Positions 1 to 64,000 of a stretch of 64,000 nt of DNA are shown in pieces. The stretch is from Alphaproteobacteria bacterium (GTDB lineage Bacteria > Pseudomonadota > Alphaproteobacteria > UBA828): contig CAXXVO010000007.1 of NCBI GenBank assembly GCA_963422645.2, positions 320,001-384,000 of the forward strand, given 5' to 3'. Below the pieces are notes generated by a model. That model searched no databases. It was not told the DNA's origin and saw only the letters and a list, made by a program, of their open reading frames with translations. The position numbers were made by a program, and so were the translations under genes. How positions within the stretch are numbered: position 1 is the stretch's first letter; each line of letters begins with the position of its first letter.

Positions 1-1776
1 AACGGATCGCAGCGCGCGCGATCGGCGGGACCGGCAGGCGCCGATGGGGCGTGCGACTTGCGATGTTCCGGCTCGGGTTCTGGCCAGTTGTGGACAGGCG
101 GGGCCGGTCGAACCGCAGTTCGCCGCCGCCGCCCGCGGTGTCCGCTTCGGCGGCGTGCTCGCCGCCCTGCCGGCCCTGCTGAAGGAAGGTCTTCTCTCCG
201 AGACCGGTCTCCTGCCATTGCTGCCGAAGGGCTATTACGGCTTGCCTACGATCCTGCTCTTCCTGGCCTTCATGACCTTGGCGCGGGTGCGCAACCCCGA
301 GAGCCTGCGCTACCAGGCGCCGGGCGAATGGGGCGCCATTCTCGGCCTCGATCGCTGCCCCGAGGTCAAGACGCTGCGCCGCAAGATCGCTCTCATCGCC
401 GACGACGAGGCCGGCGTGCGGGCGTGGCAGCTCGCCCTTGCCAGGCGCTGGCAGGCGCCGACGAGCCGGAGCTCTGGGCGACGCTGGCCATCGACGGGCA
501 CGTCAAGGTCTACTCCGGCCGCAAGGGGCGCTTGCCCAAGCACTTCGTCTCGCGCGAGAAGCTGTGCCTGCCGGCGAGCGCCAGCTACTGGATCAACGCT
601 CTGGGCGGCAAGCCGCTGCTCTGTCTGCACAAGCCGCTGGACCCGAAGATGGTCGCGGCCATCGAAGCCGACGTGGTGCCGGCGCTGCAGGAGCTTGGGA
701 TCGTTGGCGCCGGGGCGCCGGACCTGACCGCCGAGCATCCCGGCCAGCCGGCGCTCACCCTGGTCTTCGACCGCGAGGGCTGGAGCCCGGATCTGTTCCG
801 CCGGCTGGCGAGGCGCGGCGTCGCCTGCCTGACCTGGCACAAGAACTTCAGGGGCGAGGACTGGCCGGCCGAGGACTTCGGCGCGATGACCGTTCCCATT
901 CACGGACCGGCGGCGGACGGCAGCGCCACCATGCGGCTGGCTGAGAAGCCGGTGACGTTGCCGAACGGCTTCAGGGTGCGCCAGATCCGCCGCCTGCTCG
1001 ACAACGGCCGTCAGGTGCCGCTGATCACCACCGATCCGCACAAGCCGATGGCTGAGGTTGCGGGCGCCATGTTCTCGCGCTGGTCGCAGGAGAACTTCTT
1101 CAAGTACATGCGTGACGAGTTCAATCTCGACGCCCTGCCGACCCACGAGCTCGAGCCTCTCGATCCCGCCGCCATGGTCGTCAACCCGCTGCGGCGGGCC
1201 TATGACAAGGCAATCCATCGCCTCGACCGCCAGCTTGGCCGCCTGCGCAACCGCATCGCCGACACGGCCCGGAAGAAGCAGCCGACGGCGGAACTCAGGA
1301 GGGAAGTCAGGGACCTCCAGGATGTCCGCGACATCGTCAGGGCCAGCCGCAGGGAGACGCCCAAGCACTGCCGGGCCGGCGACCTCGACGAAGCCGAGCA
1401 GCTCGATGCCTTGCCCGCGCGCGAGCGCCTCCTCCTCGACGTCATCCGGATGATCGCCTACCGCGCCGAAACCCGCATGATGCTTCCCGTCATGCAGGCG
1501 CAGGGCCACAAGCCCCATCCCCGGAAACTGCTTCAAGCGCTGCTCACCGCCGATGCCGACATCCTGCCGGATCCTGGCAATGGCCTCCTGCGGGTCCACA
1601 TTCTTGGCCTCGCAAACGACGCCTGCGACCGTTGGATCGATGCGGTTCTGAGCGACCTGAACGCCACCGAAACGGTCTTCCCCGGCACCCGTCTGCGCAT
1701 AGTCTACGACATCGACGGGGCCTCGGAATCCGCGCGGCTCGTGTCACCTAAAATCAGCAGAGGTCAGGAAGTCTGA
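1..1776 (+). mobile_element. ISx copy 1 (5' part outside window), unclassified DDE insertion sequence
   Basis: Identical to the 3' part of 1780-4294. Ends in the IR GAGGTCAGGAAGTCTGA (1760-1776), whose TGA is the transposase stop. Confidence 0.93.
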
Positions 1777-1902
1777 ACATCAGACTTCCTGACCTCGTGA
1801 TGCTGGCTGTTCTGGGCAGCGTGCCGGGAACTCCTTGAATTCTGATACATTTCGGTTGTTTCAGGCGGTTTTTCGCTGGGTGTCGCGCCCGAGGTCTGAT
1901 AT

Positions 1903-1908
1903 TATAAT
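1903..1908 (+). promoter_or_regulatory. Putative -10 box (TATAAT) of the ISx transposase
   Basis: Consensus TATAAT in an AT-rich patch 26 bp before the ATG at 1935. Present in every copy that has its left end. No convincing -35. Confidence 0.45.
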
Positions 1909-1934
1909 TTGATACCAATTGCACGGTCTCAACC

Positions 1935-4294
1935 ATGCCCAGTACCCTCCCAATGTGCCCTCCAGAGGCGGTCTCGATCGGCAACAGCTGCTTCGCCGTC
2001 CTGATCTCGGACGACACCTTCACCTACTTTTCCAACCTCATTCCCTTTGACAGCCACGCCGCCGATGACCGCACGGCCATGCTCTTGCGGATCGGCCGCC
2101 TCGCGGCGATCAGCGCGGTCTCGCCGCAGGAACTGGCTGACGCTTTCGCTGTCTCGCGCGCGACGGTGCAGCGCGCACGACGGCGCTACCTGGCCGAGGG
2201 CGAAGCGGGGTTCATGAAGCCCCGGCGCGGTCGCGGGCCGTCGGTGTTCACTCCGGAGTTGGCGGAGAAGGCGACGGCGTTGCTGGCATCGGGCCTGAGC
2301 GGCTCTGCGGCGGCCCGGGTTCTCGGCGTGTCAGCGCCATCGGTCAACAAGTGGCGCCGTCAGGGACTGATCGGCAACACGGAGGCGGATGGGGAGCCCG
2401 GACGCTCAGCGCTGGCTGCGCCGCCTGACGCGGGTGCGGCTCCTGAAGGCCGTGTCGATGAAGAGAGTACCGGTGCCCCGGGGCCGGAGACGGCGCCGGG
2501 GCTGGAAGCGCAGCCGCAAACGGATCGCAGCGCGCGCGATCGGCGGGACCGGCAGGCGCCGATGGGGCGTGCGACTTGCGATGTTCCGGCTCGGGTTCTG
2601 GCCAGTTGTGGACAGGCGGGGCCGGTCGAACCGCAGTTCGCCGCCGCCGCCCGCGGTGTCCGCTTCGGCGGCGTGCTCGCCGCCCTGCCGGCCCTGCTGA
2701 AGGAAGGTCTTCTCTCCGAGACCGGTCTCCTGCCATTGCTGCCGAAGGGCTATTACGGCTTGCCTACGATCCTGCTCTTCCTGGCCTTCATGACCTTGGC
2801 GCGGGTGCGCAACCCCGAGAGCCTGCGCTACCAGGCGCCGGGCGAATGGGGCGCCATTCTCGGCCTCGATCGCTGCCCCGAGGTCAAGACGCTGCGCCGC
2901 AAGATCGCTCTCATCGCCGACGACGAGGCCGGCGTGCGGGCGTGGCAGCTCGCCCTTGCCAGGCGCTGGCAGGCGCCGACGAGCCGGAGCTCTGGGCGAC
3001 GCTGGCCATCGACGGGCACGTCAAGGTCTACTCCGGCCGCAAGGGGCGCTTGCCCAAGCACTTCGTCTCGCGCGAGAAGCTGTGCCTGCCGGCGAGCGCC
3101 AGCTACTGGATCAACGCTCTGGGCGGCAAGCCGCTGCTCTGTCTGCACAAGCCGCTGGACCCGAAGATGGTCGCGGCCATCGAAGCCGACGTGGTGCCGG
3201 CGCTGCAGGAGCTTGGGATCGTTGGCGCCGGGGCGCCGGACCTGACCGCCGAGCATCCCGGCCAGCCGGCGCTCACCCTGGTCTTCGACCGCGAGGGCTG
3301 GAGCCCGGATCTGTTCCGCCGGCTGGCGAGGCGCGGCGTCGCCTGCCTGACCTGGCACAAGAACTTCAGGGGCGAGGACTGGCCGGCCGAGGACTTCGGC
3401 GCGATGACCGTTCCCATTCACGGACCGGCGGCGGACGGCAGCGCCACCATGCGGCTGGCTGAGAAGCCGGTGACGTTGCCGAACGGCTTCAGGGTGCGCC
3501 AGATCCGCCGCCTGCTCGACAACGGCCGTCAGGTGCCGCTGATCACCACCGATCCGCACAAGCCGATGGCTGAGGTTGCGGGCGCCATGTTCTCGCGCTG
3601 GTCGCAGGAGAACTTCTTCAAGTACATGCGTGACGAGTTCAATCTCGACGCCCTGCCGACCCACGAGCTCGAGCCTCTCGATCCCGCCGCCATGGTCGTC
3701 AACCCGCTGCGGCGGGCCTATGACAAGGCAATCCATCGCCTCGACCGCCAGCTTGGCCGCCTGCGCAACCGCATCGCCGACACGGCCCGGAAGAAGCAGC
3801 CGACGGCGGAACTCAGGAGGGAAGTCAGGGACCTCCAGGATGTCCGCGACATCGTCAGGGCCAGCCGCAGGGAGACGCCCAAGCACTGCCGGGCCGGCGA
3901 CCTCGACGAAGCCGAGCAGCTCGATGCCTTGCCCGCGCGCGAGCGCCTCCTCCTCGACGTCATCCGGATGATCGCCTACCGCGCCGAAACCCGCATGATG
4001 CTTCCCGTCATGCAGGCGCAGGGCCACAAGCCCCATCCCCGGAAACTGCTTCAAGCGCTGCTCACCGCCGATGCCGACATCCTGCCGGATCCTGGCAATG
4101 GCCTCCTGCGGGTCCACATTCTTGGCCTCGCAAACGACGCCTGCGACCGTTGGATCGATGCGGTTCTGAGCGACCTGAACGCCACCGAAACGGTCTTCCC
4201 CGGCACCCGTCTGCGCATAGTCTACGACATCGACGGGGCCTCGGAATCCGCGCGGCTCGTGTCACCTAAAATCAGCAGAGGTCAGGAAGTCTGA
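1935..4294 (+). CDS. ISx transposase split into two frames by a -1 shift near 2970 (about 786 aa if fused)
   Basis: Frame A has two HTH-like segments and GLDRCPEVKTLRRK. Frame B has IDGHVKVYSG, VFDREG and RWSQENFFK (candidate D-D-E). The frames join at ...RRWQ / ADEPELWATL.... Confidence 0.85.
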
Positions 4295-4336
4295 GTTTAT
4301 GCACCGGAGACGCCGGGAACAAGTAGCAGAATTACC

Positions 4337-4464
4337 TAGTGTCGGTAACACGGGATTTGTCCGGTCCATGTACCAGATGATCTGTCCGGTTTTAGAAGGC
4401 TTCTGTGGCTTGGAGGGAGGCGATGCACCGCACCGCCGTAGCTATCAGGGTGCGCCGCCCTTGA
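4337..4464 (+). mobile_element. Possible truncated IS left end (IS630-like) with an aborted ORF
   Basis: TAGTGTC... start, strong RBS GGAGGGAGG and ATG at 4423 reading MHRTAVAIRVRRP*. Resemblance only. Confidence 0.3.
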
Positions 4465-4674
4465 GGCCAGCCGGCCGGGACGTGATGATGGCTACAACGG
4501 GACTGCAGGACTATCCCCGATCCTTTCGGGCGGGGAGAAGAGGACGGGGGCTGACGTGACCAGTGCAGCAAGTCCGCGGGCCGGTCGCACTCCTGTGCCG
4601 ACGGCCGGCATGCGATACAGCTCGAGTGACGTCATGCGGGGCGTGCTCGGTCACACGCGTGCCCGCCCTCGCCG

Positions 4675-5722
4675 GTGACGGACACGGCGCCCTCGGCTAG
4701 CGGCCCCGAGCCGCTGCCGCGTCGGGGCTTCGTTCTTCTGGCGGCGCTGACGCTCCTGTGGGGCGTCAACTGGCCGATGCTCAAGATCGCGCTCAACGAG
4801 CTTCCGGTGCTCACCTTCCGCGGAACCTGCCTCTTCTTCGCGGGCTTGATCATCGTCGCTCTCCACCGCGCGATCGGCCGCTCGGTCGCGGTGCCGCGCC
4901 GGCAATGGCGGCCGCTCCTGATTACGGGTTTCTTCAACATCACCGTCTGGCATCTCGCGACCGGATTCGGGCTCGTCTACACGACCTCCGGCCGCGCCTC
5001 GATCATCGCCTACACGATGCCGATCTGGACCGTGCCAATTGGCTACGCCGTGCTCGGCGAGCGACCGGGTTGGCGGCGGATGAGCGCGCTCGCGCTGGGC
5101 ACCGCCGGGCTCGGGGTGCTGATCGCCACCGACGCCCAGACCCTCAGCGGCGCACCTCTGGGGCCGCTCCTGGTGCTCTGCGGTGCCGTCGGCTGGGCCT
5201 GCGGCACGGTCGCGCTCAAGCGCACCGACTGGCAGGTCTCCATGTGGGTGCTGGTCGGCTGGCAATGCCTGATCTGCGGCCTGCCGATCTTCATCGCGGC
5301 GGCTATCGTAGACGCCGAAACGGTACAATTTCCGTCGCTATGGCCGCTCGTTTCGGTGATTTACAACATTTTTGCGCCCTTCGTGATTTGCTACTACCTC
5401 TATTACGAGATTGTGCGGATATTCCCGACCGGGGTGGCGACGGTTGGCACCCTCGGCATTCCCGTGATCGGGCTTTTCAGCGGAGCACGGCACGTCCTTC
5501 GCCGCCCCGCACGTGTCCGGCGCGGCCGCGGTGGTGTGGGCCGCGTTTCCGAACAAGGGCGGCGCGGGGATCGTGGAGCGCCTGCTGGCGACGGCCCGCC
5601 CGCTGGAATTGGTCCTGGGCGAGCCGCTGGGCTGGAGTGAGTTCACGGCTCTCGGCCTGGTCGTCGCCGCACTTGCGGTGCCGGTGATGACGCGGCCCGA
5701 GAGCTTTGTGCGCAGCGGTTGA
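4675..5722 (+). pseudogene. EamA/DMT family transporter interrupted by a 121-bp insertion
   Basis: LLWGVNW N-terminus and multiple TM segments. ...IGLFSGA and LVLGEPLGW... rejoin in frame if 5488-5608 is removed. Confidence 0.85.
5488..5608 (+). other. Inserted fragment of an S8 (subtilase) peptidase gene
   Basis: Reads GTSFAAPHVSGAAAVVWAAFPNKGGAGIVERLLATARPLE, the catalytic-serine motif of subtilisins. Confidence 0.85.
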
Positions 5723-5867
5723 GGGCGCGCTGGCACGCGGCCATCGTGTGCCAGCGGTTCGAGAATTGGTTTGCATGTCGGGCCAGCCCTTGAACGGGCG
5801 CCGTGGCCACCCCTATGCTTGTAACTCTTGCAGCCGGCGCCTGTGCCGGCCTTGAGGGGAGACGCGC

Positions 5868-6836
5868 ATGGCGACGACCCATCGCAGCAAGGTCGTGATC
5901 ATCGGTTCTGGCCCTGCCGGCTACTCTGCGGCGATCTACGCCGCGCGCGCCAACCTAGAGCCGATCATGGTGCAGGGGCTCGAGCCCGGCGGCCAGCTCA
6001 CGATCACCACCGATGTCGAGAACTATCCGGGCTTCGCCGATATTGTCCAGGGACCGTGGCTCATGGAGCAGATGGCGGGCCAGGCGGAAGCGGTGGGCAC
6101 GCGGCTGATACACGACATGATTGTCGCCGTGGACTTGGGTAAGCGACCCTTCGTCTGCACCGGCGATTCCGGCGATGTCTACATCGGTGACACGGTCATC
6201 GTCTGCACCGGCGCGCAGGCGAAGTGGCTGGGCCTGAAGAGCGAGCAGCGTTTCATGGGCTTCGGCGTCTCGGCCTGCGCAACGTGCGACGGATTTTTCT
6301 TCCGCGGCAAGGAGGTCGCGGTGATCGGCGGCGGCAACACCGCCGTGGAAGAGGCGCTTTACCTCACCAACCACGCGAGCAAGGTCACCCTCGTCCACCG
6401 CCGCGACGCACTGCGGGCCGAGAAAATCCTGCAGGATCGCCTGTTCCGCAACGACAAGATCGAGGTCCTGTGGGACCACGTACTGGACGAAATCGAGGGC
6501 GAGAGCGAGCCGCCGACGGTGACGGGAATCGCGGTGCGCCACGTCAAGACCAATGCGATGCATCGAATTCCGCTCTCGGGCGTGTTCATCGCCATCGGGC
6601 ATTGGCCCAACACCGAGCTCTTCGCGGGCCAGCTCGCGATGGACGACGAGGGCTACATCCAGACGATGGCGGACAGCACGAGGACGAACCTGCCGGGCGT
6701 GTTCGCCGCCGGCGACGTGCAGGACAAGGTGTTTCGGCAGGCGGTGACCGCCGCCGGCACCGGCTGCATGGGTGCGCTGGAAGCCGAGAAATTTCTCGCC
6801 GAGGCCGAGACGCCCGAGGCCGCTGCCGCGGCGTGA
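5868..6836 (+). CDS. trxB: Thioredoxin-disulfide reductase
   Basis: GSGPAG FAD motif, CATC redox centre, GGGNTA NADPH motif. Confidence 0.97.
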   Translation: MATTHRSKVVIIGSGPAGYSAAIYAARANLEPIMVQGLEPGGQLTITTDVENYPGFADIVQGPWLMEQMAGQAEAVGTRLIHDMIVAVDLGKRPFVCTGDSGDVYIGDTVIVCTGAQAKWLGLKSEQRFMGFGVSACATCDGFFFRGKEVAVIGGGNTAVEEALYLTNHASKVTLVHRRDALRAEKILQDRLFRNDKIEVLWDHVLDEIEGESEPPTVTGIAVRHVKTNAMHRIPLSGVFIAIGHWPNTELFAGQLAMDDEGYIQTMADSTRTNLPGVFAAGDVQDKVFRQAVTAAGTGCMGALEAEKFLAEAETPEAAAAA

Positions 6837-6864
6837 GCACCGGCGCGGCGCCGGGGGCGCTGCC

Positions 6865-7755
6865 ATGGACTGGAACCGGCTACGCATCTTTCAGACGGTC
6901 GCTGAGCACGGCAGCTTCACCCGTGCCGGCGACATTCTCGAGCTCAGCCAGTCGGCGGTGAGCCGGCAGATCGCGGCACTTGAGAAGAGCCTCGACGCGG
7001 TCCTGTTCCACCGTCACTCGCGCGGCCTGCTGCTGACCGAGCAAGGTGAGGCGCTCTATCGCACGGTCCGCGAGGTCTCGGCCAAGCTCGCGATGACCGA
7101 AGCGCAAATCGCCCATGCGCGCGACCGGCCCTCGGGCCCGCTGAAAATCACGACGACGGTCTCTTTTGCCTCGGTATGGCTGACGCCCAGGATCCCCGCC
7201 TTCAACAACCTATATCCGGAGATCAAGATCACCCTGCTGACATCGGACAACCTGCTCGACCTCGCCATGCGCGAGGCGGACGTGGCGATCCGCATGATCG
7301 AACCGACCGAGCCCGATCTCGTCCGCCGCCACCTGATGACCGTCAATTCTTATATTTACGCTTCGCCGGACTATCTGGCCCGCTTCGGGCCGATCGATGC
7401 GGCGGAGGACCTCGCCCGCCAGCGCCTGATCATCTACGGCCAGGGGCCGCTCACCCCCATCGCCAACCCCGACTGGCTGATCGGTATCTCGGGCAATCCG
7501 ATGGCCGATGGCCGCATCGTGCTGGAGGCGAACAACATTTATTGCATGCGCGAAGCGGTGGAGAGCGGCCTCGGGATTGCTGCGCTGCCTGACTACGTGG
7601 CTTGGGGCAGCCAGCGGCTCCAGCGCGTGCTGCCGGACCGTCAGGGTCCGCCCTTCGACGCCTTCTTCACCTACGCCGAGGAATTGCGATACTCCAAGAG
7701 AATCGGGGTTTTCCGCGATTTTCTGCTGTCCGAGGTGGCCAGCTGGCGCTCCTGA
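6865..7755 (+). CDS. LysR family regulator (LsrB/VtlR-like)
   Basis: MDWNRLRIF...GSFTRAG...SQSAVSRQI HTH. Position directly after trxB is typical of lsrB/vtlR in alphaproteobacteria. Confidence 0.92.
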   Translation: MDWNRLRIFQTVAEHGSFTRAGDILELSQSAVSRQIAALEKSLDAVLFHRHSRGLLLTEQGEALYRTVREVSAKLAMTEAQIAHARDRPSGPLKITTTVSFASVWLTPRIPAFNNLYPEIKITLLTSDNLLDLAMREADVAIRMIEPTEPDLVRRHLMTVNSYIYASPDYLARFGPIDAAEDLARQRLIIYGQGPLTPIANPDWLIGISGNPMADGRIVLEANNIYCMREAVESGLGIAALPDYVAWGSQRLQRVLPDRQGPPFDAFFTYAEELRYSKRIGVFRDFLLSEVASWRS

Positions 7756-7778
7756 CGCCCTATAGCCATGATCTGGAT

Positions 7779-7791
7779 GCATGGCTGGTTT
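7779..7791 (+). promoter_or_regulatory. Candidate LsrB/VtlR binding box
   Basis: GCATggcTGgttT fits the GCAT-N3-TG-N3-T consensus as I recall it. It lies about 50 bp upstream of the sRNA candidate. Confidence 0.5.
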
Positions 7792-7840
7792 GCTTCCCAT
7801 GCCCTAGCGCATTCGTGTCAACGCGACTACATATTGCGCC

Positions 7841-8002
7841 GCAGCATGACGCTTGCGTCATGCCTCGAGGATTAACCGGGGTGCCCACCCCGGTTTGTCG
7901 TCTTCAGGTGCAAGGCCTGAAGGGGATCCTCGGATCTCACGTCTCCTAGACGTGAAGCCTCCCTGTTAGACTGGCCGGGTCTTCGGACCCGGCCTTCCTT
8001 TT
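7841..8002 (+). ncRNA. Putative small regulatory RNA (multi-hairpin, anti-SD motifs, SuhB/MmgR/AbcR-like 3' end)
   Basis: Consecutive hairpins at 7844-7863, 7874-7895, 7903-7921, 7925-7936 and 7937-7955, then single-stranded CCTCCC and a terminator. Confidence 0.72.
7973..8002 (+). terminator. Rho-independent terminator
   Basis: GGCCGGGTC-TTCG-GACCCGGCC followed by TTCCTTTT. Confidence 0.8.
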
Positions 8003-8095
8003 GCCCCAAGCACAAGAAGGCCGCCCCGACCCAGCCTAATCCTCGGTTCGGGCCGCGATAGGTATAGCGCGGCCGACACAGCTCGGGTGATCGTC

Positions 8096-9274
8096 ATGGA
8101 CTTTCTCCGCCCCGAAATCGCCGCCCTCGAACAGAACGGGATTACTCGTGTGGCGCTGACGCGCATCGGCGATCCAGACGTGATCGCGCTCTGGTTCGGC
8201 GAAGGCGATGCTGTAACCGAGAGTTTCATCCGCGAGGCCGCCAAGGAGGCGCTCGATGCGGGCGACACGTTCTACACCCACACCCGCGGCAAGCAGGCGC
8301 TGCGCGACGCACTGAAGCGCTACCTCGACGGCCTCTACGGGATCGACCTCGATCCCGACCGAATTACTGCGCCGGGCTCGACCATGCTCGGCATCACCAT
8401 CGCCGCGCAGATGGCGCTGACCACCGGCGATCACGCGATCATCGTCGGCCCGGTCTGGCCGAACATCGAGAGCACCTACCGGGCGACCGGCGCCGAGGTG
8501 ACGTACGTGAGCCAGCGGCGGACGGAGGCCGGATGGCAGCTCGATCTCGACGACATCCGCGCCGCGCTGCGCCCCCGCACGCGCTCGCTCTTCGTCAACA
8601 CCCCCTGCAACCCGACCGGCTGGGTGATGCCCACCGAACAGCAGGCCGAGCTGCTGCAGCTCTGCCGGGAGCGGAACATCCTCCTGATCGCCGACGAGGT
8701 CTACCATCGCAACGTCTATGACGGTGACGTCGCGCCGTCCTTTTTGGCGCTCGCGCGCAACGACGATCCGGTGGTCGTCGTGAGCGGGTTCTCCAAGGCC
8801 TGGGCTATGACCGGGTGGCGCATCGGCTGGGTGGTAGCGCCGAGCCGACACGCCCAAACCTGGGCGGTCCTCTCCGAATGCTTCAACACCGGGGCAACCG
8901 TGTTCGTGCAGACGGCGGCGATCACGGCACTGGAGCGGGGCGAGGAGGCGCTTGGCCGGCTACGCAACCAATACGCAAGGGGACGGGAGATCGTGGCCGA
9001 GGTGCTGGGGCGCTGCCCGCGCGTCGAGTTCACGGAGCCGCAAGGCGCGTTCTATGCGTTTCCGCGCGTGCGGGGGCTCACATCGAGCCTCGCGTTCGCG
9101 GAGGGTGTGCTCGCGGAGGAGGACGTCGGCATCGCGCCGGGCTACACCTTCGGTCCCGGCAACGAGGCGTATTTCCGGCTCTGCTTCGCGCACTCGCATG
9201 AGGCCTTGCGCGAGGGGCTCGAGCGGATCGTCCGTTACATCGAGCGCCACGACAACGAGTTTGATTCGATCTGA
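8096..9274 (+). CDS. Class I/II PLP-dependent aminotransferase
   Basis: NTPCNPTG, ADEVY and [14 protein letters not shown] motifs. An alternative GTG start lies at 8087. Confidence 0.93.
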   Translation: MDFLRPEIAALEQNGITRVALTRIGDPDVIALWFGEGDAVTESFIREAAKEALDAGDTFYTHTRGKQALRDALKRYLDGLYGIDLDPDRITAPGSTMLGITIAAQMALTTGDHAIIVGPVWPNIESTYRATGAEVTYVSQRRTEAGWQLDLDDIRAALRPRTRSLFVNTPCNPTGWVMPTEQQAELLQLCRERNILLIADEVYHRNVYDGDVAPSFLALARNDDPVVVVSGFSKAWAMTGWRIGWVVAPSRHAQTWAVLSECFNTGATVFVQTAAITALERGEEALGRLRNQYARGREIVAEVLGRCPRVEFTEPQGAFYAFPRVRGLTSSLAFAEGVLAEEDVGIAPGYTFGPGNEAYFRLCFAHSHEALREGLERIVRYIERHDNEFDSI

Positions 9275-9386
9275 ATCAGCAAATTAGAGGGTCACGCATC
9301 CTGGGGCAATGAAGCTCCACGCACGAAAGGGCCGCCCCGACCATTGGCTAAGGCGGCCCTCCGCACGACGCTTGGCAGCACCGGCA

Positions 9387-10376
9387 CTACATGTAGAGCG
9401 GCTCGTTCTCCATGCCCTCGTAGAGCGAGGCGACCTGCTCGGCATAGCCGTTGTGGAGCAATGTCGGGCGGCTCTCCTGCCCGTCCGGCCCGTGGAAGCG
9501 CTCGCTTGCCTGGCTCCAGCGGGGGTGCGGCACTTTCGGGTTGACGTTGGCCCAGAAGCCATACTCGTTGCCGGCGAGCTCCTCCCAGAAGGAAACCGGC
9601 CGCTCGTTCGTGAAGCTGAAGCGGACGATGCCCTTGATGTGCTTGAAGCCGTACTTCCACGGCACGGCGAGTCGCAGCGGGGCGCCGTTCTGCTTCGGGA
9701 TCGGCTTGCCGTAGTAGCCGGTCGCGATAAAGGCGAGCTCGTTGGTGGCCTCGGCCATGGTCAGGCCCTCGATATAGGGCCACGGATACCAGAACTGCCG
9801 CTGCCCCTCGGCCACGTCGTCGTCCTCGAAGGTCTGCATCAGCAGGTACTTGGCATCGCCAAGCGGCCGCGCGAAATCGACGAGCGCCTTGAGCGGGAAG
9901 CCGCTGTAGGGCACGGCGATCGACCACGCCTCGACGCAGCGGTGGCGGTAGAGCCGCTCCTCCAAGGGCATCTTCGCCAGCAGGTCGTCGATGCCGATTG
10001 TCATCGGCTCTTCCACCAGCCCGTCGAACTCGACCGTCCAGGGCCGGATCTTGAGCGCCTGCGCGTTCTGCGAGATCTCCTTGAAGGAGCCGAACTCGTA
10101 GTAGTTGTTGTAGGTGGTGGCGAAGTCCTCCGGCGTCAGCGGCCGGTCGAGAGAGTAGGCCGGGTTCTGCTCGACCGGATAGAGGTGGGCCGAGGGGTCC
10201 TCGTGCTCATCGGCCAGCGCCGAGCCGAGCCCGCCCGCGAACGGGACTGCGGCACCTGCAGCGAGCAGCGGGCCCGTGGCGAGCCCCTTGAGAAGCGTGC
10301 GCCGGTTCATGAACACCGATTCGGGAGTTGCGGCGGAGTCCGGCAGCTCCCAGCCGCGTTTGATCTTGATCAACAT
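9387..10376 (-). CDS. msrP: Protein-methionine-sulfoxide reductase catalytic subunit
   Basis: Tat signal NRRTLLK, YNNYYEFG, RHRCVEAWS, VPWKYGFK and EYGFWANVNP...HPRWSQA. Confidence 0.95.
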   Translation of the reverse strand: MLIKIKRGWELPDSAATPESVFMNRRTLLKGLATGPLLAAGAAVPFAGGLGSALADEHEDPSAHLYPVEQNPAYSLDRPLTPEDFATTYNNYYEFGSFKEISQNAQALKIRPWTVEFDGLVEEPMTIGIDDLLAKMPLEERLYRHRCVEAWSIAVPYSGFPLKALVDFARPLGDAKYLLMQTFEDDDVAEGQRQFWYPWPYIEGLTMAEATNELAFIATGYYGKPIPKQNGAPLRLAVPWKYGFKHIKGIVRFSFTNERPVSFWEELAGNEYGFWANVNPKVPHPRWSQASERFHGPDGQESRPTLLHNGYAEQVASLYEGMENEPLYM

Positions 10377-10503
10377 CGAAGGCCCTCCGCTCATACAGTT
10401 GCGTCCTGCCCCAACGCCCGCGCGCGGGGCTCTTGCAGAGAGAGATGACACTGGCGGGCGCTCACGGCAATTCAACGCTGCGTGAGCGGTCCTCAAGCCG
10501 CCG

Positions 10504-11787
<1,284 letters not shown>

Positions 11788-11831
11788 CTAAGCTCGCCGC
11801 TCAGGTCAGACCGAGGAGCGCGTGCGAAGCC

Positions 11832-13682
11832 ATGAACGACTCATCGCCTGCCGCATCCGCCGCCCTATCGACCGCCGCTGCGGCTGAGACCGAGGAGCAC
11901 CTGAGCGCCCTCAATCTCGCGGTCATGGCCAACCGCATGGACGCGATCTGCCGTGAAATGACCAACACCGTGCTGCACAGCGCGCGCTCGGCCGTTATCG
12001 GCATCGCGCGGGATTTTTCCTGTGCCATCATCACCTCGAACCACGAGGTGCTCGCCATCGCCGAGGCCATGCCCATCCACGTCTTCGGCATGAACATCCA
12101 GACCGCCATCATGAGCGAGAGGCACCCGGACTTCCGCGAGGGCGACGCCTTTCTCGACAACGACCCCTACGGCGGCAACAGCCACGCGGCCGATCACACG
12201 ATCCTGGTGCCGGTGTTCCACGAGGGCGAGCATTTCTTCACGGTCGGCATCAAGGCCCACCAGGCGGACGTGGGCAACAGCCAGCCGACCACCTACTTCG
12301 CTGCGGCCACGGACGTCTATCACGAAGGCGCGCTGATCTTCCCCTGCGTCCAGGTGCAGAGCGACTATCGCGACATCGACGACATCGTCCGCATGTGCCG
12401 GCGCCGCATCCGGGTGCCCGACCAGTGGTTCGGCGATTACCTCGCCGCCATCGGGGCCGCGCGGATCGGCGAGCGACGGCTCAAGGAGTTCATCGACAAG
12501 TACGGCGCCAAGGCGGTGCGCGCCTTCATCCACGAATGGCTCGACTATTCCGAGCGGCGCGCACGCGAGGCGATCAGGGCGCTGCCCAGCGGGCGGTTGG
12601 AGAACGAGGGCTGTCACGATCCGATCCAGCCCTTCCTGCCCGACGGCATCCCGGTCAAGGTAACCATCGATATCGACGGTGAGGCCGGCTTCATCACGGT
12701 CGATCTGCGCGACAACCCGGATTGCGTGGACGCCGGCATGAACCTCACCCGCGTCACCTCGACCATGGCGGCGGCCCAGGCGGTCTTCGCCTGCCTGGAC
12801 TCGGACATCCCGCACAACGCGGGCAGCTTCCGCCGGCTCGACGTGCTGCTCAGGGAGAACTGCGTTGTCGGCATTCCACGCTTCCCACACAGCTGCTCGG
12901 TCGCCACCACCAACATGACCGATATGATCATCAACCTGATCCAGTCGGCCTTCGCCGCCCTTGGCGACGGCTACGGCTTCAGCCAAGGCAACTTCTGCAA
13001 CGGCGCGGGCACCGGCGTCTGCTCGGGCAAGGACTGGCGGCGGGACGGCGCACCCTACGTCAACCAGATGTTCATGTCGGCCGGCGGCATGGCGGCCTCG
13101 GCCGAGACCGACGGCATGCACGGCCTGGTCAACCCGGTGAGCGTGGGCCTCGTCTACCGCGACAGCATCGAGGTGAACGAGCAACGTTTTCCGTTCCAGG
13201 TCGACAGCGTGCGCGCGCTGGTGGATTCATGCGGCGCCGGCCGCCGGCGCGGCGGTCCCGCGTCGGAGGTGATCTTCGGGCCGCGCCACGACCCGATGCT
13301 GGTCATCAACATCTGCAATGGGCTCACCATCCTGCCCCAGGGCGTGCGCGGCGGCCTGCCCTCGCAGGCGGGCTATCAGGCGAAGATCGCGGCCGACGGT
13401 TCGCTCGAAGTCTATGAGACCGACGCCTACTGCCACCTGGAGGCGGGCTCCAAGCTGCACGCCATCGACAATGGCGGCGGCGGTTACGGCGATCCGCTGG
13501 AGCGCGAGCCCGAGCGGGTGCTCGACGACGTGAACGAACGCTACGTCTCCCGCTCCGAGGCGGAGGCGCTCTACGGCGTGGTGATCGTGGGCTCGGAGGC
13601 GGATGACAACCTCGCCGTCGATGCCGCAGCCACCGAGGCGCTCCGCCGCGCGAGGCAGGAAACCTCTGTGCAAGCAGGTTAG
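11832..13682 (+). CDS. Hydantoinase B/oxoprolinase family protein
   Basis: RDFSCAI, NDPYGGNSHAAD, AHQADVG and GGGGYGDPLER motifs. Confidence 0.93.
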   Translation: MNDSSPAASAALSTAAAAETEEHLSALNLAVMANRMDAICREMTNTVLHSARSAVIGIARDFSCAIITSNHEVLAIAEAMPIHVFGMNIQTAIMSERHPDFREGDAFLDNDPYGGNSHAADHTILVPVFHEGEHFFTVGIKAHQADVGNSQPTTYFAAATDVYHEGALIFPCVQVQSDYRDIDDIVRMCRRRIRVPDQWFGDYLAAIGAARIGERRLKEFIDKYGAKAVRAFIHEWLDYSERRAREAIRALPSGRLENEGCHDPIQPFLPDGIPVKVTIDIDGEAGFITVDLRDNPDCVDAGMNLTRVTSTMAAAQAVFACLDSDIPHNAGSFRRLDVLLRENCVVGIPRFPHSCSVATTNMTDMIINLIQSAFAALGDGYGFSQGNFCNGAGTGVCSGKDWRRDGAPYVNQMFMSAGGMAASAETDGMHGLVNPVSVGLVYRDSIEVNEQRFPFQVDSVRALVDSCGAGRRRGGPASEVIFGPRHDPMLVINICNGLTILPQGVRGGLPSQAGYQAKIAADGSLEVYETDAYCHLEAGSKLHAIDNGGGGYGDPLEREPERVLDDVNERYVSRSEAEALYGVVIVGSEADDNLAVDAAATEALRRARQETSVQAG

Positions 13683-13795
13683 AGCGAGTCCGTCTTCGAC
13701 GGACACGTGACAGGCCGCGACCGCGGCCCGCCGCTCCTGCGGCGCCCTCGCGGAGGCGCCGGCCGGAGGCCGGCTGCCGTGAGCGAAAAAAGGTC

Positions 13796-15022
13796 TTAAG
13801 CAGCGAGCGCCCGCTGTCGCCGCGCCAGGAAGACCACGATCGCGGCGTTCAATACGTTGAAGGCGACCGCGTTGATGAATGACGCGGTGTAGGAGCCCGT
13901 CAGGTCATAGAGCGCGCCGGCCATCCAGCCGCCGAGCGCCATGCCGGCGAAGGTGAAGAGCATCGCCCAGCCGACCCGCCGGCCCGCCTCGTGCGCGGGG
14001 AAATACGTCCTGATGATGATGGTGTAGGACGGCACGATCCCGCCCTGGGAGAGGCCGAAGACGGCCGAGACCACGAAGAGCAGCGTGAGCGTGTCGGCGC
14101 CGAGGAAGGCGACCAGCGCCAGCGCCTGCAGGACCGAGCCGAGCAGCAGCGTGCGCAGCCCGCCGATCCGGTCCGAGATGAAGCCGGAGCCGATCCGGCT
14201 CACGATGCCGGTGCCGAGCATGAGCGAAAGCATCTCGGCGCCGCGCTGGGCGGCGTATCCGAGATCGGTGACGTGGGCGACGATGTGCACCTGGGGCGCC
14301 GCCATGGCGACGCAGCACCCGAGCCCGGCCGCGCAGAGCAGGCATTGAAGCGTGCCGGGGGCGATGCCCAGCGGCCTGCCTGCGCCCGGTGCTGCGCGCG
14401 CCGCCCGCGCCTCGATCAGTGCGGCCGGCTTGCGATAGAGCAGCGCGACGAGCGGCAGCATGGTGACAGCCATGAGGATGGCGATCGCGATGAAGGTCTC
14501 GCGCCAGCCCCGCGCGTCGAGCGAGGCCTGAACGAGCGGCGGCCAGAGCGCGCCGGCAAAATAGGTTCCGGTAATCACAATCGCGACGGCGAGCCCCCTC
14601 CGCCGGGTGAACCAGTGCGAGATATCGGCCGCTATCGGGGCGAAGAGGGCGGAGGTGCCGAGCAATCCGGACAATACCCCGAGCGAGACGCAGAACTGCC
14701 AGAACTCCTCGGCGAAGGCGGCGCCGGCCATGCCGGCGGGGAGGCCCACGCACCCGATCAGGACTGGCACCAGCACGCCGTGGCGGTCGGCGAGACGGCC
14801 CATCACGACGCCGCCGATCCCGCCCGTCACCATGAACATCATGTAGGGGAGCGACGCGACGCCGCGCCCCACGCCGAACTCGAAGGACACGGGCTTGAGG
14901 ACCACGATCACCGCGTACATGGCCGCCCCGCCCATGGTCACAAGGACCAGCGAGGTAATCAGGCGCACCACTGGGTAGATGGAGGGCGCCGAGCCCGGCA
15001 TCGTGTGGTCGGTCTCGCTCAT
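13796..15022 (-). CDS. MFS transporter
   Basis: About 12 TM segments with GRLADRHG and GFISDRIGG MFS loop motifs. The ORF-track N-terminal extension is spurious. Confidence 0.9.
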   Translation of the reverse strand: MSETDHTMPGSAPSIYPVVRLITSLVLVTMGGAAMYAVIVVLKPVSFEFGVGRGVASLPYMMFMVTGGIGGVVMGRLADRHGVLVPVLIGCVGLPAGMAGAAFAEEFWQFCVSLGVLSGLLGTSALFAPIAADISHWFTRRRGLAVAIVITGTYFAGALWPPLVQASLDARGWRETFIAIAILMAVTMLPLVALLYRKPAALIEARAARAAPGAGRPLGIAPGTLQCLLCAAGLGCCVAMAAPQVHIVAHVTDLGYAAQRGAEMLSLMLGTGIVSRIGSGFISDRIGGLRTLLLGSVLQALALVAFLGADTLTLLFVVSAVFGLSQGGIVPSYTIIIRTYFPAHEAGRRVGWAMLFTFAGMALGGWMAGALYDLTGSYTASFINAVAFNVLNAAIVVFLARRQRALAA

Positions 15023-15145
15023 GTATCGTCCACGTGGCGGCCGCCCACGCGCTGGGTGGCGTCGGCCGCGCACGCTACCACGCGCCAAGCGACCGGGCGA
15101 GGCGGCCCGGCGAGCGCGGCGGCCAAAGGGGGGAGTCGACGGGCG

Positions 15146-16333
15146 ATGTTCCTGAAAGCGCTGAAGGCCCGCAACCGGGCGTTCCTCGAAGCAGCGGTTG
15201 CGCTGCACCAGGCGGGCCGGGTGCCGGCCGGCGCCTATCTGCTCGACCTCGACACGATGACCGAGAACGCGCGCCTGATGAGCGCCGAGGCGGCCCGGCT
15301 CGGCCTCGACCTGCTGGCGATGACCAAGCAGATCGGCCGCAACCCGCCGGCCCTCGATGCGCTCAAGGCGGGCGGGGTCGACCGCTTCGTCGCGGTCGAC
15401 ATGGCCTGCGCCCGGCCGATCCACGCCAACGGCCACGGCTTGGCCCACATCGGCCACCTCGGCCAGATCCCGCGCCACGAGGCGGCGGAGGCCGCGGCCA
15501 TGCGCGCCGATTACTGGACCGTCTTCAACGAGGAGAAGGCGGTCGAGGCCGCGCAGGCGGCAGCGGCGCAGGGTCACGAGCAGGCGCTGATCGCGCGCAT
15601 CCAGGCGCCCGGCGACACCTTCTACTCCGGCCACGAGGGGGGCTTCGACGCGAGCGCAGTCGAGGCCGCGGCGGATGCGCTCGATCGCACGCCGGGCGGC
15701 CGCTTCGCCGGGCTCACCACCTTCCCCGCCCTGCTCTTCGACGAAGCCTCAGGCGAGGCGCGGCCGACCCCCAATCTCGCGACCCTGCGCGAGGCCGCGT
15801 CACGGCTCGGCAGGGAGGGACGGCACGACATCGTCATCAACGCGCCGGGCACCACGTCCGCCCGCGTGATGGCAGCGCTGGCGGAGGGCGGCGCGACCCA
15901 GGTAGAGCCCGGCCACGGGCTCACCGGCACCTCGCCGCTCCACGCCCGCTCCGACCTGCCGGAGCGCCCGGCGATGCTCTATCTGAGCGAGGTCTCCCAC
16001 TTCCACCAGGGCCGCGCCTACTGCTTCGGCGGCGGGCTCTACATCGACCCGGTGTTCGAGTCCTACCCGCTCAAGGCGCTGGTGGGCCCGGACCCGGAGG
16101 CGGCGCTCGCGCAGGAGGTCGACGCCGCCACGCCGGACCCGGCGATGATCGACTATTACGGCCAGCTCCTGCCGGAGCCCCACCAGCCCGTCGCGGTGGG
16201 CGATACGGTGATCTTCGGCTTCCGCGCGCAGGCCTTCTTCACCCGCGCCCTCATCGTGCCGGTCGCAGGGATCGGCAGCGGCCGGCCCGAGGCGCAGGGT
16301 GTCTGGACGACTGACGGCCGCCCCGCTTCCTGA
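15146..16333 (+). CDS. YhfX-like PLP-dependent alanine racemase family protein
   Basis: AMTKQIGRNP, HIGHLGQIP, INAPGTTS and VEPGHGLTG motifs. RBS before ATG 15146. Confidence 0.85.
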   Translation: MFLKALKARNRAFLEAAVALHQAGRVPAGAYLLDLDTMTENARLMSAEAARLGLDLLAMTKQIGRNPPALDALKAGGVDRFVAVDMACARPIHANGHGLAHIGHLGQIPRHEAAEAAAMRADYWTVFNEEKAVEAAQAAAAQGHEQALIARIQAPGDTFYSGHEGGFDASAVEAAADALDRTPGGRFAGLTTFPALLFDEASGEARPTPNLATLREAASRLGREGRHDIVINAPGTTSARVMAALAEGGATQVEPGHGLTGTSPLHARSDLPERPAMLYLSEVSHFHQGRAYCFGGGLYIDPVFESYPLKALVGPDPEAALAQEVDAATPDPAMIDYYGQLLPEPHQPVAVGDTVIFGFRAQAFFTRALIVPVAGIGSGRPEAQGVWTTDGRPAS

Positions 16334-16415
16334 CCCGCGGACGCCGCGCGCCAGGCGCTCCCGAACTGGAGCGACAGTCCTCGATCCCATGGGACAAGAA
16401 TCAACATTTTTCTGC

Positions 16416-16470
16416 GGGATTCGCCGGGATAAGTGGGATTAAGTGGGATAAGTGGGATTCCGGGAGGGAT
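16416..16470. repeat. Six GGGAT direct repeats at 9-12-bp spacing
   Basis: GGGAT starts at 16416, 16426, 16435, 16445, 16454 and 16466. The core is (AAGTGGGAT)x3. Confidence 0.75.
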
Positions 16471-16650
16471 ACTCTTGCCCAGGAAGCGCCCGTCATTCCG
16501 ACATCATCTGCCGCGGTCCCTTCGCTCCTCATGACATAATGGTGTCGCACCGCATCTGCGCCGTGCACCGCACCATGGTTGGGGGTCGCGCGAGCCTGAA
16601 AGGTCTCGCGTGTGGAACATTGGGTCGCGCGCGGAAACGAGTCGAGAGGG

Positions 16651-18303
16651 TCAGCCGACGGAGGTTGGCGCGAGGCGGGAGAGCTTGCGGGTCTCGGCGG
16701 TAATGACGTCAACCACCGCCGGTTGGCCCTCGTTCGTGGCGTGGATCGCGCGCTCCAGCGCGGGCCTCAGCGCCGCGGGTTCGGTCACCTTCTCGGCATG
16801 GCAGCCGAGGCTCGCCGCGATGGTCGCGTAGTCGCCCTGCTGCCGGTTCGCCTCGAAGCGCGCCGAGGCCTCGGGGATGTTGCGGTCGTAGCCCGAGAAG
16901 ATCGAATCGTGCTTGATCACGGTGAGGATCGGGATGTCGTTGCGCGACGCGGTCTCCCAGTCCATGCCGGTCATGCCCACCGAGGCGTCGCCCATGACGT
17001 TGACGACCAGCTTGTCGGGGTTCGCGAGCTTCGCGCCCATGGCGAGGCCGAGGGAGAAGCCGAGCTGCGAGGACTGCCCCCAGCCCAGATAGCTGCGCGG
17101 CGGACCCGATTGGTAGAAGACGCTCTGGATATCCCGCGAGGCGCCGGACTCGTGAGTGAGCATCGACGTCTCCGGGTCGAGCAGGGACCAGAGCTCGCGC
17201 ATCATGCGGTAGCCGTTGATGGGCGCCGAATCGTCGGCGAAGAGCGGCTCGTACTCGGCATGCCACTCGCGCTTGATGCGGGCGATGGTGTCGGCGGTCT
17301 CGGCGCGGCGCTCGGCCCGGCCCTCGCCCACGTGGCGCCTCAGCTCGGCGGCGAGCTGCGCGAGGAAGAGCTTGGCGTCGGCCACCATGCCGACGGCCGC
17401 AGGATACTCCTTGTTGATATCAATGGGGTCCACGGTCGCGTGGATAATGGTCTTGCCGTCCGGGATATTTGGCGTGAAGGGCGCGCGCGTCAGGCTGGAG
17501 CCCACGGCGAGCACGCAGTCGCTCGCCTGCAGATAGTGCGCGGCCATGGCCGTGGTCGAGAGCGCGCCGACGCCCGCCGCCAGCGGATGCACCTCAGGAA
17601 TCGCGCTCTTGCCCTGCAGCGTCGTCATCGCCGGCGCGCCGAGCAGCTCGGCGACCTCACGGAGCTCGTCGCTCGCCTCGGCCCAGAGCACGCCCTGGCC
17701 GGCCCAGATCAGCGGTGTCTCGGCTGCGAGCAGGCGCTCGGCTGCCTCCCGCACCGCGCCCTCGTCTGCCGCAGAGCGCATGCGCCGCACCGGCGTGTAC
17801 TCGGGCGCACCATTCACCTCGCCCGCGCACGCATCGCCCAGCAGCTCCAGCATCACCGGCTGCGGCCTCCCTGAGCGGAGCGCGGTGAAGGCCTGGCGCA
17901 GCTTGATCGGCATGTGGTCGGCGGCCAGCACCTTCTGCGCCATTTTCGTGGTGGCGGTGTAATTCGCCTTGCTGTCGAAGGTGGGGGGCTGGTCGACATA
18001 GGACGTGCCGGGATGGCCGGGGAGGAAGAGCACCGGCGACGAATCCGTGTGCGCCTGGGCGACGCTGGCGAACGCGTTCTCCGATCCCGCCAGGGCCTGG
18101 ACCGTGAAGACGCCGATCTCGCGGCCGTTGGTGGAGCGCGAGATACCGTCCGCCATGTTGCCGGCGACCCGCTCCTGCCGTGTGGTGATGACGCGAAGCC
18201 CCGCCCGCGCCATCGCCTCGATGATCGGGGTCATGGGGAAGCAGAGGCACTGGCGGACCCCTTCCGCCTTCAGAATCTTCACCAAGAGATCGGCGCCGGT
18301 CAT
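16651..18303 (-). CDS. Thiamine-diphosphate-dependent enzyme (acetolactate synthase-like family)
   Basis: RQERVAGNMADG N-terminal motif and GDASVGM TPP-binding motif. Confidence 0.9.
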   Translation of the reverse strand: MTGADLLVKILKAEGVRQCLCFPMTPIIEAMARAGLRVITTRQERVAGNMADGISRSTNGREIGVFTVQALAGSENAFASVAQAHTDSSPVLFLPGHPGTSYVDQPPTFDSKANYTATTKMAQKVLAADHMPIKLRQAFTALRSGRPQPVMLELLGDACAGEVNGAPEYTPVRRMRSAADEGAVREAAERLLAAETPLIWAGQGVLWAEASDELREVAELLGAPAMTTLQGKSAIPEVHPLAAGVGALSTTAMAAHYLQASDCVLAVGSSLTRAPFTPNIPDGKTIIHATVDPIDINKEYPAAVGMVADAKLFLAQLAAELRRHVGEGRAERRAETADTIARIKREWHAEYEPLFADDSAPINGYRMMRELWSLLDPETSMLTHESGASRDIQSVFYQSGPPRSYLGWGQSSQLGFSLGLAMGAKLANPDKLVVNVMGDASVGMTGMDWETASRNDIPILTVIKHDSIFSGYDRNIPEASARFEANRQQGDYATIAASLGCHAEKVTEPAALRPALERAIHATNEGQPAVVDVITAETRKLSRLAPTSVG

Positions 18304-18388
18304 GCTGGCCTCCCCACTGTCCACATCGTCGATGTCCACACGCGCCCGTCGCCCCGGCGCGGGGCGCGCAGGCGGCGCTTTCGAACCT

Positions 18389-19258
18389 TCAGAGCGCGGC
18401 GAGCGCCTCGATCGCGTTCCGGTCCGGCGCCGTGCTGCCTGCGGGATCGAGGGGCTGGATGCAGACGTGGCTCGCGCCCGCGTCGAAATGCTCCCTGATC
18501 CGCGCACGCACGGTCTCCGGCTTGCCCCAGGCCACCATGGCATCGAGGAAGCGGTCGCTGCCCCGCTCGCCCAGCTCGTCCTCGCCGAAACCGAGGCTGA
18601 GCCAGTTGTTGCGGTAGTTCGTGAGCGGCATGTAGATCGCAAGCGTCTGTGCCGCGACATTGCGCGCCGTCGATGCCTCGTTGGTGACGCAGACCTTCTG
18701 CTCGACGCAGAGCCAGGCGTCGGGGCCCACGATTTCCCGCGCCCGTGCCGTGTGCTCCGGCGTCACGTTGTAGGGATGCGCGCCGCGCGTCCGTTCCGCT
18801 GCCAGCGCCAGCATCCGGGGCCCGAGAGCCGCAAGCACCACATTCCGCTCCTGAGCAGGGATGGCCACCTCGGCCGCGTCCATCGCATCGAGGTAGGCGC
18901 GCATGGTCGCCACGGGCTTGGCGTAGCTATGCCCGCGGAAGCCCTCCACCAGGGGCACGTGCGAGACGCCGAGCCCGAGCACGAAGCGGTCGCCGTAGAA
19001 GTGGTTGAGGGTATCGTGGCCCGCGATCGCGGCCACCGCGTCCCGCGCATAGATGTTGGCGATGCCACTCGCGGCGCAGAGCCGTTCCGTCTCCGACAGC
19101 ACGAAGGCGGCGAAGCTGAGGCTCTCGAAGCCCGTGCCCTCGGGATACCAGAGCGCGTCGTAGCCCAGGCCTTCGGCCGCCTGCGCAAAGCTCGCGACTT
19201 CGCGCGCCGATGGCGCATCCGGGAATATCCACACGCCCCGTTTGCCCAACTCCTTCAT
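18389..19258 (-). CDS. LLM-class (probably F420-dependent) oxidoreductase
   Basis: GYDALWYPE, SGIANIY, RFVLGLGVSH, AALGPRML and GAHPY motifs. Confidence 0.88.
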   Translation of the reverse strand: MKELGKRGVWIFPDAPSAREVASFAQAAEGLGYDALWYPEGTGFESLSFAAFVLSETERLCAASGIANIYARDAVAAIAGHDTLNHFYGDRFVLGLGVSHVPLVEGFRGHSYAKPVATMRAYLDAMDAAEVAIPAQERNVVLAALGPRMLALAAERTRGAHPYNVTPEHTARAREIVGPDAWLCVEQKVCVTNEASTARNVAAQTLAIYMPLTNYRNNWLSLGFGEDELGERGSDRFLDAMVAWGKPETVRARIREHFDAGASHVCIQPLDPAGSTAPDRNAIEALAAL

Positions 19259-19393
19259 GCCCTGCGTCTCCCCGCCCCTTCGCCAGACCTGAGCGCGGGA
19301 ACGTAGCACGGATTGGGGCCCGATGGCCCGAGCGCCCGGCGGGGGTTATCCTGCCTGCCCAACCCGCCCACGACCGGGAGCAGGAGGCGAGGC

Positions 19394-19762
19394 ATGGCAG
19401 GCGAGACGGCGGCCCACCACGACAGGGACAAGGTCTACCGCGCGCGCTTCGACAAGCAGCTGCGCGCGCATCTCAGGACCCTCATCACGCCAGCGCTCAT
19501 CGAGGAGTACCGCACGCGCCCGCTCGGCCAGCACTCCGACGATCTGGAGCGCGTGCTCAACTACTTCCGTCGCACACCCTTCGAGGGCAAGTACGTGCTC
19601 TTCGAGCTGGAGGCCAACCGCCGGTACAAGATCGTGACCACCACGGCGCGGGAGGGCGGCCTGCCCCAGGAGGTGGACGGGACGATCTACAGCGACAAGA
19701 ACGAGGCGCTCCACGCGGTCTTCCTCAAGCGGGTGGACGCGCTGATGGCGAGCGACAGCTGA
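19394..19762 (+). CDS. dmfA1: N,N-dimethylformamidase small (alpha) subunit-like protein
   Basis: LERVLNYFRRTPFEGKY and EALHAVFLKRV parallel the Paracoccus DmfA1 motifs. Directly upstream of the large subunit. Confidence 0.8.
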   Translation: MAGETAAHHDRDKVYRARFDKQLRAHLRTLITPALIEEYRTRPLGQHSDDLERVLNYFRRTPFEGKYVLFELEANRRYKIVTTTAREGGLPQEVDGTIYSDKNEALHAVFLKRVDALMASDS

Positions 19763-19780
19763 GGTCCGGGGGGAAGAGCG

Positions 19781-22096
19781 ATGGCAGAGATTCACCTAGC
19801 GGGCTATTGCGACCGCTTCAGCGCGCGGCCGGGCGAGCGGCTCGACATCATGGTGAGCGCGGAGGGCACGGACCGGGTCGAGCTCCAGCTGGTGCGCCTG
19901 ATCCACGGCGACGAGAACCCGGAAGGCCCCGGCTTCGTCGAGCGCGAGGTGGAGGCACCAGTGAACGGCACGCATGCCGTGGCCAAGCAACACATTCAAC
20001 TCGGGAGCTTCGTCCGGGTCGCGGATCCGGCGGGCCGGCTTGCCGCGAGCGGCCCCCTCACCCTCTGGGCCTACATTTGGCCCCGAACGCCGGCGGACGG
20101 CCGCCAGGGCATCCTTACCCGCTGGCAGGATTCCGACGGCAGCGGCTACGCCTTCGGCATCGGCGAGAAGGGCGCGCTGGAGTTCCGGATGGGCGACGGC
20201 GCCGGCAACACGGACGCGCTCTCCGCCGACGTCCCGCTCCTCGCGCGCCAGTGGTACTTGGTGGCGGCCTCCTACGATCCCGCGAGCGGTGAGGCCACGC
20301 TCTATCAGGAGCCGATCGAGAACCGCTACAGCAACCACCTCTCCAAGATCGTGCCTCTGCCGCGCTCCTGCCATGCGAGCGCGCGGCTTGCGGTCAAGCC
20401 GGCGGCGGATGCGGACTTCCTGTGGGCCGCCACGGGCGACCGCGAGGCCGGGCGGGGCGCCTTTGCCAGCCAGCTCTACAACGGCAAGATCGACCGTGCG
20501 GGCGTAGCGGGGGCGGTGCTGGGGCGCGATGCGCTCGACCGCGCGCGGGAGGCGGGCGGCGCGCCGGCAACCGACGCCGTCATCGCCGCCTGGGACACCA
20601 CGGCCGGCTACAGCGAGACCGGCATCGGCGATGAGGTGATCGACACAGGGCCCCACGGGCTCCACGGCACGGGCGTCAACCGGCCGGTGCGGGGCATGAC
20701 CGGCTTCAACTGGAACGGCCACGACGACTGCTTCCGCTACGCCCCGGATCAGTTCGGCGGCATCGAGTTCCACGAGGATTCGCTCGCCGACTGCGGCTGG
20801 GAGCCCACCCTTTCCATGGAGGTGCCGGACGTGAAGAGCGGCGTCTACGCCGCGCGGCTAAGGGCGGGCGATGCGGAGGAGCACGTGGTCTTCTTCCTCC
20901 GGCCCAGGGAACCCACCGCCCCCATCGCCATGCTGATGCCGACCTGCAGCTACCTCGCCTACGCCAACGAGCGCATCGGCCTCGACACCGGCATGGCCCA
21001 GGTGCTGAGCAGCCAGGTGACGGTGATCCACGAATGGGACGTGGCGTTGAGGCAGCGGCCGGAATACGGCGCCTCCTGCTACGACAGCCACCGGGACGGC
21101 GCGGGCGTCTGCTACTCCACCCGGCTCCGGCCGATCCTCAACATGCGGCCCAGGCACCGCATGGCGCCCACGGTCGTGCCCTGGCAGTTCCCGGCCGACC
21201 TCTCGATCATCTATTGGCTCGAGACCATGGGCTTCGACTACGACGTGATCACCGACGAGGACCTGCACCAGGAGGGCCTGGCCTGCCTCGAGCCCTACAA
21301 CGTCGTCATCAACGCGACGCATGCCGAGTACTATTCCGAGCGCATGATGGACGCGACCGAGGACTATCTCGCGTCCGGCGGCCGGCTCATGTACCTCTCG
21401 GGCAACGGCTATTACTGGGTGGTCTCCTTCCGCGCGGGCGACATGGACGTGATGGAGGTGCGCCGGCTCGACATGGGCACGCGGGCCTGGAACGCCGAGC
21501 CCGGCGAACACTACATGGTGAGCAACGGGGAGCGCGGCGGCCTCTGGCGCGGGCGCGGGCGGGCGCCCCAGAAGCTCCTCGGCACCGGGTTTACCTCCGA
21601 GGGCATGGACGAATCCAAGCCCTACCGCAAGATGCCGGATGCCGAGAACCCCGCCGCGGCCTGGATCTTCGATGGCGTCGACGGCGACATCATCGGCGAC
21701 CAGGGCCTTGCCGTGGGCGGCGCCGCCGGCATCGAGTTCGACCGCTACGACCTGGCGCTGGGCACCCCGCCGCACACGCTGATCCTCGCCTCATCCGAGG
21801 GCCATTCGGACAACTTCCCCCTGGTGGTGGAGGACATCCTCTGCAACTACCCCGGCATGGGCGGCACTCAGGACCACCGCATCCGCGCGGACATGACCTA
21901 CTTTACAACGCCAAACGAGGGCGCGGTGTGGTCCGCCAGCTCCATCGCCTGGGGCCAGGCCCTCCCCATCAACGCCTGCGACAACAGCGCGTCGAAGGTG
22001 ACAGCCAACGTGCTCAACGCGTTCATGCGAGAGGGGCCACTGCCGGGGGGTGGGGGAAGACCTAAGGGTAGCGGGAAAGGAGTGACGAACGAATAA
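19781..22096 (+). CDS. dmfA2: N,N-dimethylformamidase large (beta) subunit-like protein
   Basis: GYCDR N-terminus, LamG-like domain, SYLAYANE, CYDSH, HAEYYS and YLSGNGYYW. The Tyr/Tyr/Glu iron-site motifs appear retained. Confidence 0.88.
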   Translation: MAEIHLAGYCDRFSARPGERLDIMVSAEGTDRVELQLVRLIHGDENPEGPGFVEREVEAPVNGTHAVAKQHIQLGSFVRVADPAGRLAASGPLTLWAYIWPRTPADGRQGILTRWQDSDGSGYAFGIGEKGALEFRMGDGAGNTDALSADVPLLARQWYLVAASYDPASGEATLYQEPIENRYSNHLSKIVPLPRSCHASARLAVKPAADADFLWAATGDREAGRGAFASQLYNGKIDRAGVAGAVLGRDALDRAREAGGAPATDAVIAAWDTTAGYSETGIGDEVIDTGPHGLHGTGVNRPVRGMTGFNWNGHDDCFRYAPDQFGGIEFHEDSLADCGWEPTLSMEVPDVKSGVYAARLRAGDAEEHVVFFLRPREPTAPIAMLMPTCSYLAYANERIGLDTGMAQVLSSQVTVIHEWDVALRQRPEYGASCYDSHRDGAGVCYSTRLRPILNMRPRHRMAPTVVPWQFPADLSIIYWLETMGFDYDVITDEDLHQEGLACLEPYNVVINATHAEYYSERMMDATEDYLASGGRLMYLSGNGYYWVVSFRAGDMDVMEVRRLDMGTRAWNAEPGEHYMVSNGERGGLWRGRGRAPQKLLGTGFTSEGMDESKPYRKMPDAENPAAAWIFDGVDGDIIGDQGLAVGGAAGIEFDRYDLALGTPPHTLILASSEGHSDNFPLVVEDILCNYPGMGGTQDHRIRADMTYFTTPNEGAVWSASSIAWGQALPINACDNSASKVTANVLNAFMREGPLPGGGGRPKGSGKGVTNE

Positions 22097-22195
22097 CGTC
22101 CTGAGCCCGAGACAGATAGTTCATGTAGATCTTTCGTAATTCCTGAGCGTCGGATGTATCTTCCGGTGAGATCCTGCGACACAGTTCAACGATTT

Positions 22196-24710
22196 TCAGA
22201 CTTCCTGACCTCTGCTGATTTTAGGTGACACGAGCCGCGCGGATTCCGAGGCCCCGTCGATGTCATAGACTATGCGCAGACGGGTGCCGGGGAAGACCGT
22301 TTCGGTGGCGTTCAGGTCGCTCAGAACCGCATCGATCCAACGGTCGCAGGCGTCGTTTGCGAGGCCAAGAATGTGGACCCGCAGGAGGCCATTGCCAGGA
22401 TCCGGCAGGATGTCGGCATCGGCGGTGAGCAGCGCTTGAAGCAGTTTCCGGGGATGGGGCTTGTGGCCCTGCGCCTGCATGACGGGAAGCATCATGCGGG
22501 TTTCGGCGCGGTAGGCGATCATCCGGATGACGTCGAGGAGGAGGCGCTCGCGCGCGGGCAAGGCATCGAGCTGCTCGGCTTCGTCGAGGTCGCCGGCCCG
22601 GCAGTGCTTGGGCGTCTCCCTGCGGCTGGCCCTGACGATGTCGCGGACATCCTGGAGGTCCCTGACTTCCCTCCTGAGTTCCGCCGTCGGCTGCTTCTTC
22701 CGGGCCGTGTCGGCGATGCGGTTGCGCAGGCGGCCAAGCTGGCGGTCGAGGCGATGGATTGCCTTGTCATAGGCCCGCCGCAGCGGGTTGACGACCATGG
22801 CGGCGGGATCGAGAGGCTCGAGCTCGTGGGTCGGCAGGGCGTCGAGATTGAACTCGTCACGCATGTACTTGAAGAAGTTCTCCTGCGACCAGCGCGAGAA
22901 CATGGCGCCCGCAACCTCAGCCATCGGCTTGTGCGGATCGGTGGTGATCAGCGGCACCTGACGGCCGTTGTCGAGCAGGCGGCGGATCTGGCGCACCCTG
23001 AAGCCGTTCGGCAACGTCACCGGCTTCTCAGCCAGCCGCATGGTGGCGCTGCCGTCCGCCGCCGGTCCGTGAATGGGAACGGTCATCGCGCCGAAGTCCT
23101 CGGCCGGCCAGTCCTCGCCCCTGAAGTTCTTGTGCCAGGTCAGGCAGGCGACGCCGCGCCTCGCCAGCCGGCGGAACAGATCCGGGCTCCAGCCCTCGCG
23201 GTCGAAGACCAGGGTGAGCGCCGGCTGGCCGGGATGCTCGGCGGTCAGGTCCGGCGCCCCGGCGCCAACGATCCCAAGCTCCTGCAGCGCCGGCACCACG
23301 TCGGCTTCGATGGCCGCGACCATCTTCGGGTCCAGCGGCTTGTGCAGACAGAGCAGCGGCTTGCCGCCCAGAGCGTTGATCCAGTAGCTGGCGCTCGCCG
23401 GCAGGCACAGCTTCTCGCGCGAGACGAAGTGCTTGGGCAAGCGCCCCTTGCGGCCGGAGTAGACCTTGACGTGCCCGTCGATGGCCAGCGTCGCCCAGAG
23501 CTCCGGCTCGTCGGCGCCTGCCAGCGCCTGGCAAGGGCGAGCTGCCACGCCCGCACGCCGGCCTCGTCGTCGGCGATGAGAGCGATCTTGCGGCGCAGCG
23601 TCTTGACCTCGGGGCAGCGATCGAGGCCGAGAATGGCGCCCCATTCGCCCGGCGCCTGGTAGCGCAGGCTCTCGGGGTTGCGCACCCGCGCCAAGGTCAT
23701 GAAGGCCAGGAAGAGCAGGATCGTAGGCAAGCCGTAATAGCCCTTCGGCAGCAATGGCAGGAGACCGGTCTCGGAGAGAAGACCTTCCTTCAGCAGGGCC
23801 GGCAGGGCGGCGAGCACGCCGCCGAAGCGGACACCGCGGGCGGCGGCGGCGAACTGCGGTTCGACCGGCCCCGCCTGTCCACAACTGGCCAGAACCCGAG
23901 CCGGAACATCGCAAGTCGCACGCCCCATCGGCGCCTGCCGGTCCCGCCGATCGCGCGCGCTGCGATCCGTTTGCGGCTGCGCTTCCAGCCCCGGCGCCGT
24001 CTCCGGCCCCGGGGCACCGGTACTCTCTTCATCGACACGGCCTTCAGGAGCCGCACCCGCGTCAGGCGGCGCAGCCAGCGCTGAGCGTCCGGGCTCCCCA
24101 TCCGCCTCCGTGTTGCCGATCAGTCCCTGACGGCGCCACTTGTTGACCGATGGCGCTGACACGCCGAGAACCCGGGCCGCCGCAGAGCCGCTCAGGCCCG
24201 ATGCCAGCAACGCCGTCGCCTTCTCCGCCAACTCCGGAGTGAACACCGACGGCCCGCGACCGCGCCGGGGCTTCATGAACCCCGCTTCGCCCTCGGCCAG
24301 GTAGCGCCGTCGTGCGCGCTGCACCGTCGCGCGCGAGACAGCGAAAGCGTCAGCCAGTTCCTGCGGCGAGACCGCGCTGATCGCCGCGAGGCGGCCGATC
24401 CGCAAGAGCATGGCCGTGCGGTCATCGGCGGCGTGGCTGTCAAAGGGAATGAGGTTGGAAAAGTAGGTGAAGGTGTCGTCCGAGATCAGGACGGCGAAGC
24501 AGCTGTTGCCGATCGAGACCGCCTCTGGAGGGCACATTGGGAGGGTACTGGGCATGGTTGAGACCGTGCAATTGGTATCAAATTATACTATCAGACCTCG
24601 GGCGCGACACCCAGCGAAAAACCGCCTGAAACAACCGAAATGTATCAGAATTCAAGGAGTTCCCGGCACGCTGCCCAGAACAGCCAGCATCACGAGGTCA
24701 GGAAGTCTGA
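22196..24710 (-). mobile_element. ISx copy 3, complete, inverted orientation
   Basis: Same IRs and 2,515-bp length. Two visible SNPs versus the other copies (near 22265 and 24588). Same frameshift. Confidence 0.95.
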
Positions 24711-26238
24711 GTATAGGGATCAGCTGCATCGGTTCCGGGTGCGCCAGGATTTGCAGGATGTTCCAGCCTTGCTTTCGAGCGGTGACGATGACGCTGCGCA
24801 TTCCGGCGAAGTTGCAGGCGCCTTGCAGGGAGCGGAAGCCGCCTGAGATCTTCTCATGCACTTTGTTCATACGGATGTCACGCTCCGCCTCGTTATTCGT
24901 GAACGGCGTGCGCAGGTCGGTGAGGAAGCGCAGGCAGCCCTCCTTATGCTTTTGAAGGCGGCGCGCGAGGTTGTGGCCGATGCGGCGTTTCTTTCGCCCT
25001 CGCTTTGCGATCTGGAGCGGCGGTTGGGCCTCATGGAAGGCGATGGCTTCTTCGAGGATACGGTCCCATGCCCTTGAGATGCGGGCCACCAGGGAGGCGG
25101 GGACTTGACGGTCTTTCTCACGGGCGAAGCGGGCGGCCCTGCGCGCGCGCTGAAGCAGGCGGTGCATGCTCGCCGCCCATTCCTCCTTCTCGATGTCGAT
25201 CAGGGCCTGGAGTTCGCGCAGGTGATGTGCGTTGCAGGCGCCGTGGCGGACGCCCTTGATGGTGAAGTAGGGGGCGAAGTCGTCGTGGACGAGGATGCCT
25301 TTCAGGTTCTTTTCGACATCGCCGCGTCCCTCGCCGATGCGCAGGACGGTGAGCAACGGGGTGCACAGCACATGGAGCCAGCGGGTACGGGCGGCGATAC
25401 GCAGGCCGGTCTCGTCGAGGTGCTTGACCGGCGCCTGCGTGCGGATCAGATCGGCGACATGGTCGAGGAAGCCCTCGAAGCGCTGCGCTGTGCGCCGGCC
25501 CATGGCGGCGATCGTGGCAGTGGAGATGGACACCGCGAAGATGTCGCTCATGAGTTCGGCCAGACGCTTCTCGGGCACGAACTGGGCGTACAGCAGGTAA
25601 CTCACCCAAGCGGTGATGCGAGGGCCGTACTGGACCGGGGCGGTGACGCCCGGCGGGAAGGCGGCTCGTGTCAGCGTGCCGCATGCGCCGCAGAGGCAGC
25701 GATGGGCGCGGTGTTCGGTGACCTCGAGAGGCTGCGGCTCGGGTACGTCGAAGACCTGCCGACAGGCGGGCGCGCCTTGCCGGTCGGCGTCCGAGAGCTC
25801 GACGCCACAGCCGGAACAGGTGGAGGGGTGGTGATCGACGACACGGTCCGGGCTGTCGCTCCGCGCGAGGGTGGTTCCCTTGTGGCCGGGCTGGCCGCCA
25901 CTGGGCCCGCCGGACTTTCCGCGCTGGCTTTGGGTGCGCCTCTGGGCTCCGCTTTTCTTCTTGAGCCCGTCGCTGGCGGGGGGCTTGCTGCTTGTGGTGC
26001 TGTTGAGGGCCGCGCTGCGCTCGAGTTCGGCGATGCGCTCGCGCAGGGCCGCGTTCTCCTGCTCGAGTGCGGCATTTTCCCGGGCGAGCGCGGTGGCTGA
26101 TCGCAGCAGCCCCTGCCCCCATTCCCGGACGGCAACGACGACAGTGGTTGCGAGGGATGATGGCTCGAGAAGCTCCTTCAGGCAGCAGAAGGCCTCGTTA
26201 CGGGCGGCGAGGTCTTCGTGCCAGTGCGACACCGTCAC
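24711..26238 (-). CDS. IS66 family transposase (last codons replaced by ISx sequence)
   Basis: NSTTSSKPPASD, GGQPGHKG, zinc finger, HLDETG, CNAHHLREL and FTNNEAERDIR. GTG start overlaps the MTase TGA. Confidence 0.92.
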
Positions 26239-26900
26239 GTGTCTTCGGCCTCGACGGCCATCATGGCGGCGAGCACGGCGAGGCGTTCGCCCGGCGGCAA
26301 GGCCTGGTAGCGCCGGCCCCAGTTGGCTGCCTTGCGCTTGATGCGCTGGCGGTCGGTGAAGTTCCGGCCTGCGTGGCTGGCCCAATGCATCCGGTCGGGG
26401 GCGTAGTTGAACCAGACGACCTCGGTTCGCACCAGACCCTGGGTCGTGACCTGCAGCGCCAGCCGGCGCCATCCCGCCAGCACCTCGTCATAGAGCGCCG
26501 ACGGATGGCCCGAGATCATGACCTGGCAGGGCAGAGCCTTGAGCAGCGCGAGAAGCGCGACGTGGCCGGCCTCCTCGTACTCGAAGCGGTAGCGCTGCGC
26601 CGAGCGGCGGGTCGCGTGCAGATAGGGCGGATCGCTGTAAACCAGCTCCGGGCCCAGGAACGGGAACGAGGCCAGGAAGTCATGGGCACAGCCGTGAACC
26701 AGATCGACCGGGTAGTCGCAGACGAAGGCCTCGAGCGCCTGCGCATCGCGGTCGATGCCGATCGAACGCACGGCCGGCGGCTTGCGCTTCATCAGCGCCC
26801 CGCCCCCAAGGTGGCTTTCGATGTAGACGGAGTGCGGCGGCATCAGCGCAATCAGCGCTTGGCACAGACCTGCTGTCGCCTTCGAGCCGAAATACCCCAT
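26235..26900 (-). CDS. DNA adenine methyltransferase (D12/Dam-like, minimal)
   Basis: YFGSK, YIESHLGGGA (SAM binding) and YSDPPY (catalytic) motifs. Confidence 0.9.
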   Translation of the reverse strand: MGYFGSKATAGLCQALIALMPPHSVYIESHLGGGALMKRKPPAVRSIGIDRDAQALEAFVCDYPVDLVHGCAHDFLASFPFLGPELVYSDPPYLHATRRSAQRYRFEYEEAGHVALLALLKALPCQVMISGHPSALYDEVLAGWRRLALQVTTQGLVRTEVVWFNYAPDRMHWASHAGRNFTDRQRIKRKAANWGRRYQALPPGERLAVLAAMMAVEAEDT

Positions 26901-27187
26901 GGACCGCTCCCGTCACGCGAGAGAGCAGTCCATAGTCCCGCAACTCTATGAGGTCAAGAACCAATCGCGGTGGCAGAACCAGACCGCGGCCGCCGCCATA
27001 ATCACCGTCCTCAACTCAGGATTGGGGTACCTGGGTAGTTACAAAACAACTTGAGAGTCCCCCTTTACTCCGATACCGACCCTTTCGTGATTGGTGATCT
27101 CTTGGATAGAGATCGCGGTTGCGCAATCGCCAATCTGGTACCGCCCGTTTCGTGCGATTGCTATGGGAAGGGTCATCACGAATCTCC

Positions 27188-27415
27188 TCAGTGCCAGACA
27201 AGACGGGTGTCGTCGGCGATCGCGCTGATGTGCCCATCGAAGTCGACCAGACGGGAGACGAAGCGCCCGCGCAAGAGCCCCGCGCGGAACATCCGCTCTA
27301 GGAGCTGGCCAGCCTCAACGTCGTAGGGGGAGAAGGTTGCGACAAAGGGAGCAACCTTCACTCGGCCTTTGGCCAGTTCACTGCGAAGCTGCGTCATCAC
27401 GATGTTGGGGTTCAT
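27188..27415 (-). CDS. Hypothetical protein (75 aa)
   Basis: AGGAGG RBS. Followed by a second RBS and a short ORF cut at the IS66 end. Confidence 0.55.
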   Translation of the reverse strand: MNPNIVMTQLRSELAKGRVKVAPFVATFSPYDVEAGQLLERMFRAGLLRGRFVSRLVDFDGHISAIADDTRLVWH

Positions 27416-27448
27416 TCCGACCTCCTAACGTTGAACGTTGGAGGCCGA

Positions 27449-27477
27449 TTGACGCTCGGAGCGCGCGCGGCTAGATT
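27449..27477 (+). promoter_or_regulatory. Sigma70-type promoter for a probable antisense RNA
   Basis: TTGACG-17 bp-TAGATT. Confidence 0.6.
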
Positions 27478-27531
27478 TGCCGTGTCGGCGACACCAAACT
27501 CCGCTGCGGCCTCACAGACTACTGCGGATGC

Positions 27532-27566
27532 CTTCGGGCCGAGAGTTGGAAGCTCTCGGCCCGAAG
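27532..27566. terminator. Strong hairpin between convergent promoters
   Basis: CTTCGGGCCGAGAG / CTCTCGGCCCGAAG perfect 14-bp stem. No U-tract. Confidence 0.55.
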
Positions 27567-27579
27567 TGCGTCTGAGGGG

Positions 27580-27608
27580 AGGCTAAGCCGCTACGGGTCG
27601 ACCGTCAA
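27580..27608 (-). promoter_or_regulatory. Sigma70-type promoter for the 75-aa ORF
   Basis: Minus strand TTGACG-17 bp-TAGCCT. Confidence 0.55.
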
Positions 27609-27746
27609 GATGTAGTGGGTCAAGCGCTGCGTGCGCCGCTAGACAGGCCGTTTGAAGCTCGGGTTGAACCAACGCCCCCGTGGGACTCGTATCCCTAGGG
27701 GCGTTGCCGTTTCTAGCCCGGTTCCCCGAGAACCGTGCAGAAGCCC

Positions 27747-27778
27747 TTGACGCGACCCCGACTTGTGGCTAGTATAAT
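27747..27778 (+). promoter_or_regulatory. IS1595 transposase promoter
   Basis: TTGACG-17 bp-TAGTAT (overlapping TATAAT), then RBS AGAGGG. Confidence 0.65.
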
Positions 27779-27801
27779 CGCCATAAATAGAGGGCAAGAA
27801 C

Positions 27802-28165
27802 ATGACGCAGAAGGCACCCGGACGCTCCCACCGCACAGGCATGACGGTCATGGAGCTGTTGCGGAAGTTCCCCGACGATGCCACTGCTGAGACGTGGTTC
27901 GAGGCCCAGCGCTGGCCCGAAGGCCGGTTCTGCCCCAACTGCGGCTCCACCAACACGGTCGTCGTCACGAGCCGGAAGCCCATGCCCTACCGCTGCCGGG
28001 ACTGCCGCCATCACTTCTCGGTGCGCAAGGGCACGGTCATGCAGTCCAGCAAGCTCGGTCTCCAGAAATGGGCCATCGCGCTCTACATGATGACCACGGG
28101 CATCAAGGGCACGTCGAGCATGAAGCTCTATCGCGAGGTCGGCATCCGGCAGGCCACCGCGTGGT
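27802..28165 (+). pseudogene. IS1595 transposase, N-terminal half
   Basis: FPDD...RWP, CPNCG...CRDC zinc ribbon, GIKGTSSMKL...QATAW. Continues as FLMQRIRE at 36719. Confidence 0.92.
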
Positions 28166-28171
28166 TGTAGA

Positions 28172-28311
28172 CGGACGAAAGTCGTTGTGAATCGGGTCAA
28201 GGGGTGGAATCAGGCGGAATCGGGCGGAAGGTGGCGGAATCTCAAGGGGATGCGCGGCGGCACGGTGGCGGTGCGGCGGCTGGCGTGCGGACGGAAGTCT
28301 TTGCGAATCGG
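28172..28311. repeat. Left-end sites L1 and L2 with a phased spacer
   Basis: CGGACGAAAGTCGTTGTGAATCGG (28172-28195) and CGGACGGAAGTCTTTGCGAATCGG (28288-28311). Four GGYGGAA units at an exact 10-bp period (28201-28240). Confidence 0.8.
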
Positions 28312-28533
28312 GCCGTGCAGAGGCCGTGAATTGTCAATCGGCTTTCAATACTGACCCCCGATCGGCGTGCAAAATTGACCCCCCTGAGTGGCACGGCGGA
28401 GGTTGTCCCGGTAGCCAATAGGGGGGACCCGCGCGGCTTCGTGTGGCGCCCTGCGCTACGCGGAGCGAAGCCGCGTGGGGGGTCCCTGTTGGCCCACCGG
28501 GGCAACCGGGCCGCAAGGGAGGCCGGCGGCGGG

Positions 28534-29262
28534 TCAGGAGCGGTTCTTGAAGCGCCAGCTCTCGTTGCCGGTCTCGATGATCTCGCAATGATGGGTGAGG
28601 CGATCGAGCAGCGCTGTGGTCATCTTGGGGTCGCCGAAGACGGATGGCCATTCGCCGAAGGCGAGGTTTGTGGTGATGACGATCGAGGTGCGCTCGTAGA
28701 GCCGGCTCATCAGATGGAAGAGCAGCTGCCCACCGGCCTGGGCGAAGGGCAGGTAGCCGAGCTCGTCGAGGATGACGAAGTCGCGGCGGACGAGCTGGTC
28801 TGCAGTGCGGCCCTGGCGTCCGGCGCGAAGCTCGGCCTCGAGGAGGTTGACCAGGTCGACGACGTTGTAGCACCGGCCGCGCGCGCCCTTGCGGATGCAG
28901 GACCGCGCGATGGCGACGGCGAGATGGGTCTTGCCGGTACCGGTGCCGCCGACCAGCACGATGTTGCGTTTGCCCTCGAGGAAGCCGCCGCCGGCGAGCT
29001 CCTGGATCAGGGGCTCGTTGACCGGCGAGGCGGCGAAGTCGAAGTCGGCCAGCTCCTTGACCGTCGGCAGCTTGGCGGAGGCCATCTGGTACTTGATCGA
29101 GCGGGCCCTCTTGTCGGCGATCTCGACCTGCAGCAGCGTACCGATGATCTGTTGCACCGGATGGCGGCGCTTGAGCCCGTCGGCAAGGATGTCGTCGTAA
29201 GCGGCGCGCATACCTGCGAGCTTCAGCTGGGTCATCATCTCCAGCACATCATGACGCTCCAT
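28534..29262 (-). CDS. istB: IS21 helper ATPase
   Basis: GGTGTGKTH Walker A, ILDELGY Walker B and ALLDRLTHH. Confidence 0.96.
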
Positions 29263-30763
29263 GACCGGCCTCCCTCAGGCTGTCGTAGCGCTGACAGTCG
29301 GCTACCGGCTTGTGGCGAAGCTGCAGGCCCTCGGGCGTCGGGATGATTGCCGGCGGTGCCGGCTGGCGCTGCCGGGCGAGGATGTTGAGCACCACGTCGG
29401 CGCTGCAGGCACCGCAGTCGAGCGTCTCGGCACAGGCCGCCTCAACCGCCTCCAGTCCGTCCTCCAGCACCGCCGCGAGCACCTTGACGAACTGCCGGTC
29501 GCCGTCGTCGTGGCCCGCGAGCCGGGTTCGCAGGCGGCCGAGCGCGTTGGGCAACTGCCAGTCCTTGAAGGGCGCGCCATTGCGTAGCGCGCCGGGCTTC
29601 CGCGTCAGGATCGGCACGTAATGCCACGGATCGTAGACGAACCGGCCGCGCCCGAAGCTGCGGGGGTGCTCGGCAACGGTCTCGCCGTCCTGGCGGATGA
29701 CGATCCGATCGGCATAGGCCCGCACGTCCACCGGCCGGCCGACGGCGCGGGCCGCGACGCTGTACTGGTTGTTGTCGAAGCGCACCAGACAGGTCTTCGA
29801 GACCGACACCTCGCTGGCATGGAAGCCGTCGAAGGGGCCGCGATACGCCATCAGGAAGGGCTGCTCCTCCTCGAACACCTGCCACACCGTCTTGCCCGGG
29901 ATTGTCGGATGCGGATGCTTCTTGGCGTCCTCGATGCACCGATCCATCAGCCACTCGTTGATCTCGGCGTAGGAGCGGCCCCGCGGGATGGGCACGAACA
30001 GGCGGCCGCGAAGGTCACCCACCTGCTTCTCGACCTGCCCCTTCTCCCAGCCAGCCCCTGGCGTGCACGCCACAGGCTCCACCAGATGGTGCGAGCACAG
30101 CTCCTGGAAGCGGCGGTTGTAGTCCCGCTTCTTGCCCACGAAGATCGTGCTCACCGCCGTCTTCATGTTGTCGTAGATGCCCCGCCGGCAGACCCCGCCG
30201 AAGAAGCGGAAGGCACGCTCGTGCGCCTCGAAGACCATCTCCTGGCTCTCGCGGGGAAAGATCTGGACCAGATACATCCGGCTGTGGCACAGCCGCATGT
30301 GCGCCGCCTTCACCCTGGTCGTCGCGCCCGACAGACGCGCGTACTCGTGGCTCCAGTCGAACTGGTAGGCCTCGCCGGGATCGAAGATCAGCGGCACATA
30401 GGCCTGCGCCGGCGACAACAGCCGCCACCGGCGCCGCCAGGCCCTGGCATAGCGGCGAACCGCGTCATAGCCGCCCTTGTAGCCCAGCGACACAAGGTCT
30501 TCATGAATCCGCAGAAGAGACAGCCGATCCTTGCGTGCCTTCTTCTCGTTGGCCTTCAGCTGGCGCTCAAGCTCCTCCACCCACAGCCCAAGCTTCGGCA
30601 TCGGCTGGATCTTGCGCTCGTAGCTGTGCGAGGTCGCATCGCCCCGCACCACCTTGCGTATCGTGTTCTTGGAAACCCTCAAATCCCGGGCGAGCTTCTT
30701 GATCGGAACGCCCTTCACCAGATGATCCCGACGGATCTTCGCGATCGTTTCCACAACCAGCAT
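29249..30763 (-). CDS. istA: IS21 transposase
   Basis: [18 protein letters not shown] and GWEKGQVE (DDE). Confidence 0.96.
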
Positions 30764-30882
30764 CTCCCCCACCACCCCGTCCGTCCAAACGACGAGGTGT
30801 GTTCATGGACACAAATCCAAGGGGGTCAATTTTGGACGCCGATCACCCCCAATAGGGGGTCACTTTTCCACGCTTAACAACA

Positions 30883-31161
30883 GCCCGCGCGCGCGGCCGG
30901 CCTGGCGGCGCGCGAATCGCAGGTCGCCGCACTCGGGGGAGAGCACGCCCGGCCTCTCGCGCCCGCCGAGACGCCCCGCGAGGGCGACGGCGTGCTGATG
31001 CACGCGGCCGGGCGGCGGCGGCGCATCGGCCACCATATCGGCCTCTGGTGCCGCATCGCGGGCGAGCCCTGCGTGCTGCACTGCGCGGAGGGCGCGGGCA
31101 CGATCGTGCACCCGATCCGCGAGCTGCCGCTGCGCGGCCTCGCGCTCGAGGGGGTCTACCG

Positions 31162-31171
<10 letters not shown>
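30883..31171 (+). pseudogene. C-terminal remnant of an NlpC/P60-type phage tail assembly protein
   Basis: ...PREGDGVLM...GHHIGLW...VLHCAEGAG...EGVYRWL*. The 5' part is missing at the IS21 end, so it is absent from the ORF track. Confidence 0.75.
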
Positions 31172-35382
<4,211 letters not shown>

Positions 35383-35396
35383 GAGATTCGACGGCG

Positions 35397-36020
35397 GTGC
35401 CCGGCGTGAGAGACCCCCGCGAATCAACCCCGGTCGAGCCCGGAGAGGGTTCCACCCCCCCCATTCGCGTCGTCCGCGCAGCCATCGGCCCTCGAGCAAT
35501 GGCCGAGGTCGAGCGAGCCGTCAACGGGCTCGCGCTCGCGCGCCGGGGCCCCGGCGCGGACGACTGCTACGAGGCATGGCTGCCCGACGGGATGCTCCCG
35601 GCAGACTGCACCGACGCCCTGGACGCCCTCGCCCGCAACTACGCCCGCGAGGTGCTGAACGCATGCGCGGACACGCCCTCGCCCGCCGTCTGCAACTGTT
35701 ACTTCGCAGGACAGGCCTGCCTCTGGCACGTCGACCAGTACGCAGGGCGGGGAGTTCCCGACACCCTCGACCGGACCGTCTCCGCAAGCCTCATCGTCGA
35801 ACGCGCCGCAGCCGGCGGCGACATGGTCTTCCAGGACCCGGGCCGGAAACGCCGCCCCGTACGGATCGACCCGCCGCCGGGATCGCTCGTCCTCTTCCCC
35901 GCAGACTGGTGGCACAGGGTCGCACCCGCCACCGCCGGCATCCGCCGCTCGCTCGTGCGATGGTGGGCGCAGTCGAACGGAGAGAGGTTCTCGTCCCTCG
36001 CCCGGCCCGACGGAGGATGA
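35397..36020 (+). CDS. 2OG-Fe(II) oxygenase (prolyl-4-hydroxylase/PKHD-like)
   Basis: WHVD...RTVSASL...GGDMVF...PGSLVLFP..WWHRVAP...RRSLV gives the HxD...H triad plus RxS. Confidence 0.85.
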   Translation: MPGVRDPRESTPVEPGEGSTPPIRVVRAAIGPRAMAEVERAVNGLALARRGPGADDCYEAWLPDGMLPADCTDALDALARNYAREVLNACADTPSPAVCNCYFAGQACLWHVDQYAGRGVPDTLDRTVSASLIVERAAAGGDMVFQDPGRKRRPVRIDPPPGSLVLFPADWWHRVAPATAGIRRSLVRWWAQSNGERFSSLARPDGG

Positions 36021-36024
36021 CACG

Positions 36025-36545
36025 GTGATCGACATCCAGGACGCGATCCGCCGGCTCATGCCCACGGCTTCCTGCCGGGCTCCTTCCCCGGCGGCATCGA
36101 CACGATGTTCGACGAGGCGACATGGAAGGCCTACGGCTGGAACCCGATCCCCGGCCTGCCGGACTACGGCCCCGACCCGGACGCCAGCCCCAAGCCGGCA
36201 TGGGCCATGATCGCCGAAGCGGGCGAGCGCGCCGCCGCCGAAGACCTCCGGCAAGAAAGGGCGCAAGGGGTCGACCGGGAGGCAACCCGCCGCATCCGGA
36301 AGGCCTACGGGGCGAGGAGCTGGGAGCACGAGGCCAGACGGCGGCTGCGCGGCGCCGCCACCGAGGAGCAGGACGCCGAACGCGACCGCCTGCGCCGGCT
36401 CTGCCGCGCGCTCCGCAAGCGCATCGAAACCATGGACGCGGGCGCGCTCGAGCGCTTCGACGCAGCCGACGACAGACACTGGCGCCCGCCCGAAGCCGGG
36501 CCCGCCCAGCCCCCCGCGCCCGAGGCGGAGGAGAAGGCGGAATAG
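36025..36545 (+). pseudogene. Phage tail-associated protein, probably frameshifted near 36061
   Basis: VIDIQDAIRRLM joins HGFLPGSFPGGIDTMFDEATW if one C is added in ATGCCCACGG. Alternatively an intact ORF at 36105-36545. Confidence 0.5.
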
Positions 36546-36664
36546 AACCCTTGCAGGGGCCGTGCACACCGAATTCCGCGCCCCTGAACGGCCCGTGCAT
36601 GGCCGATGCAGAGGCCGTTTTTCCAGCCCGAATCAGCCCCGAAAATCAGCCTGTTTTCCAGGCC

Positions 36665-36708
36665 ATTCGCAAAGACTTCTGGCCGCGATTCGCAAAGACT
36701 TCTGGCCG
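36665..36708. repeat. Right-end sites R2 and R1
   Basis: ATTCGCAAAGACTTCTGGCCG twice at a 23-bp period. Its first 15 nt are the exact reverse complement of GAAGTCTTTGCGAAT at 28294-28308. Confidence 0.9.
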
Positions 36709-36714
36709 GCTACA

Positions 36715-37321
36715 GTGGTTCCTGATGCAGCGCATCCGCGAGGGCTTCATCGAAGGCGAGAACAAGCCTTTCCCCGGTCCGGTCGAGGCCGACGAGACGT
36801 ACATCGGGGGCAAGGAGAAGAACAAGCACGCCAACAAGAAGCTGCGTGCGGGTCGCGGTGCGGTCGGCAAGGCCGTGGTCGCAGGTGCCAAGGATCGCAC
36901 CACCAAGCGCGTTTCCGCCAAGGTAGTGCCCGACACCACCCGCCTGACCCTGAGCAACTTTGTAGCTGCCCATGCGAGCCCCGAGACCATGGTCTACACT
37001 GACGAGTCCAAGAGCTATTCAGGCCTTCCCCACCACGAGACCGTCGTCCACTCGCGCGGCGAGTATGTCAACGGCGACTGCCACACCAACGGCATCGAGA
37101 GTTTCTGGAGCCTGTTCAAGCGGGGCTATCACGGCACCTTCCACCACCTGTCCGAGAAGCACCTGGACCGCTACGTCCGGGAGTTCACGGGCCGCAACAA
37201 CATCCGCGACCTGGACACCATCGACCAGATGGCCGCGCTGGTGCGGGGTATGGTCGGCAAGCGGCTGCGCTACAGGGAGCTGATTGCAGACGACGGCCTG
37301 TCGAGCGGAGCGCGGTCGTAG
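36715..37321 (+). pseudogene. IS1595 transposase, C-terminal half
   Basis: VEADETYIGG, VYTDE, HTNGIESFWS and YVREFTGR motifs. Confidence 0.92.
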
Positions 37322-37327
37322 GGGGAA

Positions 37328-37621
37328 TTACGACGAAGGGGGCCCTTCGCTGGCCGTCTGATTGTCCGCCTCAAAGTCTGGGTTCCATGGCGATTTCACG
37401 CCGAGCCGTCGATCAAGACGAGCGATTGTTCCAGGCGTCAAAGGCTCATCGGGTTCGACACCCGCTTCGATCGCCCTTCGAGTGCGTCGGCCGCGAGGGT
37501 ACGAAAGCCGCGTGAGCGGTCCCCAAGCATTCTCATCGGCCACTACGGTGCCTCCCTCGCGCTCCAACCAAGTACAATACTCCCCGAACGTCGGGGATTC
37601 CTGAAACGGGTGAGCAGTCAT
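37328..37621 (-). CDS. Hypothetical protein, HicA-like toxin candidate
   Basis: 97 aa, start overlaps the upstream stop. The C-terminal LTPGTIARLDRRLG resembles the HicA end helix. No GSH motif. Confidence 0.45.
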   Translation of the reverse strand: MTAHPFQESPTFGEYCTWLEREGGTVVADENAWGPLTRLSYPRGRRTRRAIEAGVEPDEPLTPGTIARLDRRLGVKSPWNPDFEADNQTASEGPPSS

Positions 37622-37926
37622 CAGGCGGCAAGCGCTCGCACATTGCTGGCGTGATCGGGCAAGGGATACATGCGGCCGCGATGCACGCCGTCACCGTTCT
37701 CGTCCCACATGTCATGGTATCGCTGCGGTGCCGGCCCAATGTCCCCGAAGGGCACACCCGTGCGAGCGATGGAGTCGTCGCGCTCCGCTCGATAGGCGGT
37801 TTGCAGACGCTGATAAAGCTCCTCCGAGTCGCGACCCTGCGCGCCGATGTCCTGTTCGAGGCACATCGCCACGAACTTGTCACCTTCCGTGAAGATCACG
37901 AACCTCGTGCTGTCCTGGGCAGCCAT
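37621..37926 (-). CDS. HicB-like antitoxin candidate
   Basis: FVIFTEGDKFVAMCLEQDIGAQGRDSEEL matches the HicB N-terminal pattern. RBS GAGAGG. Confidence 0.6.
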   Translation of the reverse strand: MAAQDSTRFVIFTEGDKFVAMCLEQDIGAQGRDSEELYQRLQTAYRAERDDSIARTGVPFGDIGPAPQRYHDMWDENGDGVHRGRMYPLPDHASNVRALAA

Positions 37927-38250
37927 CGATCACATCCTCTCGTTCTTATGCTGTCGGAGCCGCCACGAAGGGGATCGACGACAGCGGTTGCGGGCGATGA
38001 ATGTTCATCATCATCCGCAAATGGACCCCCATTAGGTGGGGTCTATTTTCATCATGTCGACATGATGCCTGATCGTCAACGATTTGCGGAACGATCATCA
38101 TGTGCCGGAAGCCCGACACAGCGGGCCTGGTTGACGTAGCAGGGGAAGGGTGCGGTGATGGCAGCCGGAAAGTCAAGACATATATCACCAGTTGCCTAGC
38201 CATATCTCGTGCCGTAGGATGATCATGATGATGATGCTAGGCGAAGCGCG

Positions 38251-38445
38251 ATGACGGACAAGCCGCAATCGCGGCCGCGCGGTCGTCCGCCCAAGCCGAT
38301 TCCGAAACTGAACGCCACGCCAGAGCGCGCTGCACGGGCGATCTTCTCAGCCGTGAAGCCGGCCGACCCTACGATCCGCGTTGAGAAGGCTCACACGCGG
38401 AAGCGGAAAGCAACGACCACAATCTCTGGCCCCCATGACCCCTAG
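38251..38445 (+). CDS. Small basic IS1595-associated protein
   Basis: RPRGRPPKPIPK (AT-hook-like) followed by ATPERAARAIF. Confidence 0.5.
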   Translation: MTDKPQSRPRGRPPKPIPKLNATPERAARAIFSAVKPADPTIRVEKAHTRKRKATTTISGPHDP

Positions 38446-38656
38446 ACGGCGGGTGGCTTGGCGCGTCGGGGTCGTGCTTTGGGTTCTATACGCGATCGGC
38501 TTTGCCGGCTTCTTCGTTGTCGAAGAGGAAAACCCTCATGTGCTTCTCGCACTGATCGCCCTACCCTGGGGCATCTTGATCTCCGGGTGGCTAATATGGC
38601 GAGCCGTCGTGCGACCCGTAATGCGCTGGATCATTGCACCGCTTCGAGATCGCTAG
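38435..38656 (+). CDS. Small membrane protein (two TM segments)
   Basis: Two hydrophobic stretches. Start overlaps the previous ORF. Confidence 0.45.
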   Translation: MTPRRRVAWRVGVVLWVLYAIGFAGFFVVEEENPHVLLALIALPWGILISGWLIWRAVVRPVMRWIIAPLRDR

Positions 38657-38772
38657 ACTCTCGCACTTGGCTAGTTAGGCGTATAAGCCCCTTTCGTTTT
38701 ATACTGGAAGGCGATTCGGTTATCGTTTCAAATTATATGAAACGAAATCTTGACGCTCAGGTAAATGTAATA

Positions 38773-39797
38773 TCAGACTTCCTGACCTCTGCTGATTTTA
38801 GGTGACACGAGCCGCGCGGATTCCGAGGCCCCGTCGATGTCGTAGACTATGCGCAGACGGGTGCCGGGGAAGACCGTTTCGGTGGCGTTCAGGTCGCTCA
38901 GAACCGCATCGATCCAACGGTCGCAGGCGTCGTTTGCGAGGCCAAGAATGTGGACCCGCAGGAGGCCACAACTGGCCAGAACCCGAGCCGGAACATCGCA
39001 AGTCGCACGCCCCATCGGCGCCTGCCGGTCCCGCCGATCGCGCGCGCTGCGATCCGTTTGCGGCTGCGCTTCCAGCCCCGGCGCCGTCTCCGGCCCCGGG
39101 GCACCGGTACTCTCTTCATCGACACGGCCTTCAGGAGCCGCACCCGCGTCAGGCGGCGCAGCCAGCGCTGAGCGTCCGGGCTCCCCATCCGCCTCCGTGT
39201 TGCCGATCAGTCCCTGACGGCGCCACTTGTTGACCGATGGCGCTGACACGCCGAGAACCCGGGCCGCCGCAGAGCCGCTCAGGCCCGATGCCAGCAACGC
39301 CGTCGCCTTCTCCGCCAACTCCGGAGTGAACACCGACGGCCCGCGACCGCGCCGGGGCTTCATGAACCCCGCTTCGCCCTCGGCCAGGTAGCGCCGTCGT
39401 GCGCGCTGCACCGTCGCGCGCGAGACAGCGAAAGCGTCAGCCAGTTCCTGCGGCGAGACCGCGCTGATCGCCGCGAGGCGGCCGATCCGCAAGAGCATGG
39501 CCGTGCGGTCATCGGCGGCGTGGCTGTCAAAGGGAATGAGGTTGGAAAAGTAGGTGAAGGTGTCGTCCGAGATCAGGACGGCGAAGCAGCTGTTGCCGAT
39601 CGAGACCGCCTCTGGAGGGCACATTGGGAGGGTACTGGGCATGGTTGAGACCGTGCAATTGGTATCAAATTATAATATCAGACCTCGGGCGCGACACCCA
39701 GCGAAAAACCGCCTGAAACAACCGAAATGTATCAGAATTCAAGGAGTTCCCGGCACGCTGCCCAGAACAGCCAGCATCACGAGGTCAGGAAGTCTGA
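38773..39797 (-). mobile_element. ISx copy 4, internally deleted derivative (1,025 bp)
   Basis: Both IRs intact. 1,490 bp deleted at a 3-bp TGG microhomology (junction 38966-38968), giving the in-frame 289-aa ORF 38773-39642. Confidence 0.93.
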
Positions 39798-39800
39798 GGT

Positions 39801-42315
39801 TCAGACTTCCTGACCTCTGCTGATTTTAGGTGACACGAGCCGCGCGGATTCCGAGGCCCCGTCGATGTCGTAGACTATGCGCAGACGGGTGCCGGGGAAG
39901 ACCGTTTCGGTGGCGTTCAGGTCGCTCAGAACCGCATCGATCCAACGGTCGCAGGCGTCGTTTGCGAGGCCAAGAATGTGGACCCGCAGGAGGCCATTGC
40001 CAGGATCCGGCAGGATGTCGGCATCGGCGGTGAGCAGCGCTTGAAGCAGTTTCCGGGGATGGGGCTTGTGGCCCTGCGCCTGCATGACGGGAAGCATCAT
40101 GCGGGTTTCGGCGCGGTAGGCGATCATCCGGATGACGTCGAGGAGGAGGCGCTCGCGCGCGGGCAAGGCATCGAGCTGCTCGGCTTCGTCGAGGTCGCCG
40201 GCCCGGCAGTGCTTGGGCGTCTCCCTGCGGCTGGCCCTGACGATGTCGCGGACATCCTGGAGGTCCCTGACTTCCCTCCTGAGTTCCGCCGTCGGCTGCT
40301 TCTTCCGGGCCGTGTCGGCGATGCGGTTGCGCAGGCGGCCAAGCTGGCGGTCGAGGCGATGGATTGCCTTGTCATAGGCCCGCCGCAGCGGGTTGACGAC
40401 CATGGCGGCGGGATCGAGAGGCTCGAGCTCGTGGGTCGGCAGGGCGTCGAGATTGAACTCGTCACGCATGTACTTGAAGAAGTTCTCCTGCGACCAGCGC
40501 GAGAACATGGCGCCCGCAACCTCAGCCATCGGCTTGTGCGGATCGGTGGTGATCAGCGGCACCTGACGGCCGTTGTCGAGCAGGCGGCGGATCTGGCGCA
40601 CCCTGAAGCCGTTCGGCAACGTCACCGGCTTCTCAGCCAGCCGCATGGTGGCGCTGCCGTCCGCCGCCGGTCCGTGAATGGGAACGGTCATCGCGCCGAA
40701 GTCCTCGGCCGGCCAGTCCTCGCCCCTGAAGTTCTTGTGCCAGGTCAGGCAGGCGACGCCGCGCCTCGCCAGCCGGCGGAACAGATCCGGGCTCCAGCCC
40801 TCGCGGTCGAAGACCAGGGTGAGCGCCGGCTGGCCGGGATGCTCGGCGGTCAGGTCCGGCGCCCCGGCGCCAACGATCCCAAGCTCCTGCAGCGCCGGCA
40901 CCACGTCGGCTTCGATGGCCGCGACCATCTTCGGGTCCAGCGGCTTGTGCAGACAGAGCAGCGGCTTGCCGCCCAGAGCGTTGATCCAGTAGCTGGCGCT
41001 CGCCGGCAGGCACAGCTTCTCGCGCGAGACGAAGTGCTTGGGCAAGCGCCCCTTGCGGCCGGAGTAGACCTTGACGTGCCCGTCGATGGCCAGCGTCGCC
41101 CAGAGCTCCGGCTCGTCGGCGCCTGCCAGCGCCTGGCAAGGGCGAGCTGCCACGCCCGCACGCCGGCCTCGTCGTCGGCGATGAGAGCGATCTTGCGGCG
41201 CAGCGTCTTGACCTCGGGGCAGCGATCGAGGCCGAGAATGGCGCCCCATTCGCCCGGCGCCTGGTAGCGCAGGCTCTCGGGGTTGCGCACCCGCGCCAAG
41301 GTCATGAAGGCCAGGAAGAGCAGGATCGTAGGCAAGCCGTAATAGCCCTTCGGCAGCAATGGCAGGAGACCGGTCTCGGAGAGAAGACCTTCCTTCAGCA
41401 GGGCCGGCAGGGCGGCGAGCACGCCGCCGAAGCGGACACCGCGGGCGGCGGCGGCGAACTGCGGTTCGACCGGCCCCGCCTGTCCACAACTGGCCAGAAC
41501 CCGAGCCGGAACATCGCAAGTCGCACGCCCCATCGGCGCCTGCCGGTCCCGCCGATCGCGCGCGCTGCGATCCGTTTGCGGCTGCGCTTCCAGCCCCGGC
41601 GCCGTCTCCGGCCCCGGGGCACCGGTACTCTCTTCATCGACACGGCCTTCAGGAGCCGCACCCGCGTCAGGCGGCGCAGCCAGCGCTGAGCGTCCGGGCT
41701 CCCCATCCGCCTCCGTGTTGCCGATCAGTCCCTGACGGCGCCACTTGTTGACCGATGGCGCTGACACGCCGAGAACCCGGGCCGCCGCAGAGCCGCTCAG
41801 GCCCGATGCCAGCAACGCCGTCGCCTTCTCCGCCAACTCCGGAGTGAACACCGACGGCCCGCGACCGCGCCGGGGCTTCATGAACCCCGCTTCGCCCTCG
41901 GCCAGGTAGCGCCGTCGTGCGCGCTGCACCGTCGCGCGCGAGACAGCGAAAGCGTCAGCCAGTTCCTGCGGCGAGACCGCGCTGATCGCCGCGAGGCGGC
42001 CGATCCGCAAGAGCATGGCCGTGCGGTCATCGGCGGCGTGGCTGTCAAAGGGAATGAGGTTGGAAAAGTAGGTGAAGGTGTCGTCCGAGATCAGGACGGC
42101 GAAGCAGCTGTTGCCGATCGAGACCGCCTCTGGAGGGCACATTGGGAGGGTACTGGGCATGGTTGAGACCGTGCAATTGGTATCAAATTATAATATCAGA
42201 CCTCGGGCGCGACACCCAGCGAAAAACCGCCTGAAACAACCGAAATGTATCAGAATTCAAGGAGTTCCCGGCACGCTGCCCAGAACAGCCAGCATCACGA
42301 GGTCAGGAAGTCTGA
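39801..42315 (-). mobile_element. ISx copy 5, complete
   Basis: Same IRs, length and frameshift. Separated from copy 4 by the 3 bp GGT. Confidence 0.95.
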
Positions 42316-42367
42316 GTTTATTGCCGATGGGTCTGCTCACGATAGTGCGGCCCGCGCGGGGATAGGG

Positions 42368-43708
42368 TCAGGTGGGGAGCAGCCCGAGATTTTCGCGCAG
42401 CGTGGGCCCGGCATAGTCCTCGTGGTAGAGGCCGCGCCGTTGCAGCTCGGGCACCACGAGGCGCGCGAAATCCTCGTAGGCGCCCGGCATGTGGGTCGCG
42501 GCGAGCACGAAGCCGTCGCAGGCCTCGCCCTCGAACCATTCCGCCATCTCATCGGCGACGGCGGCGGGCGTGCCGACAAAATGAGGCATCTCGCCCAACG
42601 TGCCGCGCCGACTGTAAGTGACAAAATCCTCGACCGTGGGATGTGGATTGCCGCTCAGCGTCACAACCCGGTCGCGGATCGCCTGCAGGCCGCTGATGGA
42701 GGCCATCTCCTCGTCGGTGAAGGGCTCGTCCGCAGGCTTGGTCGCGAAATCGTAGTTGAGCGCCTCGGAGAGCAGGGCCAGCGTGTCGATGGGCTGTGCG
42801 AGGCCCGCGATGAAGGCGGCCTTCTCTTCCGCCTCTGCGTTGCTCTCGGCCACCGTGACGTAGGCCGCCGGCGCCACGCGAAAGGTGCCGGGGTCGCGGC
42901 CGGCAGCGACTGCGGCATCGCGCGTCGCCGCGTAGGCCTTGCGGCCGAACTCCAGGGTGGGATAGATCGCGAAGATCACATCGGCCCAGCGCGCCGCGAA
43001 TTGCCGCCCCCGCCCGCTCTGGCCGGCCTGGATCACGATGGGGCGATCCTGGGGCGTGCGCGGCACGGTGAAGGGCCCGCGCGAGCGCAGGAAGCGGCCC
43101 TCGTGGTCCAGGCGATGCACGCCTTCCGGGTCGGCGAAGATGCCCTGCTCCTTGTCGAGTACGATGGCGTCCGGGGCCCACGAGTTCCAGTGGCCGAGCA
43201 CCACCTCCATGAACTCGTCGGCGCGGTCGTAGCGCTCGTTATGCTCGATCACCCTGTCCGCGCCGTAGTTCGCAGCCTCGGAATCGTTGAGCGAGGTCAC
43301 CACGTTCCAGGCGGCCCGGCCGCCGCTCATGTGATCGAGGGTGGAGAACATGCGCGCCACGTGGAAGGGCTGGTAGTAGGTGGTCGAGCAGGTGGCACCC
43401 AGGCCGAGCCGCGTGGTGGCCGCGCCCATCAGGGTGAGGATCGGGATCGGGTCCATCTTGACCACCCGCACCCCGTTGCGCACCGCCTCGGCATGGTCGC
43501 CGCCGTAGATGTCCGGCAGCGCGAGGCGGTCGTCGAAGAAGGCGAGATGGAACTTGCCGGCCTCGAGGATGCGGGCGATCCGCTGGTAGTAGTCGGCGGT
43601 GAGGAAGTCCGTGGCGGAGTCCGGGTGACGCCAGGACGCCGGGTAGTTGGAGCAGTTCTGCGCCTGGAGGAAGCCCACCAGGACCATCTGCCGCTTGCTC
43701 ATGCTCAC
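42368..43708 (-). CDS. NtaA/SnaA/DszA-type FMN-dependent monooxygenase (LLM class)
   Basis: WRHP, GKFHLAFFDD, TLDHMSGGRAAWNVVTS, IQAGQSGRG and TLRENLGL. Confidence 0.92.
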   Translation of the reverse strand: MSMSKRQMVLVGFLQAQNCSNYPASWRHPDSATDFLTADYYQRIARILEAGKFHLAFFDDRLALPDIYGGDHAEAVRNGVRVVKMDPIPILTLMGAATTRLGLGATCSTTYYQPFHVARMFSTLDHMSGGRAAWNVVTSLNDSEAANYGADRVIEHNERYDRADEFMEVVLGHWNSWAPDAIVLDKEQGIFADPEGVHRLDHEGRFLRSRGPFTVPRTPQDRPIVIQAGQSGRGRQFAARWADVIFAIYPTLEFGRKAYAATRDAAVAAGRDPGTFRVAPAAYVTVAESNAEAEEKAAFIAGLAQPIDTLALLSEALNYDFATKPADEPFTDEEMASISGLQAIRDRVVTLSGNPHPTVEDFVTYSRRGTLGEMPHFVGTPAAVADEMAEWFEGEACDGFVLAATHMPGAYEDFARLVVPELQRRGLYHEDYAGPTLRENLGLLPT

Positions 43709-43858
43709 CGTCGCTCGCTAGGACCGGGAGGCAACGCCGGCCGCCGCCTGCGCGGGGTGTAGCATGGCCGGCGGGCGTTTGGCAGGCGCGTGGCGGGCCG
43801 GCCGTCTCTGTGCCATCCTCCGGTTGGGCTGCGATCGGCGCAGAGCAAGGGGGGCATC

Positions 43859-44878
43859 ATGGAACTGGGCATCAGTATCAAGGGAGACCTCGACGTGCGC
43901 CGCACCGTGGCGCTTGCCCATCAAGCCGAGGCCGCAGGCTTCGACTACATGTGGTTCGCGGATTCCCACATTCTGTGGTCCGACGTCTACACCCAGATGG
44001 CGGTCTGCCTGGACCACACGCAGCGTATTCGCGTGGGTCCGCTGGTGACCAACCCCAGGGTGCGCGACTGGTCGGTGGCAGCCAGCATCTTCGCGCGGCT
44101 GGTCCAGTTCGGCGACGGCCGGCTCGACGTGGCGGTGGGCCGCGGCGACAGCTCGGTGCGCGTCATGGGCCAGCGGCCTGCGACGCTCGCCCAGCTCACC
44201 GCCTTCTGCGACGCGCTCCGCACCATGCTGCGGGGCGAGGCCTGCGAGTACGACGGCGCCCACGGGCCGGTCCTCCTCGACTGGGCCGACCCTTACGAGC
44301 TGCCCATCTGGATCGCGGCCTACGGGCCGCGCGCGCTCGCCGCAGCCGGCGCGCACGGGGACGGGCTGGTGATCCAGCTGGCCGATCCGGGGCTCTGCCA
44401 ATGGTTCACCGACCAGGCGCTCGCGGCGCGCAAGGCGGCCGGCCTCGATCCCGCCGGATACCGCGTGCTCTCCTGCGCGCAGGCCTGGATCGGCGACCGC
44501 GAGACCGCCATCGCCCAGACCAGCTGGTTCCCCGCCGTGGTCGGCAACCATGTCGCTGATATCGTGGAGCGCCACGGATCGGGGACGGACCTGGTGCCGG
44601 AGAGCCTGACCGCGTTCATCGCCGCCCGCCAGGGGCGCGGCGCGGACGAAGGCTACGACTACCTCAAGCACGCGGTCGCGGGCTCCGACAACGTGCACTA
44701 CGTCACCGACGCCATCACCGAGTCCTTCTGCCTGATCGGCCCGGCCGAGGCCCATGTGGAGAAGCTCAAGGCGCTGGAGGCCGCAGGCGTCACGCAGTTC
44801 GCGCTCTACCTGATGACGGAAGACCAGGAACGACTGATCGCCGAGTACGCGACCAAGGTGCTGCCTCACTTCCGCTAG
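43859..44878 (+). CDS. LLM-class (probably F420-dependent) oxidoreductase
   Basis: GFDYMWFADSHILW, VGPLVTNP, GRGDSSVR and IAAYGPRAL. Confidence 0.88.
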   Translation: MELGISIKGDLDVRRTVALAHQAEAAGFDYMWFADSHILWSDVYTQMAVCLDHTQRIRVGPLVTNPRVRDWSVAASIFARLVQFGDGRLDVAVGRGDSSVRVMGQRPATLAQLTAFCDALRTMLRGEACEYDGAHGPVLLDWADPYELPIWIAAYGPRALAAAGAHGDGLVIQLADPGLCQWFTDQALAARKAAGLDPAGYRVLSCAQAWIGDRETAIAQTSWFPAVVGNHVADIVERHGSGTDLVPESLTAFIAARQGRGADEGYDYLKHAVAGSDNVHYVTDAITESFCLIGPAEAHVEKLKALEAAGVTQFALYLMTEDQERLIAEYATKVLPHFR

Positions 44879-44899
44879 CAGAGCGGGGGCGCGCGGACG

Positions 44900-45580
44900 A
44901 TGCTGCGCCACCTGCTCGGCGCGGACGCGACCGCAGAGACCATGCTGGAGGCGATCGCGCGCGATGCGCGGGAGACCGGCGACAACACCGGGCGTCCGGT
45001 CTTCGACGATGCCGTCATGGAGGCCGTGCGCAGGGTGCCGCGCGCCGCTTTCGTGCCCGAGACGGAGCAGCCCTTCGCCTACGAGAACAGGCCGCTTCCC
45101 ATCGGCCACGGCCAGACCATCTCGCAGCCCTTCGTCGTCGCCCTGATGACCGAGCTTCTCGGTGTCGAGCACGGCGCGCGCATCCTGGAGGTCGGCACCG
45201 GCTGCGGCTACCAGACCGCCGTCCTCTGCGCGCTGGGCGCCACCCTATATTCGGTCGAGGTCGTCGAGCCGCTGGCAACCGCCGCTGCGGCGCGCCTCGA
45301 AGCGCTGGGTTACGCGCGGGCCACGGTGCGTGCCGGCGACGGCCACGCAGGCTGGCCGGAGGAGGCGCCCTTCGACGGTATCATCGTCACCGCAGCGGCG
45401 CCTTCGATCCCGCCGGCGCTGGTGGCGCAGCTCAAGCCCGGCGGCTGCCTGGTCATCCCCGTCGGCCGCGCCGCCAAGACCCAGCATCTGCAGCGCATTG
45501 AGAAGCGCGCCGACGGCTCAAGCGAGGCGAAGACGGTGCTGCCGGTGGCCTTCGTCCCGCTGACCCGGGGGCAGGCTTAG
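44900..45580 (+). CDS. pcm: Protein-L-isoaspartate O-methyltransferase
   Basis: LPIGHGQTISQP, LEVGTGCGYQ, APFDGIIVTAA and FVPL. Confidence 0.94.
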   Translation: MLRHLLGADATAETMLEAIARDARETGDNTGRPVFDDAVMEAVRRVPRAAFVPETEQPFAYENRPLPIGHGQTISQPFVVALMTELLGVEHGARILEVGTGCGYQTAVLCALGATLYSVEVVEPLATAAAARLEALGYARATVRAGDGHAGWPEEAPFDGIIVTAAAPSIPPALVAQLKPGGCLVIPVGRAAKTQHLQRIEKRADGSSEAKTVLPVAFVPLTRGQA

Positions 45581-46263
45581 GTCCCTGCGAAGGGCTCCAG
45601 GTCGGCCAGGTAGGCGAGCACCCGGTCGAGCGGCTCGACGTCGCAATACTTCATGTCGAGGTCGAAGAGGTTCCACTCGATGGCGGCGGGCACGCGGTCG
45701 CCCACGCATTCACGGACGATGACGGTGCGGAAGCCCTCGCCGAGCGCGTCCTCCACCGTGTGCCTGACGCAGCTCGCCATGGTGACGCCGGTGCAGATCA
45801 ACGTATCGATACCGCCGGCGCGCAGTATTCCGCCGAGGTGGGTGCCGGCGAAGGCGCTCGGCCGCTTCTTCACGATCAGCGTGTCGACGCCTTCCTCCAG
45901 GGGCACGCGGTCGTCGATCTCGGTCGCAGGCGAGCCCAGCATCAGGTCCTCGAAGGGCTTCTTGAGAGGGAAGGCGCCCATGTCGAAGCGGCTGCAAAAC
46001 GCGGTGGTGGTGTAGATGATCGGCACCCGCCTGGCGCGGGCCGCTGCGAGCAGGCGCTGCACGCCGGGAATGATCTGATCGTCCATGTCGTCGCAGGAGA
46101 AACGATGGCCCGGCCGGGTCCAGGCGTTGGCGAGGTCGATGTTGAGGAGCGCGGGCCTCGTGCCGAAGCCCGAGCGCTGGTTCCAGCCGCGGTTCCGGTA
46201 GAGCCCGGAATCGCCGGAGAAGATGGTATCGAGCGCCTCGCGGACCTTGTCGTCCAGCGGCAT
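45577..46263 (-). CDS. Isochorismatase-family cysteine hydrolase, paralog 2
   Basis: NIDL...KKRPSAF...GVTMASCVRHT (D-K-C triad). Confidence 0.92.
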   Translation of the reverse strand: MPLDDKVREALDTIFSGDSGLYRNRGWNQRSGFGTRPALLNIDLANAWTRPGHRFSCDDMDDQIIPGVQRLLAAARARRVPIIYTTTAFCSRFDMGAFPLKKPFEDLMLGSPATEIDDRVPLEEGVDTLIVKKRPSAFAGTHLGGILRAGGIDTLICTGVTMASCVRHTVEDALGEGFRTVIVRECVGDRVPAAIEWNLFDLDMKYCDVEPLDRVLAYLADLEPFAGT

Positions 46264-46291
46264 TGCCGCCTCCCGTGGAGAGATTTCCGGC

Positions 46292-46978
46292 CTAGCGGTT
46301 GGCGAAGGGCTCCAGGTCGTCGAGGTAGGCCAGCACCCGGTCGAGCGGCTCGACGTCGCAATACTTCATGTCGATGTCGAAGAGGTTCCACTCGACCGCC
46401 GCAGGCACGCGGTCGCCCACGCATTCGCGCACCACGACGGTGCGAAAGCCCTCGCCGAGCGCGTCCTCCACCGTGTGCCTGACGCAGCCGGCCATGGTGA
46501 CGCCGGTGCAGATCAGCGTGTCAATTCCGCCGGCGCGCAGAATGCCGCCGAGGTGGGTGCCGGCGAAGGCGCTCGGCCGTTTCTTCACGATCAGCGTGTC
46601 GACGCCTTCCTCCAGCGGGATGCGGTCGTCGATCTCGCAGGCCGGCGAGCCCAGCATCAGGTCCTCGAAGGGGGTCTTGAGCGGGAAGGCCCCCATGTCG
46701 AAGCGGCTGCAGAAGGCGGTGGTGGTGTAGATGACGGGCACCTGCTTGGCCCTCGCGGCTTCGAGCAGGCGCTGCACCCCGGGAATGACCTGGTCGTCCA
46801 TGTCATTGCAGGAGAAGCGATAGCCCTGGCGGGTCCAGGCGTTGGCGAGGTCGATGTTGAGGATCGCGGGCCGCGTGCCGAAGCCCGAGCGCTGGTTCCA
46901 GCCGCGCTTCTGGTAGAGCCCGGCATCGCCGGAGAAGATCGTGTCCAGCGCCTCGCGGACCTTGTCGTCCAGCGGCAT
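46292..46978 (-). CDS. Isochorismatase-family cysteine hydrolase, paralog 1
   Basis: NIDL...KKRPSAF...GVTMAGCVRHT. I count 22 of 228 residues differing from its neighbour. Confidence 0.92.
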   Translation of the reverse strand: MPLDDKVREALDTIFSGDAGLYQKRGWNQRSGFGTRPAILNIDLANAWTRQGYRFSCNDMDDQVIPGVQRLLEAARAKQVPVIYTTTAFCSRFDMGAFPLKTPFEDLMLGSPACEIDDRIPLEEGVDTLIVKKRPSAFAGTHLGGILRAGGIDTLICTGVTMAGCVRHTVEDALGEGFRTVVVRECVGDRVPAAVEWNLFDIDMKYCDVEPLDRVLAYLDDLEPFANR

Positions 46979-47015
46979 CGTCGCCTCCCTTGCTGTGCGC
47001 TTCCTGCGGGCCGGG

Positions 47016-48410
47016 CTACGCCAGGGGCGGCTTTCGTTCGGCCCAGGGTGCCGCCTCCTCGAACGCGGCGGCGGCACGCAGAATATCCACCTCGCGGTTG
47101 ATCCCCGCAACCATCTGCAAGCCGACCGGGAGCCCTTCGGCAGTGAAGCCCGCCGGGATCGAGGCCGCCGGCTGGCCGGTCAGGTTGAAGGGATAGGTGT
47201 AGTAGACCCAGGAGACGATGTTGCGAGCCCCGAGCCCCGGCGGCGTGTCGTGACCCACGTCGAAGGCGGCGCAGGGCAGCGTCGGCGAGAGCAGCAGGTC
47301 GTAGCGCTCGAAGAGCTGACGCATCTTCTCGCGAAACTCGTAGCGCGCGAAGACCTGGGTGAAGAACTCCACCATCGAGCGGTCGAGCCCGCCGCTGAGC
47401 GTCGTGACCACGGCAGGGTCCAGCTCCTCCGGCCGCTCCGTCATCAGGCCCTTCAGCTTGGTGCCGATGCCGCCGTAGAACTCCGCCATCCAGGTCTCGA
47501 CCGGGTCTTCGCCGAGCGCGTCTTCGACCAGCTCGACCTCGCACCCCAGCGCCTCGAAGCGCCGGGCCGCGGCCTCGCAGAGCGCGACGATCTCGGGCTC
47601 AGGGTCCGCGTAGCCCAAGGTCGGGCTCCAGGCGATGCGCAGGCCTTTGGCGCCCGCATCGCAGGCGGCGAGGAAGTCGGGCACGGGCTCGGCGACGCCG
47701 AAGGCATCGCGGCGGTCGTGGCCGGCCATGACGCCGAGCAGCAGCGCGGCATCCCGTACCGAGCGCGCGATCGCGCCCACGTGGGCGAGCGTCGGCGCGG
47801 CGGAGACCGGAAACACCGGCACCCGCGCGAACTGCGCCTTGATGCCGAAGAGCCCGCAGAGCGCAGAGGGAATGCGTACGGAGCCGCCGCCATCGGTGCA
47901 GACCGCAAAGGGAGTGAGCCCGGCGGCGACGCTCGCGGCACCGCCCCCGCTGGAGCCGCCGGGCGTCTTCGCCAGGTTCCACGGGTTGCGCGTGATCCCC
48001 GTGAGCGGGCTGTCGCAGACCGCCTTGCAGCCGAACTCGCTGGTGGTGGACTTGCCGACGATGCAGCCGCCGGCCGCCCTCACCCGCTCCACCGCGGGCG
48101 CGTCGAAATCCACCATGTTGTCCGCAAAGGGCCGGGAGCCGAAGGTCCAAGGCACGCCCGCCATCGCCACCAGGTCCTTGACCGAGACCGGGAGGCCCGC
48201 GATCGCGCCCGCCTCACCTGCGGCGATGGCGCGCCCCTGCGCACTCGCTGCCTCCAGCGCCACTTCCGGCGTGCGGGTGACGAAGGCGTTGATCCTGGGC
48301 TCCAATGCCTCCTGCCGGACGAGCGTGTCCTCGACCAGCTCGACCGGCGAGATGTCGCGCGCCGCCAGCAGGCCCTTGAGTTCGATCGCCGTCTTGTACG
48401 CAAAGCTCAT
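47016..48410 (-). CDS. Amidase signature family protein
   Basis: SVKDL, PGGSSGG and TDGGGSVRIP (Lys-Ser-Ser triad). Confidence 0.94.
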   Translation of the reverse strand: MSFAYKTAIELKGLLAARDISPVELVEDTLVRQEALEPRINAFVTRTPEVALEAASAQGRAIAAGEAGAIAGLPVSVKDLVAMAGVPWTFGSRPFADNMVDFDAPAVERVRAAGGCIVGKSTTSEFGCKAVCDSPLTGITRNPWNLAKTPGGSSGGGAASVAAGLTPFAVCTDGGGSVRIPSALCGLFGIKAQFARVPVFPVSAAPTLAHVGAIARSVRDAALLLGVMAGHDRRDAFGVAEPVPDFLAACDAGAKGLRIAWSPTLGYADPEPEIVALCEAAARRFEALGCEVELVEDALGEDPVETWMAEFYGGIGTKLKGLMTERPEELDPAVVTTLSGGLDRSMVEFFTQVFARYEFREKMRQLFERYDLLLSPTLPCAAFDVGHDTPPGLGARNIVSWVYYTYPFNLTGQPAASIPAGFTAEGLPVGLQMVAGINREVDILRAAAAFEEAAPWAERKPPLA

Positions 48411-48436
48411 GGCTGGCTCCCGCTCGATTGACGCGT

Positions 48437-49525
48437 TCAGATGGCGCCGAGGCCGCGGTCGAGCGTGGTCTCCCGCTTCGCCACGCAGGCCGCGAAGCGC
48501 GCCTCCATCGACGCCCTGTCGAGGCCGCGCCCGATCACCACGATCCGCGTCGCCACCTCGCCGCGCGGCCAGGCCTCGGCGTAGGTCGGCGGGCTGAAGG
48601 TGGCCTCCACGCCCTGGATGATGACCGGCTTTTCGACATTCTGGAAATGCACCATGCCCTTCACGCGGAAGAGGTCCTCGCCCTTCTCCTCCGTGAGATC
48701 CAGGAAGAAGCGGAGCAGGGCATTCCACTCCAGCGGCTCGCGGGTTTGCAGGCAGACCGCGCCGACGCCCGGCGTGTGGACATGATCCTCGTGGGCGTGC
48801 TCATCGGCCCCTTGTTCGGCGGCGTCCGGCCGGTCGGCGCCGATCCAGGCGCCCACCATGTCGTCGCGCCGCTTGGGCTCGAACAGGTCGAGGTCGAGCA
48901 GCCGGTCAACCGGCAGCGCGCCGTGTTCGGTCACCTCCTTGACCGAGAAGGGGCTGAGCTGCTCGACCGCCGCCACGGCATCCGTGAACTCGTCGTCGTC
49001 CACCAGGTCGCGCTTGTTGAAGATCAGCTTGTCGGCGATGGCGATCTGCTTCTGCGCCTCCGGCGAGCGCTCGATCTGGCCCGTCACGTGCTTCAGGTCC
49101 ACCACCGTCAACACTGCATCGAGGCGGAAGGTGAGGTCGAGCTTCATGTCGGTATAGAAGAGCCGGGCCAGCGGCGAGGGGTCTGCGATCCCCGTGGTCT
49201 CGATCACGATCTTGTCGAAGTCCACCCGGGGCTCGGCGAGGCCGATCTTGCGCAGGTAGAGCCGGTTGAGCCCGTCCATCAGGTCGCCCTGCGCGGCGCA
49301 GCAGATGCAGCCGTTGGTGAGCTCCAGCATGTCCTCGTTGGCGCGGGCGATGAGGTCGCCGTCGATACCGATTTCGCCGAACTCGTTGACGATGACCGCG
49401 ATCCTGCCGGCGTCGGGCGCACTCAGCAGGCGGTTGACCAGCGTGGTCTTGCCGGCGCCGAGGAAGCCCGTGAGCAGGGTGATGGGGATGCGCTCGTCGA
49501 CCAAGCGGTCGTCAATGCGGGTCAC
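48437..49525 (-). CDS. CobW/COG0523 family metallochaperone GTPase
   Basis: TGFLGAGKTT, VNEFG, GCICC, IETTGIADP, NKRD and a short His-rich insert. Confidence 0.93.
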   Translation of the reverse strand: MTRIDDRLVDERIPITLLTGFLGAGKTTLVNRLLSAPDAGRIAVIVNEFGEIGIDGDLIARANEDMLELTNGCICCAAQGDLMDGLNRLYLRKIGLAEPRVDFDKIVIETTGIADPSPLARLFYTDMKLDLTFRLDAVLTVVDLKHVTGQIERSPEAQKQIAIADKLIFNKRDLVDDDEFTDAVAAVEQLSPFSVKEVTEHGALPVDRLLDLDLFEPKRRDDMVGAWIGADRPDAAEQGADEHAHEDHVHTPGVGAVCLQTREPLEWNALLRFFLDLTEEKGEDLFRVKGMVHFQNVEKPVIIQGVEATFSPPTYAEAWPRGEVATRIVVIGRGLDRASMEARFAACVAKRETTLDRGLGAI

Positions 49526-49563
49526 CGGCGTCTCACCCGGCCTCAAGCACGGGCGCTGGCAAC

Positions 49564-50268
49564 CTAGTCGTCGATGATCGCCCAGGCGCGGACCGGCGCG
49601 CCGCTGCCGTTGCCGAGCTTGATCGGCGGCCCGTAGAACATGAACTCGCCCTTGCCGATCAGCTCCTCGAGGTTGATCAGCCACTCGTAGTGGGCGATGC
49701 CGCGGTCGCGGCAGACCCGGTGGTTGGGGAAGAGGTTATCCGACGGCTTGTCGGTGGACGGGCCTTCGACGCCGTGCAGCCTGGAGCCGCGATCCGCGAG
49801 CCAGTGGGTCGCGGCGGCGGTGATACCGGGGTTGCTCCATACCGATTTCACGTCGGGGTAGTGGCGGTTGTGGAGGCCCGTGTTGAGCAGCACGATGTGG
49901 CCGTCCACCTTGACGCCGCCTTTCTCCTCCGCCTCCTCGAAATCGGCCACGTCGATGTCGCCGAGGTCGGGGATATGGGTCAGGTCCCAGCAGACCGACT
50001 TGCCCATGAACATGTCGAGCGGCATCTGGTCCACCGGCGCGCCCTCGGGATTGACGTGATAGAAGGCGTCCACGTGGGTGCCGATATGGTCGATCATGCC
50101 CATGTAGGTGGTCGCGAAGGAGAGCCTGTCGCCCTCGACCCCCAGGACGAACTGCTCGCGGGTCTGCTCGTGGGTGTAGTGGGGCACGATGACGGGGCGC
50201 TGGAACAGCTTGTGCGCCGGCATGTTGTCGGTCAGCGTCAACGTCAGGTCGACCATCCGCTCAGCCAT
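49564..50268 (-). CDS. Cyclase family (kynurenine formamidase-like) metallohydrolase
   Basis: HIGTHVDA motif and GSGAPVRA C-terminus. Confidence 0.92.
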   Translation of the reverse strand: MAERMVDLTLTLTDNMPAHKLFQRPVIVPHYTHEQTREQFVLGVEGDRLSFATTYMGMIDHIGTHVDAFYHVNPEGAPVDQMPLDMFMGKSVCWDLTHIPDLGDIDVADFEEAEEKGGVKVDGHIVLLNTGLHNRHYPDVKSVWSNPGITAAATHWLADRGSRLHGVEGPSTDKPSDNLFPNHRVCRDRGIAHYEWLINLEELIGKGEFMFYGPPIKLGNGSGAPVRAWAIIDD

Positions 50269-50410
50269 CCCCGGATCCCCCTCTCGTTCCGCGCTTCCGC
50301 CAGCTTATCAGCGGCGCCGTGTGCGCGCCACATCGCCTCCCGCATCGCGCCTTGTATTTGGCGCGGGCCCGGCTACCCTCGCCATCGGTCGCAGCCGAAG
50401 GGAGCACGTG

Positions 50411-51409
50411 ATGTACAGGACCAGCGACGGGGAGGAGCTGTTCATCGTCGACGGGCACACCCACTTCTGGGATGCCGCGCCGGCCAACCAGCGCAACGTC
50501 CACGGCAAGCAGTTCATCGACTGCTTCTACGCCTACCACAGCGCGCTCAGCCCCGAGCAGGAGGTCTGGCCCAAGGAGAAGTTCGAGAAGTACGACGCGG
50601 AGACGATGGTCCACGACCTCTTCGTCGACGGGCCGGTGGACATGGCGATCATCCAGCCCACCTACCTCAAGGAGTTCTACATCGAGGGCTTCAACACCAC
50701 CGAGCAGAACGCCGTCATCACTGAAGCGCATCCGGACCGCTTCATCCTGAACGGCTCCTTCGATCCGCGCGAGGGCACGGCAGCGCTGGAGCATCTTCAC
50801 GCGCTGAAGGAGGCCTACGGCATCAGGGGCGTGAAGCTCTACACGGCGGAATGGCGCGGCGCATCGCGCGGCTGGCGGCTGAACGACGCCGAGGCCTATC
50901 GCTGCTTCGAGCTCTGCGAGAAGCTCGGCATCACCAACATACACGTCCACAAGGGGCCGACCATCACACCGCTGGCCAAGGACGCCTTCGACTGCCACGA
51001 CGTCGACTACGCCGCGACCGACTTCCCCAATCTCAATTTCATCGTCGAGCATGTCGGCCTGCCGCGCCTCGACGACTTCTGCTGGATCGCCGTACAGGAG
51101 GCGAACGTCTGGGGCGGGCTTGCCGTGGTGATGCCCTTCATGCACGCGCGCCCGCGCTACTTCGCCGAGGTGATCGCGGAGCTCCTCTTCTGGGTCGGCG
51201 AGGACAAGCTCACCTTCGCGAGCGACTACGCCATCTGGACGCCCAAGTGGCTGGTGGAGAAGTTCTGGGCCTTCGAGCTGCCCGATGACATCAAGCAGGA
51301 GCGCGGCGTCGACCTCACGCCCGAGGTGAAGCGGAAGATCCTGGGCCTCAACGCAGCCCGGCTCTACGACATCGACATCGACGCGGCCAAGGCGAAGCTC
51401 TGGAGCTAG
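50411..51409 (+). CDS. Amidohydrolase family protein (type found in prm monooxygenase clusters)
   Basis: VDGHTHFWD, GVKLYTAEW, HVHKGP, VEHVGLPR and FASDY. Confidence 0.88.
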   Translation: MYRTSDGEELFIVDGHTHFWDAAPANQRNVHGKQFIDCFYAYHSALSPEQEVWPKEKFEKYDAETMVHDLFVDGPVDMAIIQPTYLKEFYIEGFNTTEQNAVITEAHPDRFILNGSFDPREGTAALEHLHALKEAYGIRGVKLYTAEWRGASRGWRLNDAEAYRCFELCEKLGITNIHVHKGPTITPLAKDAFDCHDVDYAATDFPNLNFIVEHVGLPRLDDFCWIAVQEANVWGGLAVVMPFMHARPRYFAEVIAELLFWVGEDKLTFASDYAIWTPKWLVEKFWAFELPDDIKQERGVDLTPEVKRKILGLNAARLYDIDIDAAKAKLWS

Positions 51410-51431
51410 GGCTGCGCGGCGGACGCGGACC

Positions 51432-52169
51432 ATGAGTGCGCACGAGGGTGCGGGCGAGGCCGGCCGCGAGGCCGAGGTGCTGGCGTGCCTGGCTGCCGTC
51501 ACCGACCCCGAGCTCGACCAGCCGGTGACCGACTTGAGTTTCGTAGAAGAAGTGACGGTCGGCACGGACGGCACAGTCTCCATCGACTTTCGCCTGCCGA
51601 CCTTCTGGTGCGCCGCGAACTTCGCCTACATGATGGCCGAGGACATGCGCGACGCCGTCGCCGCGCTGCCCTGGGTGGCGCGCGTGGTCCCGCGCCTGCA
51701 GGAGCACATGTGCGCAGACGAGGTCAATCGGGGGGTCGCCGAGGGTCTGGACTTCGGCGCTGCCTTCGGCGAGGCGGGTGACGACGATTCCCTCGCAAGC
51801 CTGCGCACGACCTTTCGGCGCAAGGCGTTTCAGGGGCGGCAGGAGGCCCTTCTGCGCGTCCTGTTGAAGCAGGGCTTCGGCAAGGACGCTCTGGTGGCGA
51901 CGACCGTTGAAGCGCTGGAGCGCACCGTCGTCGCCGGGGCCGAGAGTGCCGGCTTGCAACGCCGCTATCTGGAGATCAGGTCCCGCGTCGGCGGCCCGGC
52001 GGACGCGGACGCGTTGGCCTTCGTCACGGTAGAGGGGGCGCCGCTCACCGAAGCGGGCTTCGACGAGCATCTGCGGACGCTCGCGAGCGTCCGCATCGCA
52101 ATGGAATTCAACGGCGCGCTCTGCCGCGGCCTGCTCGCCGCCCGCGACCGCGCCTCAGGCGCTCCATAA
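51432..52169 (+). CDS. DUF59/iron-sulfur cluster assembly domain protein
   Basis: VTDPELDQPVTDLSFV, RLPTFWCAANF and NGALCRGLL. Confidence 0.85.
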   Translation: MSAHEGAGEAGREAEVLACLAAVTDPELDQPVTDLSFVEEVTVGTDGTVSIDFRLPTFWCAANFAYMMAEDMRDAVAALPWVARVVPRLQEHMCADEVNRGVAEGLDFGAAFGEAGDDDSLASLRTTFRRKAFQGRQEALLRVLLKQGFGKDALVATTVEALERTVVAGAESAGLQRRYLEIRSRVGGPADADALAFVTVEGAPLTEAGFDEHLRTLASVRIAMEFNGALCRGLLAARDRASGAP

Positions 52170-52267
52170 TCTAAGAACCTCGCACGCCAGTGTAGAGGCG
52201 CTGGACAAGGACGCAGTCTTGGTGGCGAGTCGAGGTGCGTCGGTAGCGCGAGGCTGGCCAGCAGACT

Positions 52268-52942
52268 ATGGACAAACTTTTCAAGTACGATCTTCTGCGC
52301 CGTCTACCCGGTTCAATCGGAGCCCGCTATCAATCGAAGTACGCACGATACCATGCGCGGACGAGGGGATTTCCGGAGGCTTTACGCCATTCCCGAGGCA
52401 TGATCTGTATCGATTTAGGTGCAAATGTGGGTGATTACACCAGAATGATGGCGTCGGTTGCCAAACGGGTCATCGCCTTCGAACCTGACCCGTGGACTCT
52501 CGAGGTTCTGCAAGCCAACGTCGCCGATCTCGAAAATGTTAGCATTGAGAACGTGGCAGCAGGCACGCGCGAAGGAAGGGTGATGCTCTATCGTCACGTC
52601 CAGTTCGAGGACAATCCCATTTTGTATTCGGAATCGAGTTCTCTTATCACCAACAAGATCAATGTTTCCGAAGAAGGAGCTGTCGAAGTTCGCCAGATTG
52701 ACTTCATCGGCTATCTCGAGCGCCTCAACGAAGACATCGGCGTAATAAAAGTTGACATCGAGGGCGCAGAAGTCGATTTGCTCGAGGCCTTACTTGATCG
52801 GCCTGACATCATGAAACGCATTGACTATATCTTCGTGGAAACCCATGAGTCGCGAATTCCAGATCATGAGCTTCGCGTGAAATTGCTTCAGGACAGGGTG
52901 CAGGAAATACAACGGCCAAGAATCAACCTGCATTGGTCATGA
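52268..52942 (+). CDS. FkbM family methyltransferase
   Basis: IDLGANVG, AFEPDP and IKVDIEGAE. Lower GC than the flanks. Confidence 0.9.
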   Translation: MDKLFKYDLLRRLPGSIGARYQSKYARYHARTRGFPEALRHSRGMICIDLGANVGDYTRMMASVAKRVIAFEPDPWTLEVLQANVADLENVSIENVAAGTREGRVMLYRHVQFEDNPILYSESSSLITNKINVSEEGAVEVRQIDFIGYLERLNEDIGVIKVDIEGAEVDLLEALLDRPDIMKRIDYIFVETHESRIPDHELRVKLLQDRVQEIQRPRINLHWS

Positions 52943-53025
52943 CGAGAAGAGCAAACCGAACAAATTAACTTTGTACCCGCGTCTGAGGCGCTAATAAATT
53001 GCAAATATTATCCTAACAAGATTGC

Positions 53026-53736
53026 TCACTCGCCGTCTATTCCATGCGGGAGGTTTGGTGACGCATCGGCTCGGGTGAGCACGAATATCCAAGCCTTCAG
53101 TCCATTATTGTCCTTTGCCTCTACTTCAAGGAGGTCGGTTAGATTATAGCTCCCTCGGCCCCAGGTGAAGAAAAGGTAGGGCATCGCCATAGGGTGGGCG
53201 CCGAACGGATCCATTTCGTTCGCGGCTCTGGCGGAATGCGCCATCGTATGTTCGATGTAAATCCGACCTCGCTGAGTAATCTGTTTGGCCCATGCGTTCA
53301 GCGCGCGAGCAGGCTCCATCGCCTGATCAAGTGAATTCGTATAAACAAAGTCAAACCGCCCAAGCCAATCGGGATTGTCTTCATGAAAATCCCAAATTCG
53401 CATATGCGAAAACTCGCTCGCGGTTTCGGATATGTCGGTGCCGATAATGTCACCGCCGAGTTGCTCTCGAAGCCAAGTGACTTCGAAACCGTTGCGAGCG
53501 CCGTGACAAATACCTGTGGCGCCTAGTCCATGAAGCCTTAGGTCTTCCACGATTCTGGAAAGCGTAACCTCATCGGCCCAGACATTATTCAGCTTGCGCT
53601 TGTTGTGCTTGACTTGGGTGTCGCGATATTCCGCGTAGCCACCGGTGTAATGATGCTGGTAAATAAATTCCGCGTGGTGCTTCTTGATAACTCTAAGGCC
53701 GAATGGGCGAACTATCTGATCCAGGAGCCATCGCAT
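53026..53736 (-). CDS. Hypothetical protein, class I SAM-methyltransferase-like
   Basis: ICHGARNG, IGTDIS and FDFVYTNSLD. Lower GC. Confidence 0.65.
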   Translation of the reverse strand: MRWLLDQIVRPFGLRVIKKHHAEFIYQHHYTGGYAEYRDTQVKHNKRKLNNVWADEVTLSRIVEDLRLHGLGATGICHGARNGFEVTWLREQLGGDIIGTDISETASEFSHMRIWDFHEDNPDWLGRFDFVYTNSLDQAMEPARALNAWAKQITQRGRIYIEHTMAHSARAANEMDPFGAHPMAMPYLFFTWGRGSYNLTDLLEVEAKDNNGLKAWIFVLTRADASPNLPHGIDGE

Positions 53737-53802
53737 AGCTCGAAATCGTCAGTCAGACAGCGAGAGGGGCAAACAAGCGCACTCGCCAGAGAAAGGCGAC
53801 CG

Positions 53803-55128
53803 TCAGGCCTGATCGAGGGCCTGGTCGAGGTCGGCGATGATGTCGTCGATGCTCTCGATGCCGACCGAGAGCCGCACCACGTCCGGACCGGCGCCGGAAT
53901 TGGTCTTCTGCTCGTCGGTGAGCTGGCGGTGGGTGGTGGACGCCGGGTGAATGATCAGGCTCCGCGTGTCGCCGATGTTGGCGAGGTGGGAGAACATGTT
54001 GACCGTGTCGACCACCTTGAGGCCGGCCTCGTAGCCACCCTTGACGCCGAAGGTGAAGACCGCGCCCGCGCCGCGCGGCAGGTACCTCTGGGCAAGTTCG
54101 TAATAGGGGTTCGATTCCAGCCCAGCGTAGGAGACCCAGGAGACCTTGGGGTGGTCCTCCAGATAGCGGGCCACCGCCAGTGCGTTGGAGCAATGACGCT
54201 CCATGCGGAGCGGCAGCGTCTCCACCCCTGCCAGCAGGTTCCAGGCCGCCTGCGCCGCCATGCTCGGGCCATAGTCCCGCAGCGCCACGGCGCGCACCTT
54301 CATGGTGAAGCCGAAATCGCCGAAGGTCTCGGCGAAGGTGAGGCCGTGATAGGCGGGGTCCGGCTTGGTCATGCTGGGGAACTTGTCGTTCTGCCACCAG
54401 TCGAAGCGGCCGGACTCGACGACCATGCCGCCCATGGTGTTGCCGTGGCCGCCGATGAACTTCGTGGTCGAGTGGACCACGAGGTCGGCGCCGTGCTCGA
54501 AGGGCCGGCAGAGATAGGGCGAGGCCAGCGTGTTATCCACGATGAGCGGCACGCCGTGCCGCTTCGCGACCTCGGCGATCGCCTCGAGATCGAGCACGAT
54601 GCCGCCGGGGTTGGCCAGCCCCTCGCAGAAGAGAAACTTGACCTTGTCGGTCATGGCCCGATCGATGTTCTCGGGCTCCGTCATATCGACGAAATGGCAG
54701 GTCCAGCCGAGCTTCTTGAAGCTCACGCCGAACTGGGTGACCGAGCCGCCATAGAGATTGTTCGACGAGATGAACTCGTCACCGGTCTCCAGCAGCGTCG
54801 CGCCCACCAGGAACTGCGCCGCATGGCCAGTGGCGGCCGCCACGGCGCCGCGCCCGTTCTCCAGCGCCGCGACCCGTTCCTCGAGTACGGCGACGGTGGG
54901 GTTGGTGATGCGCGAATAGATGTAGCCGAAGGTCTGCAAATTGAAGAGCTCGGCCGCATGGTCGGCATCGTCGAAAGCGTAGGCCGCGGTCTGATAGATC
55001 GGCGTCGTCCGCGCGCCGGTGACCGGGTCGGGCCGTGCGCCGGCGTGGACCGCCAGCGTCTCCATCCCGTATTCGCGTTGCGGCGCGACCTTGGCGGCCT
55101 CTGCCTTGAGGGCTTGCATCTCGTTCAT
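53803..55128 (-). CDS. metY: O-acetylhomoserine aminocarboxypropyltransferase
   Basis: TPIYQT, IYSRITNPT, VDNT, HSTTKF and HLANIGD...IHPASTTHRQL. Confidence 0.93.
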   Translation of the reverse strand: MNEMQALKAEAAKVAPQREYGMETLAVHAGARPDPVTGARTTPIYQTAAYAFDDADHAAELFNLQTFGYIYSRITNPTVAVLEERVAALENGRGAVAAATGHAAQFLVGATLLETGDEFISSNNLYGGSVTQFGVSFKKLGWTCHFVDMTEPENIDRAMTDKVKFLFCEGLANPGGIVLDLEAIAEVAKRHGVPLIVDNTLASPYLCRPFEHGADLVVHSTTKFIGGHGNTMGGMVVESGRFDWWQNDKFPSMTKPDPAYHGLTFAETFGDFGFTMKVRAVALRDYGPSMAAQAAWNLLAGVETLPLRMERHCSNALAVARYLEDHPKVSWVSYAGLESNPYYELAQRYLPRGAGAVFTFGVKGGYEAGLKVVDTVNMFSHLANIGDTRSLIIHPASTTHRQLTDEQKTNSGAGPDVVRLSVGIESIDDIIADLDQALDQA

Positions 55129-55676
55129 GCGTTGAGCGGCCTTGCCCGCTTTGCGGATACGATCCGCGAGTTGATGCCGCTCCAGCTCAGCTCGCCCGAG
55201 AGCCGGGCGAACTCGATCTTGGGGCAGCGGTTCATGATGACCGTGAGCCCGGCCTCTTCGGCGAGCTGAGCGGCATGATCGTTGCGCACCGTGAGCTGCA
55301 TCCACAGCACGTCGATACCCTTCTCGTCCTTGTTCGCGATCACGTCCTTGGTGATATCCAGCGCCTCCTCCGAGGTGCGGAAGATATCGACCATGTCGAG
55401 CTGATCGGGGCATTCCGCGAGGCTGCCGTGGACGGTCTCGCCCAGGATCGACTCTCCGGCCCGGCCCGGGTTGATGGGGATTACCCGATAACCCTTCTTG
55501 GTCAGGTATTTCATGGCGTAGAAGCTGGGCCGGCGCCACTGGGTGCTGGCGCCCACCATGGCGAAGGTCTTGACCCGGCGCAGAATGCGCCGCAGGTATT
55601 CGTCGGCGTAGCCGTCGTGCTCGGGCAGGAAGACGAGCGGATGCCCGTCCGTCGACTTGATTGCGACATCGACCAT
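55125..55676 (-). CDS. CoA-binding protein (YccU-like)
   Basis: AMVGAS, GYRVIPINP, DMVDIFR, LWMQL and MNRCPKIE. Stop overlaps the metY start. Confidence 0.92.
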   Translation of the reverse strand: MVDVAIKSTDGHPLVFLPEHDGYADEYLRRILRRVKTFAMVGASTQWRRPSFYAMKYLTKKGYRVIPINPGRAGESILGETVHGSLAECPDQLDMVDIFRTSEEALDITKDVIANKDEKGIDVLWMQLTVRNDHAAQLAEEAGLTVIMNRCPKIEFARLSGELSWSGINSRIVSAKRARPLNA

Positions 55677-55799
55677 TGTGAGGGTTCCGTGCGGCTGTCG
55701 GGGGCGCGGGAGGCGCACAAGTAGCCCCCCGGCCGCAGCCCGTCAAGGCGCGCACATGCGCCCCCCTCCTTGTATCTCGTCCACTCGCCGCCGGCGTTA

Positions 55800-55996
55800 T
55801 CCTGACAGCGTTGGACGCGGGCGGGAGACCGACCATCCTCCGCTCCCGAAGACCGTGGGTGAGCGTGGCTCCCCGTCCGCTGTTCCTGAGAACCCGAACG
55901 CTCGCCTGGTCCGCCAGGAGAGACGCTGGTCGTGCGCGAGGCGACAGGCTCTCGTCACCCATCAGCCTCCGGGATTCGGTCCCGGATGGACGACCT
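55800..55996 (+). ncRNA. Candidate structured non-coding RNA
   Basis: Nested stems ACAGCG..GGACG.GGG/CCCCGTCCGCTGT and CGGGAG/CTCCCG, plus long-range GTGGGTGA/TCACCCAT complementarity. Confidence 0.35.
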
Positions 55997-56005
55997 ATTG
56001 AGAGA

Positions 56006-57330
56006 CACTAGTGTCCCATTAAAACTACAATAGAATCAGTTGCTTATCTTCGCGGCTCTGGCCCACCGGGAGTGCCTTATGCGTAAGTAGCGCATTGAGC
56101 GGGATTTTTTCGAACAGGGTGAGGCTCAGGGTCTGTAGAATTGTGTAGAGGCTGGCATCGAGTCTCAACCTCTTCTTGATGATGGCAATCAGGACGTAGA
56201 CGGAGACTGCGATCCAGATTTGGGTCTTTACGGCATTTTCGGAGGTGCCGAAGAAGGCCTTGATGCGGAGGTTTTGCTTGATCCATTTGAAGAAGAGTTC
56301 GACCTGCCAGCGATAGCGGTAGAGCTCTGCGACGGTGAGGGGCGGAACAGCGAAGTTGTTGGTCAGGAAGTTGAAGGTCTTGTTGGTTTCAGTATCCTTG
56401 TAGCCGACCCTGCGGAGCGGCTTTGGGTAGCGGCTTTTGCTCGCCTTTCCGGTCAGGACGATGGTTTGATCGCAACGCAGTCCGGCGTCTTTGTCGACGG
56501 TACGGGAGTATTGGCGCCGGTATTTCGTGTTGGCCTTTGCGCGGATGACGAAGAAGCTTCCCGCCATATCCAGGGCGTTGAGGCGCTTGAAGTCGAGGTA
56601 GGCGCGATCCATGATGTAGAAGGCGCCGGGCTCCGGAATGATGATGTCCAGGACATTCACATCGCCGAGCTTGCCGTCGGAGATGTGAATGAAGGCCGGG
56701 ATACTGCCCTGCAAGTCAAGGAGAGTGTGAAGCTTGACGGCCGACTTGGTTGAGCGGAACAGAGCCCAGGGGAAGACCGACAGGCACAGATCGATGGTCG
56801 ACGCGTCGAGAGCGTACACGGTATTGTCGAGTTGAAGACCGAGGTCCTCGCCGGCATAGAGTGGGCGTGCGATGTCGATCAGTTCCTGGGCGAACTCGGC
56901 ATAGATGCGCCAGTCGCGTTGCGCGTTGGCGTTCGCTAAAGTGTTGCGCGAGACCGGTCCCCGAATTCCCATGTGATAAAGCTTGTTATTCTGGGCACGC
57001 AGACAAATCTCGATGTCGCGCAGGCTTTCTCGATAGGACAATTGTGCGAAGGCCATGCAGAAAAACTGGCTCAGGCATGAGAACGATTTGACGTACCGAT
57101 TACCATCGTATTGTTCGACGCATTTGCGGAACGAATGCAGGGGCAGATGGTCCATCACCTGCGAGAAGACAAGTTGTCCCGTGGACATGACCGGGCTCCC
57201 TCTGGATCGGAGAACCCAGCCTCGGCACTCGCGCCGGCCACTTCAAGTCGGTAACAGCGCGAAATGGCGCTTAATCGCGCTTTGTCAATAACTTAACAAG
57301 GGTCTCTCCAATTTTCTTGGGACACTAGTG
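56006..57330 (-). mobile_element. IS4 family element
   Basis: IR CACTAGTGTCCCA. 9-bp target duplication ATTGAGAGA (55997-56005 and 57331-57339). Confidence 0.96.
56025..57188 (-). CDS. IS4 family transposase (intact)
   Basis: ALDAST, IMDRAY and YRYRWQVELFFKWIKQ (YREK signature). Confidence 0.96.
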   Translation of the reverse strand: MSTGQLVFSQVMDHLPLHSFRKCVEQYDGNRYVKSFSCLSQFFCMAFAQLSYRESLRDIEICLRAQNNKLYHMGIRGPVSRNTLANANAQRDWRIYAEFAQELIDIARPLYAGEDLGLQLDNTVYALDASTIDLCLSVFPWALFRSTKSAVKLHTLLDLQGSIPAFIHISDGKLGDVNVLDIIIPEPGAFYIMDRAYLDFKRLNALDMAGSFFVIRAKANTKYRRQYSRTVDKDAGLRCDQTIVLTGKASKSRYPKPLRRVGYKDTETNKTFNFLTNNFAVPPLTVAELYRYRWQVELFFKWIKQNLRIKAFFGTSENAVKTQIWIAVSVYVLIAIIKKRLRLDASLYTILQTLSLTLFEKIPLNALLTHKALPVGQSREDKQLILL

Positions 57331-57345
57331 ATTGAGAGATCACAT

Positions 57346-59250
57346 CTAGTTCTGCTGACCGAAGAGGGCGGTGAGCGTGCCCTGGTTGACCGAGATCTCG
57401 TGCCGGCTGTAGAGCGCCGTGCGGTAGGCGTCGGTGAGGTCGCTGCGCCATGCGCGCGAAAGCTGGTCGCGCAGGCGGTCGCGCTCCTCGCCGGTCGTGC
57501 CCCGTCCGGCAGCGGTGACGCGGGTGAGCACCGCAACGCCCCAGCCATCCGCGGTTTCCGCGACGATCGGCTCGCGATTCTCCTCGTTACGCTCGAATAT
57601 CCCCCGGATCAGCGCGAAGGAGGCATCCGGGCTGGCACCCCGCCCATCGCGCCGCACATTGTCGAGGGTCGTCACGGCGAGACCCGCGTCCCGGGCGGCT
57701 GCGGTGAGGTTCTCGCCGACCCTGACCCGGTCGGCCAGCGCGTTCGCCACGCGCTCCGCCGCTTCCTTCTCCTCCTCGCGCATGAGCGCCGAACGCACCT
57801 GGGTGCGCACCTCCTCCAGGGGCCTGGGCGCGGGCAGCACCACCTCGTCCACGCGCAGGATGGCGAAGCTGCCGTCGCCAAGCTCGGTGAGAAGCGATTC
57901 CTGACCCTCCACCGTCTCGAACACGAGCGTGAGGATATTGTCCCGCTCGCTCAACTCGACGAGCACCGGGGTGCCTCCCCGGTCGAGCCCGGTGCGCGTG
58001 ACGCCGTTGAGGATGATCGGCTCGACGCCGACCGCCGCAGCGCCCATCTCCAGCGAGGCGCCGCCGCCGAGCTCGTCTTCCAGTACCGTGGAGAGGCGGA
58101 AGAGCCCGGCGCCGGCCAGGTCGAGCGCCATCTCGTCGTGCAGCTCCTGCTTCACTTCCTCGAAGCTCAGGCGCCGCGCGAGCTCCACCTTCTCCACCTT
58201 GAAGAGATGCCAGCCGAAGGCGGTCTGGACCGGCTCGCTGACCGAGCCTTCGGAGAGGCGGAAGACCGCCTCGCTCGCTGCCTTGAGCGGGCCGTCGGCC
58301 TCGAAATTGGGGATGGGTAGCACCGAGGCCCCTCGCCTCTCCAGATCGTCGGCGACGATGTCGAAGTCCTCGCCTTCCTTGAGCCTCTGGGCGCCGTCCC
58401 GGATCAGCGCCTCGTCCTGGGCGTTGATCTGGATGACCCCGCGCCGCTCCGGCATCTCGAACTCGTCGATCCGCGCCTCGTATTCGGCATAGACATCCTC
58501 GTCGCTCAGCTCGATCTCCGAGACCATGTCTTCGGCGGTGAGCTGCACGAGCACCGCGCTGCGCCGCTCGGGCGCCATGAAGGATGCCGTGTTCGCCTCG
58601 TAGTAGGCTTGGACGGCGGTCTCTCCCGGCTCGGCAAGGCCGGCCAAACCGCGGGCGGGGATCAGCGCGAGCTGGGCGCTTCGCTCCTCGGCCCGGTAGC
58701 GGTGGACGGCGTCGATGAGCGACTCCGGAACCTTGCGGTCGCCGCCGACGGCACTCAGGATCTGGTCGCGGAGCAGGTCGATGCGGATCAGATCCTCGTA
58801 CTCGGCCCGCGTCATGTTGTTGCGCTCGAGCACGAGATCGTAGAGCTCGGGGTCGAATCTGCCCTGCTCGTTGCCGAAGGCCGGTGAGGACTGGAGCTCC
58901 CGCATCACGCTGGCGTCCGCCGCGCGCAGCCCGAGCCTGGCCGCTTCGGCGTCCAGCAGATACTCGCGCACGAGCAGGTTGAGCACCTGGCCCGTAAGCC
59001 CGGCCTGGTGGGCCTCGTCGCGGGTGAGATCGGGGCGGCCGGAACGCTCCCGCTCGCGCTGCAGGGCGCGCTGGAACTGGCGGTCGAACAGGACCGTGGG
59101 GACGTCGACCTCGCCCACAGTCGCGACCGCAGAGCGGCTGCCGCCGGTGAACACGTCGTTGATGCCCCAGGCCCCGAAGCTCAGCGCCAGGACAATGATG
59201 ACGGCGCGGCTCGCCCACGACTTGGTGGCCTGGCGCATGGATCGCAGCAT
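57346..59250 (-). CDS. ppiD: PpiD-like periplasmic chaperone / peptidylprolyl isomerase
   Basis: N-terminal TM LSFGAWGI, SurA-N-type domain and VSEPVQTAFGWH rotamase motif. Divergent from tpiA. Confidence 0.87.
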   Translation of the reverse strand: MLRSMRQATKSWASRAVIIVLALSFGAWGINDVFTGGSRSAVATVGEVDVPTVLFDRQFQRALQRERERSGRPDLTRDEAHQAGLTGQVLNLLVREYLLDAEAARLGLRAADASVMRELQSSPAFGNEQGRFDPELYDLVLERNNMTRAEYEDLIRIDLLRDQILSAVGGDRKVPESLIDAVHRYRAEERSAQLALIPARGLAGLAEPGETAVQAYYEANTASFMAPERRSAVLVQLTAEDMVSEIELSDEDVYAEYEARIDEFEMPERRGVIQINAQDEALIRDGAQRLKEGEDFDIVADDLERRGASVLPIPNFEADGPLKAASEAVFRLSEGSVSEPVQTAFGWHLFKVEKVELARRLSFEEVKQELHDEMALDLAGAGLFRLSTVLEDELGGGASLEMGAAAVGVEPIILNGVTRTGLDRGGTPVLVELSERDNILTLVFETVEGQESLLTELGDGSFAILRVDEVVLPAPRPLEEVRTQVRSALMREEEKEAAERVANALADRVRVGENLTAAARDAGLAVTTLDNVRRDGRGASPDASFALIRGIFERNEENREPIVAETADGWGVAVLTRVTAAGRGTTGEERDRLRDQLSRAWRSDLTDAYRTALYSRHEISVNQGTLTALFGQQN

Positions 59251-59515
59251 CGCGGAACCCGTCGCATGGTGGAGGCGCCCCCAAGTCAGCGCGGGGCGCG
59301 CGTTGCGCCGGATAATAGGAGCGGCCGGGCACACCGGGCAACACGCAACCTGCCGCTCCCTTCGCACGGCTCCGTGACCCCAACGGGAGTCGACAGCCTG
59401 CCCGGTGCTGCTGGTCCACGGTCGCGGGGCGTGATAGAGCATGGCGCTCTCGCCCGCCCTGCACGCCTTTGCGCCGGGGACGAGGCGCCCATGCCCACAA
59501 CCGCCGCCCGCGCAC

Positions 59516-60268
59516 ATGCCGCCCCGCCCGCTCTTCGTGGCCAACTGGAAGATGAACGGCCTCCATGCCGACGGGCTCGTGCGCGCCAGTGCGCTCGCGG
59601 CTCACGCAGCGACGGGCGAGTGCGGCGGCGATATCGTGGTCTGCCCGCCGGCGACGCTGCTCTTCGCGCTCCGGGCCGTGTTCTCGGGCTCGGAGATCGC
59701 GCTCGGCGGCCAGGATTGCCACGCCGCGGCGGAAGGCGCCCACACCGGCGACGTGGGCGCGCCGATGCTGGCCGACGGGGGCTGCACGCACGTCATCGTC
59801 GGCCACTCCGAGCGCCGCGCCGGCCACGGCGAGGATGACGAGAGGGTGGCGGCCAAGGCGGCGGCGGCCCATGCGGCGGAGCTTGCGGCGATCGTCTGCG
59901 TGGGCGAGAGTGCGGCCGAGCGCAATGCCGGGCGCGCGCTTGCCGTGATCGGCCGTCAGGTCGAGGGCTCGCTGCCCGCGAGCGCCACGCCCGACAACAC
60001 CGCGATCGCCTACGAGCCGCTCTGGGCCATCGGCAGCGGCCGCACGCCGGGCCCGGCCGATATCGAGGCGGCGCACGCGGAGGTGCGTGCCGGCTGGGAA
60101 GGGCGATTTTCGGGAGGCGGTGCGGCGCTTCGCGTGCTATATGGCGGCTCCGTCACGGCGCGGAACGCAGGCGAGATCCTGACCGCGCCGGGGGTAGACG
60201 GCGTTCTGGTCGGCGGAGCAAGCCTTTCTGCGGACGCGTTCTGGCAGATTTGCCAGTCGTGCGCCTGA
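59516..60268 (+). CDS. tpiA: Triosephosphate isomerase
   Basis: ANWKMN, VGHSERR, AYEPLWAIG, LYGGSV and VGGASL. Confidence 0.97.
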   Translation: MPPRPLFVANWKMNGLHADGLVRASALAAHAATGECGGDIVVCPPATLLFALRAVFSGSEIALGGQDCHAAAEGAHTGDVGAPMLADGGCTHVIVGHSERRAGHGEDDERVAAKAAAAHAAELAAIVCVGESAAERNAGRALAVIGRQVEGSLPASATPDNTAIAYEPLWAIGSGRTPGPADIEAAHAEVRAGWEGRFSGGGAALRVLYGGSVTARNAGEILTAPGVDGVLVGGASLSADAFWQICQSCA

Positions 60269-60301
60269 GCCCGTGCGGGAGATAGAGACTGAGGAGCGGT
60301 A

Positions 60302-60676
60302 GTGGAAACGATCCTTCTCGTGATCCTGATCGTCATCGCAATCACGATGATCGGTCTCGTGCTGCTCCAGCGGAGCGAGGGCGGCGCGCTCGGCATCGGC
60401 GGTCCCGGCGCTATGTTCTCGGCGCGCGGCACCGCGAACCTGCTGACGCGCGCCACCGCGGGGCTGGCCGCGGCCTTCATGATCATGAGTCTGGTGCTCG
60501 CCATCCTCTCCGGCAGCTGGTCGGATCGGGACTCGGTGCTGGATACCGCGGAGGAGGAGCAGCTCGCCATCGAGGCAGAGCCGCTGGTGCTGCCGGGCGA
60601 GCTCGACCTGCCCACCGATATCGAGCCGCTGGACCTCCCGGGCGACGATAGCCCGGCCGTCCCCCGCGCAGAGTGA
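60302..60676 (+). CDS. secG: Preprotein translocase subunit SecG
   Basis: VLLQRSEGGALG...ANLLTRAT, two TM segments and synteny. Confidence 0.95.
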   Translation: METILLVILIVIAITMIGLVLLQRSEGGALGIGGPGAMFSARGTANLLTRATAGLAAAFMIMSLVLAILSGSWSDRDSVLDTAEEEQLAIEAEPLVLPGELDLPTDIEPLDLPGDDSPAVPRAE

Positions 60677-60808
60677 CGCATCGCGCCGTCTTGACGGCGC
60701 TCTCGACATCGTAGGGCACCGCAGCCCCTGACGGGGTCGGTGGGGGCTGCCCAAATAATTTGCAAGTGGGTGGTGACGACTCGGGCGCGTTTGATAAGGT
60801 AGCGGTCC

Positions 60809-62437
60809 ATGACCCGGTACATCTTCGTCACCGGCGGCGTGGTGTCCTCCCTCGGCAAGGGCCTGGCTTCGGCGGCGCTCGGCGCGCTCCTCCAGGCGAG
60901 GGGCTATCGGGTTCGGCTCCGCAAGTTCGACCCCTACCTCAACGTCGATCCGGGCACCATGAGCCCCTTTCAGCACGGCGAGGTCTACGTCACCGACGAT
61001 GGCGCTGAGACCGACCTCGACCTCGGGCACTACGAGCGCTTCACCGGCGTGCCGGCACGCCGCAGCGACAGCGTCACCGCGGGCCAGATCTATCAGACCG
61101 TGATCGCGAGGGAGCGCCGGGGCGACTACCTCGGCGGCACGGTGCAGGTCATCCCCCACGTCACCGACGCGATCAAGGAGGCCATCGTCCGGGATAGCGA
61201 TGGCGCCGACTTCGTGCTGGTCGAGATCGGCGGCACGGTGGGCGATATCGAGGGCCTGCCCTTCTTCGAATCGATCCGCCAGTTCGCCTACGAGCACGGG
61301 CGGGACAAGGTGATGTTCATCCATCTGACCCTGGTGCCCTACATCGACACCGCCGGCGAGCTGAAGACCAAGCCCACCCAGCACTCGGTGAAGGAGCTGC
61401 GCAGCATCGGCATCGCACCCGATCTGCTGCTCTGCCGGGCGAACCGCCCGATCTCCGAGGCCGAGTGCGCGAAGATCGCGCAGTTTTGCAACGTGCGCGA
61501 AGACAACGTGATCGCCGCGACTGACGTGGAGACCATCTACCAGGTGCCGCTCAGCTATCACGCGCAGGACTTCGACACTCAGGTCATGCGCTACTTCGGG
61601 ATCGCCGATGCGCCGGCGCCCGATCTCTCCGGCTGGGAGAGGATCGTCAAGCGCACGCTTACGCCGGAGGGCGAGGTGGCGATCGCGGTGGTCGGCAAGT
61701 ACACCGGGCTGCGCGATGCCTACAAGTCGCTCTTCGAGGCGCTCACGCATGGCGGGGTCGCAAACAGCGTGCGCGTGGATACCCGCTGGATCGAGGCCGA
61801 CGACCTGGAGGCCAACGGCACGACAGGCGCGCTGGAATCCGTGCACGGCGTCCTGGTGCCGGGCGGCTTCGGCGAGCGCGGCGTGCCCGGCAAGATCGCC
61901 GCGGTGGAATATGCGCGCACGCGAGGCGTCCCCTACTTCGGCATCTGCTTCGGCATGCAGCTCGCGGTGATCGAGACCGCGCGCAACGTCGCCGGGATCG
62001 CCGGTGCCGATTCCACCGAATTCGGCCCCTGCGACGAGCCGGTGATCGGGCTGATGACCGAGTGGGACCGGGACGGCGAGGTGGAGCGGCGCAATGCGGG
62101 CGACAACCTCGGCGGCACCATGCGGCTCGGCGCCTACGAAGCCGTGCTCGCGGAAGGCACCCGCGTGCGCTCGGTCTATGGCGCAGAGCGCATCTTCGAG
62201 CGCCACCGCCATCGCTACGAGTTCAACATCGGCTATCGCGAGCGGCTGTGCGACGCGGGCATGGAGGTGGCGGGCCTCTCGCCCGACGGCTCGCTCGCGG
62301 AAATCGTCGAACGCCCCGGTCATCCCTGGTTCGTGGGCGTCCAGTTCCACCCCGAGCTCACCTCGCGCCCCTTCGAGCCGCATCCGCTCTTCGCCTCCTT
62401 CATCGGGGCGGCGGTCAGGCAGGCGCGGCTTGTCTAA
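60809..62437 (+). CDS. pyrG: CTP synthase
   Basis: [18 protein letters not shown] and QFHPE. Confidence 0.98.
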
Positions 62438-63394
62438 GAGTTTGAATCATAAGTCATTATTGTAGATTTTTTGTTGTTTATCAGGTGTTTATCTCGCGCG
62501 CGACCCTGCGCATCAGAAAGCGGCATGCGGCCAGCCTCGCCCATGCCAGGGAACTCGCTTCGTTCCGTTCGAAGTCCTTTGCCAAACGTCGGCAGCGACC
62601 CATCCAGGCGAACGTTCGTTCCACGACCCAGCGCCGGTGGAGAACGGTGAAGGCCTTGATCTGCCGGGGCTTTTCGACGATCTCGACGAGCTCCGACACA
62701 CCCCGTCGGGCCAGGGCATCGCGCAGCTTGGGTCCGCCGTAGCCGCCGTCGGCAAACACCTTCGAGACCTCGGGTGCCTTGCGCAGCAGCCCCACAATCA
62801 CCTCCGGTGCCGCGTCCCTGTCCTGAACCGCGGCGCTGTGCACCGCAAGGACAATCGGCGAGCCCTCGGTGTCCACCGTCAGGTGACGCTTGCGGCCCTT
62901 GATCTTCTTGGCCGCATCGTAGCCCGAAGGGCCGCCGCTTTCCGTCGTCTTCACGCTCTGACTGTCGATCACGGCGGCCGTGGGGTGAACGGAGCGGCCC
63001 GACAGACGGCGCGCCCGGTCCCGCAACGCGTCGAGCATGCGCTCCAGAACGCCGCCGCGCGACCACGCATAGAAGTAGTTCTGAACCGTCGAAAAGGGCG
63101 GATAACAAGGCGGTATCAGACGCCACTGGCAGCCCGACGCTGAGCATGTACTGGATCGCATCGAACACACGGCGCAGATCCGTCGAGCGAGGCCGACCCA
63201 TCCGGCCCTGCTCCGGAAGCAGCGGCGCAATCAGAGCCCACTCCTCGTCGCTCACATTGTTTTGTCGATAGTCATGCGCTCGTCTATAGTTCACCTGGGT
63301 GGCCTCAGTCCAAGCCACGGTACCCTCCATATCGGTCTCAACACCCGAACAGGTACCATGTCTTGAGGCCACCCCCGACTTTAGGAACAAGCTC
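62438..63394 (-). mobile_element. IS5 family element (IS1031-like)
   Basis: Imperfect IRs GAGTTTGAATCATAA / GAGCTTGTTCCTAAA. TAA duplicated at 62435-62437 and 63395-63397. Confidence 0.9.
62481..63318 (-). pseudogene. IS5 transposase, frameshifted near 63135
   Basis: SDEEWALIAPLL...FDAIQYML is in one frame. GCQWR...IDSQSVK...ADGGY...RWVVERTF is in another. Confidence 0.85.
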
Positions 63395-63415
63395 TAAGAG
63401 CGAAACGAGGGCGAT

Positions 63416-64000
63416 GTGAGCGAGACGCCCGCCGATGGCCGGGTGGCGATCGGCGATTTCGAGGTCGGCAACACCCTGCCGCTCGCACTCATCGCGGGCC
63501 CCTGCGCGATCGAAGGGCGCGACCATGCGCTCCGGGTCTCGGAGACACTGGTCGAGATGACGGCGGCCAGAGACATGCCCTTCGTCTACAAAAGCTCCTT
63601 CGACAAGGCGAACCGCACCTCGGCCGGGAGCCCGCGCGGCATCGGGATCGACGAGGGACTCGCGATCATGGAGGCGGTGCGCGCCGCTCACGGTTGCCCG
63701 GTGCTGACCGACGTGCACCTGCCGGAGCAGTGCGCGGCGGTGGCGCAGGCGGTCGACGTGCTCCAGATTCCGGCCTTCCTCTGCCGCCAGACCGACCTGC
63801 TGCTGGCGGCAGCGGCGACCGGCACGGCCATCAACGTGAAGAAGGGCCAGTTCCTCGCGCCCTGGGACATGCGCCACGTGGTGGCGAAGATCACCGGCGC
63901 CGGCAACCGCCGGGTGCTGGTGTGCGAGCGGGGCGCGAGCTTCGGCTACAACACGCTGGTCTCGGACATGCGGAGCCTGCCGCTGCTGGCGCAGACCGGC
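63416..64000 (+). CDS. kdsA: KDO 8-phosphate synthase (runs off window)
   Basis: LIAGPCAIE, KSSFDKANRTS, LQIPAFLCRQTDL, NVKKGQF and CERGASFGYN. Confidence 0.96.
   Translation, partial: MSETPADGRVAIGDFEVGNTLPLALIAGPCAIEGRDHALRVSETLVEMTAARDMPFVYKSSFDKANRTSAGSPRGIGIDEGLAIMEAVRAAHGCPVLTDVHLPEQCAAVAQAVDVLQIPAFLCRQTDLLLAAAATGTAINVKKGQFLAPWDMRHVVAKITGAGNRRVLVCERGASFGYNTLVSDMRSLPLLAQTG

Follow-up and report, generated by a model that had tools for sequence, protein, structure and literature searches.

ISH3 was described as an "emerging family" of insertion sequences split from IS4, and the available excerpt of that description gives it 5-bp repeats flanked by A and T, the motif Y-2-R-3-E-3-R, tips that read CRGT, and elements of 1,225-1,500 bp that at the time had been found in archaea alone (De Palmenaer et al. 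2008, PMC2266710). For IS4 proper, the same excerpt gives duplications of about 9-12 bp (PMC2266710). The way in which the tips of two copies can come to lie together has been described for IS30. According to the accessible portion of that work, IS30 tips abut with a spacer as long as the duplication, resident tips act as targets, the tips of distant copies can be joined, and conversion of the targeted tip sequence is reported; the junctions are exclusively left-right, and constructs that bear them are unstable (Olasz et al. 2022, PMC9333248). IS1, IS3, IS21, IS30, IS256, IS110, ISLre2, and ISL3 are given there as the copy-out-paste-in families (PMC9333248).

We analysed a stretch of 64,000 nt, here called the window, from an Alphaproteobacteria bacterium (GCA_963422645.2, contig CAXXVO010000007.1, positions 320,001-384,000 of the forward strand). 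The source is a metagenome-assembled genome of 5.9 Mb in 23 contigs with an estimated contamination of 8.5%, and it is heavily rearranged at its repeats. The window contains an insertion sequence with a unit of 2,515 bp (2,513 bp when the target duplication is read as 5 bp), a repeat period of 2,518 bp (2,515 + 3), and tips that read CAGAC...GTCTG in the 5-bp reading. A census of the genome counted 120 left and 117 right tips (about 240 in all), which belong to 67 full-length copies and numerous fragments; copies, of which there are about 100, and fragments make up 4.4% of the genome. The same genome contains a related element of 2,560 bp that we call IS-B.

When the 2,515-bp unit was searched against the window with BLAST, the last 1,776 bp of one copy (element positions 740-2515) were found at 1-1776 on the + strand, followed by a full 2,515-bp copy at 1780-4294 on the same strand. 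The first of these copies starts outside the window, at G000:C8:318203, and its upstream part is interrupted by an unrelated 1,045-bp element. A solitary full copy on the - strand (22196-24710) has two mismatches to the reference copy and is flanked by TAC and AAA, without a duplication. Further along, also on the - strand, a derivative of 1,025 bp (38773-39797) adjoins another full copy (39801-42315). The derivative has an internal deletion: element positions 1-832 are joined to 2320-2515, and 833-2319 are missing.

Genome-wide, the flanking triplets are identical on both sides in 34 of the 67 full-length copies, against 4.9% expected by chance per copy (the chance probability of at least 35 of 67 matching is 3.7e-28, and that of the observed 34 is of the same order of magnitude); a matching pair is absent in the other 33. 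A preliminary description of this DNA had found no target duplication at any copy, which is correct for the three structures inside the window but not for the genome. Triplets also match in four of seven copies of the 1,025-bp derivative and in all four complete copies of IS-B. Among the 33 mismatched copies, seven differ at the middle base only, against 10% expected (P 0.053), a pattern that we spotted post hoc and do not claim. Beyond the triplets, all 89 unique left flanks have an A at -4, and all 89 unique right flanks have a T at +4.

The tips and flanks of the element recur in relatives with 45-85% protein identity, which come from metagenome-assembled genomes labelled as several phyla. 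We inspected 28 of 80 such loci and dropped three for undefined ends; flanking triplets match in 17 of the 25 that are readable at both ends. At one of these loci, L035, TGGTT stands on both sides. In a same-genus genome (G016) an internal site reads GGTCT, and a nested remnant there reads GTCTG and then GGTCT. One subfamily of relatives targets G-NNN-C. These three cases show that the outer A and T are part of the duplication and not of the element. The target duplication is thus 5 bp long, in most cases A-NNN-T, and the apparent 3-bp spacer between two abutted copies would be one shared 5-bp target copy.

The element also inserts into itself. An internal site TA-GTC-TA lies 72 bp from the right tip of the full copy that begins at 1780 (4220-4222, + strand), with its counterpart at 1702-1704 in the copy to the left. 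Elsewhere in the genome this site has been the target of repeated self-insertion, the left tips found there lying nine times in the same orientation and twice in the opposite one, and some of these insertions have left tandem tails of 76 bp. By inspection of the genome-wide copy matches, it is the sole element-internal site used (positions 2441-2443).

In the window copies a variable indel site at about 2972-2975 divides the transposase gene into two frames. The first frame (1935-3245, + strand) encodes helix-turn-helix domains and the start of a PF21804 domain; the second (2576-4294, + strand) encodes the remainder of that domain including the DDE residues, and its stop codon is formed by the last three bases of the right tip. 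Copies vary by small indels, and 10 of the 67 full copies have a single open frame of about 790 codons. The intact protein, 785 aa long with N-terminal helix-turn-helix domains, matches Pfam PF21804 (Transposase_29) over residues 220-765 with 338.8 bits (E 6e-101; curated gathering cut-off 27 bits). This supplies the Pfam classification that the preliminary description had called for, and the family is an uncharacterised one. All 58 aligned relatives match PF21804 as well. No NCBIfam insertion-sequence model matched the catalytic part of the protein; the sub-threshold matches obtained, to IS630, IS481, ISNCY, and IS3, all fall in residues 61-156, the helix-turn-helix part, and a sequence search of solved structures likewise returned helix-turn-helix matches only. 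In the 58-member alignment D359 and D451 are invariant and E558 is near-invariant, within F-x2-R554-x3-E558-x3-K562. The 92 residues between D359 and D451 form a spacing that we take to resemble that of Tn5.

This protein and its target can be compared with the IS4 and ISH3 groups. Weak matches to PF01609, the IS4/IS5-type domain, occur in 23 of the 58 relatives (best E 2.1e-9), while the window's own transposase gave none at E up to 1. In the comparison with the IS4 and IS50 (Tn5) type of DDE transposases, the 5-bp duplication differs from the roughly 9-12 bp of IS4 proper as given in the excerpt of PMC2266710. The A-NNN-T duplication agrees with the target described there for ISH3. Around E558 the element has F-2-R-3-E-3-K, with the spacing of the ISH3 motif as excerpted but a different first and last residue. 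Both tips have a CRG-compatible start (CAG in the element) and part at the fourth base, CAGA against CRGT. Unlike the ISH3 elements of that excerpt, the present element is 2,515 bp long, encodes 785 aa with an N-terminal helix-turn-helix region, and has relatives in bacteria of several phyla. No copy of the element was matched at E up to 1 by NF033541 (cut-off 225 bits), the NCBIfam model for ISH3; this model has 33 weak matches in the genome, none in an element copy, the best with 17.6 bits. A search with PF21804 at E up to 0.001 yielded 3,811 representative proteins. No relatives were found among 72,556 plasmid records, only one of 18 other same-genus genomes searched contains the family, and our search of the literature on PF21804 or Transposase_29 found nothing beyond an accession listing. 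Judged by these sequence comparisons, PF21804 is a large, widespread, uncharacterised transposase family, and ISH3 is the closest described one.

Two pairs of tips abut within the window. At the first junction (1760-1796) a 17-bp right tip is followed by ACA and a 17-bp left tip, with the shared target copy A-ACA-T at 1776-1780. At the second (39781-39817) the three bases between the tips are GGT as read on the + strand and ACC in element orientation, A-ACC-T in the 5-bp reading. The preliminary description had reported these as IRR-ACA-IRL and IRR-ACC-IRL, and both are present with perfectly complementary arms of 17 bases; a terminator scan counted 17 pairs with a 3-base loop. Its 3-bp spacer is accurate as a count of the bases between the 17-bp tips and is better read as 5 bp (A-ACA-T, A-ACC-T). 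It had also called the junctions head-to-tail dimers. The geometry is as described, but the partners at the second junction are unlike, with a full copy on the left and the 1,025-bp derivative on the right in element orientation.

The outer flanks of these pairs do not match. The right copy of the first junction is followed by GTT-T, and neither the spacer nor the left flank, GGT, agrees with it. At the second junction A-AAC precedes the full copy and TAT-T follows the derivative. The locus of this full copy has an unoccupied, A-NNN-T-like orthologous site in three same-genus genomes, and the DNA past the empty site in those genomes is missing from the genome studied here, so that a deletion ends at the full copy of the second junction.

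To survey the genome we used a pattern search for two facing tips within 12 bases of each other. Among the roughly 240 tips it found four tip-to-tip junctions, and a control with the reversed pattern found zero in the genome. The two junctions outside the window lie on contigs C7 and C6. The C7 pair reads GTC, element, GAC, element, GAC. Its two copies have a common in-frame haplotype that is found in only four of the 67 copies, and its two outer flanks derive from separate loci, one of them a repeat present in 73 copies and the other unique DNA. The C6 junction is head-to-head and joins the element to IS-B, the outer 14 bp of which read like the element's tip here, in contrast to the five remaining IS-B copies. 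The three junctions between copies of the same element all have a head-to-tail arrangement. At three of the four, the spacer and the two outer triplets all differ from one another: GGT/ACA/GTT at the first, AAC/ACC/TAT at the second, and GTC/ACC/TAT on C6.

We looked for the first junction in other read sets, using assembled Logan contigs, which drop rare variants and whose depths are a rough guide only. Among the matches listed, runs X19 and X21 each have a 55-bp contig with the exact junction; these contigs extend 26 letters on each side of the spacer, below the 31-letter bar for bridging, and their record depths are 10 and 5. The depths in these two runs are about 930-1,140 and 550-680 for contigs internal to the element, and 13.7 and about 7 for contigs that cross from it into unique flank. 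The words of the first junction thus exist in other read sets, and no long molecule spanning the pair is implied. The stretch adjoining this junction is contained in runs labelled as sponge metagenomes and in one coded organism. The X1 junction contig has one differing letter.

Junctions of the same kind were sought in relatives. Ten related genomes with far fewer copies had no tip-to-tip junction (the tips counted in five of them come to 174). A scan of metagenome contigs found 11 with tip-to-tip junctions, in seven distinct contexts. Five of these are distinct elements with 5-bp spacers, AACTT (twice), AAGTT, GATTC, and GAATC, and a transposase match is present in four of the five. The other two are orphan loci with no element body nearby, one with an AGACT spacer (seen twice) and one with a 6-bp spacer (seen four times). 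Locus L096 reads AACTT, element, AACTT, element. Locus L091, from a distant relative, is a 2,587-bp contig with a terminal overlap of 127 bp and the junction in its middle, which fits a circle or a tandem array.

An unrelated IS66-family element (Pfam PF03050) in the same genome served for comparison. It is 1,888 bp long, is present in 65 full copies, and has an 8-bp duplication in 48 of them. Among its 316 tips there are four tip-to-tip junctions, a rate similar to the four in about 240 of the present element; they are head-to-tail and spaced by exactly one duplication length. Apart from the length of its duplication, it differs from the present element in having a looser target and in that two of its pairs are pristine, with one and the same 8-mer at all three positions (left, middle, and right). 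In one further pair the outer 8-mers agree with each other but not with the middle one, as though both copies had been mobilised together. Two bases separate the copies of the pristine pair on contig C9, and most other copies are at about that distance from its left copy. The 1,045-bp element had no junction among its 41 tips, which are too few to mean much.

We also estimated how many junctions the target rule alone would yield, with a position-weight model built from 158 half-sites. This model gives element edges 0.46% of the total insertion propensity and, at about 150 assumed insertions, predicts 0.35-0.7 junctions where four are seen (Poisson P 0.0005-0.006, or 0.05 if the model is off two-fold). 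It also places 17% of the propensity in the element interior, where just one site is used. Because so crude a model fails this interior check, we treat the excess of junctions as a caution and not as a result.

We lean towards an explanation in which the target copy bordering a resident element received a second insertion, and recombination between copies later scrambled the outer flanks. The element inserts only at A-NNN-T and duplicates those five bases, so that each insertion leaves an intact target at both its edges. Since the 5-bp target is regenerated in this way, an incoming element could insert directly beside a resident tip; if the element itself, the 1,025-bp derivative, or a related element later entered the edge target, the product would be tip, 5 bp, tip. 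Both junctions in the window probably arose in this way. Their non-matching outer flanks would stem from later recombination or deletion among about 100 near-identical copies, and inverted, palindromic full-length pairs may be missing because they are unstable. Insertion into edge targets is the simplest account in that it accommodates the strictness of the target, the junctions with unlike partners or head-to-head orientation, the pristine examples, the geometry of the IS66-family element, and the junction-free relatives with low copy number. It is supported by pristine or half-pristine examples, the C7 pair and L096, and by flank scrambling that is documented at the deletion beside the second junction and in the C7 flanks from different loci. 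The preliminary description had offered, as one of its options, that the element targets its own ends, and the evidence fits that option in its plain form, with an A-NNN-T target regenerated at insertion edges. Against insertion into edge targets stand the excess of junctions over the target model, the head-to-tail orientation of all same-element junctions, L091, and the converted tip of IS-B. The three junctions without any matching triplets would each need at least two later events.

The transposase itself could instead have joined right and left tips, as in the circles or tandem dimers of copy-out-paste-in elements such as IS30, IS911, and IS21, with the junctions being intermediates or relics fixed in the chromosome. 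This is possible, but we consider it rather doubtful. The element resembles copy-out-paste-in elements in its three same-element junctions, two of them in the window, in which right and left tips abut head-to-tail with a spacer of exactly the duplication length, and tip joining would also accommodate the number of junctions beyond the crude model, their recurrence in seven distinct metagenome contexts including the self-closing L091, and the rare haplotype common to the C7 copies. The converted IS-B tip at the head-to-head junction resembles the conversion reported for IS30 end-targeting, and the joining of tips from two distant copies, also described for IS30 in the accessible portion of PMC9333248, would explain outer flanks that come from different loci. 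However, transposase-made joining predicts that the spacer equals one outer triplet, which is true of only one of the four junctions. One junction has unlike partners and one is head-to-head; the latter is impossible from a circle of a single element and departs from IS30, for which that portion reports end-targeting that gives left-right junctions only (PMC9333248). The transposases of the two elements belong to unrelated families, with weak matches in the helix-turn-helix parts only. The catalytic domain, PF21804 with its weak PF01609 matches in 23 of 58 relatives, places the enzyme in none of the eight copy-out-paste-in families listed in the accessible portion of PMC9333248. The depth of the junction words in two samples, judged from contigs, is about that of single-copy DNA, in contrast to the instability reported for junction-bearing IS30 constructs and to what an abundant circle would give, and the unrelated IS66-family element shows the same geometry. 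A promoter that spans the junction is a feature of IS911 and IS30. A simple sigma-70 consensus scan of the + strand found none spanning 1760-1796, though the scan is crude and the promoter consensus of this host may differ. The circle or figure-eight intermediates proposed in the preliminary description thus have nothing that supports them directly, and the regular duplication, which that description had itself named among the findings that would refute it, the unlike partners, and the IS66-family geometry speak against them.

Host replication or recombination could also make such pairs, either by misalignment of sister strands at the short direct repeats around one copy, which would duplicate the element together with one repeat, or by integration of a free circle into a resident copy through homologous recombination, and we regard this as improbable. 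Such a process would not depend on the element family, in keeping with what is seen here, would yield pairs in head-to-tail orientation alone, their spacer equal to the duplication, and would fit both the rare haplotype shared within the C7 pair and the fully matching 8-mers of two IS66-family pairs. It cannot produce the head-to-head pair with IS-B, however, and would not by itself make the pair of a full copy and a derivative. The copies of the C9 IS66-family pair differ from one another about as other copies do, and the version with an integrating circle predicts equal outer triplets, which are seen in none of the three same-element junctions. That the tandem arrangement is an artefact of assembling a repeat of about 100 copies from a metagenome is very improbable. 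The fragmentation into 23 contigs and the estimated contamination would allow for it, as would the small indels by which copies differ. Against it, the exact first junction recurs in Logan contigs of two further runs and the same geometry is present in independent metagenome assemblies. The spacers, moreover, differ between junctions; we agree with the preliminary description that ACA at one and ACC at the other argue against a collapsed assembly repeat.

Abutted tips with a short spacer are often read as the signature of a circle. If insertion into edge targets is the right account, they would here follow from a target that lies within the duplicated bases, in an element present at about 100 copies, and this calls for caution in reading such junctions. 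It is nonetheless conceivable, although we think it unlikely, that PF21804 enzymes actively steer insertion towards tips already in place, or that they join tips to form reactive junctions in a manner like that of copy-out-paste-in elements. The excess of junctions, L091, the converted IS-B tip, the orphan tip pairs, and an occasional non-templated base in the adjoining triplet may be footprints of such joining. If this were true, tip-joining transposition would extend to a new enzyme lineage, within the IS4/ISH3-related superfamily, where none is established. For the PF21804 family itself, these observations provide a first working description, which comprises its tips, a 5-bp A-NNN-T duplication, a hot spot for self-insertion, and a mobilised deletion derivative.

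Copies of the 2,515-bp element were found inserted in the element's own internal target, TA-GTC-TA, which lies 72 bp from the right tip (at 4220-4222 and 1702-1704 in the window's own copies), as in the region G000:C8:174448-179555 of the same genome. Nine of the left tips at this internal site were in the same orientation and two were in the opposite orientation. Some tail fragments, 76 bp long and in tandem, have the appearance of leftovers from nested insertion and subsequent recombination. The same nested-insertion remnant occurs in G016, the only one of 18 other genomes of this genus searched that contains the family.

At locus L105 the element lies head-to-head with a copy of IS-B, a related 2,560-bp element of the same genome. 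The palindrome arms at this junction are perfect because the outer 14 bases of IS-B (G000:C6:263091-263104) match the element's tip. By comparison with the other five IS-B copies, the IS-B tip at L105 differs at two bases. It is possible that this altered tip arose by correction of a near-palindrome or, alternatively, by conversion in the course of a tip-directed insertion.

Several of the host sites taken by the element fall within the other repeated segments of the window listed below, and at one site approximately half of the 35 copies are occupied. In four of about 85 half-sites (the host flank on one side of a copy) within repeated host elements, the triplet adjoining the element was one base off every unoccupied copy of the site. 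These altered triplets are at G000:C7:76003-76005, C10:211136-211138, C15:208184-208186, and C19:162840-162842, and the changes were GGT to GAT (twice), GGT to GCT, and GTA to GTC. We also observed three occurrences of two full copies of the element with 736 bp between them and with identical inner flanks each time (G000:C5:566168-571935, C21:19856-25623, and C8:866587-872348). Either a composite unit or duplication of a segment could account for this arrangement.

Further segments of the window (24711-27047, 28162-30909, 34785-36716, and 56006-57332) each have between 7 and about 95 copies genome-wide; the window is therefore crowded with other mobile elements. It also contains a pair of 300-bp direct repeats (family D5, 45587-46601) that are 93% identical and 715 bp apart. 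Elsewhere in the genome, a 1,888-bp IS66-family element (Pfam PF03050) forms head-to-tail pairs that have an 8-bp duplication in common (G000:C9:406466-410249, C3:224183-228641, C8:517728-522540, and C8:14916-19343). In one pair the outer 8-mers are identical and the inner 8-mer is different, as if the whole pair had transposed as a unit.

Orphan pairs of facing tips of the element family, with no element body close by, were found in chromosomal metagenome contigs, with arms of 13-16 bp and a spacer of 5 or 6 bp. These represent one locus seen in L088, L093, L094, and L097 and another seen in L089 and L095; no other tips or transposase were detected near them within the fetched stretch.

The transposase gene contains a variable indel site (window 2972-2975, element positions 1193-1196), at which the genome's 67 full copies show six different alleles. 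The two commonest alleles, found in 34 and 22 of these copies, are both out-of-frame, and a single open frame of about 790 codons is present in just 10 of the 67. Possible explanations for the variability are that the site is a mutational hot spot, that it acts as an on/off switch, or that the differences are a sequencing artefact.

A 1,025-bp deletion derivative is present as seven complete copies, one at window 38773-39797 and six elsewhere in the genome. Some of the seven lie at host sites where full copies are also inserted. Four of the seven are surrounded by their own duplication; the derivative therefore behaves as a non-autonomous element mobilised by transposase supplied by other copies. 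In genomes G004 and G005, identified via loci L020 and L023, many family tip pairs are just 250-540 bp apart, suggesting that miniature non-autonomous derivatives are present in relatives.

Follow-up and report, generated by a model that had tools for sequence, protein, structure and literature searches.

Introduction

The genome of phage Mu has TG...CA ends and is flanked by a 5-bp target duplication; its attL and attR differ in that the sites are spaced at one end and adjacent at the other. A laboratory mini-Mu consists of two Mu-type ends without the A and B genes and needs the transposase in trans. Transposons of the Tn7 and Tn5053 families begin with TGT and end with ACA, duplicate 5 bp of their target and have several sites for the transposase at each end, and the Mu-transpos_C fold also occurs in TnsB and TniA. 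Two Mu-like transposable siphophages of Alphaproteobacteria, Rhodovulum phage RS1 and Rhodobacter phage RC1, carry a CI-like repressor, a transposase together with a 'DNA transposition protein', a late activator, terminase, portal and a Mu F-type minor head protein, and at their right end minor tail proteins, the central tail fibre J and then one or two small genes. Transposable phages are described in one published account as having a strongly conserved gene order (PMC8705779).

Here we analyse an 8.5-kb unit in a 64-kb stretch of DNA (the window) from a 5.9-Mb genome. With a probability of about 0.8 the unit is the remnant of a Mu-like siphophage inserted in an IS1595 gene, which lost its interior in place at an IS21 element and is now inert. 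The unit alone is a defective Mu-like prophage and as such ordinary, but the copy number of its family is not: there are about forty insertions in one genome, most of them decayed to two-ended shells. Besides this abundance, the family stands out in that its genes, in this genus, are arranged otherwise than in the conserved Mu order.

Results

The unit occupies positions 28166-36714 of the window, starts with TGTAG and ends with CTACA. The left junction at 28166 reads ...GCGTGGT/TGTAGACGGACGAAAGTCGTTGTGAATCGG..., while the right junction, with the unit ending at 36714, reads ...GCAAAGACTTCTGGCCGGCTACA/GTGGTTCC.... The flanks are the two halves of an IS1595 transposase gene, which read ...GIRQATAW on the left and WFLMQRIREGF... 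on the right. An uninterrupted paralogue at C8:679127-680059, with 86-91% nucleotide identity, reads ...GIRQATAWFLMQRIREGF...; in the nucleotide alignment with this uncut gene the two halves overlap by four of the five duplicated bases. Thus the junctions and the paralogue bear out the claim of an earlier note on this DNA that a GTGGT-flanked TGTAG...CTACA unit cuts the IS1595 gene exactly. The features of the locus are collected in Table 1.

Table 1. Features of the 8.5-kb unit and its flanks (window coordinates)
Feature	Position	Strand	Remarks
N-terminal half of split IS1595 transposase gene (target)	27802..28165	+	Pfam Zn_ribbon_IS1595
Left copy of 5-bp target duplication	28161..28165	none	GTGGT
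Left (attL-like) end	28166..28331	+	stops after 166 bp at IS21
Site L1	28166-28194		left end, TGTAG...AAAGTCGTTGTGAATCG
Three GGCGGAATC-like 10-bp repeats	28202-28241		within left end
Site L2	28288-28310		left end
IS21-family element	28332..30882	-	2551 bp, no flanking direct repeat
IS21 inverted repeats	28360-28386 and 30818-30844		repeat search
istB	28534-29262		within IS21; IstB_IS21 3.2e-75 (Pfam)
istA	29249-30775		within IS21; rve and Mu-transpos_C_2 (Pfam)
C-terminal 94 codons of K-position tail gene	30884..31165	+	cut by IS21
I-J type central tail fibre / tip attachment protein	31162..35382	+	1406 aa
2OG-Fe(II) oxygenase-like gene	35397..36020	+	207 aa
146-aa ORF	36105..36545	+	high GC3, last gene before right end
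Right (attR-like) end	36546..36714	+	closes in CTACA
Site R2	36663-36686		right end, adjacent to R1
Site R1	36686-36714		right end, ends CTACA
Right copy of 5-bp target duplication	36715..36719	none	GTGGT
C-terminal half of split IS1595 transposase gene	36716..37321	+	Pfam DDE_Tnp_IS1595 2.4e-39

Two left and two right end sites with a shared sequence had been proposed. A search of the window for GAAGTCTTTGCGAATCG with up to three mismatches returned four matches, at 28178 and 28294 on the plus strand and at 36663 and 36686 on the minus strand, compared to 0.12 expected, and none of 100 shuffles reached four, in agreement with the proposal. The repeat is about 17-22 nt long, with two copies at each end of the unit, and a repeat search paired 28288-28310 with 36686-36708 (23 nt, 91% complementary). 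The start-to-start spacing of 116 bp between L1 and L2 versus 23 bp between R1 and R2 is the kind of asymmetry seen between attL and attR of Mu. In sequence the unit resembles Mu in its TG...CA ends, its 5-bp duplication and its spaced versus adjacent end repeats. Judged from their sequence, the repeated sites of about 22 bp are putative transposase-binding sites, and we infer that they are bound. The first 166 bp of the left end occur with 100% identity at 11 other loci of the genome; the last 117 bp of the right end are likewise 100% identical at 11 other loci.

No phage transposase, head or lysis gene lies inside the 8.5-kb unit, and in this the gene content agrees with the cargo as first described. 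Of the labels given to this cargo, IS21, J-like tip and oxygenase were confirmed by Pfam and PHROG. The element at the left has istA (rve) and istB (IstB_IS21) between inverted repeats, as expected of the IS21 family. The I-J gene matched phrog_31 'central tail fiber J' (3e-87) and Pfam FNIII-A_GpJ (3.6e-12); its tblastn matches span 'minor tail protein' and 'central tail fiber J' in Xanthomonas phages, and it contains a (PT)n-coding 12-bp repeat at 34966-35114. The oxygenase matched 2OG-FeII_Oxy_3 (PF13640, 3.7e-10) and phrog_61 (1.4e-13). The labels NlpC/P60 and 'tail-associated' were not confirmed, the former having followed from the place before the I-J gene and the latter from position only. 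The 94-aa K-like fragment ends in ...LEGVYRWL, as does a 180-aa gene preceding I-J in genome G035, and neither the fragment nor this full-length homologue gave a Pfam, PHROG or PDB sequence match. The 146-aa ORF had no Pfam or PHROG family match; all of its nine tblastn matches in the genome, including the window's own, adjoin a right end.

IS21 gave 87 HSPs in the genome with 58 full-length copies, and flanking repeats are kept by only 4 of the 58. IS21 copies are 99.8-100% identical and thus younger than the phage arms. The copy in the window has none and is located between the 166 bp of left end and the truncated K-like gene, which points to a deletion at the IS. Seven flank sequences are common to at least two IS21 ends, five of them abutting both IS21 ends in either orientation, and one is a site in a B-type left arm that was used three times. 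From their sequences, we read these shared junctions as a probable insertion hot spot of IS21.

In this genome the end family accounts for 43 left termini and 41 right ones, all of which start with TGT(A/G)G. Insertion sites varied, with 39 distinct 5-mers beside the 43 left termini. In 20 of the 23 left-right pairs the 5-bp duplication is perfect, so that both ends and the duplication persist in twenty derivatives, which range from 0.9 to 22.7 kb. All 23 pairs differ in size; hence no derivative was copied as such. The suggestion that the same 8.5-kb unit might recur with other duplications did not hold, as no identical unit was found at another site of this genome. For the first 166 bp the median pairwise identity in 18 A-type copies is 99.4%; the identity of the adjoining arms to C8:85071 ranges from 85.6 to 98.6%.

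Left arms always run into Mu F <- portal <- terminase <- Mu gp27 <- lysin <- HNH <- GemA, and right arms come from protease -> capsid -> G -> tail tube -> tape measure -> K -> I-J. Both arms are present in a 22.7-kb unit at C8:85071-107742 (duplication GACCA) together with an S24 repressor gene and the remnants of A and B; its portal, terminase, protease and capsid genes lie between the two copies of the duplication. The A-type portal of this genome is Portal_Mu (Pfam). A further unit at C8:251738-263158 (duplication CGGGC) has a right arm 99.97% identical over 5832 bp to window positions 30883-36714 and an IS21 junction at the identical nucleotide, with IS21 inverted and a different left arm. 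With the GemA query, each of the 20 other genomes of the genus gave 0 to 4 matches.

Two candidates within the family were rejected. Genes for an HTH-DDE protein (524 aa), AAA_22 and DUF3991/Toprim inside several units, considered as the transposase of the family, belong to a separate transposon of 5.19 kb with TGAGCGCGC ends and about 25 copies. A putative 27-kb full-length copy at C12:45860-72755 turned out to be chromosomal DNA between unrelated ends.

A full-length relative with like ends, the search for which the earlier note had recommended, is the 39.2-kb prophage G024:C1 of a sister genome (TGTAG...CGACA, duplication GCGAC). It encodes a transposase (rve 3.1e-15, Mu-transpos_C 4e-12; phrog_310 6e-71) and a MuB-like ATPase (AAA_22; phrog_296 1.6e-46), and furthermore a GemA homologue (tblastn, 56% identity), Mu gp27, Mu F, terminase and portal. 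In relatives with these ends capsid and tail genes are also inside the duplication-bounded unit. The relative's transposase is 35% identical to those of RS1 and RC1; compared with these phages the window copy lacks everything except the right arm. Genome G043 contains a related A/B pair, with no recognisable structural genes nearby by the queries used.

DDE transposase and MuB-type ATPase are present in G024:C1, reduced to fragments in the genome of the window and absent from the window unit, which is therefore a derivative of a member of the saltoviruses, the Mu-like transposable phages, and not an autonomous member. Three divergent Mu-type transposase queries (tblastn) detected N-terminal fragments but no intact gene in this genome, and B queries one C-terminal fragment only. 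Family searches of the genome with PF09299 and PF02914 yielded no matches, as did those with PF06527 and PF08722 (TniQ/TnsA). Because 14 control genomes were equally silent, the former blanks carry no weight and the latter are weak evidence. Scans of genome contigs with the 146-aa ORF or two aligned transposases found no relative.

Discussion

We favor the view that a Mu-like transposable siphophage entered the IS1595 gene by DDE transposition, which would have generated the 5-bp duplication. Its transposase would have recognised two spaced sites at the head-packaging end and two adjacent sites at the tail-tip end. IS21 probably entered the prophage later, and the DNA between IS21 and the left end may then have disappeared in place, through an adjacent deletion or through recombination between IS21 copies. 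This would have removed about 25-30 kb with the genes for the repressor, transposase A/B, lysis, packaging, the head and most of the tail. The part left over would be the 166 bp of the left end, then IS21, then the right arm (K'-I-J-oxygenase-146 aa) and the right end. We infer this order of insertion, IS21 arrival and deletion; the state of the locus before the deletion is a reconstruction because the genome has no full-length copy with intact A/B. By its sequence the window unit would be an inert, non-autonomous shell whose ends look competent. The earlier view of the unit as a transposable siphophage remnant with both ends intact is supported by the MuA/MuB-type and Mu-type head genes of its relatives. 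Its description as undescribed is only partly apt: the transposase is 35-39% identical to those of Mu-like phages in our collection, so the phage is of a known kind, yet the rearranged gene order differs.

It is unlikely that the 8.5-kb unit, or a precursor already without its centre, moved into the IS1595 gene as a mini element mobilised in trans by a full-length phage that has since been lost. Such movement would suit the intact ends that are identical to many other copies, the twenty derivatives with both ends and a duplication, and the higher uniformity of the 166-bp ends compared to the arms, which suggests constraint on the ends. The nearly identical right arm at C8:251738-263158, with the same IS21 junction in a unit with a duplication of its own, counts against our reading, as the unit could have moved after the arrival of IS21. 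On the other hand, each of the 23 units has a size of its own, the IS21 copies are younger than the phage arms, and an intact transposase was not found in the genome. In addition, IS21 is found in either orientation at the shared junctions; homologous recombination inside the element cannot bring this about, but repeated insertion into a hot spot can. With A and B surviving as fragments and the unit found nowhere else, a receptor-binding-module shuttle mobilisable in trans, as the earlier note had it, is unsupported for now; deletion at IS21 explains the mini form, not a designed module. Compared with a laboratory mini-Mu the window unit is natural and probably stems from IS21-associated loss; the genome yielded no donor transposase and there is no sign that the unit moved in its present form.

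A Tn7-like or Tn5053-like transposon with captured phage tail genes is highly improbable; the earlier note would have called the unit Tn7-like if its relatives had TnsABC/TniQ and no phage genes. Ends, duplication, multiple end sites and the Mu-transpos_C fold are common to these families and to Mu. Yet the units of the relatives hold GemA, gp27, terminase, Mu F, portal, capsid and tail genes, i.e. phage structural and Mu regulatory genes, and the insertion sites are diverse, with no single attachment site. Neither tnsA, tnsC nor tniQ/tnsD was found in the window unit and the 39.2-kb relative, which agrees with the blank, though weak, TniQ/TnsA searches. Equally remote is the idea that the two ends stem from two different prophage insertions joined by recombination between IS21 copies. 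The scarcity of IS21 copies with flanking repeats does suggest that such recombination is common here, but the flanks of the unit are exact halves of one IS1595 gene with a 5-bp duplication, and a single insertion event is therefore required.

In-place decay of a Mu-like prophage thus remains our preferred reading of the window unit. For the family as a whole we tentatively consider, at less than even odds, that a Mu-like lineage of this genus, re-ordered so that repressor and transposase are central and its two blocks of late genes face outward, became a high-copy transposon in this strain. It would have inserted at least 43 times and left natural, duplication-flanked 'mini-Mu' shells of 0.9-22.7 kb, comparable to a MITE-like family. 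If so, the shells with their ends more uniform than the arms would still serve as substrates whenever a superinfecting relative supplied its transposase. About forty decaying insertions constitute a natural test bed for the decay of transposable phages, and the family could show whether phage ends persist as substrates of a non-autonomous transposon. In a literature search, mostly short of full text, no account of high-copy decayed Mu-like prophages or of a re-ordered Mu-like genome was found.

The Pfam families GemA, Phage_Mu_Gp27, Portal_Mu, Phage_Mu_F, Phage_tail_S and Mu-transpos_C are shared with phage Mu. The tail of Mu is contractile, but that of the A-type phage of this genome and of the phage in G035 is of the siphovirus type and carries a lambda-type I-J tip. 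The conserved Mu order with repressor and A/B at the left, followed by lysis, head and tail genes, is seen in RS1 and in G020 of another genus, but not in this genome, G024:C1 and G035. In these three the repressor and A/B are central and the block from repressor to F is inverted, so that F abuts one end and the tail tip the other. At least two rearranged layouts in which the transposase is distant from either end occur in the genus, which bears on the position dependence of the transposition enhancer, immunity and headful packaging. RS1 differs in being colinear with all late genes on one strand, its transposase 3 kb from the left end and F in mid-genome. F is also in mid-genome in the phage records listed, e.g. 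at 16073-16870 of 36717 in Mu, whereas here it abuts an end.

Termini and contents of the window unit

In the window, which spans G000:C8:320001-384000, GTGGT lay directly outside both termini of the unit as a 5-bp duplication, and Pfam matches identified the flanks as the two halves of one IS1595-family transposase gene. An intact paralogue elsewhere on the same contig reads ...GIRQATAWFLMQRIREGF...; in the window the halves read ...GIRQATAW and WFLMQRIREGF..., and nucleotide alignment to the paralogue gave an overlap of four of the five duplicated bases. The split of the gene with a 5-bp duplication implies that both ends arose from a single insertion event. The whole 64-kb window was scanned for the 17-nt core of the end sites, GAAGTCTTTGCGAATCG, allowing up to 3 mismatches. 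Four occurrences were found versus 0.12 expected, and none of 100 shuffles reached four. The start-to-start distance is 116 bp for the two sites at the left end; the two at the right end are spaced by 23 bp and have the opposite orientation. Thus the TG...CA-type ends, the GTGGT duplication, the exact split of the IS1595 gene and the repeated end sites described in the earlier note were all confirmed.

No direct repeat flanks the IS21-family element of the unit; it abuts end sequence on the left and, on the right, the middle of the K-like gene. The latter had been labelled NlpC/P60, which we could not confirm, as neither the fragment nor a 180-aa homologue in a relative matched Pfam, PHROG or PDB sequences. 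For a 146-aa ORF, the last gene before the right end, no family match was found. The repeat encoding the (PT)n linker varied in length among copies, and in one copy (locus L007) the reading frame was lost after it.

Features of the window unit, its relatives and neighbouring elements (C, contig of the genome under study, G000; L, extracted locus; G024, sister genome)
Feature	Location	Extent	Matches and remarks
Left end	from window 28166	166 bp	leftmost part of unit; terminus TGTAGACGGACGAAAGTCGTTGTGAATCGG
IS21-family element	window 28332-30882	2551 bp	IstB_IS21 3.2e-75; IstA with rve and Mu-transpos_C_2
K-like gene fragment		last 94 codons	gene in position of lambda K
I-J type central tail fibre		1406 aa	phrog_31 3e-87; FNIII-A_GpJ
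12-bp tandem repeat (CCGACA units)	window 34966-35114		encodes (PT)n linker of J-like protein
2OG-Fe(II) oxygenase-like gene	right of I-J gene		family matches
Right end	to window 36714	169 bp	rightmost part of unit; ends ...GCAAAGACTTCTGGCCGGCTACA
Gene pair	window 24652-26900 (- strand), just left of IS1595 target; C12:46064-48264; C5:264092-266295	221 aa and ~513-606 aa	may be another mobile unit
Short repeat	window 27001-27045	42-45 bp	>60 genomic places, 97-100% identity; looks like a REP-type repeat
Left-arm portal	after Mu F-type gene		Portal_Mu 3.5e-78 (A type)
Left-arm large terminase	after portal, inward from left end
Left-arm Mu gp27	after large terminase		4.5e-32
Left-arm SLT lysin, HNH protein, GemA	inward of Mu gp27		GemA 9.1e-25
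GcrA-like domain	L001 4920-6089 (- strand), A-type left arm		3.4e-08
Unit with both arms	C8:85071-107742	22.7 kb	duplication GACCA
Unit sharing the right arm of the window unit	C8:251738-263158		B-type left arm; duplication CGGGC
Directly joined unit	C18:138849-141520		3-bp overlap
Transposase N-terminal fragments	C10:~193950-194640; C16:157880-158371; C8:90973-91209
Second Mu-like prophage type	L034 and L035 (G024:C6:485700-525699)
Transposon	L004 (G000:C8:804000-815200), reverse strand 2310-7501	5192 bp	ends TGAGCGCGC...GCGCACGCTCA
IS	L001 12657-13707 (G000:C8)	1051 bp	321-aa IS1595-like ORF; ~20 near-identical copies

A family of phage termini in one genome

A genome-wide BLAST search with the region revealed that both ends of the unit are repeated, and a scripted count gave 43 left and 41 right termini. 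Left termini were of the A type found in the window (20) or of a B type that shares about 69% identity with it (23), while 12 right termini were identical to that of the window and 29 were variants. Pairing by position and orientation yielded 23 units of 720 bp to 22.7 kb, every one of a different size. A perfect 5-bp duplication flanked 20 of the 23, the exceptions being C9:628068, C14:56507 and C1:17642. Nine units combined a B-type with an A-type end, eight of them with a perfect duplication. Because 39 distinct 5-mers adjoined the 43 left termini, insertion was not site-specific. Median pairwise identity over the first 166 bp of 18 A-type copies was 99.4%. Judged by sequence, the ends of the window unit look competent and unusually uniform.

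DNA inward of the left ends always carried, on the opposite strand, a Mu F-type head morphogenesis gene and then the portal, large terminase, Mu gp27, SLT lysin, HNH protein and GemA genes. At the right ends the I-J gene comes first; inward of it are tape measure, tail chaperone, major tail protein and a Mu G-type morphogenesis protein (Phage_tail_S 6.7e-33), then major head protein, cement/scaffold protein and head protease. The 22.7-kb unit, in which both arms are present, also encodes an S24 CI-like repressor homologue and a DNA methylase. A transposase stump in this unit corresponds to residues 31-108 of the relative's protein, and a stump of a MuB-like protein to residues 326-402. The GcrA-like coding region has the MuB stump on one side and the large terminase on the other, the expected position of a small terminase.

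On its own, the window unit is a defective prophage of an ordinary kind. Of more interest is the family, which has about forty copies flanked by duplications in this one genome and whose Mu-like genome is re-ordered; a literature search found no description of such a high-copy duplication-flanked family or of such a re-ordered genome.

A full-length relative and its gene order

Among 44 genomes of the bacterial family GemA matches occurred in 15, including 13 of the 20 genomes of the same genus. G024 bears a full-length relative of about 39.2 kb (G024:C1), which starts with TGTAGGCGCGCAAAAGTCGGGCGGAATCG, reads TGTCGGGAAGCAGAAGTCGGACGGAATCG at its other end from outside and has GCGAC on either side. 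It encodes a transposase of 588 aa (rve 3.1e-15, Mu-transpos_C 4e-12, phrog_310 6e-71), an AAA_22 ATPase (phrog_296 'DNA transposition protein' 1.6e-46) and a GemA homologue 56% identical to that of G000 by tblastn, together with Mu gp27, terminase, portal, Mu F, protease, capsid and a contractile tail. Gam-like and Mor-like matches were weak, both under the Pfam cut-offs. In the best 15 of 25 matching records of a phage collection the transposase shared 35-39% identity with its counterparts in Mu-like phages, among them Shewanella MuM16-1, Pseudoalteromonas HS6, Ralstonia RS138, Rhodobacter RC1 and Rhodovulum RS1. The check proposed in the earlier note thus came out in favour of MuA/MuB-type and phage genes, not TnsABC/TniQ, and its view of the unit as what is left of a Mu-type transposable siphophage, both ends included, stands.

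The right arm has the layout of the right end of Rhodovulum phage RS1, a Mu-like siphophage: minor tail proteins, central tail fibre J, two small genes and the end. Yet RS1 is colinear; its repressor and transposase genes lie no more than 5 kb from the left end, and F is in mid-genome. Likewise, the transposase gene lay within about 5 kb of a record end among the 15 matches listed, and F was near mid-genome in most of 25 F matches listed, including Mu and close relatives. A prophage from another genus of the bacterial family (G020) is also colinear, unlike the G000 family. In G000, G024:C1 and the relative in G035 the repressor-to-F block is inverted; F adjoins the spaced-site end and the tail tip the adjacent-site end; in G024:C1 repressor and transposase are about 14-25 kb from either end. 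Gene-order conservation in transposable phages is stressed in a passage of a paper on Leptospira transposable prophages (PMC8705779).

The second prophage type of G024, present in two identical copies, has a transposase 32% identical to the first and a further different order. Baseplate, head and packaging genes lie toward one end, and early genes, then sheath, tube and tape measure, at the other.

Mobility of the window unit

Three divergent Mu-type transposases, two from G024 (32% identical to each other) and one from G020, were used as queries. They detected no intact Mu-type transposase in G000, whose assembly completeness is rated 99.6%, but N-terminal fragments only. Queries for the B gene found no intact MuB-type gene and matched one C-terminal fragment only. 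The ends of IS21 and of the 5.19-kb transposon are unrelated to the phage ends. These findings argue that the window unit would be immobile unless a related phage infects, and the present-day mobility considered in the earlier note was not borne out. Nor was a shuttle for receptor-binding modules supported; the tail-tip genes survive simply because they adjoin the right end.

Origin of the window unit

IS21 gave 87 HSPs in G000 with 58 full-length copies, almost all 99.8-100% identical. Because only 4 of the 58 kept a flanking direct repeat, recombination or deletion at IS21 copies is the rule in this genome. A-type left arms were 85.6-98.6% identical to that of C8:85071, B-type left arms about 94-98% identical, and A-type right arms 96.8-99.97% identical to that of the window; by these divergences the phage arms are older than the IS21 copies. 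Many other units have their internal break exactly at IS21 or at a fragment of the unrelated 5.19-kb transposon, and some are joined directly. The simplest history would start with insertion of a complete or nearly complete prophage into IS1595. IS21 would then have entered the prophage and, as a third step, the interval from the left end to the K-like gene would have been lost in place.

Alternatively, the window unit was mobilised after IS21 had arrived. The right arm of C8:251738-263158, a unit with its own duplication, is 99.97% identical to that of the window over 5832 bp (one mismatch and one gap), and in both units the junction of IS21 with the K-like gene falls at the same nucleotide, which could point to movement after the arrival of IS21. 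But IS21 has opposite orientations in the two units, and recombination within the IS cannot exchange the IS end at a flank, so the shared junction is not a simple copy and later mobilisation is unlikely. Seven flank sequences genome-wide were common to at least two IS21 ends, and five of the seven were found next to both IS21 ends, including a B-type left-arm site used three times. This pattern suggests nucleotide-precise hot spots for IS21 in repeated DNA. Hence we read the shared junction as a hot spot for IS21 insertion at which two near-identical prophages were hit independently. The 5192-bp transposon encodes an HTH protein of 205 aa, a DDE protein with a weak rve match (524 aa), an AAA_22 ATPase (277 aa) and a DUF3991/Toprim protein (289 aa). 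Its roughly 25 copies genome-wide are 99.4-100% identical and occur within many of the phage remnants.
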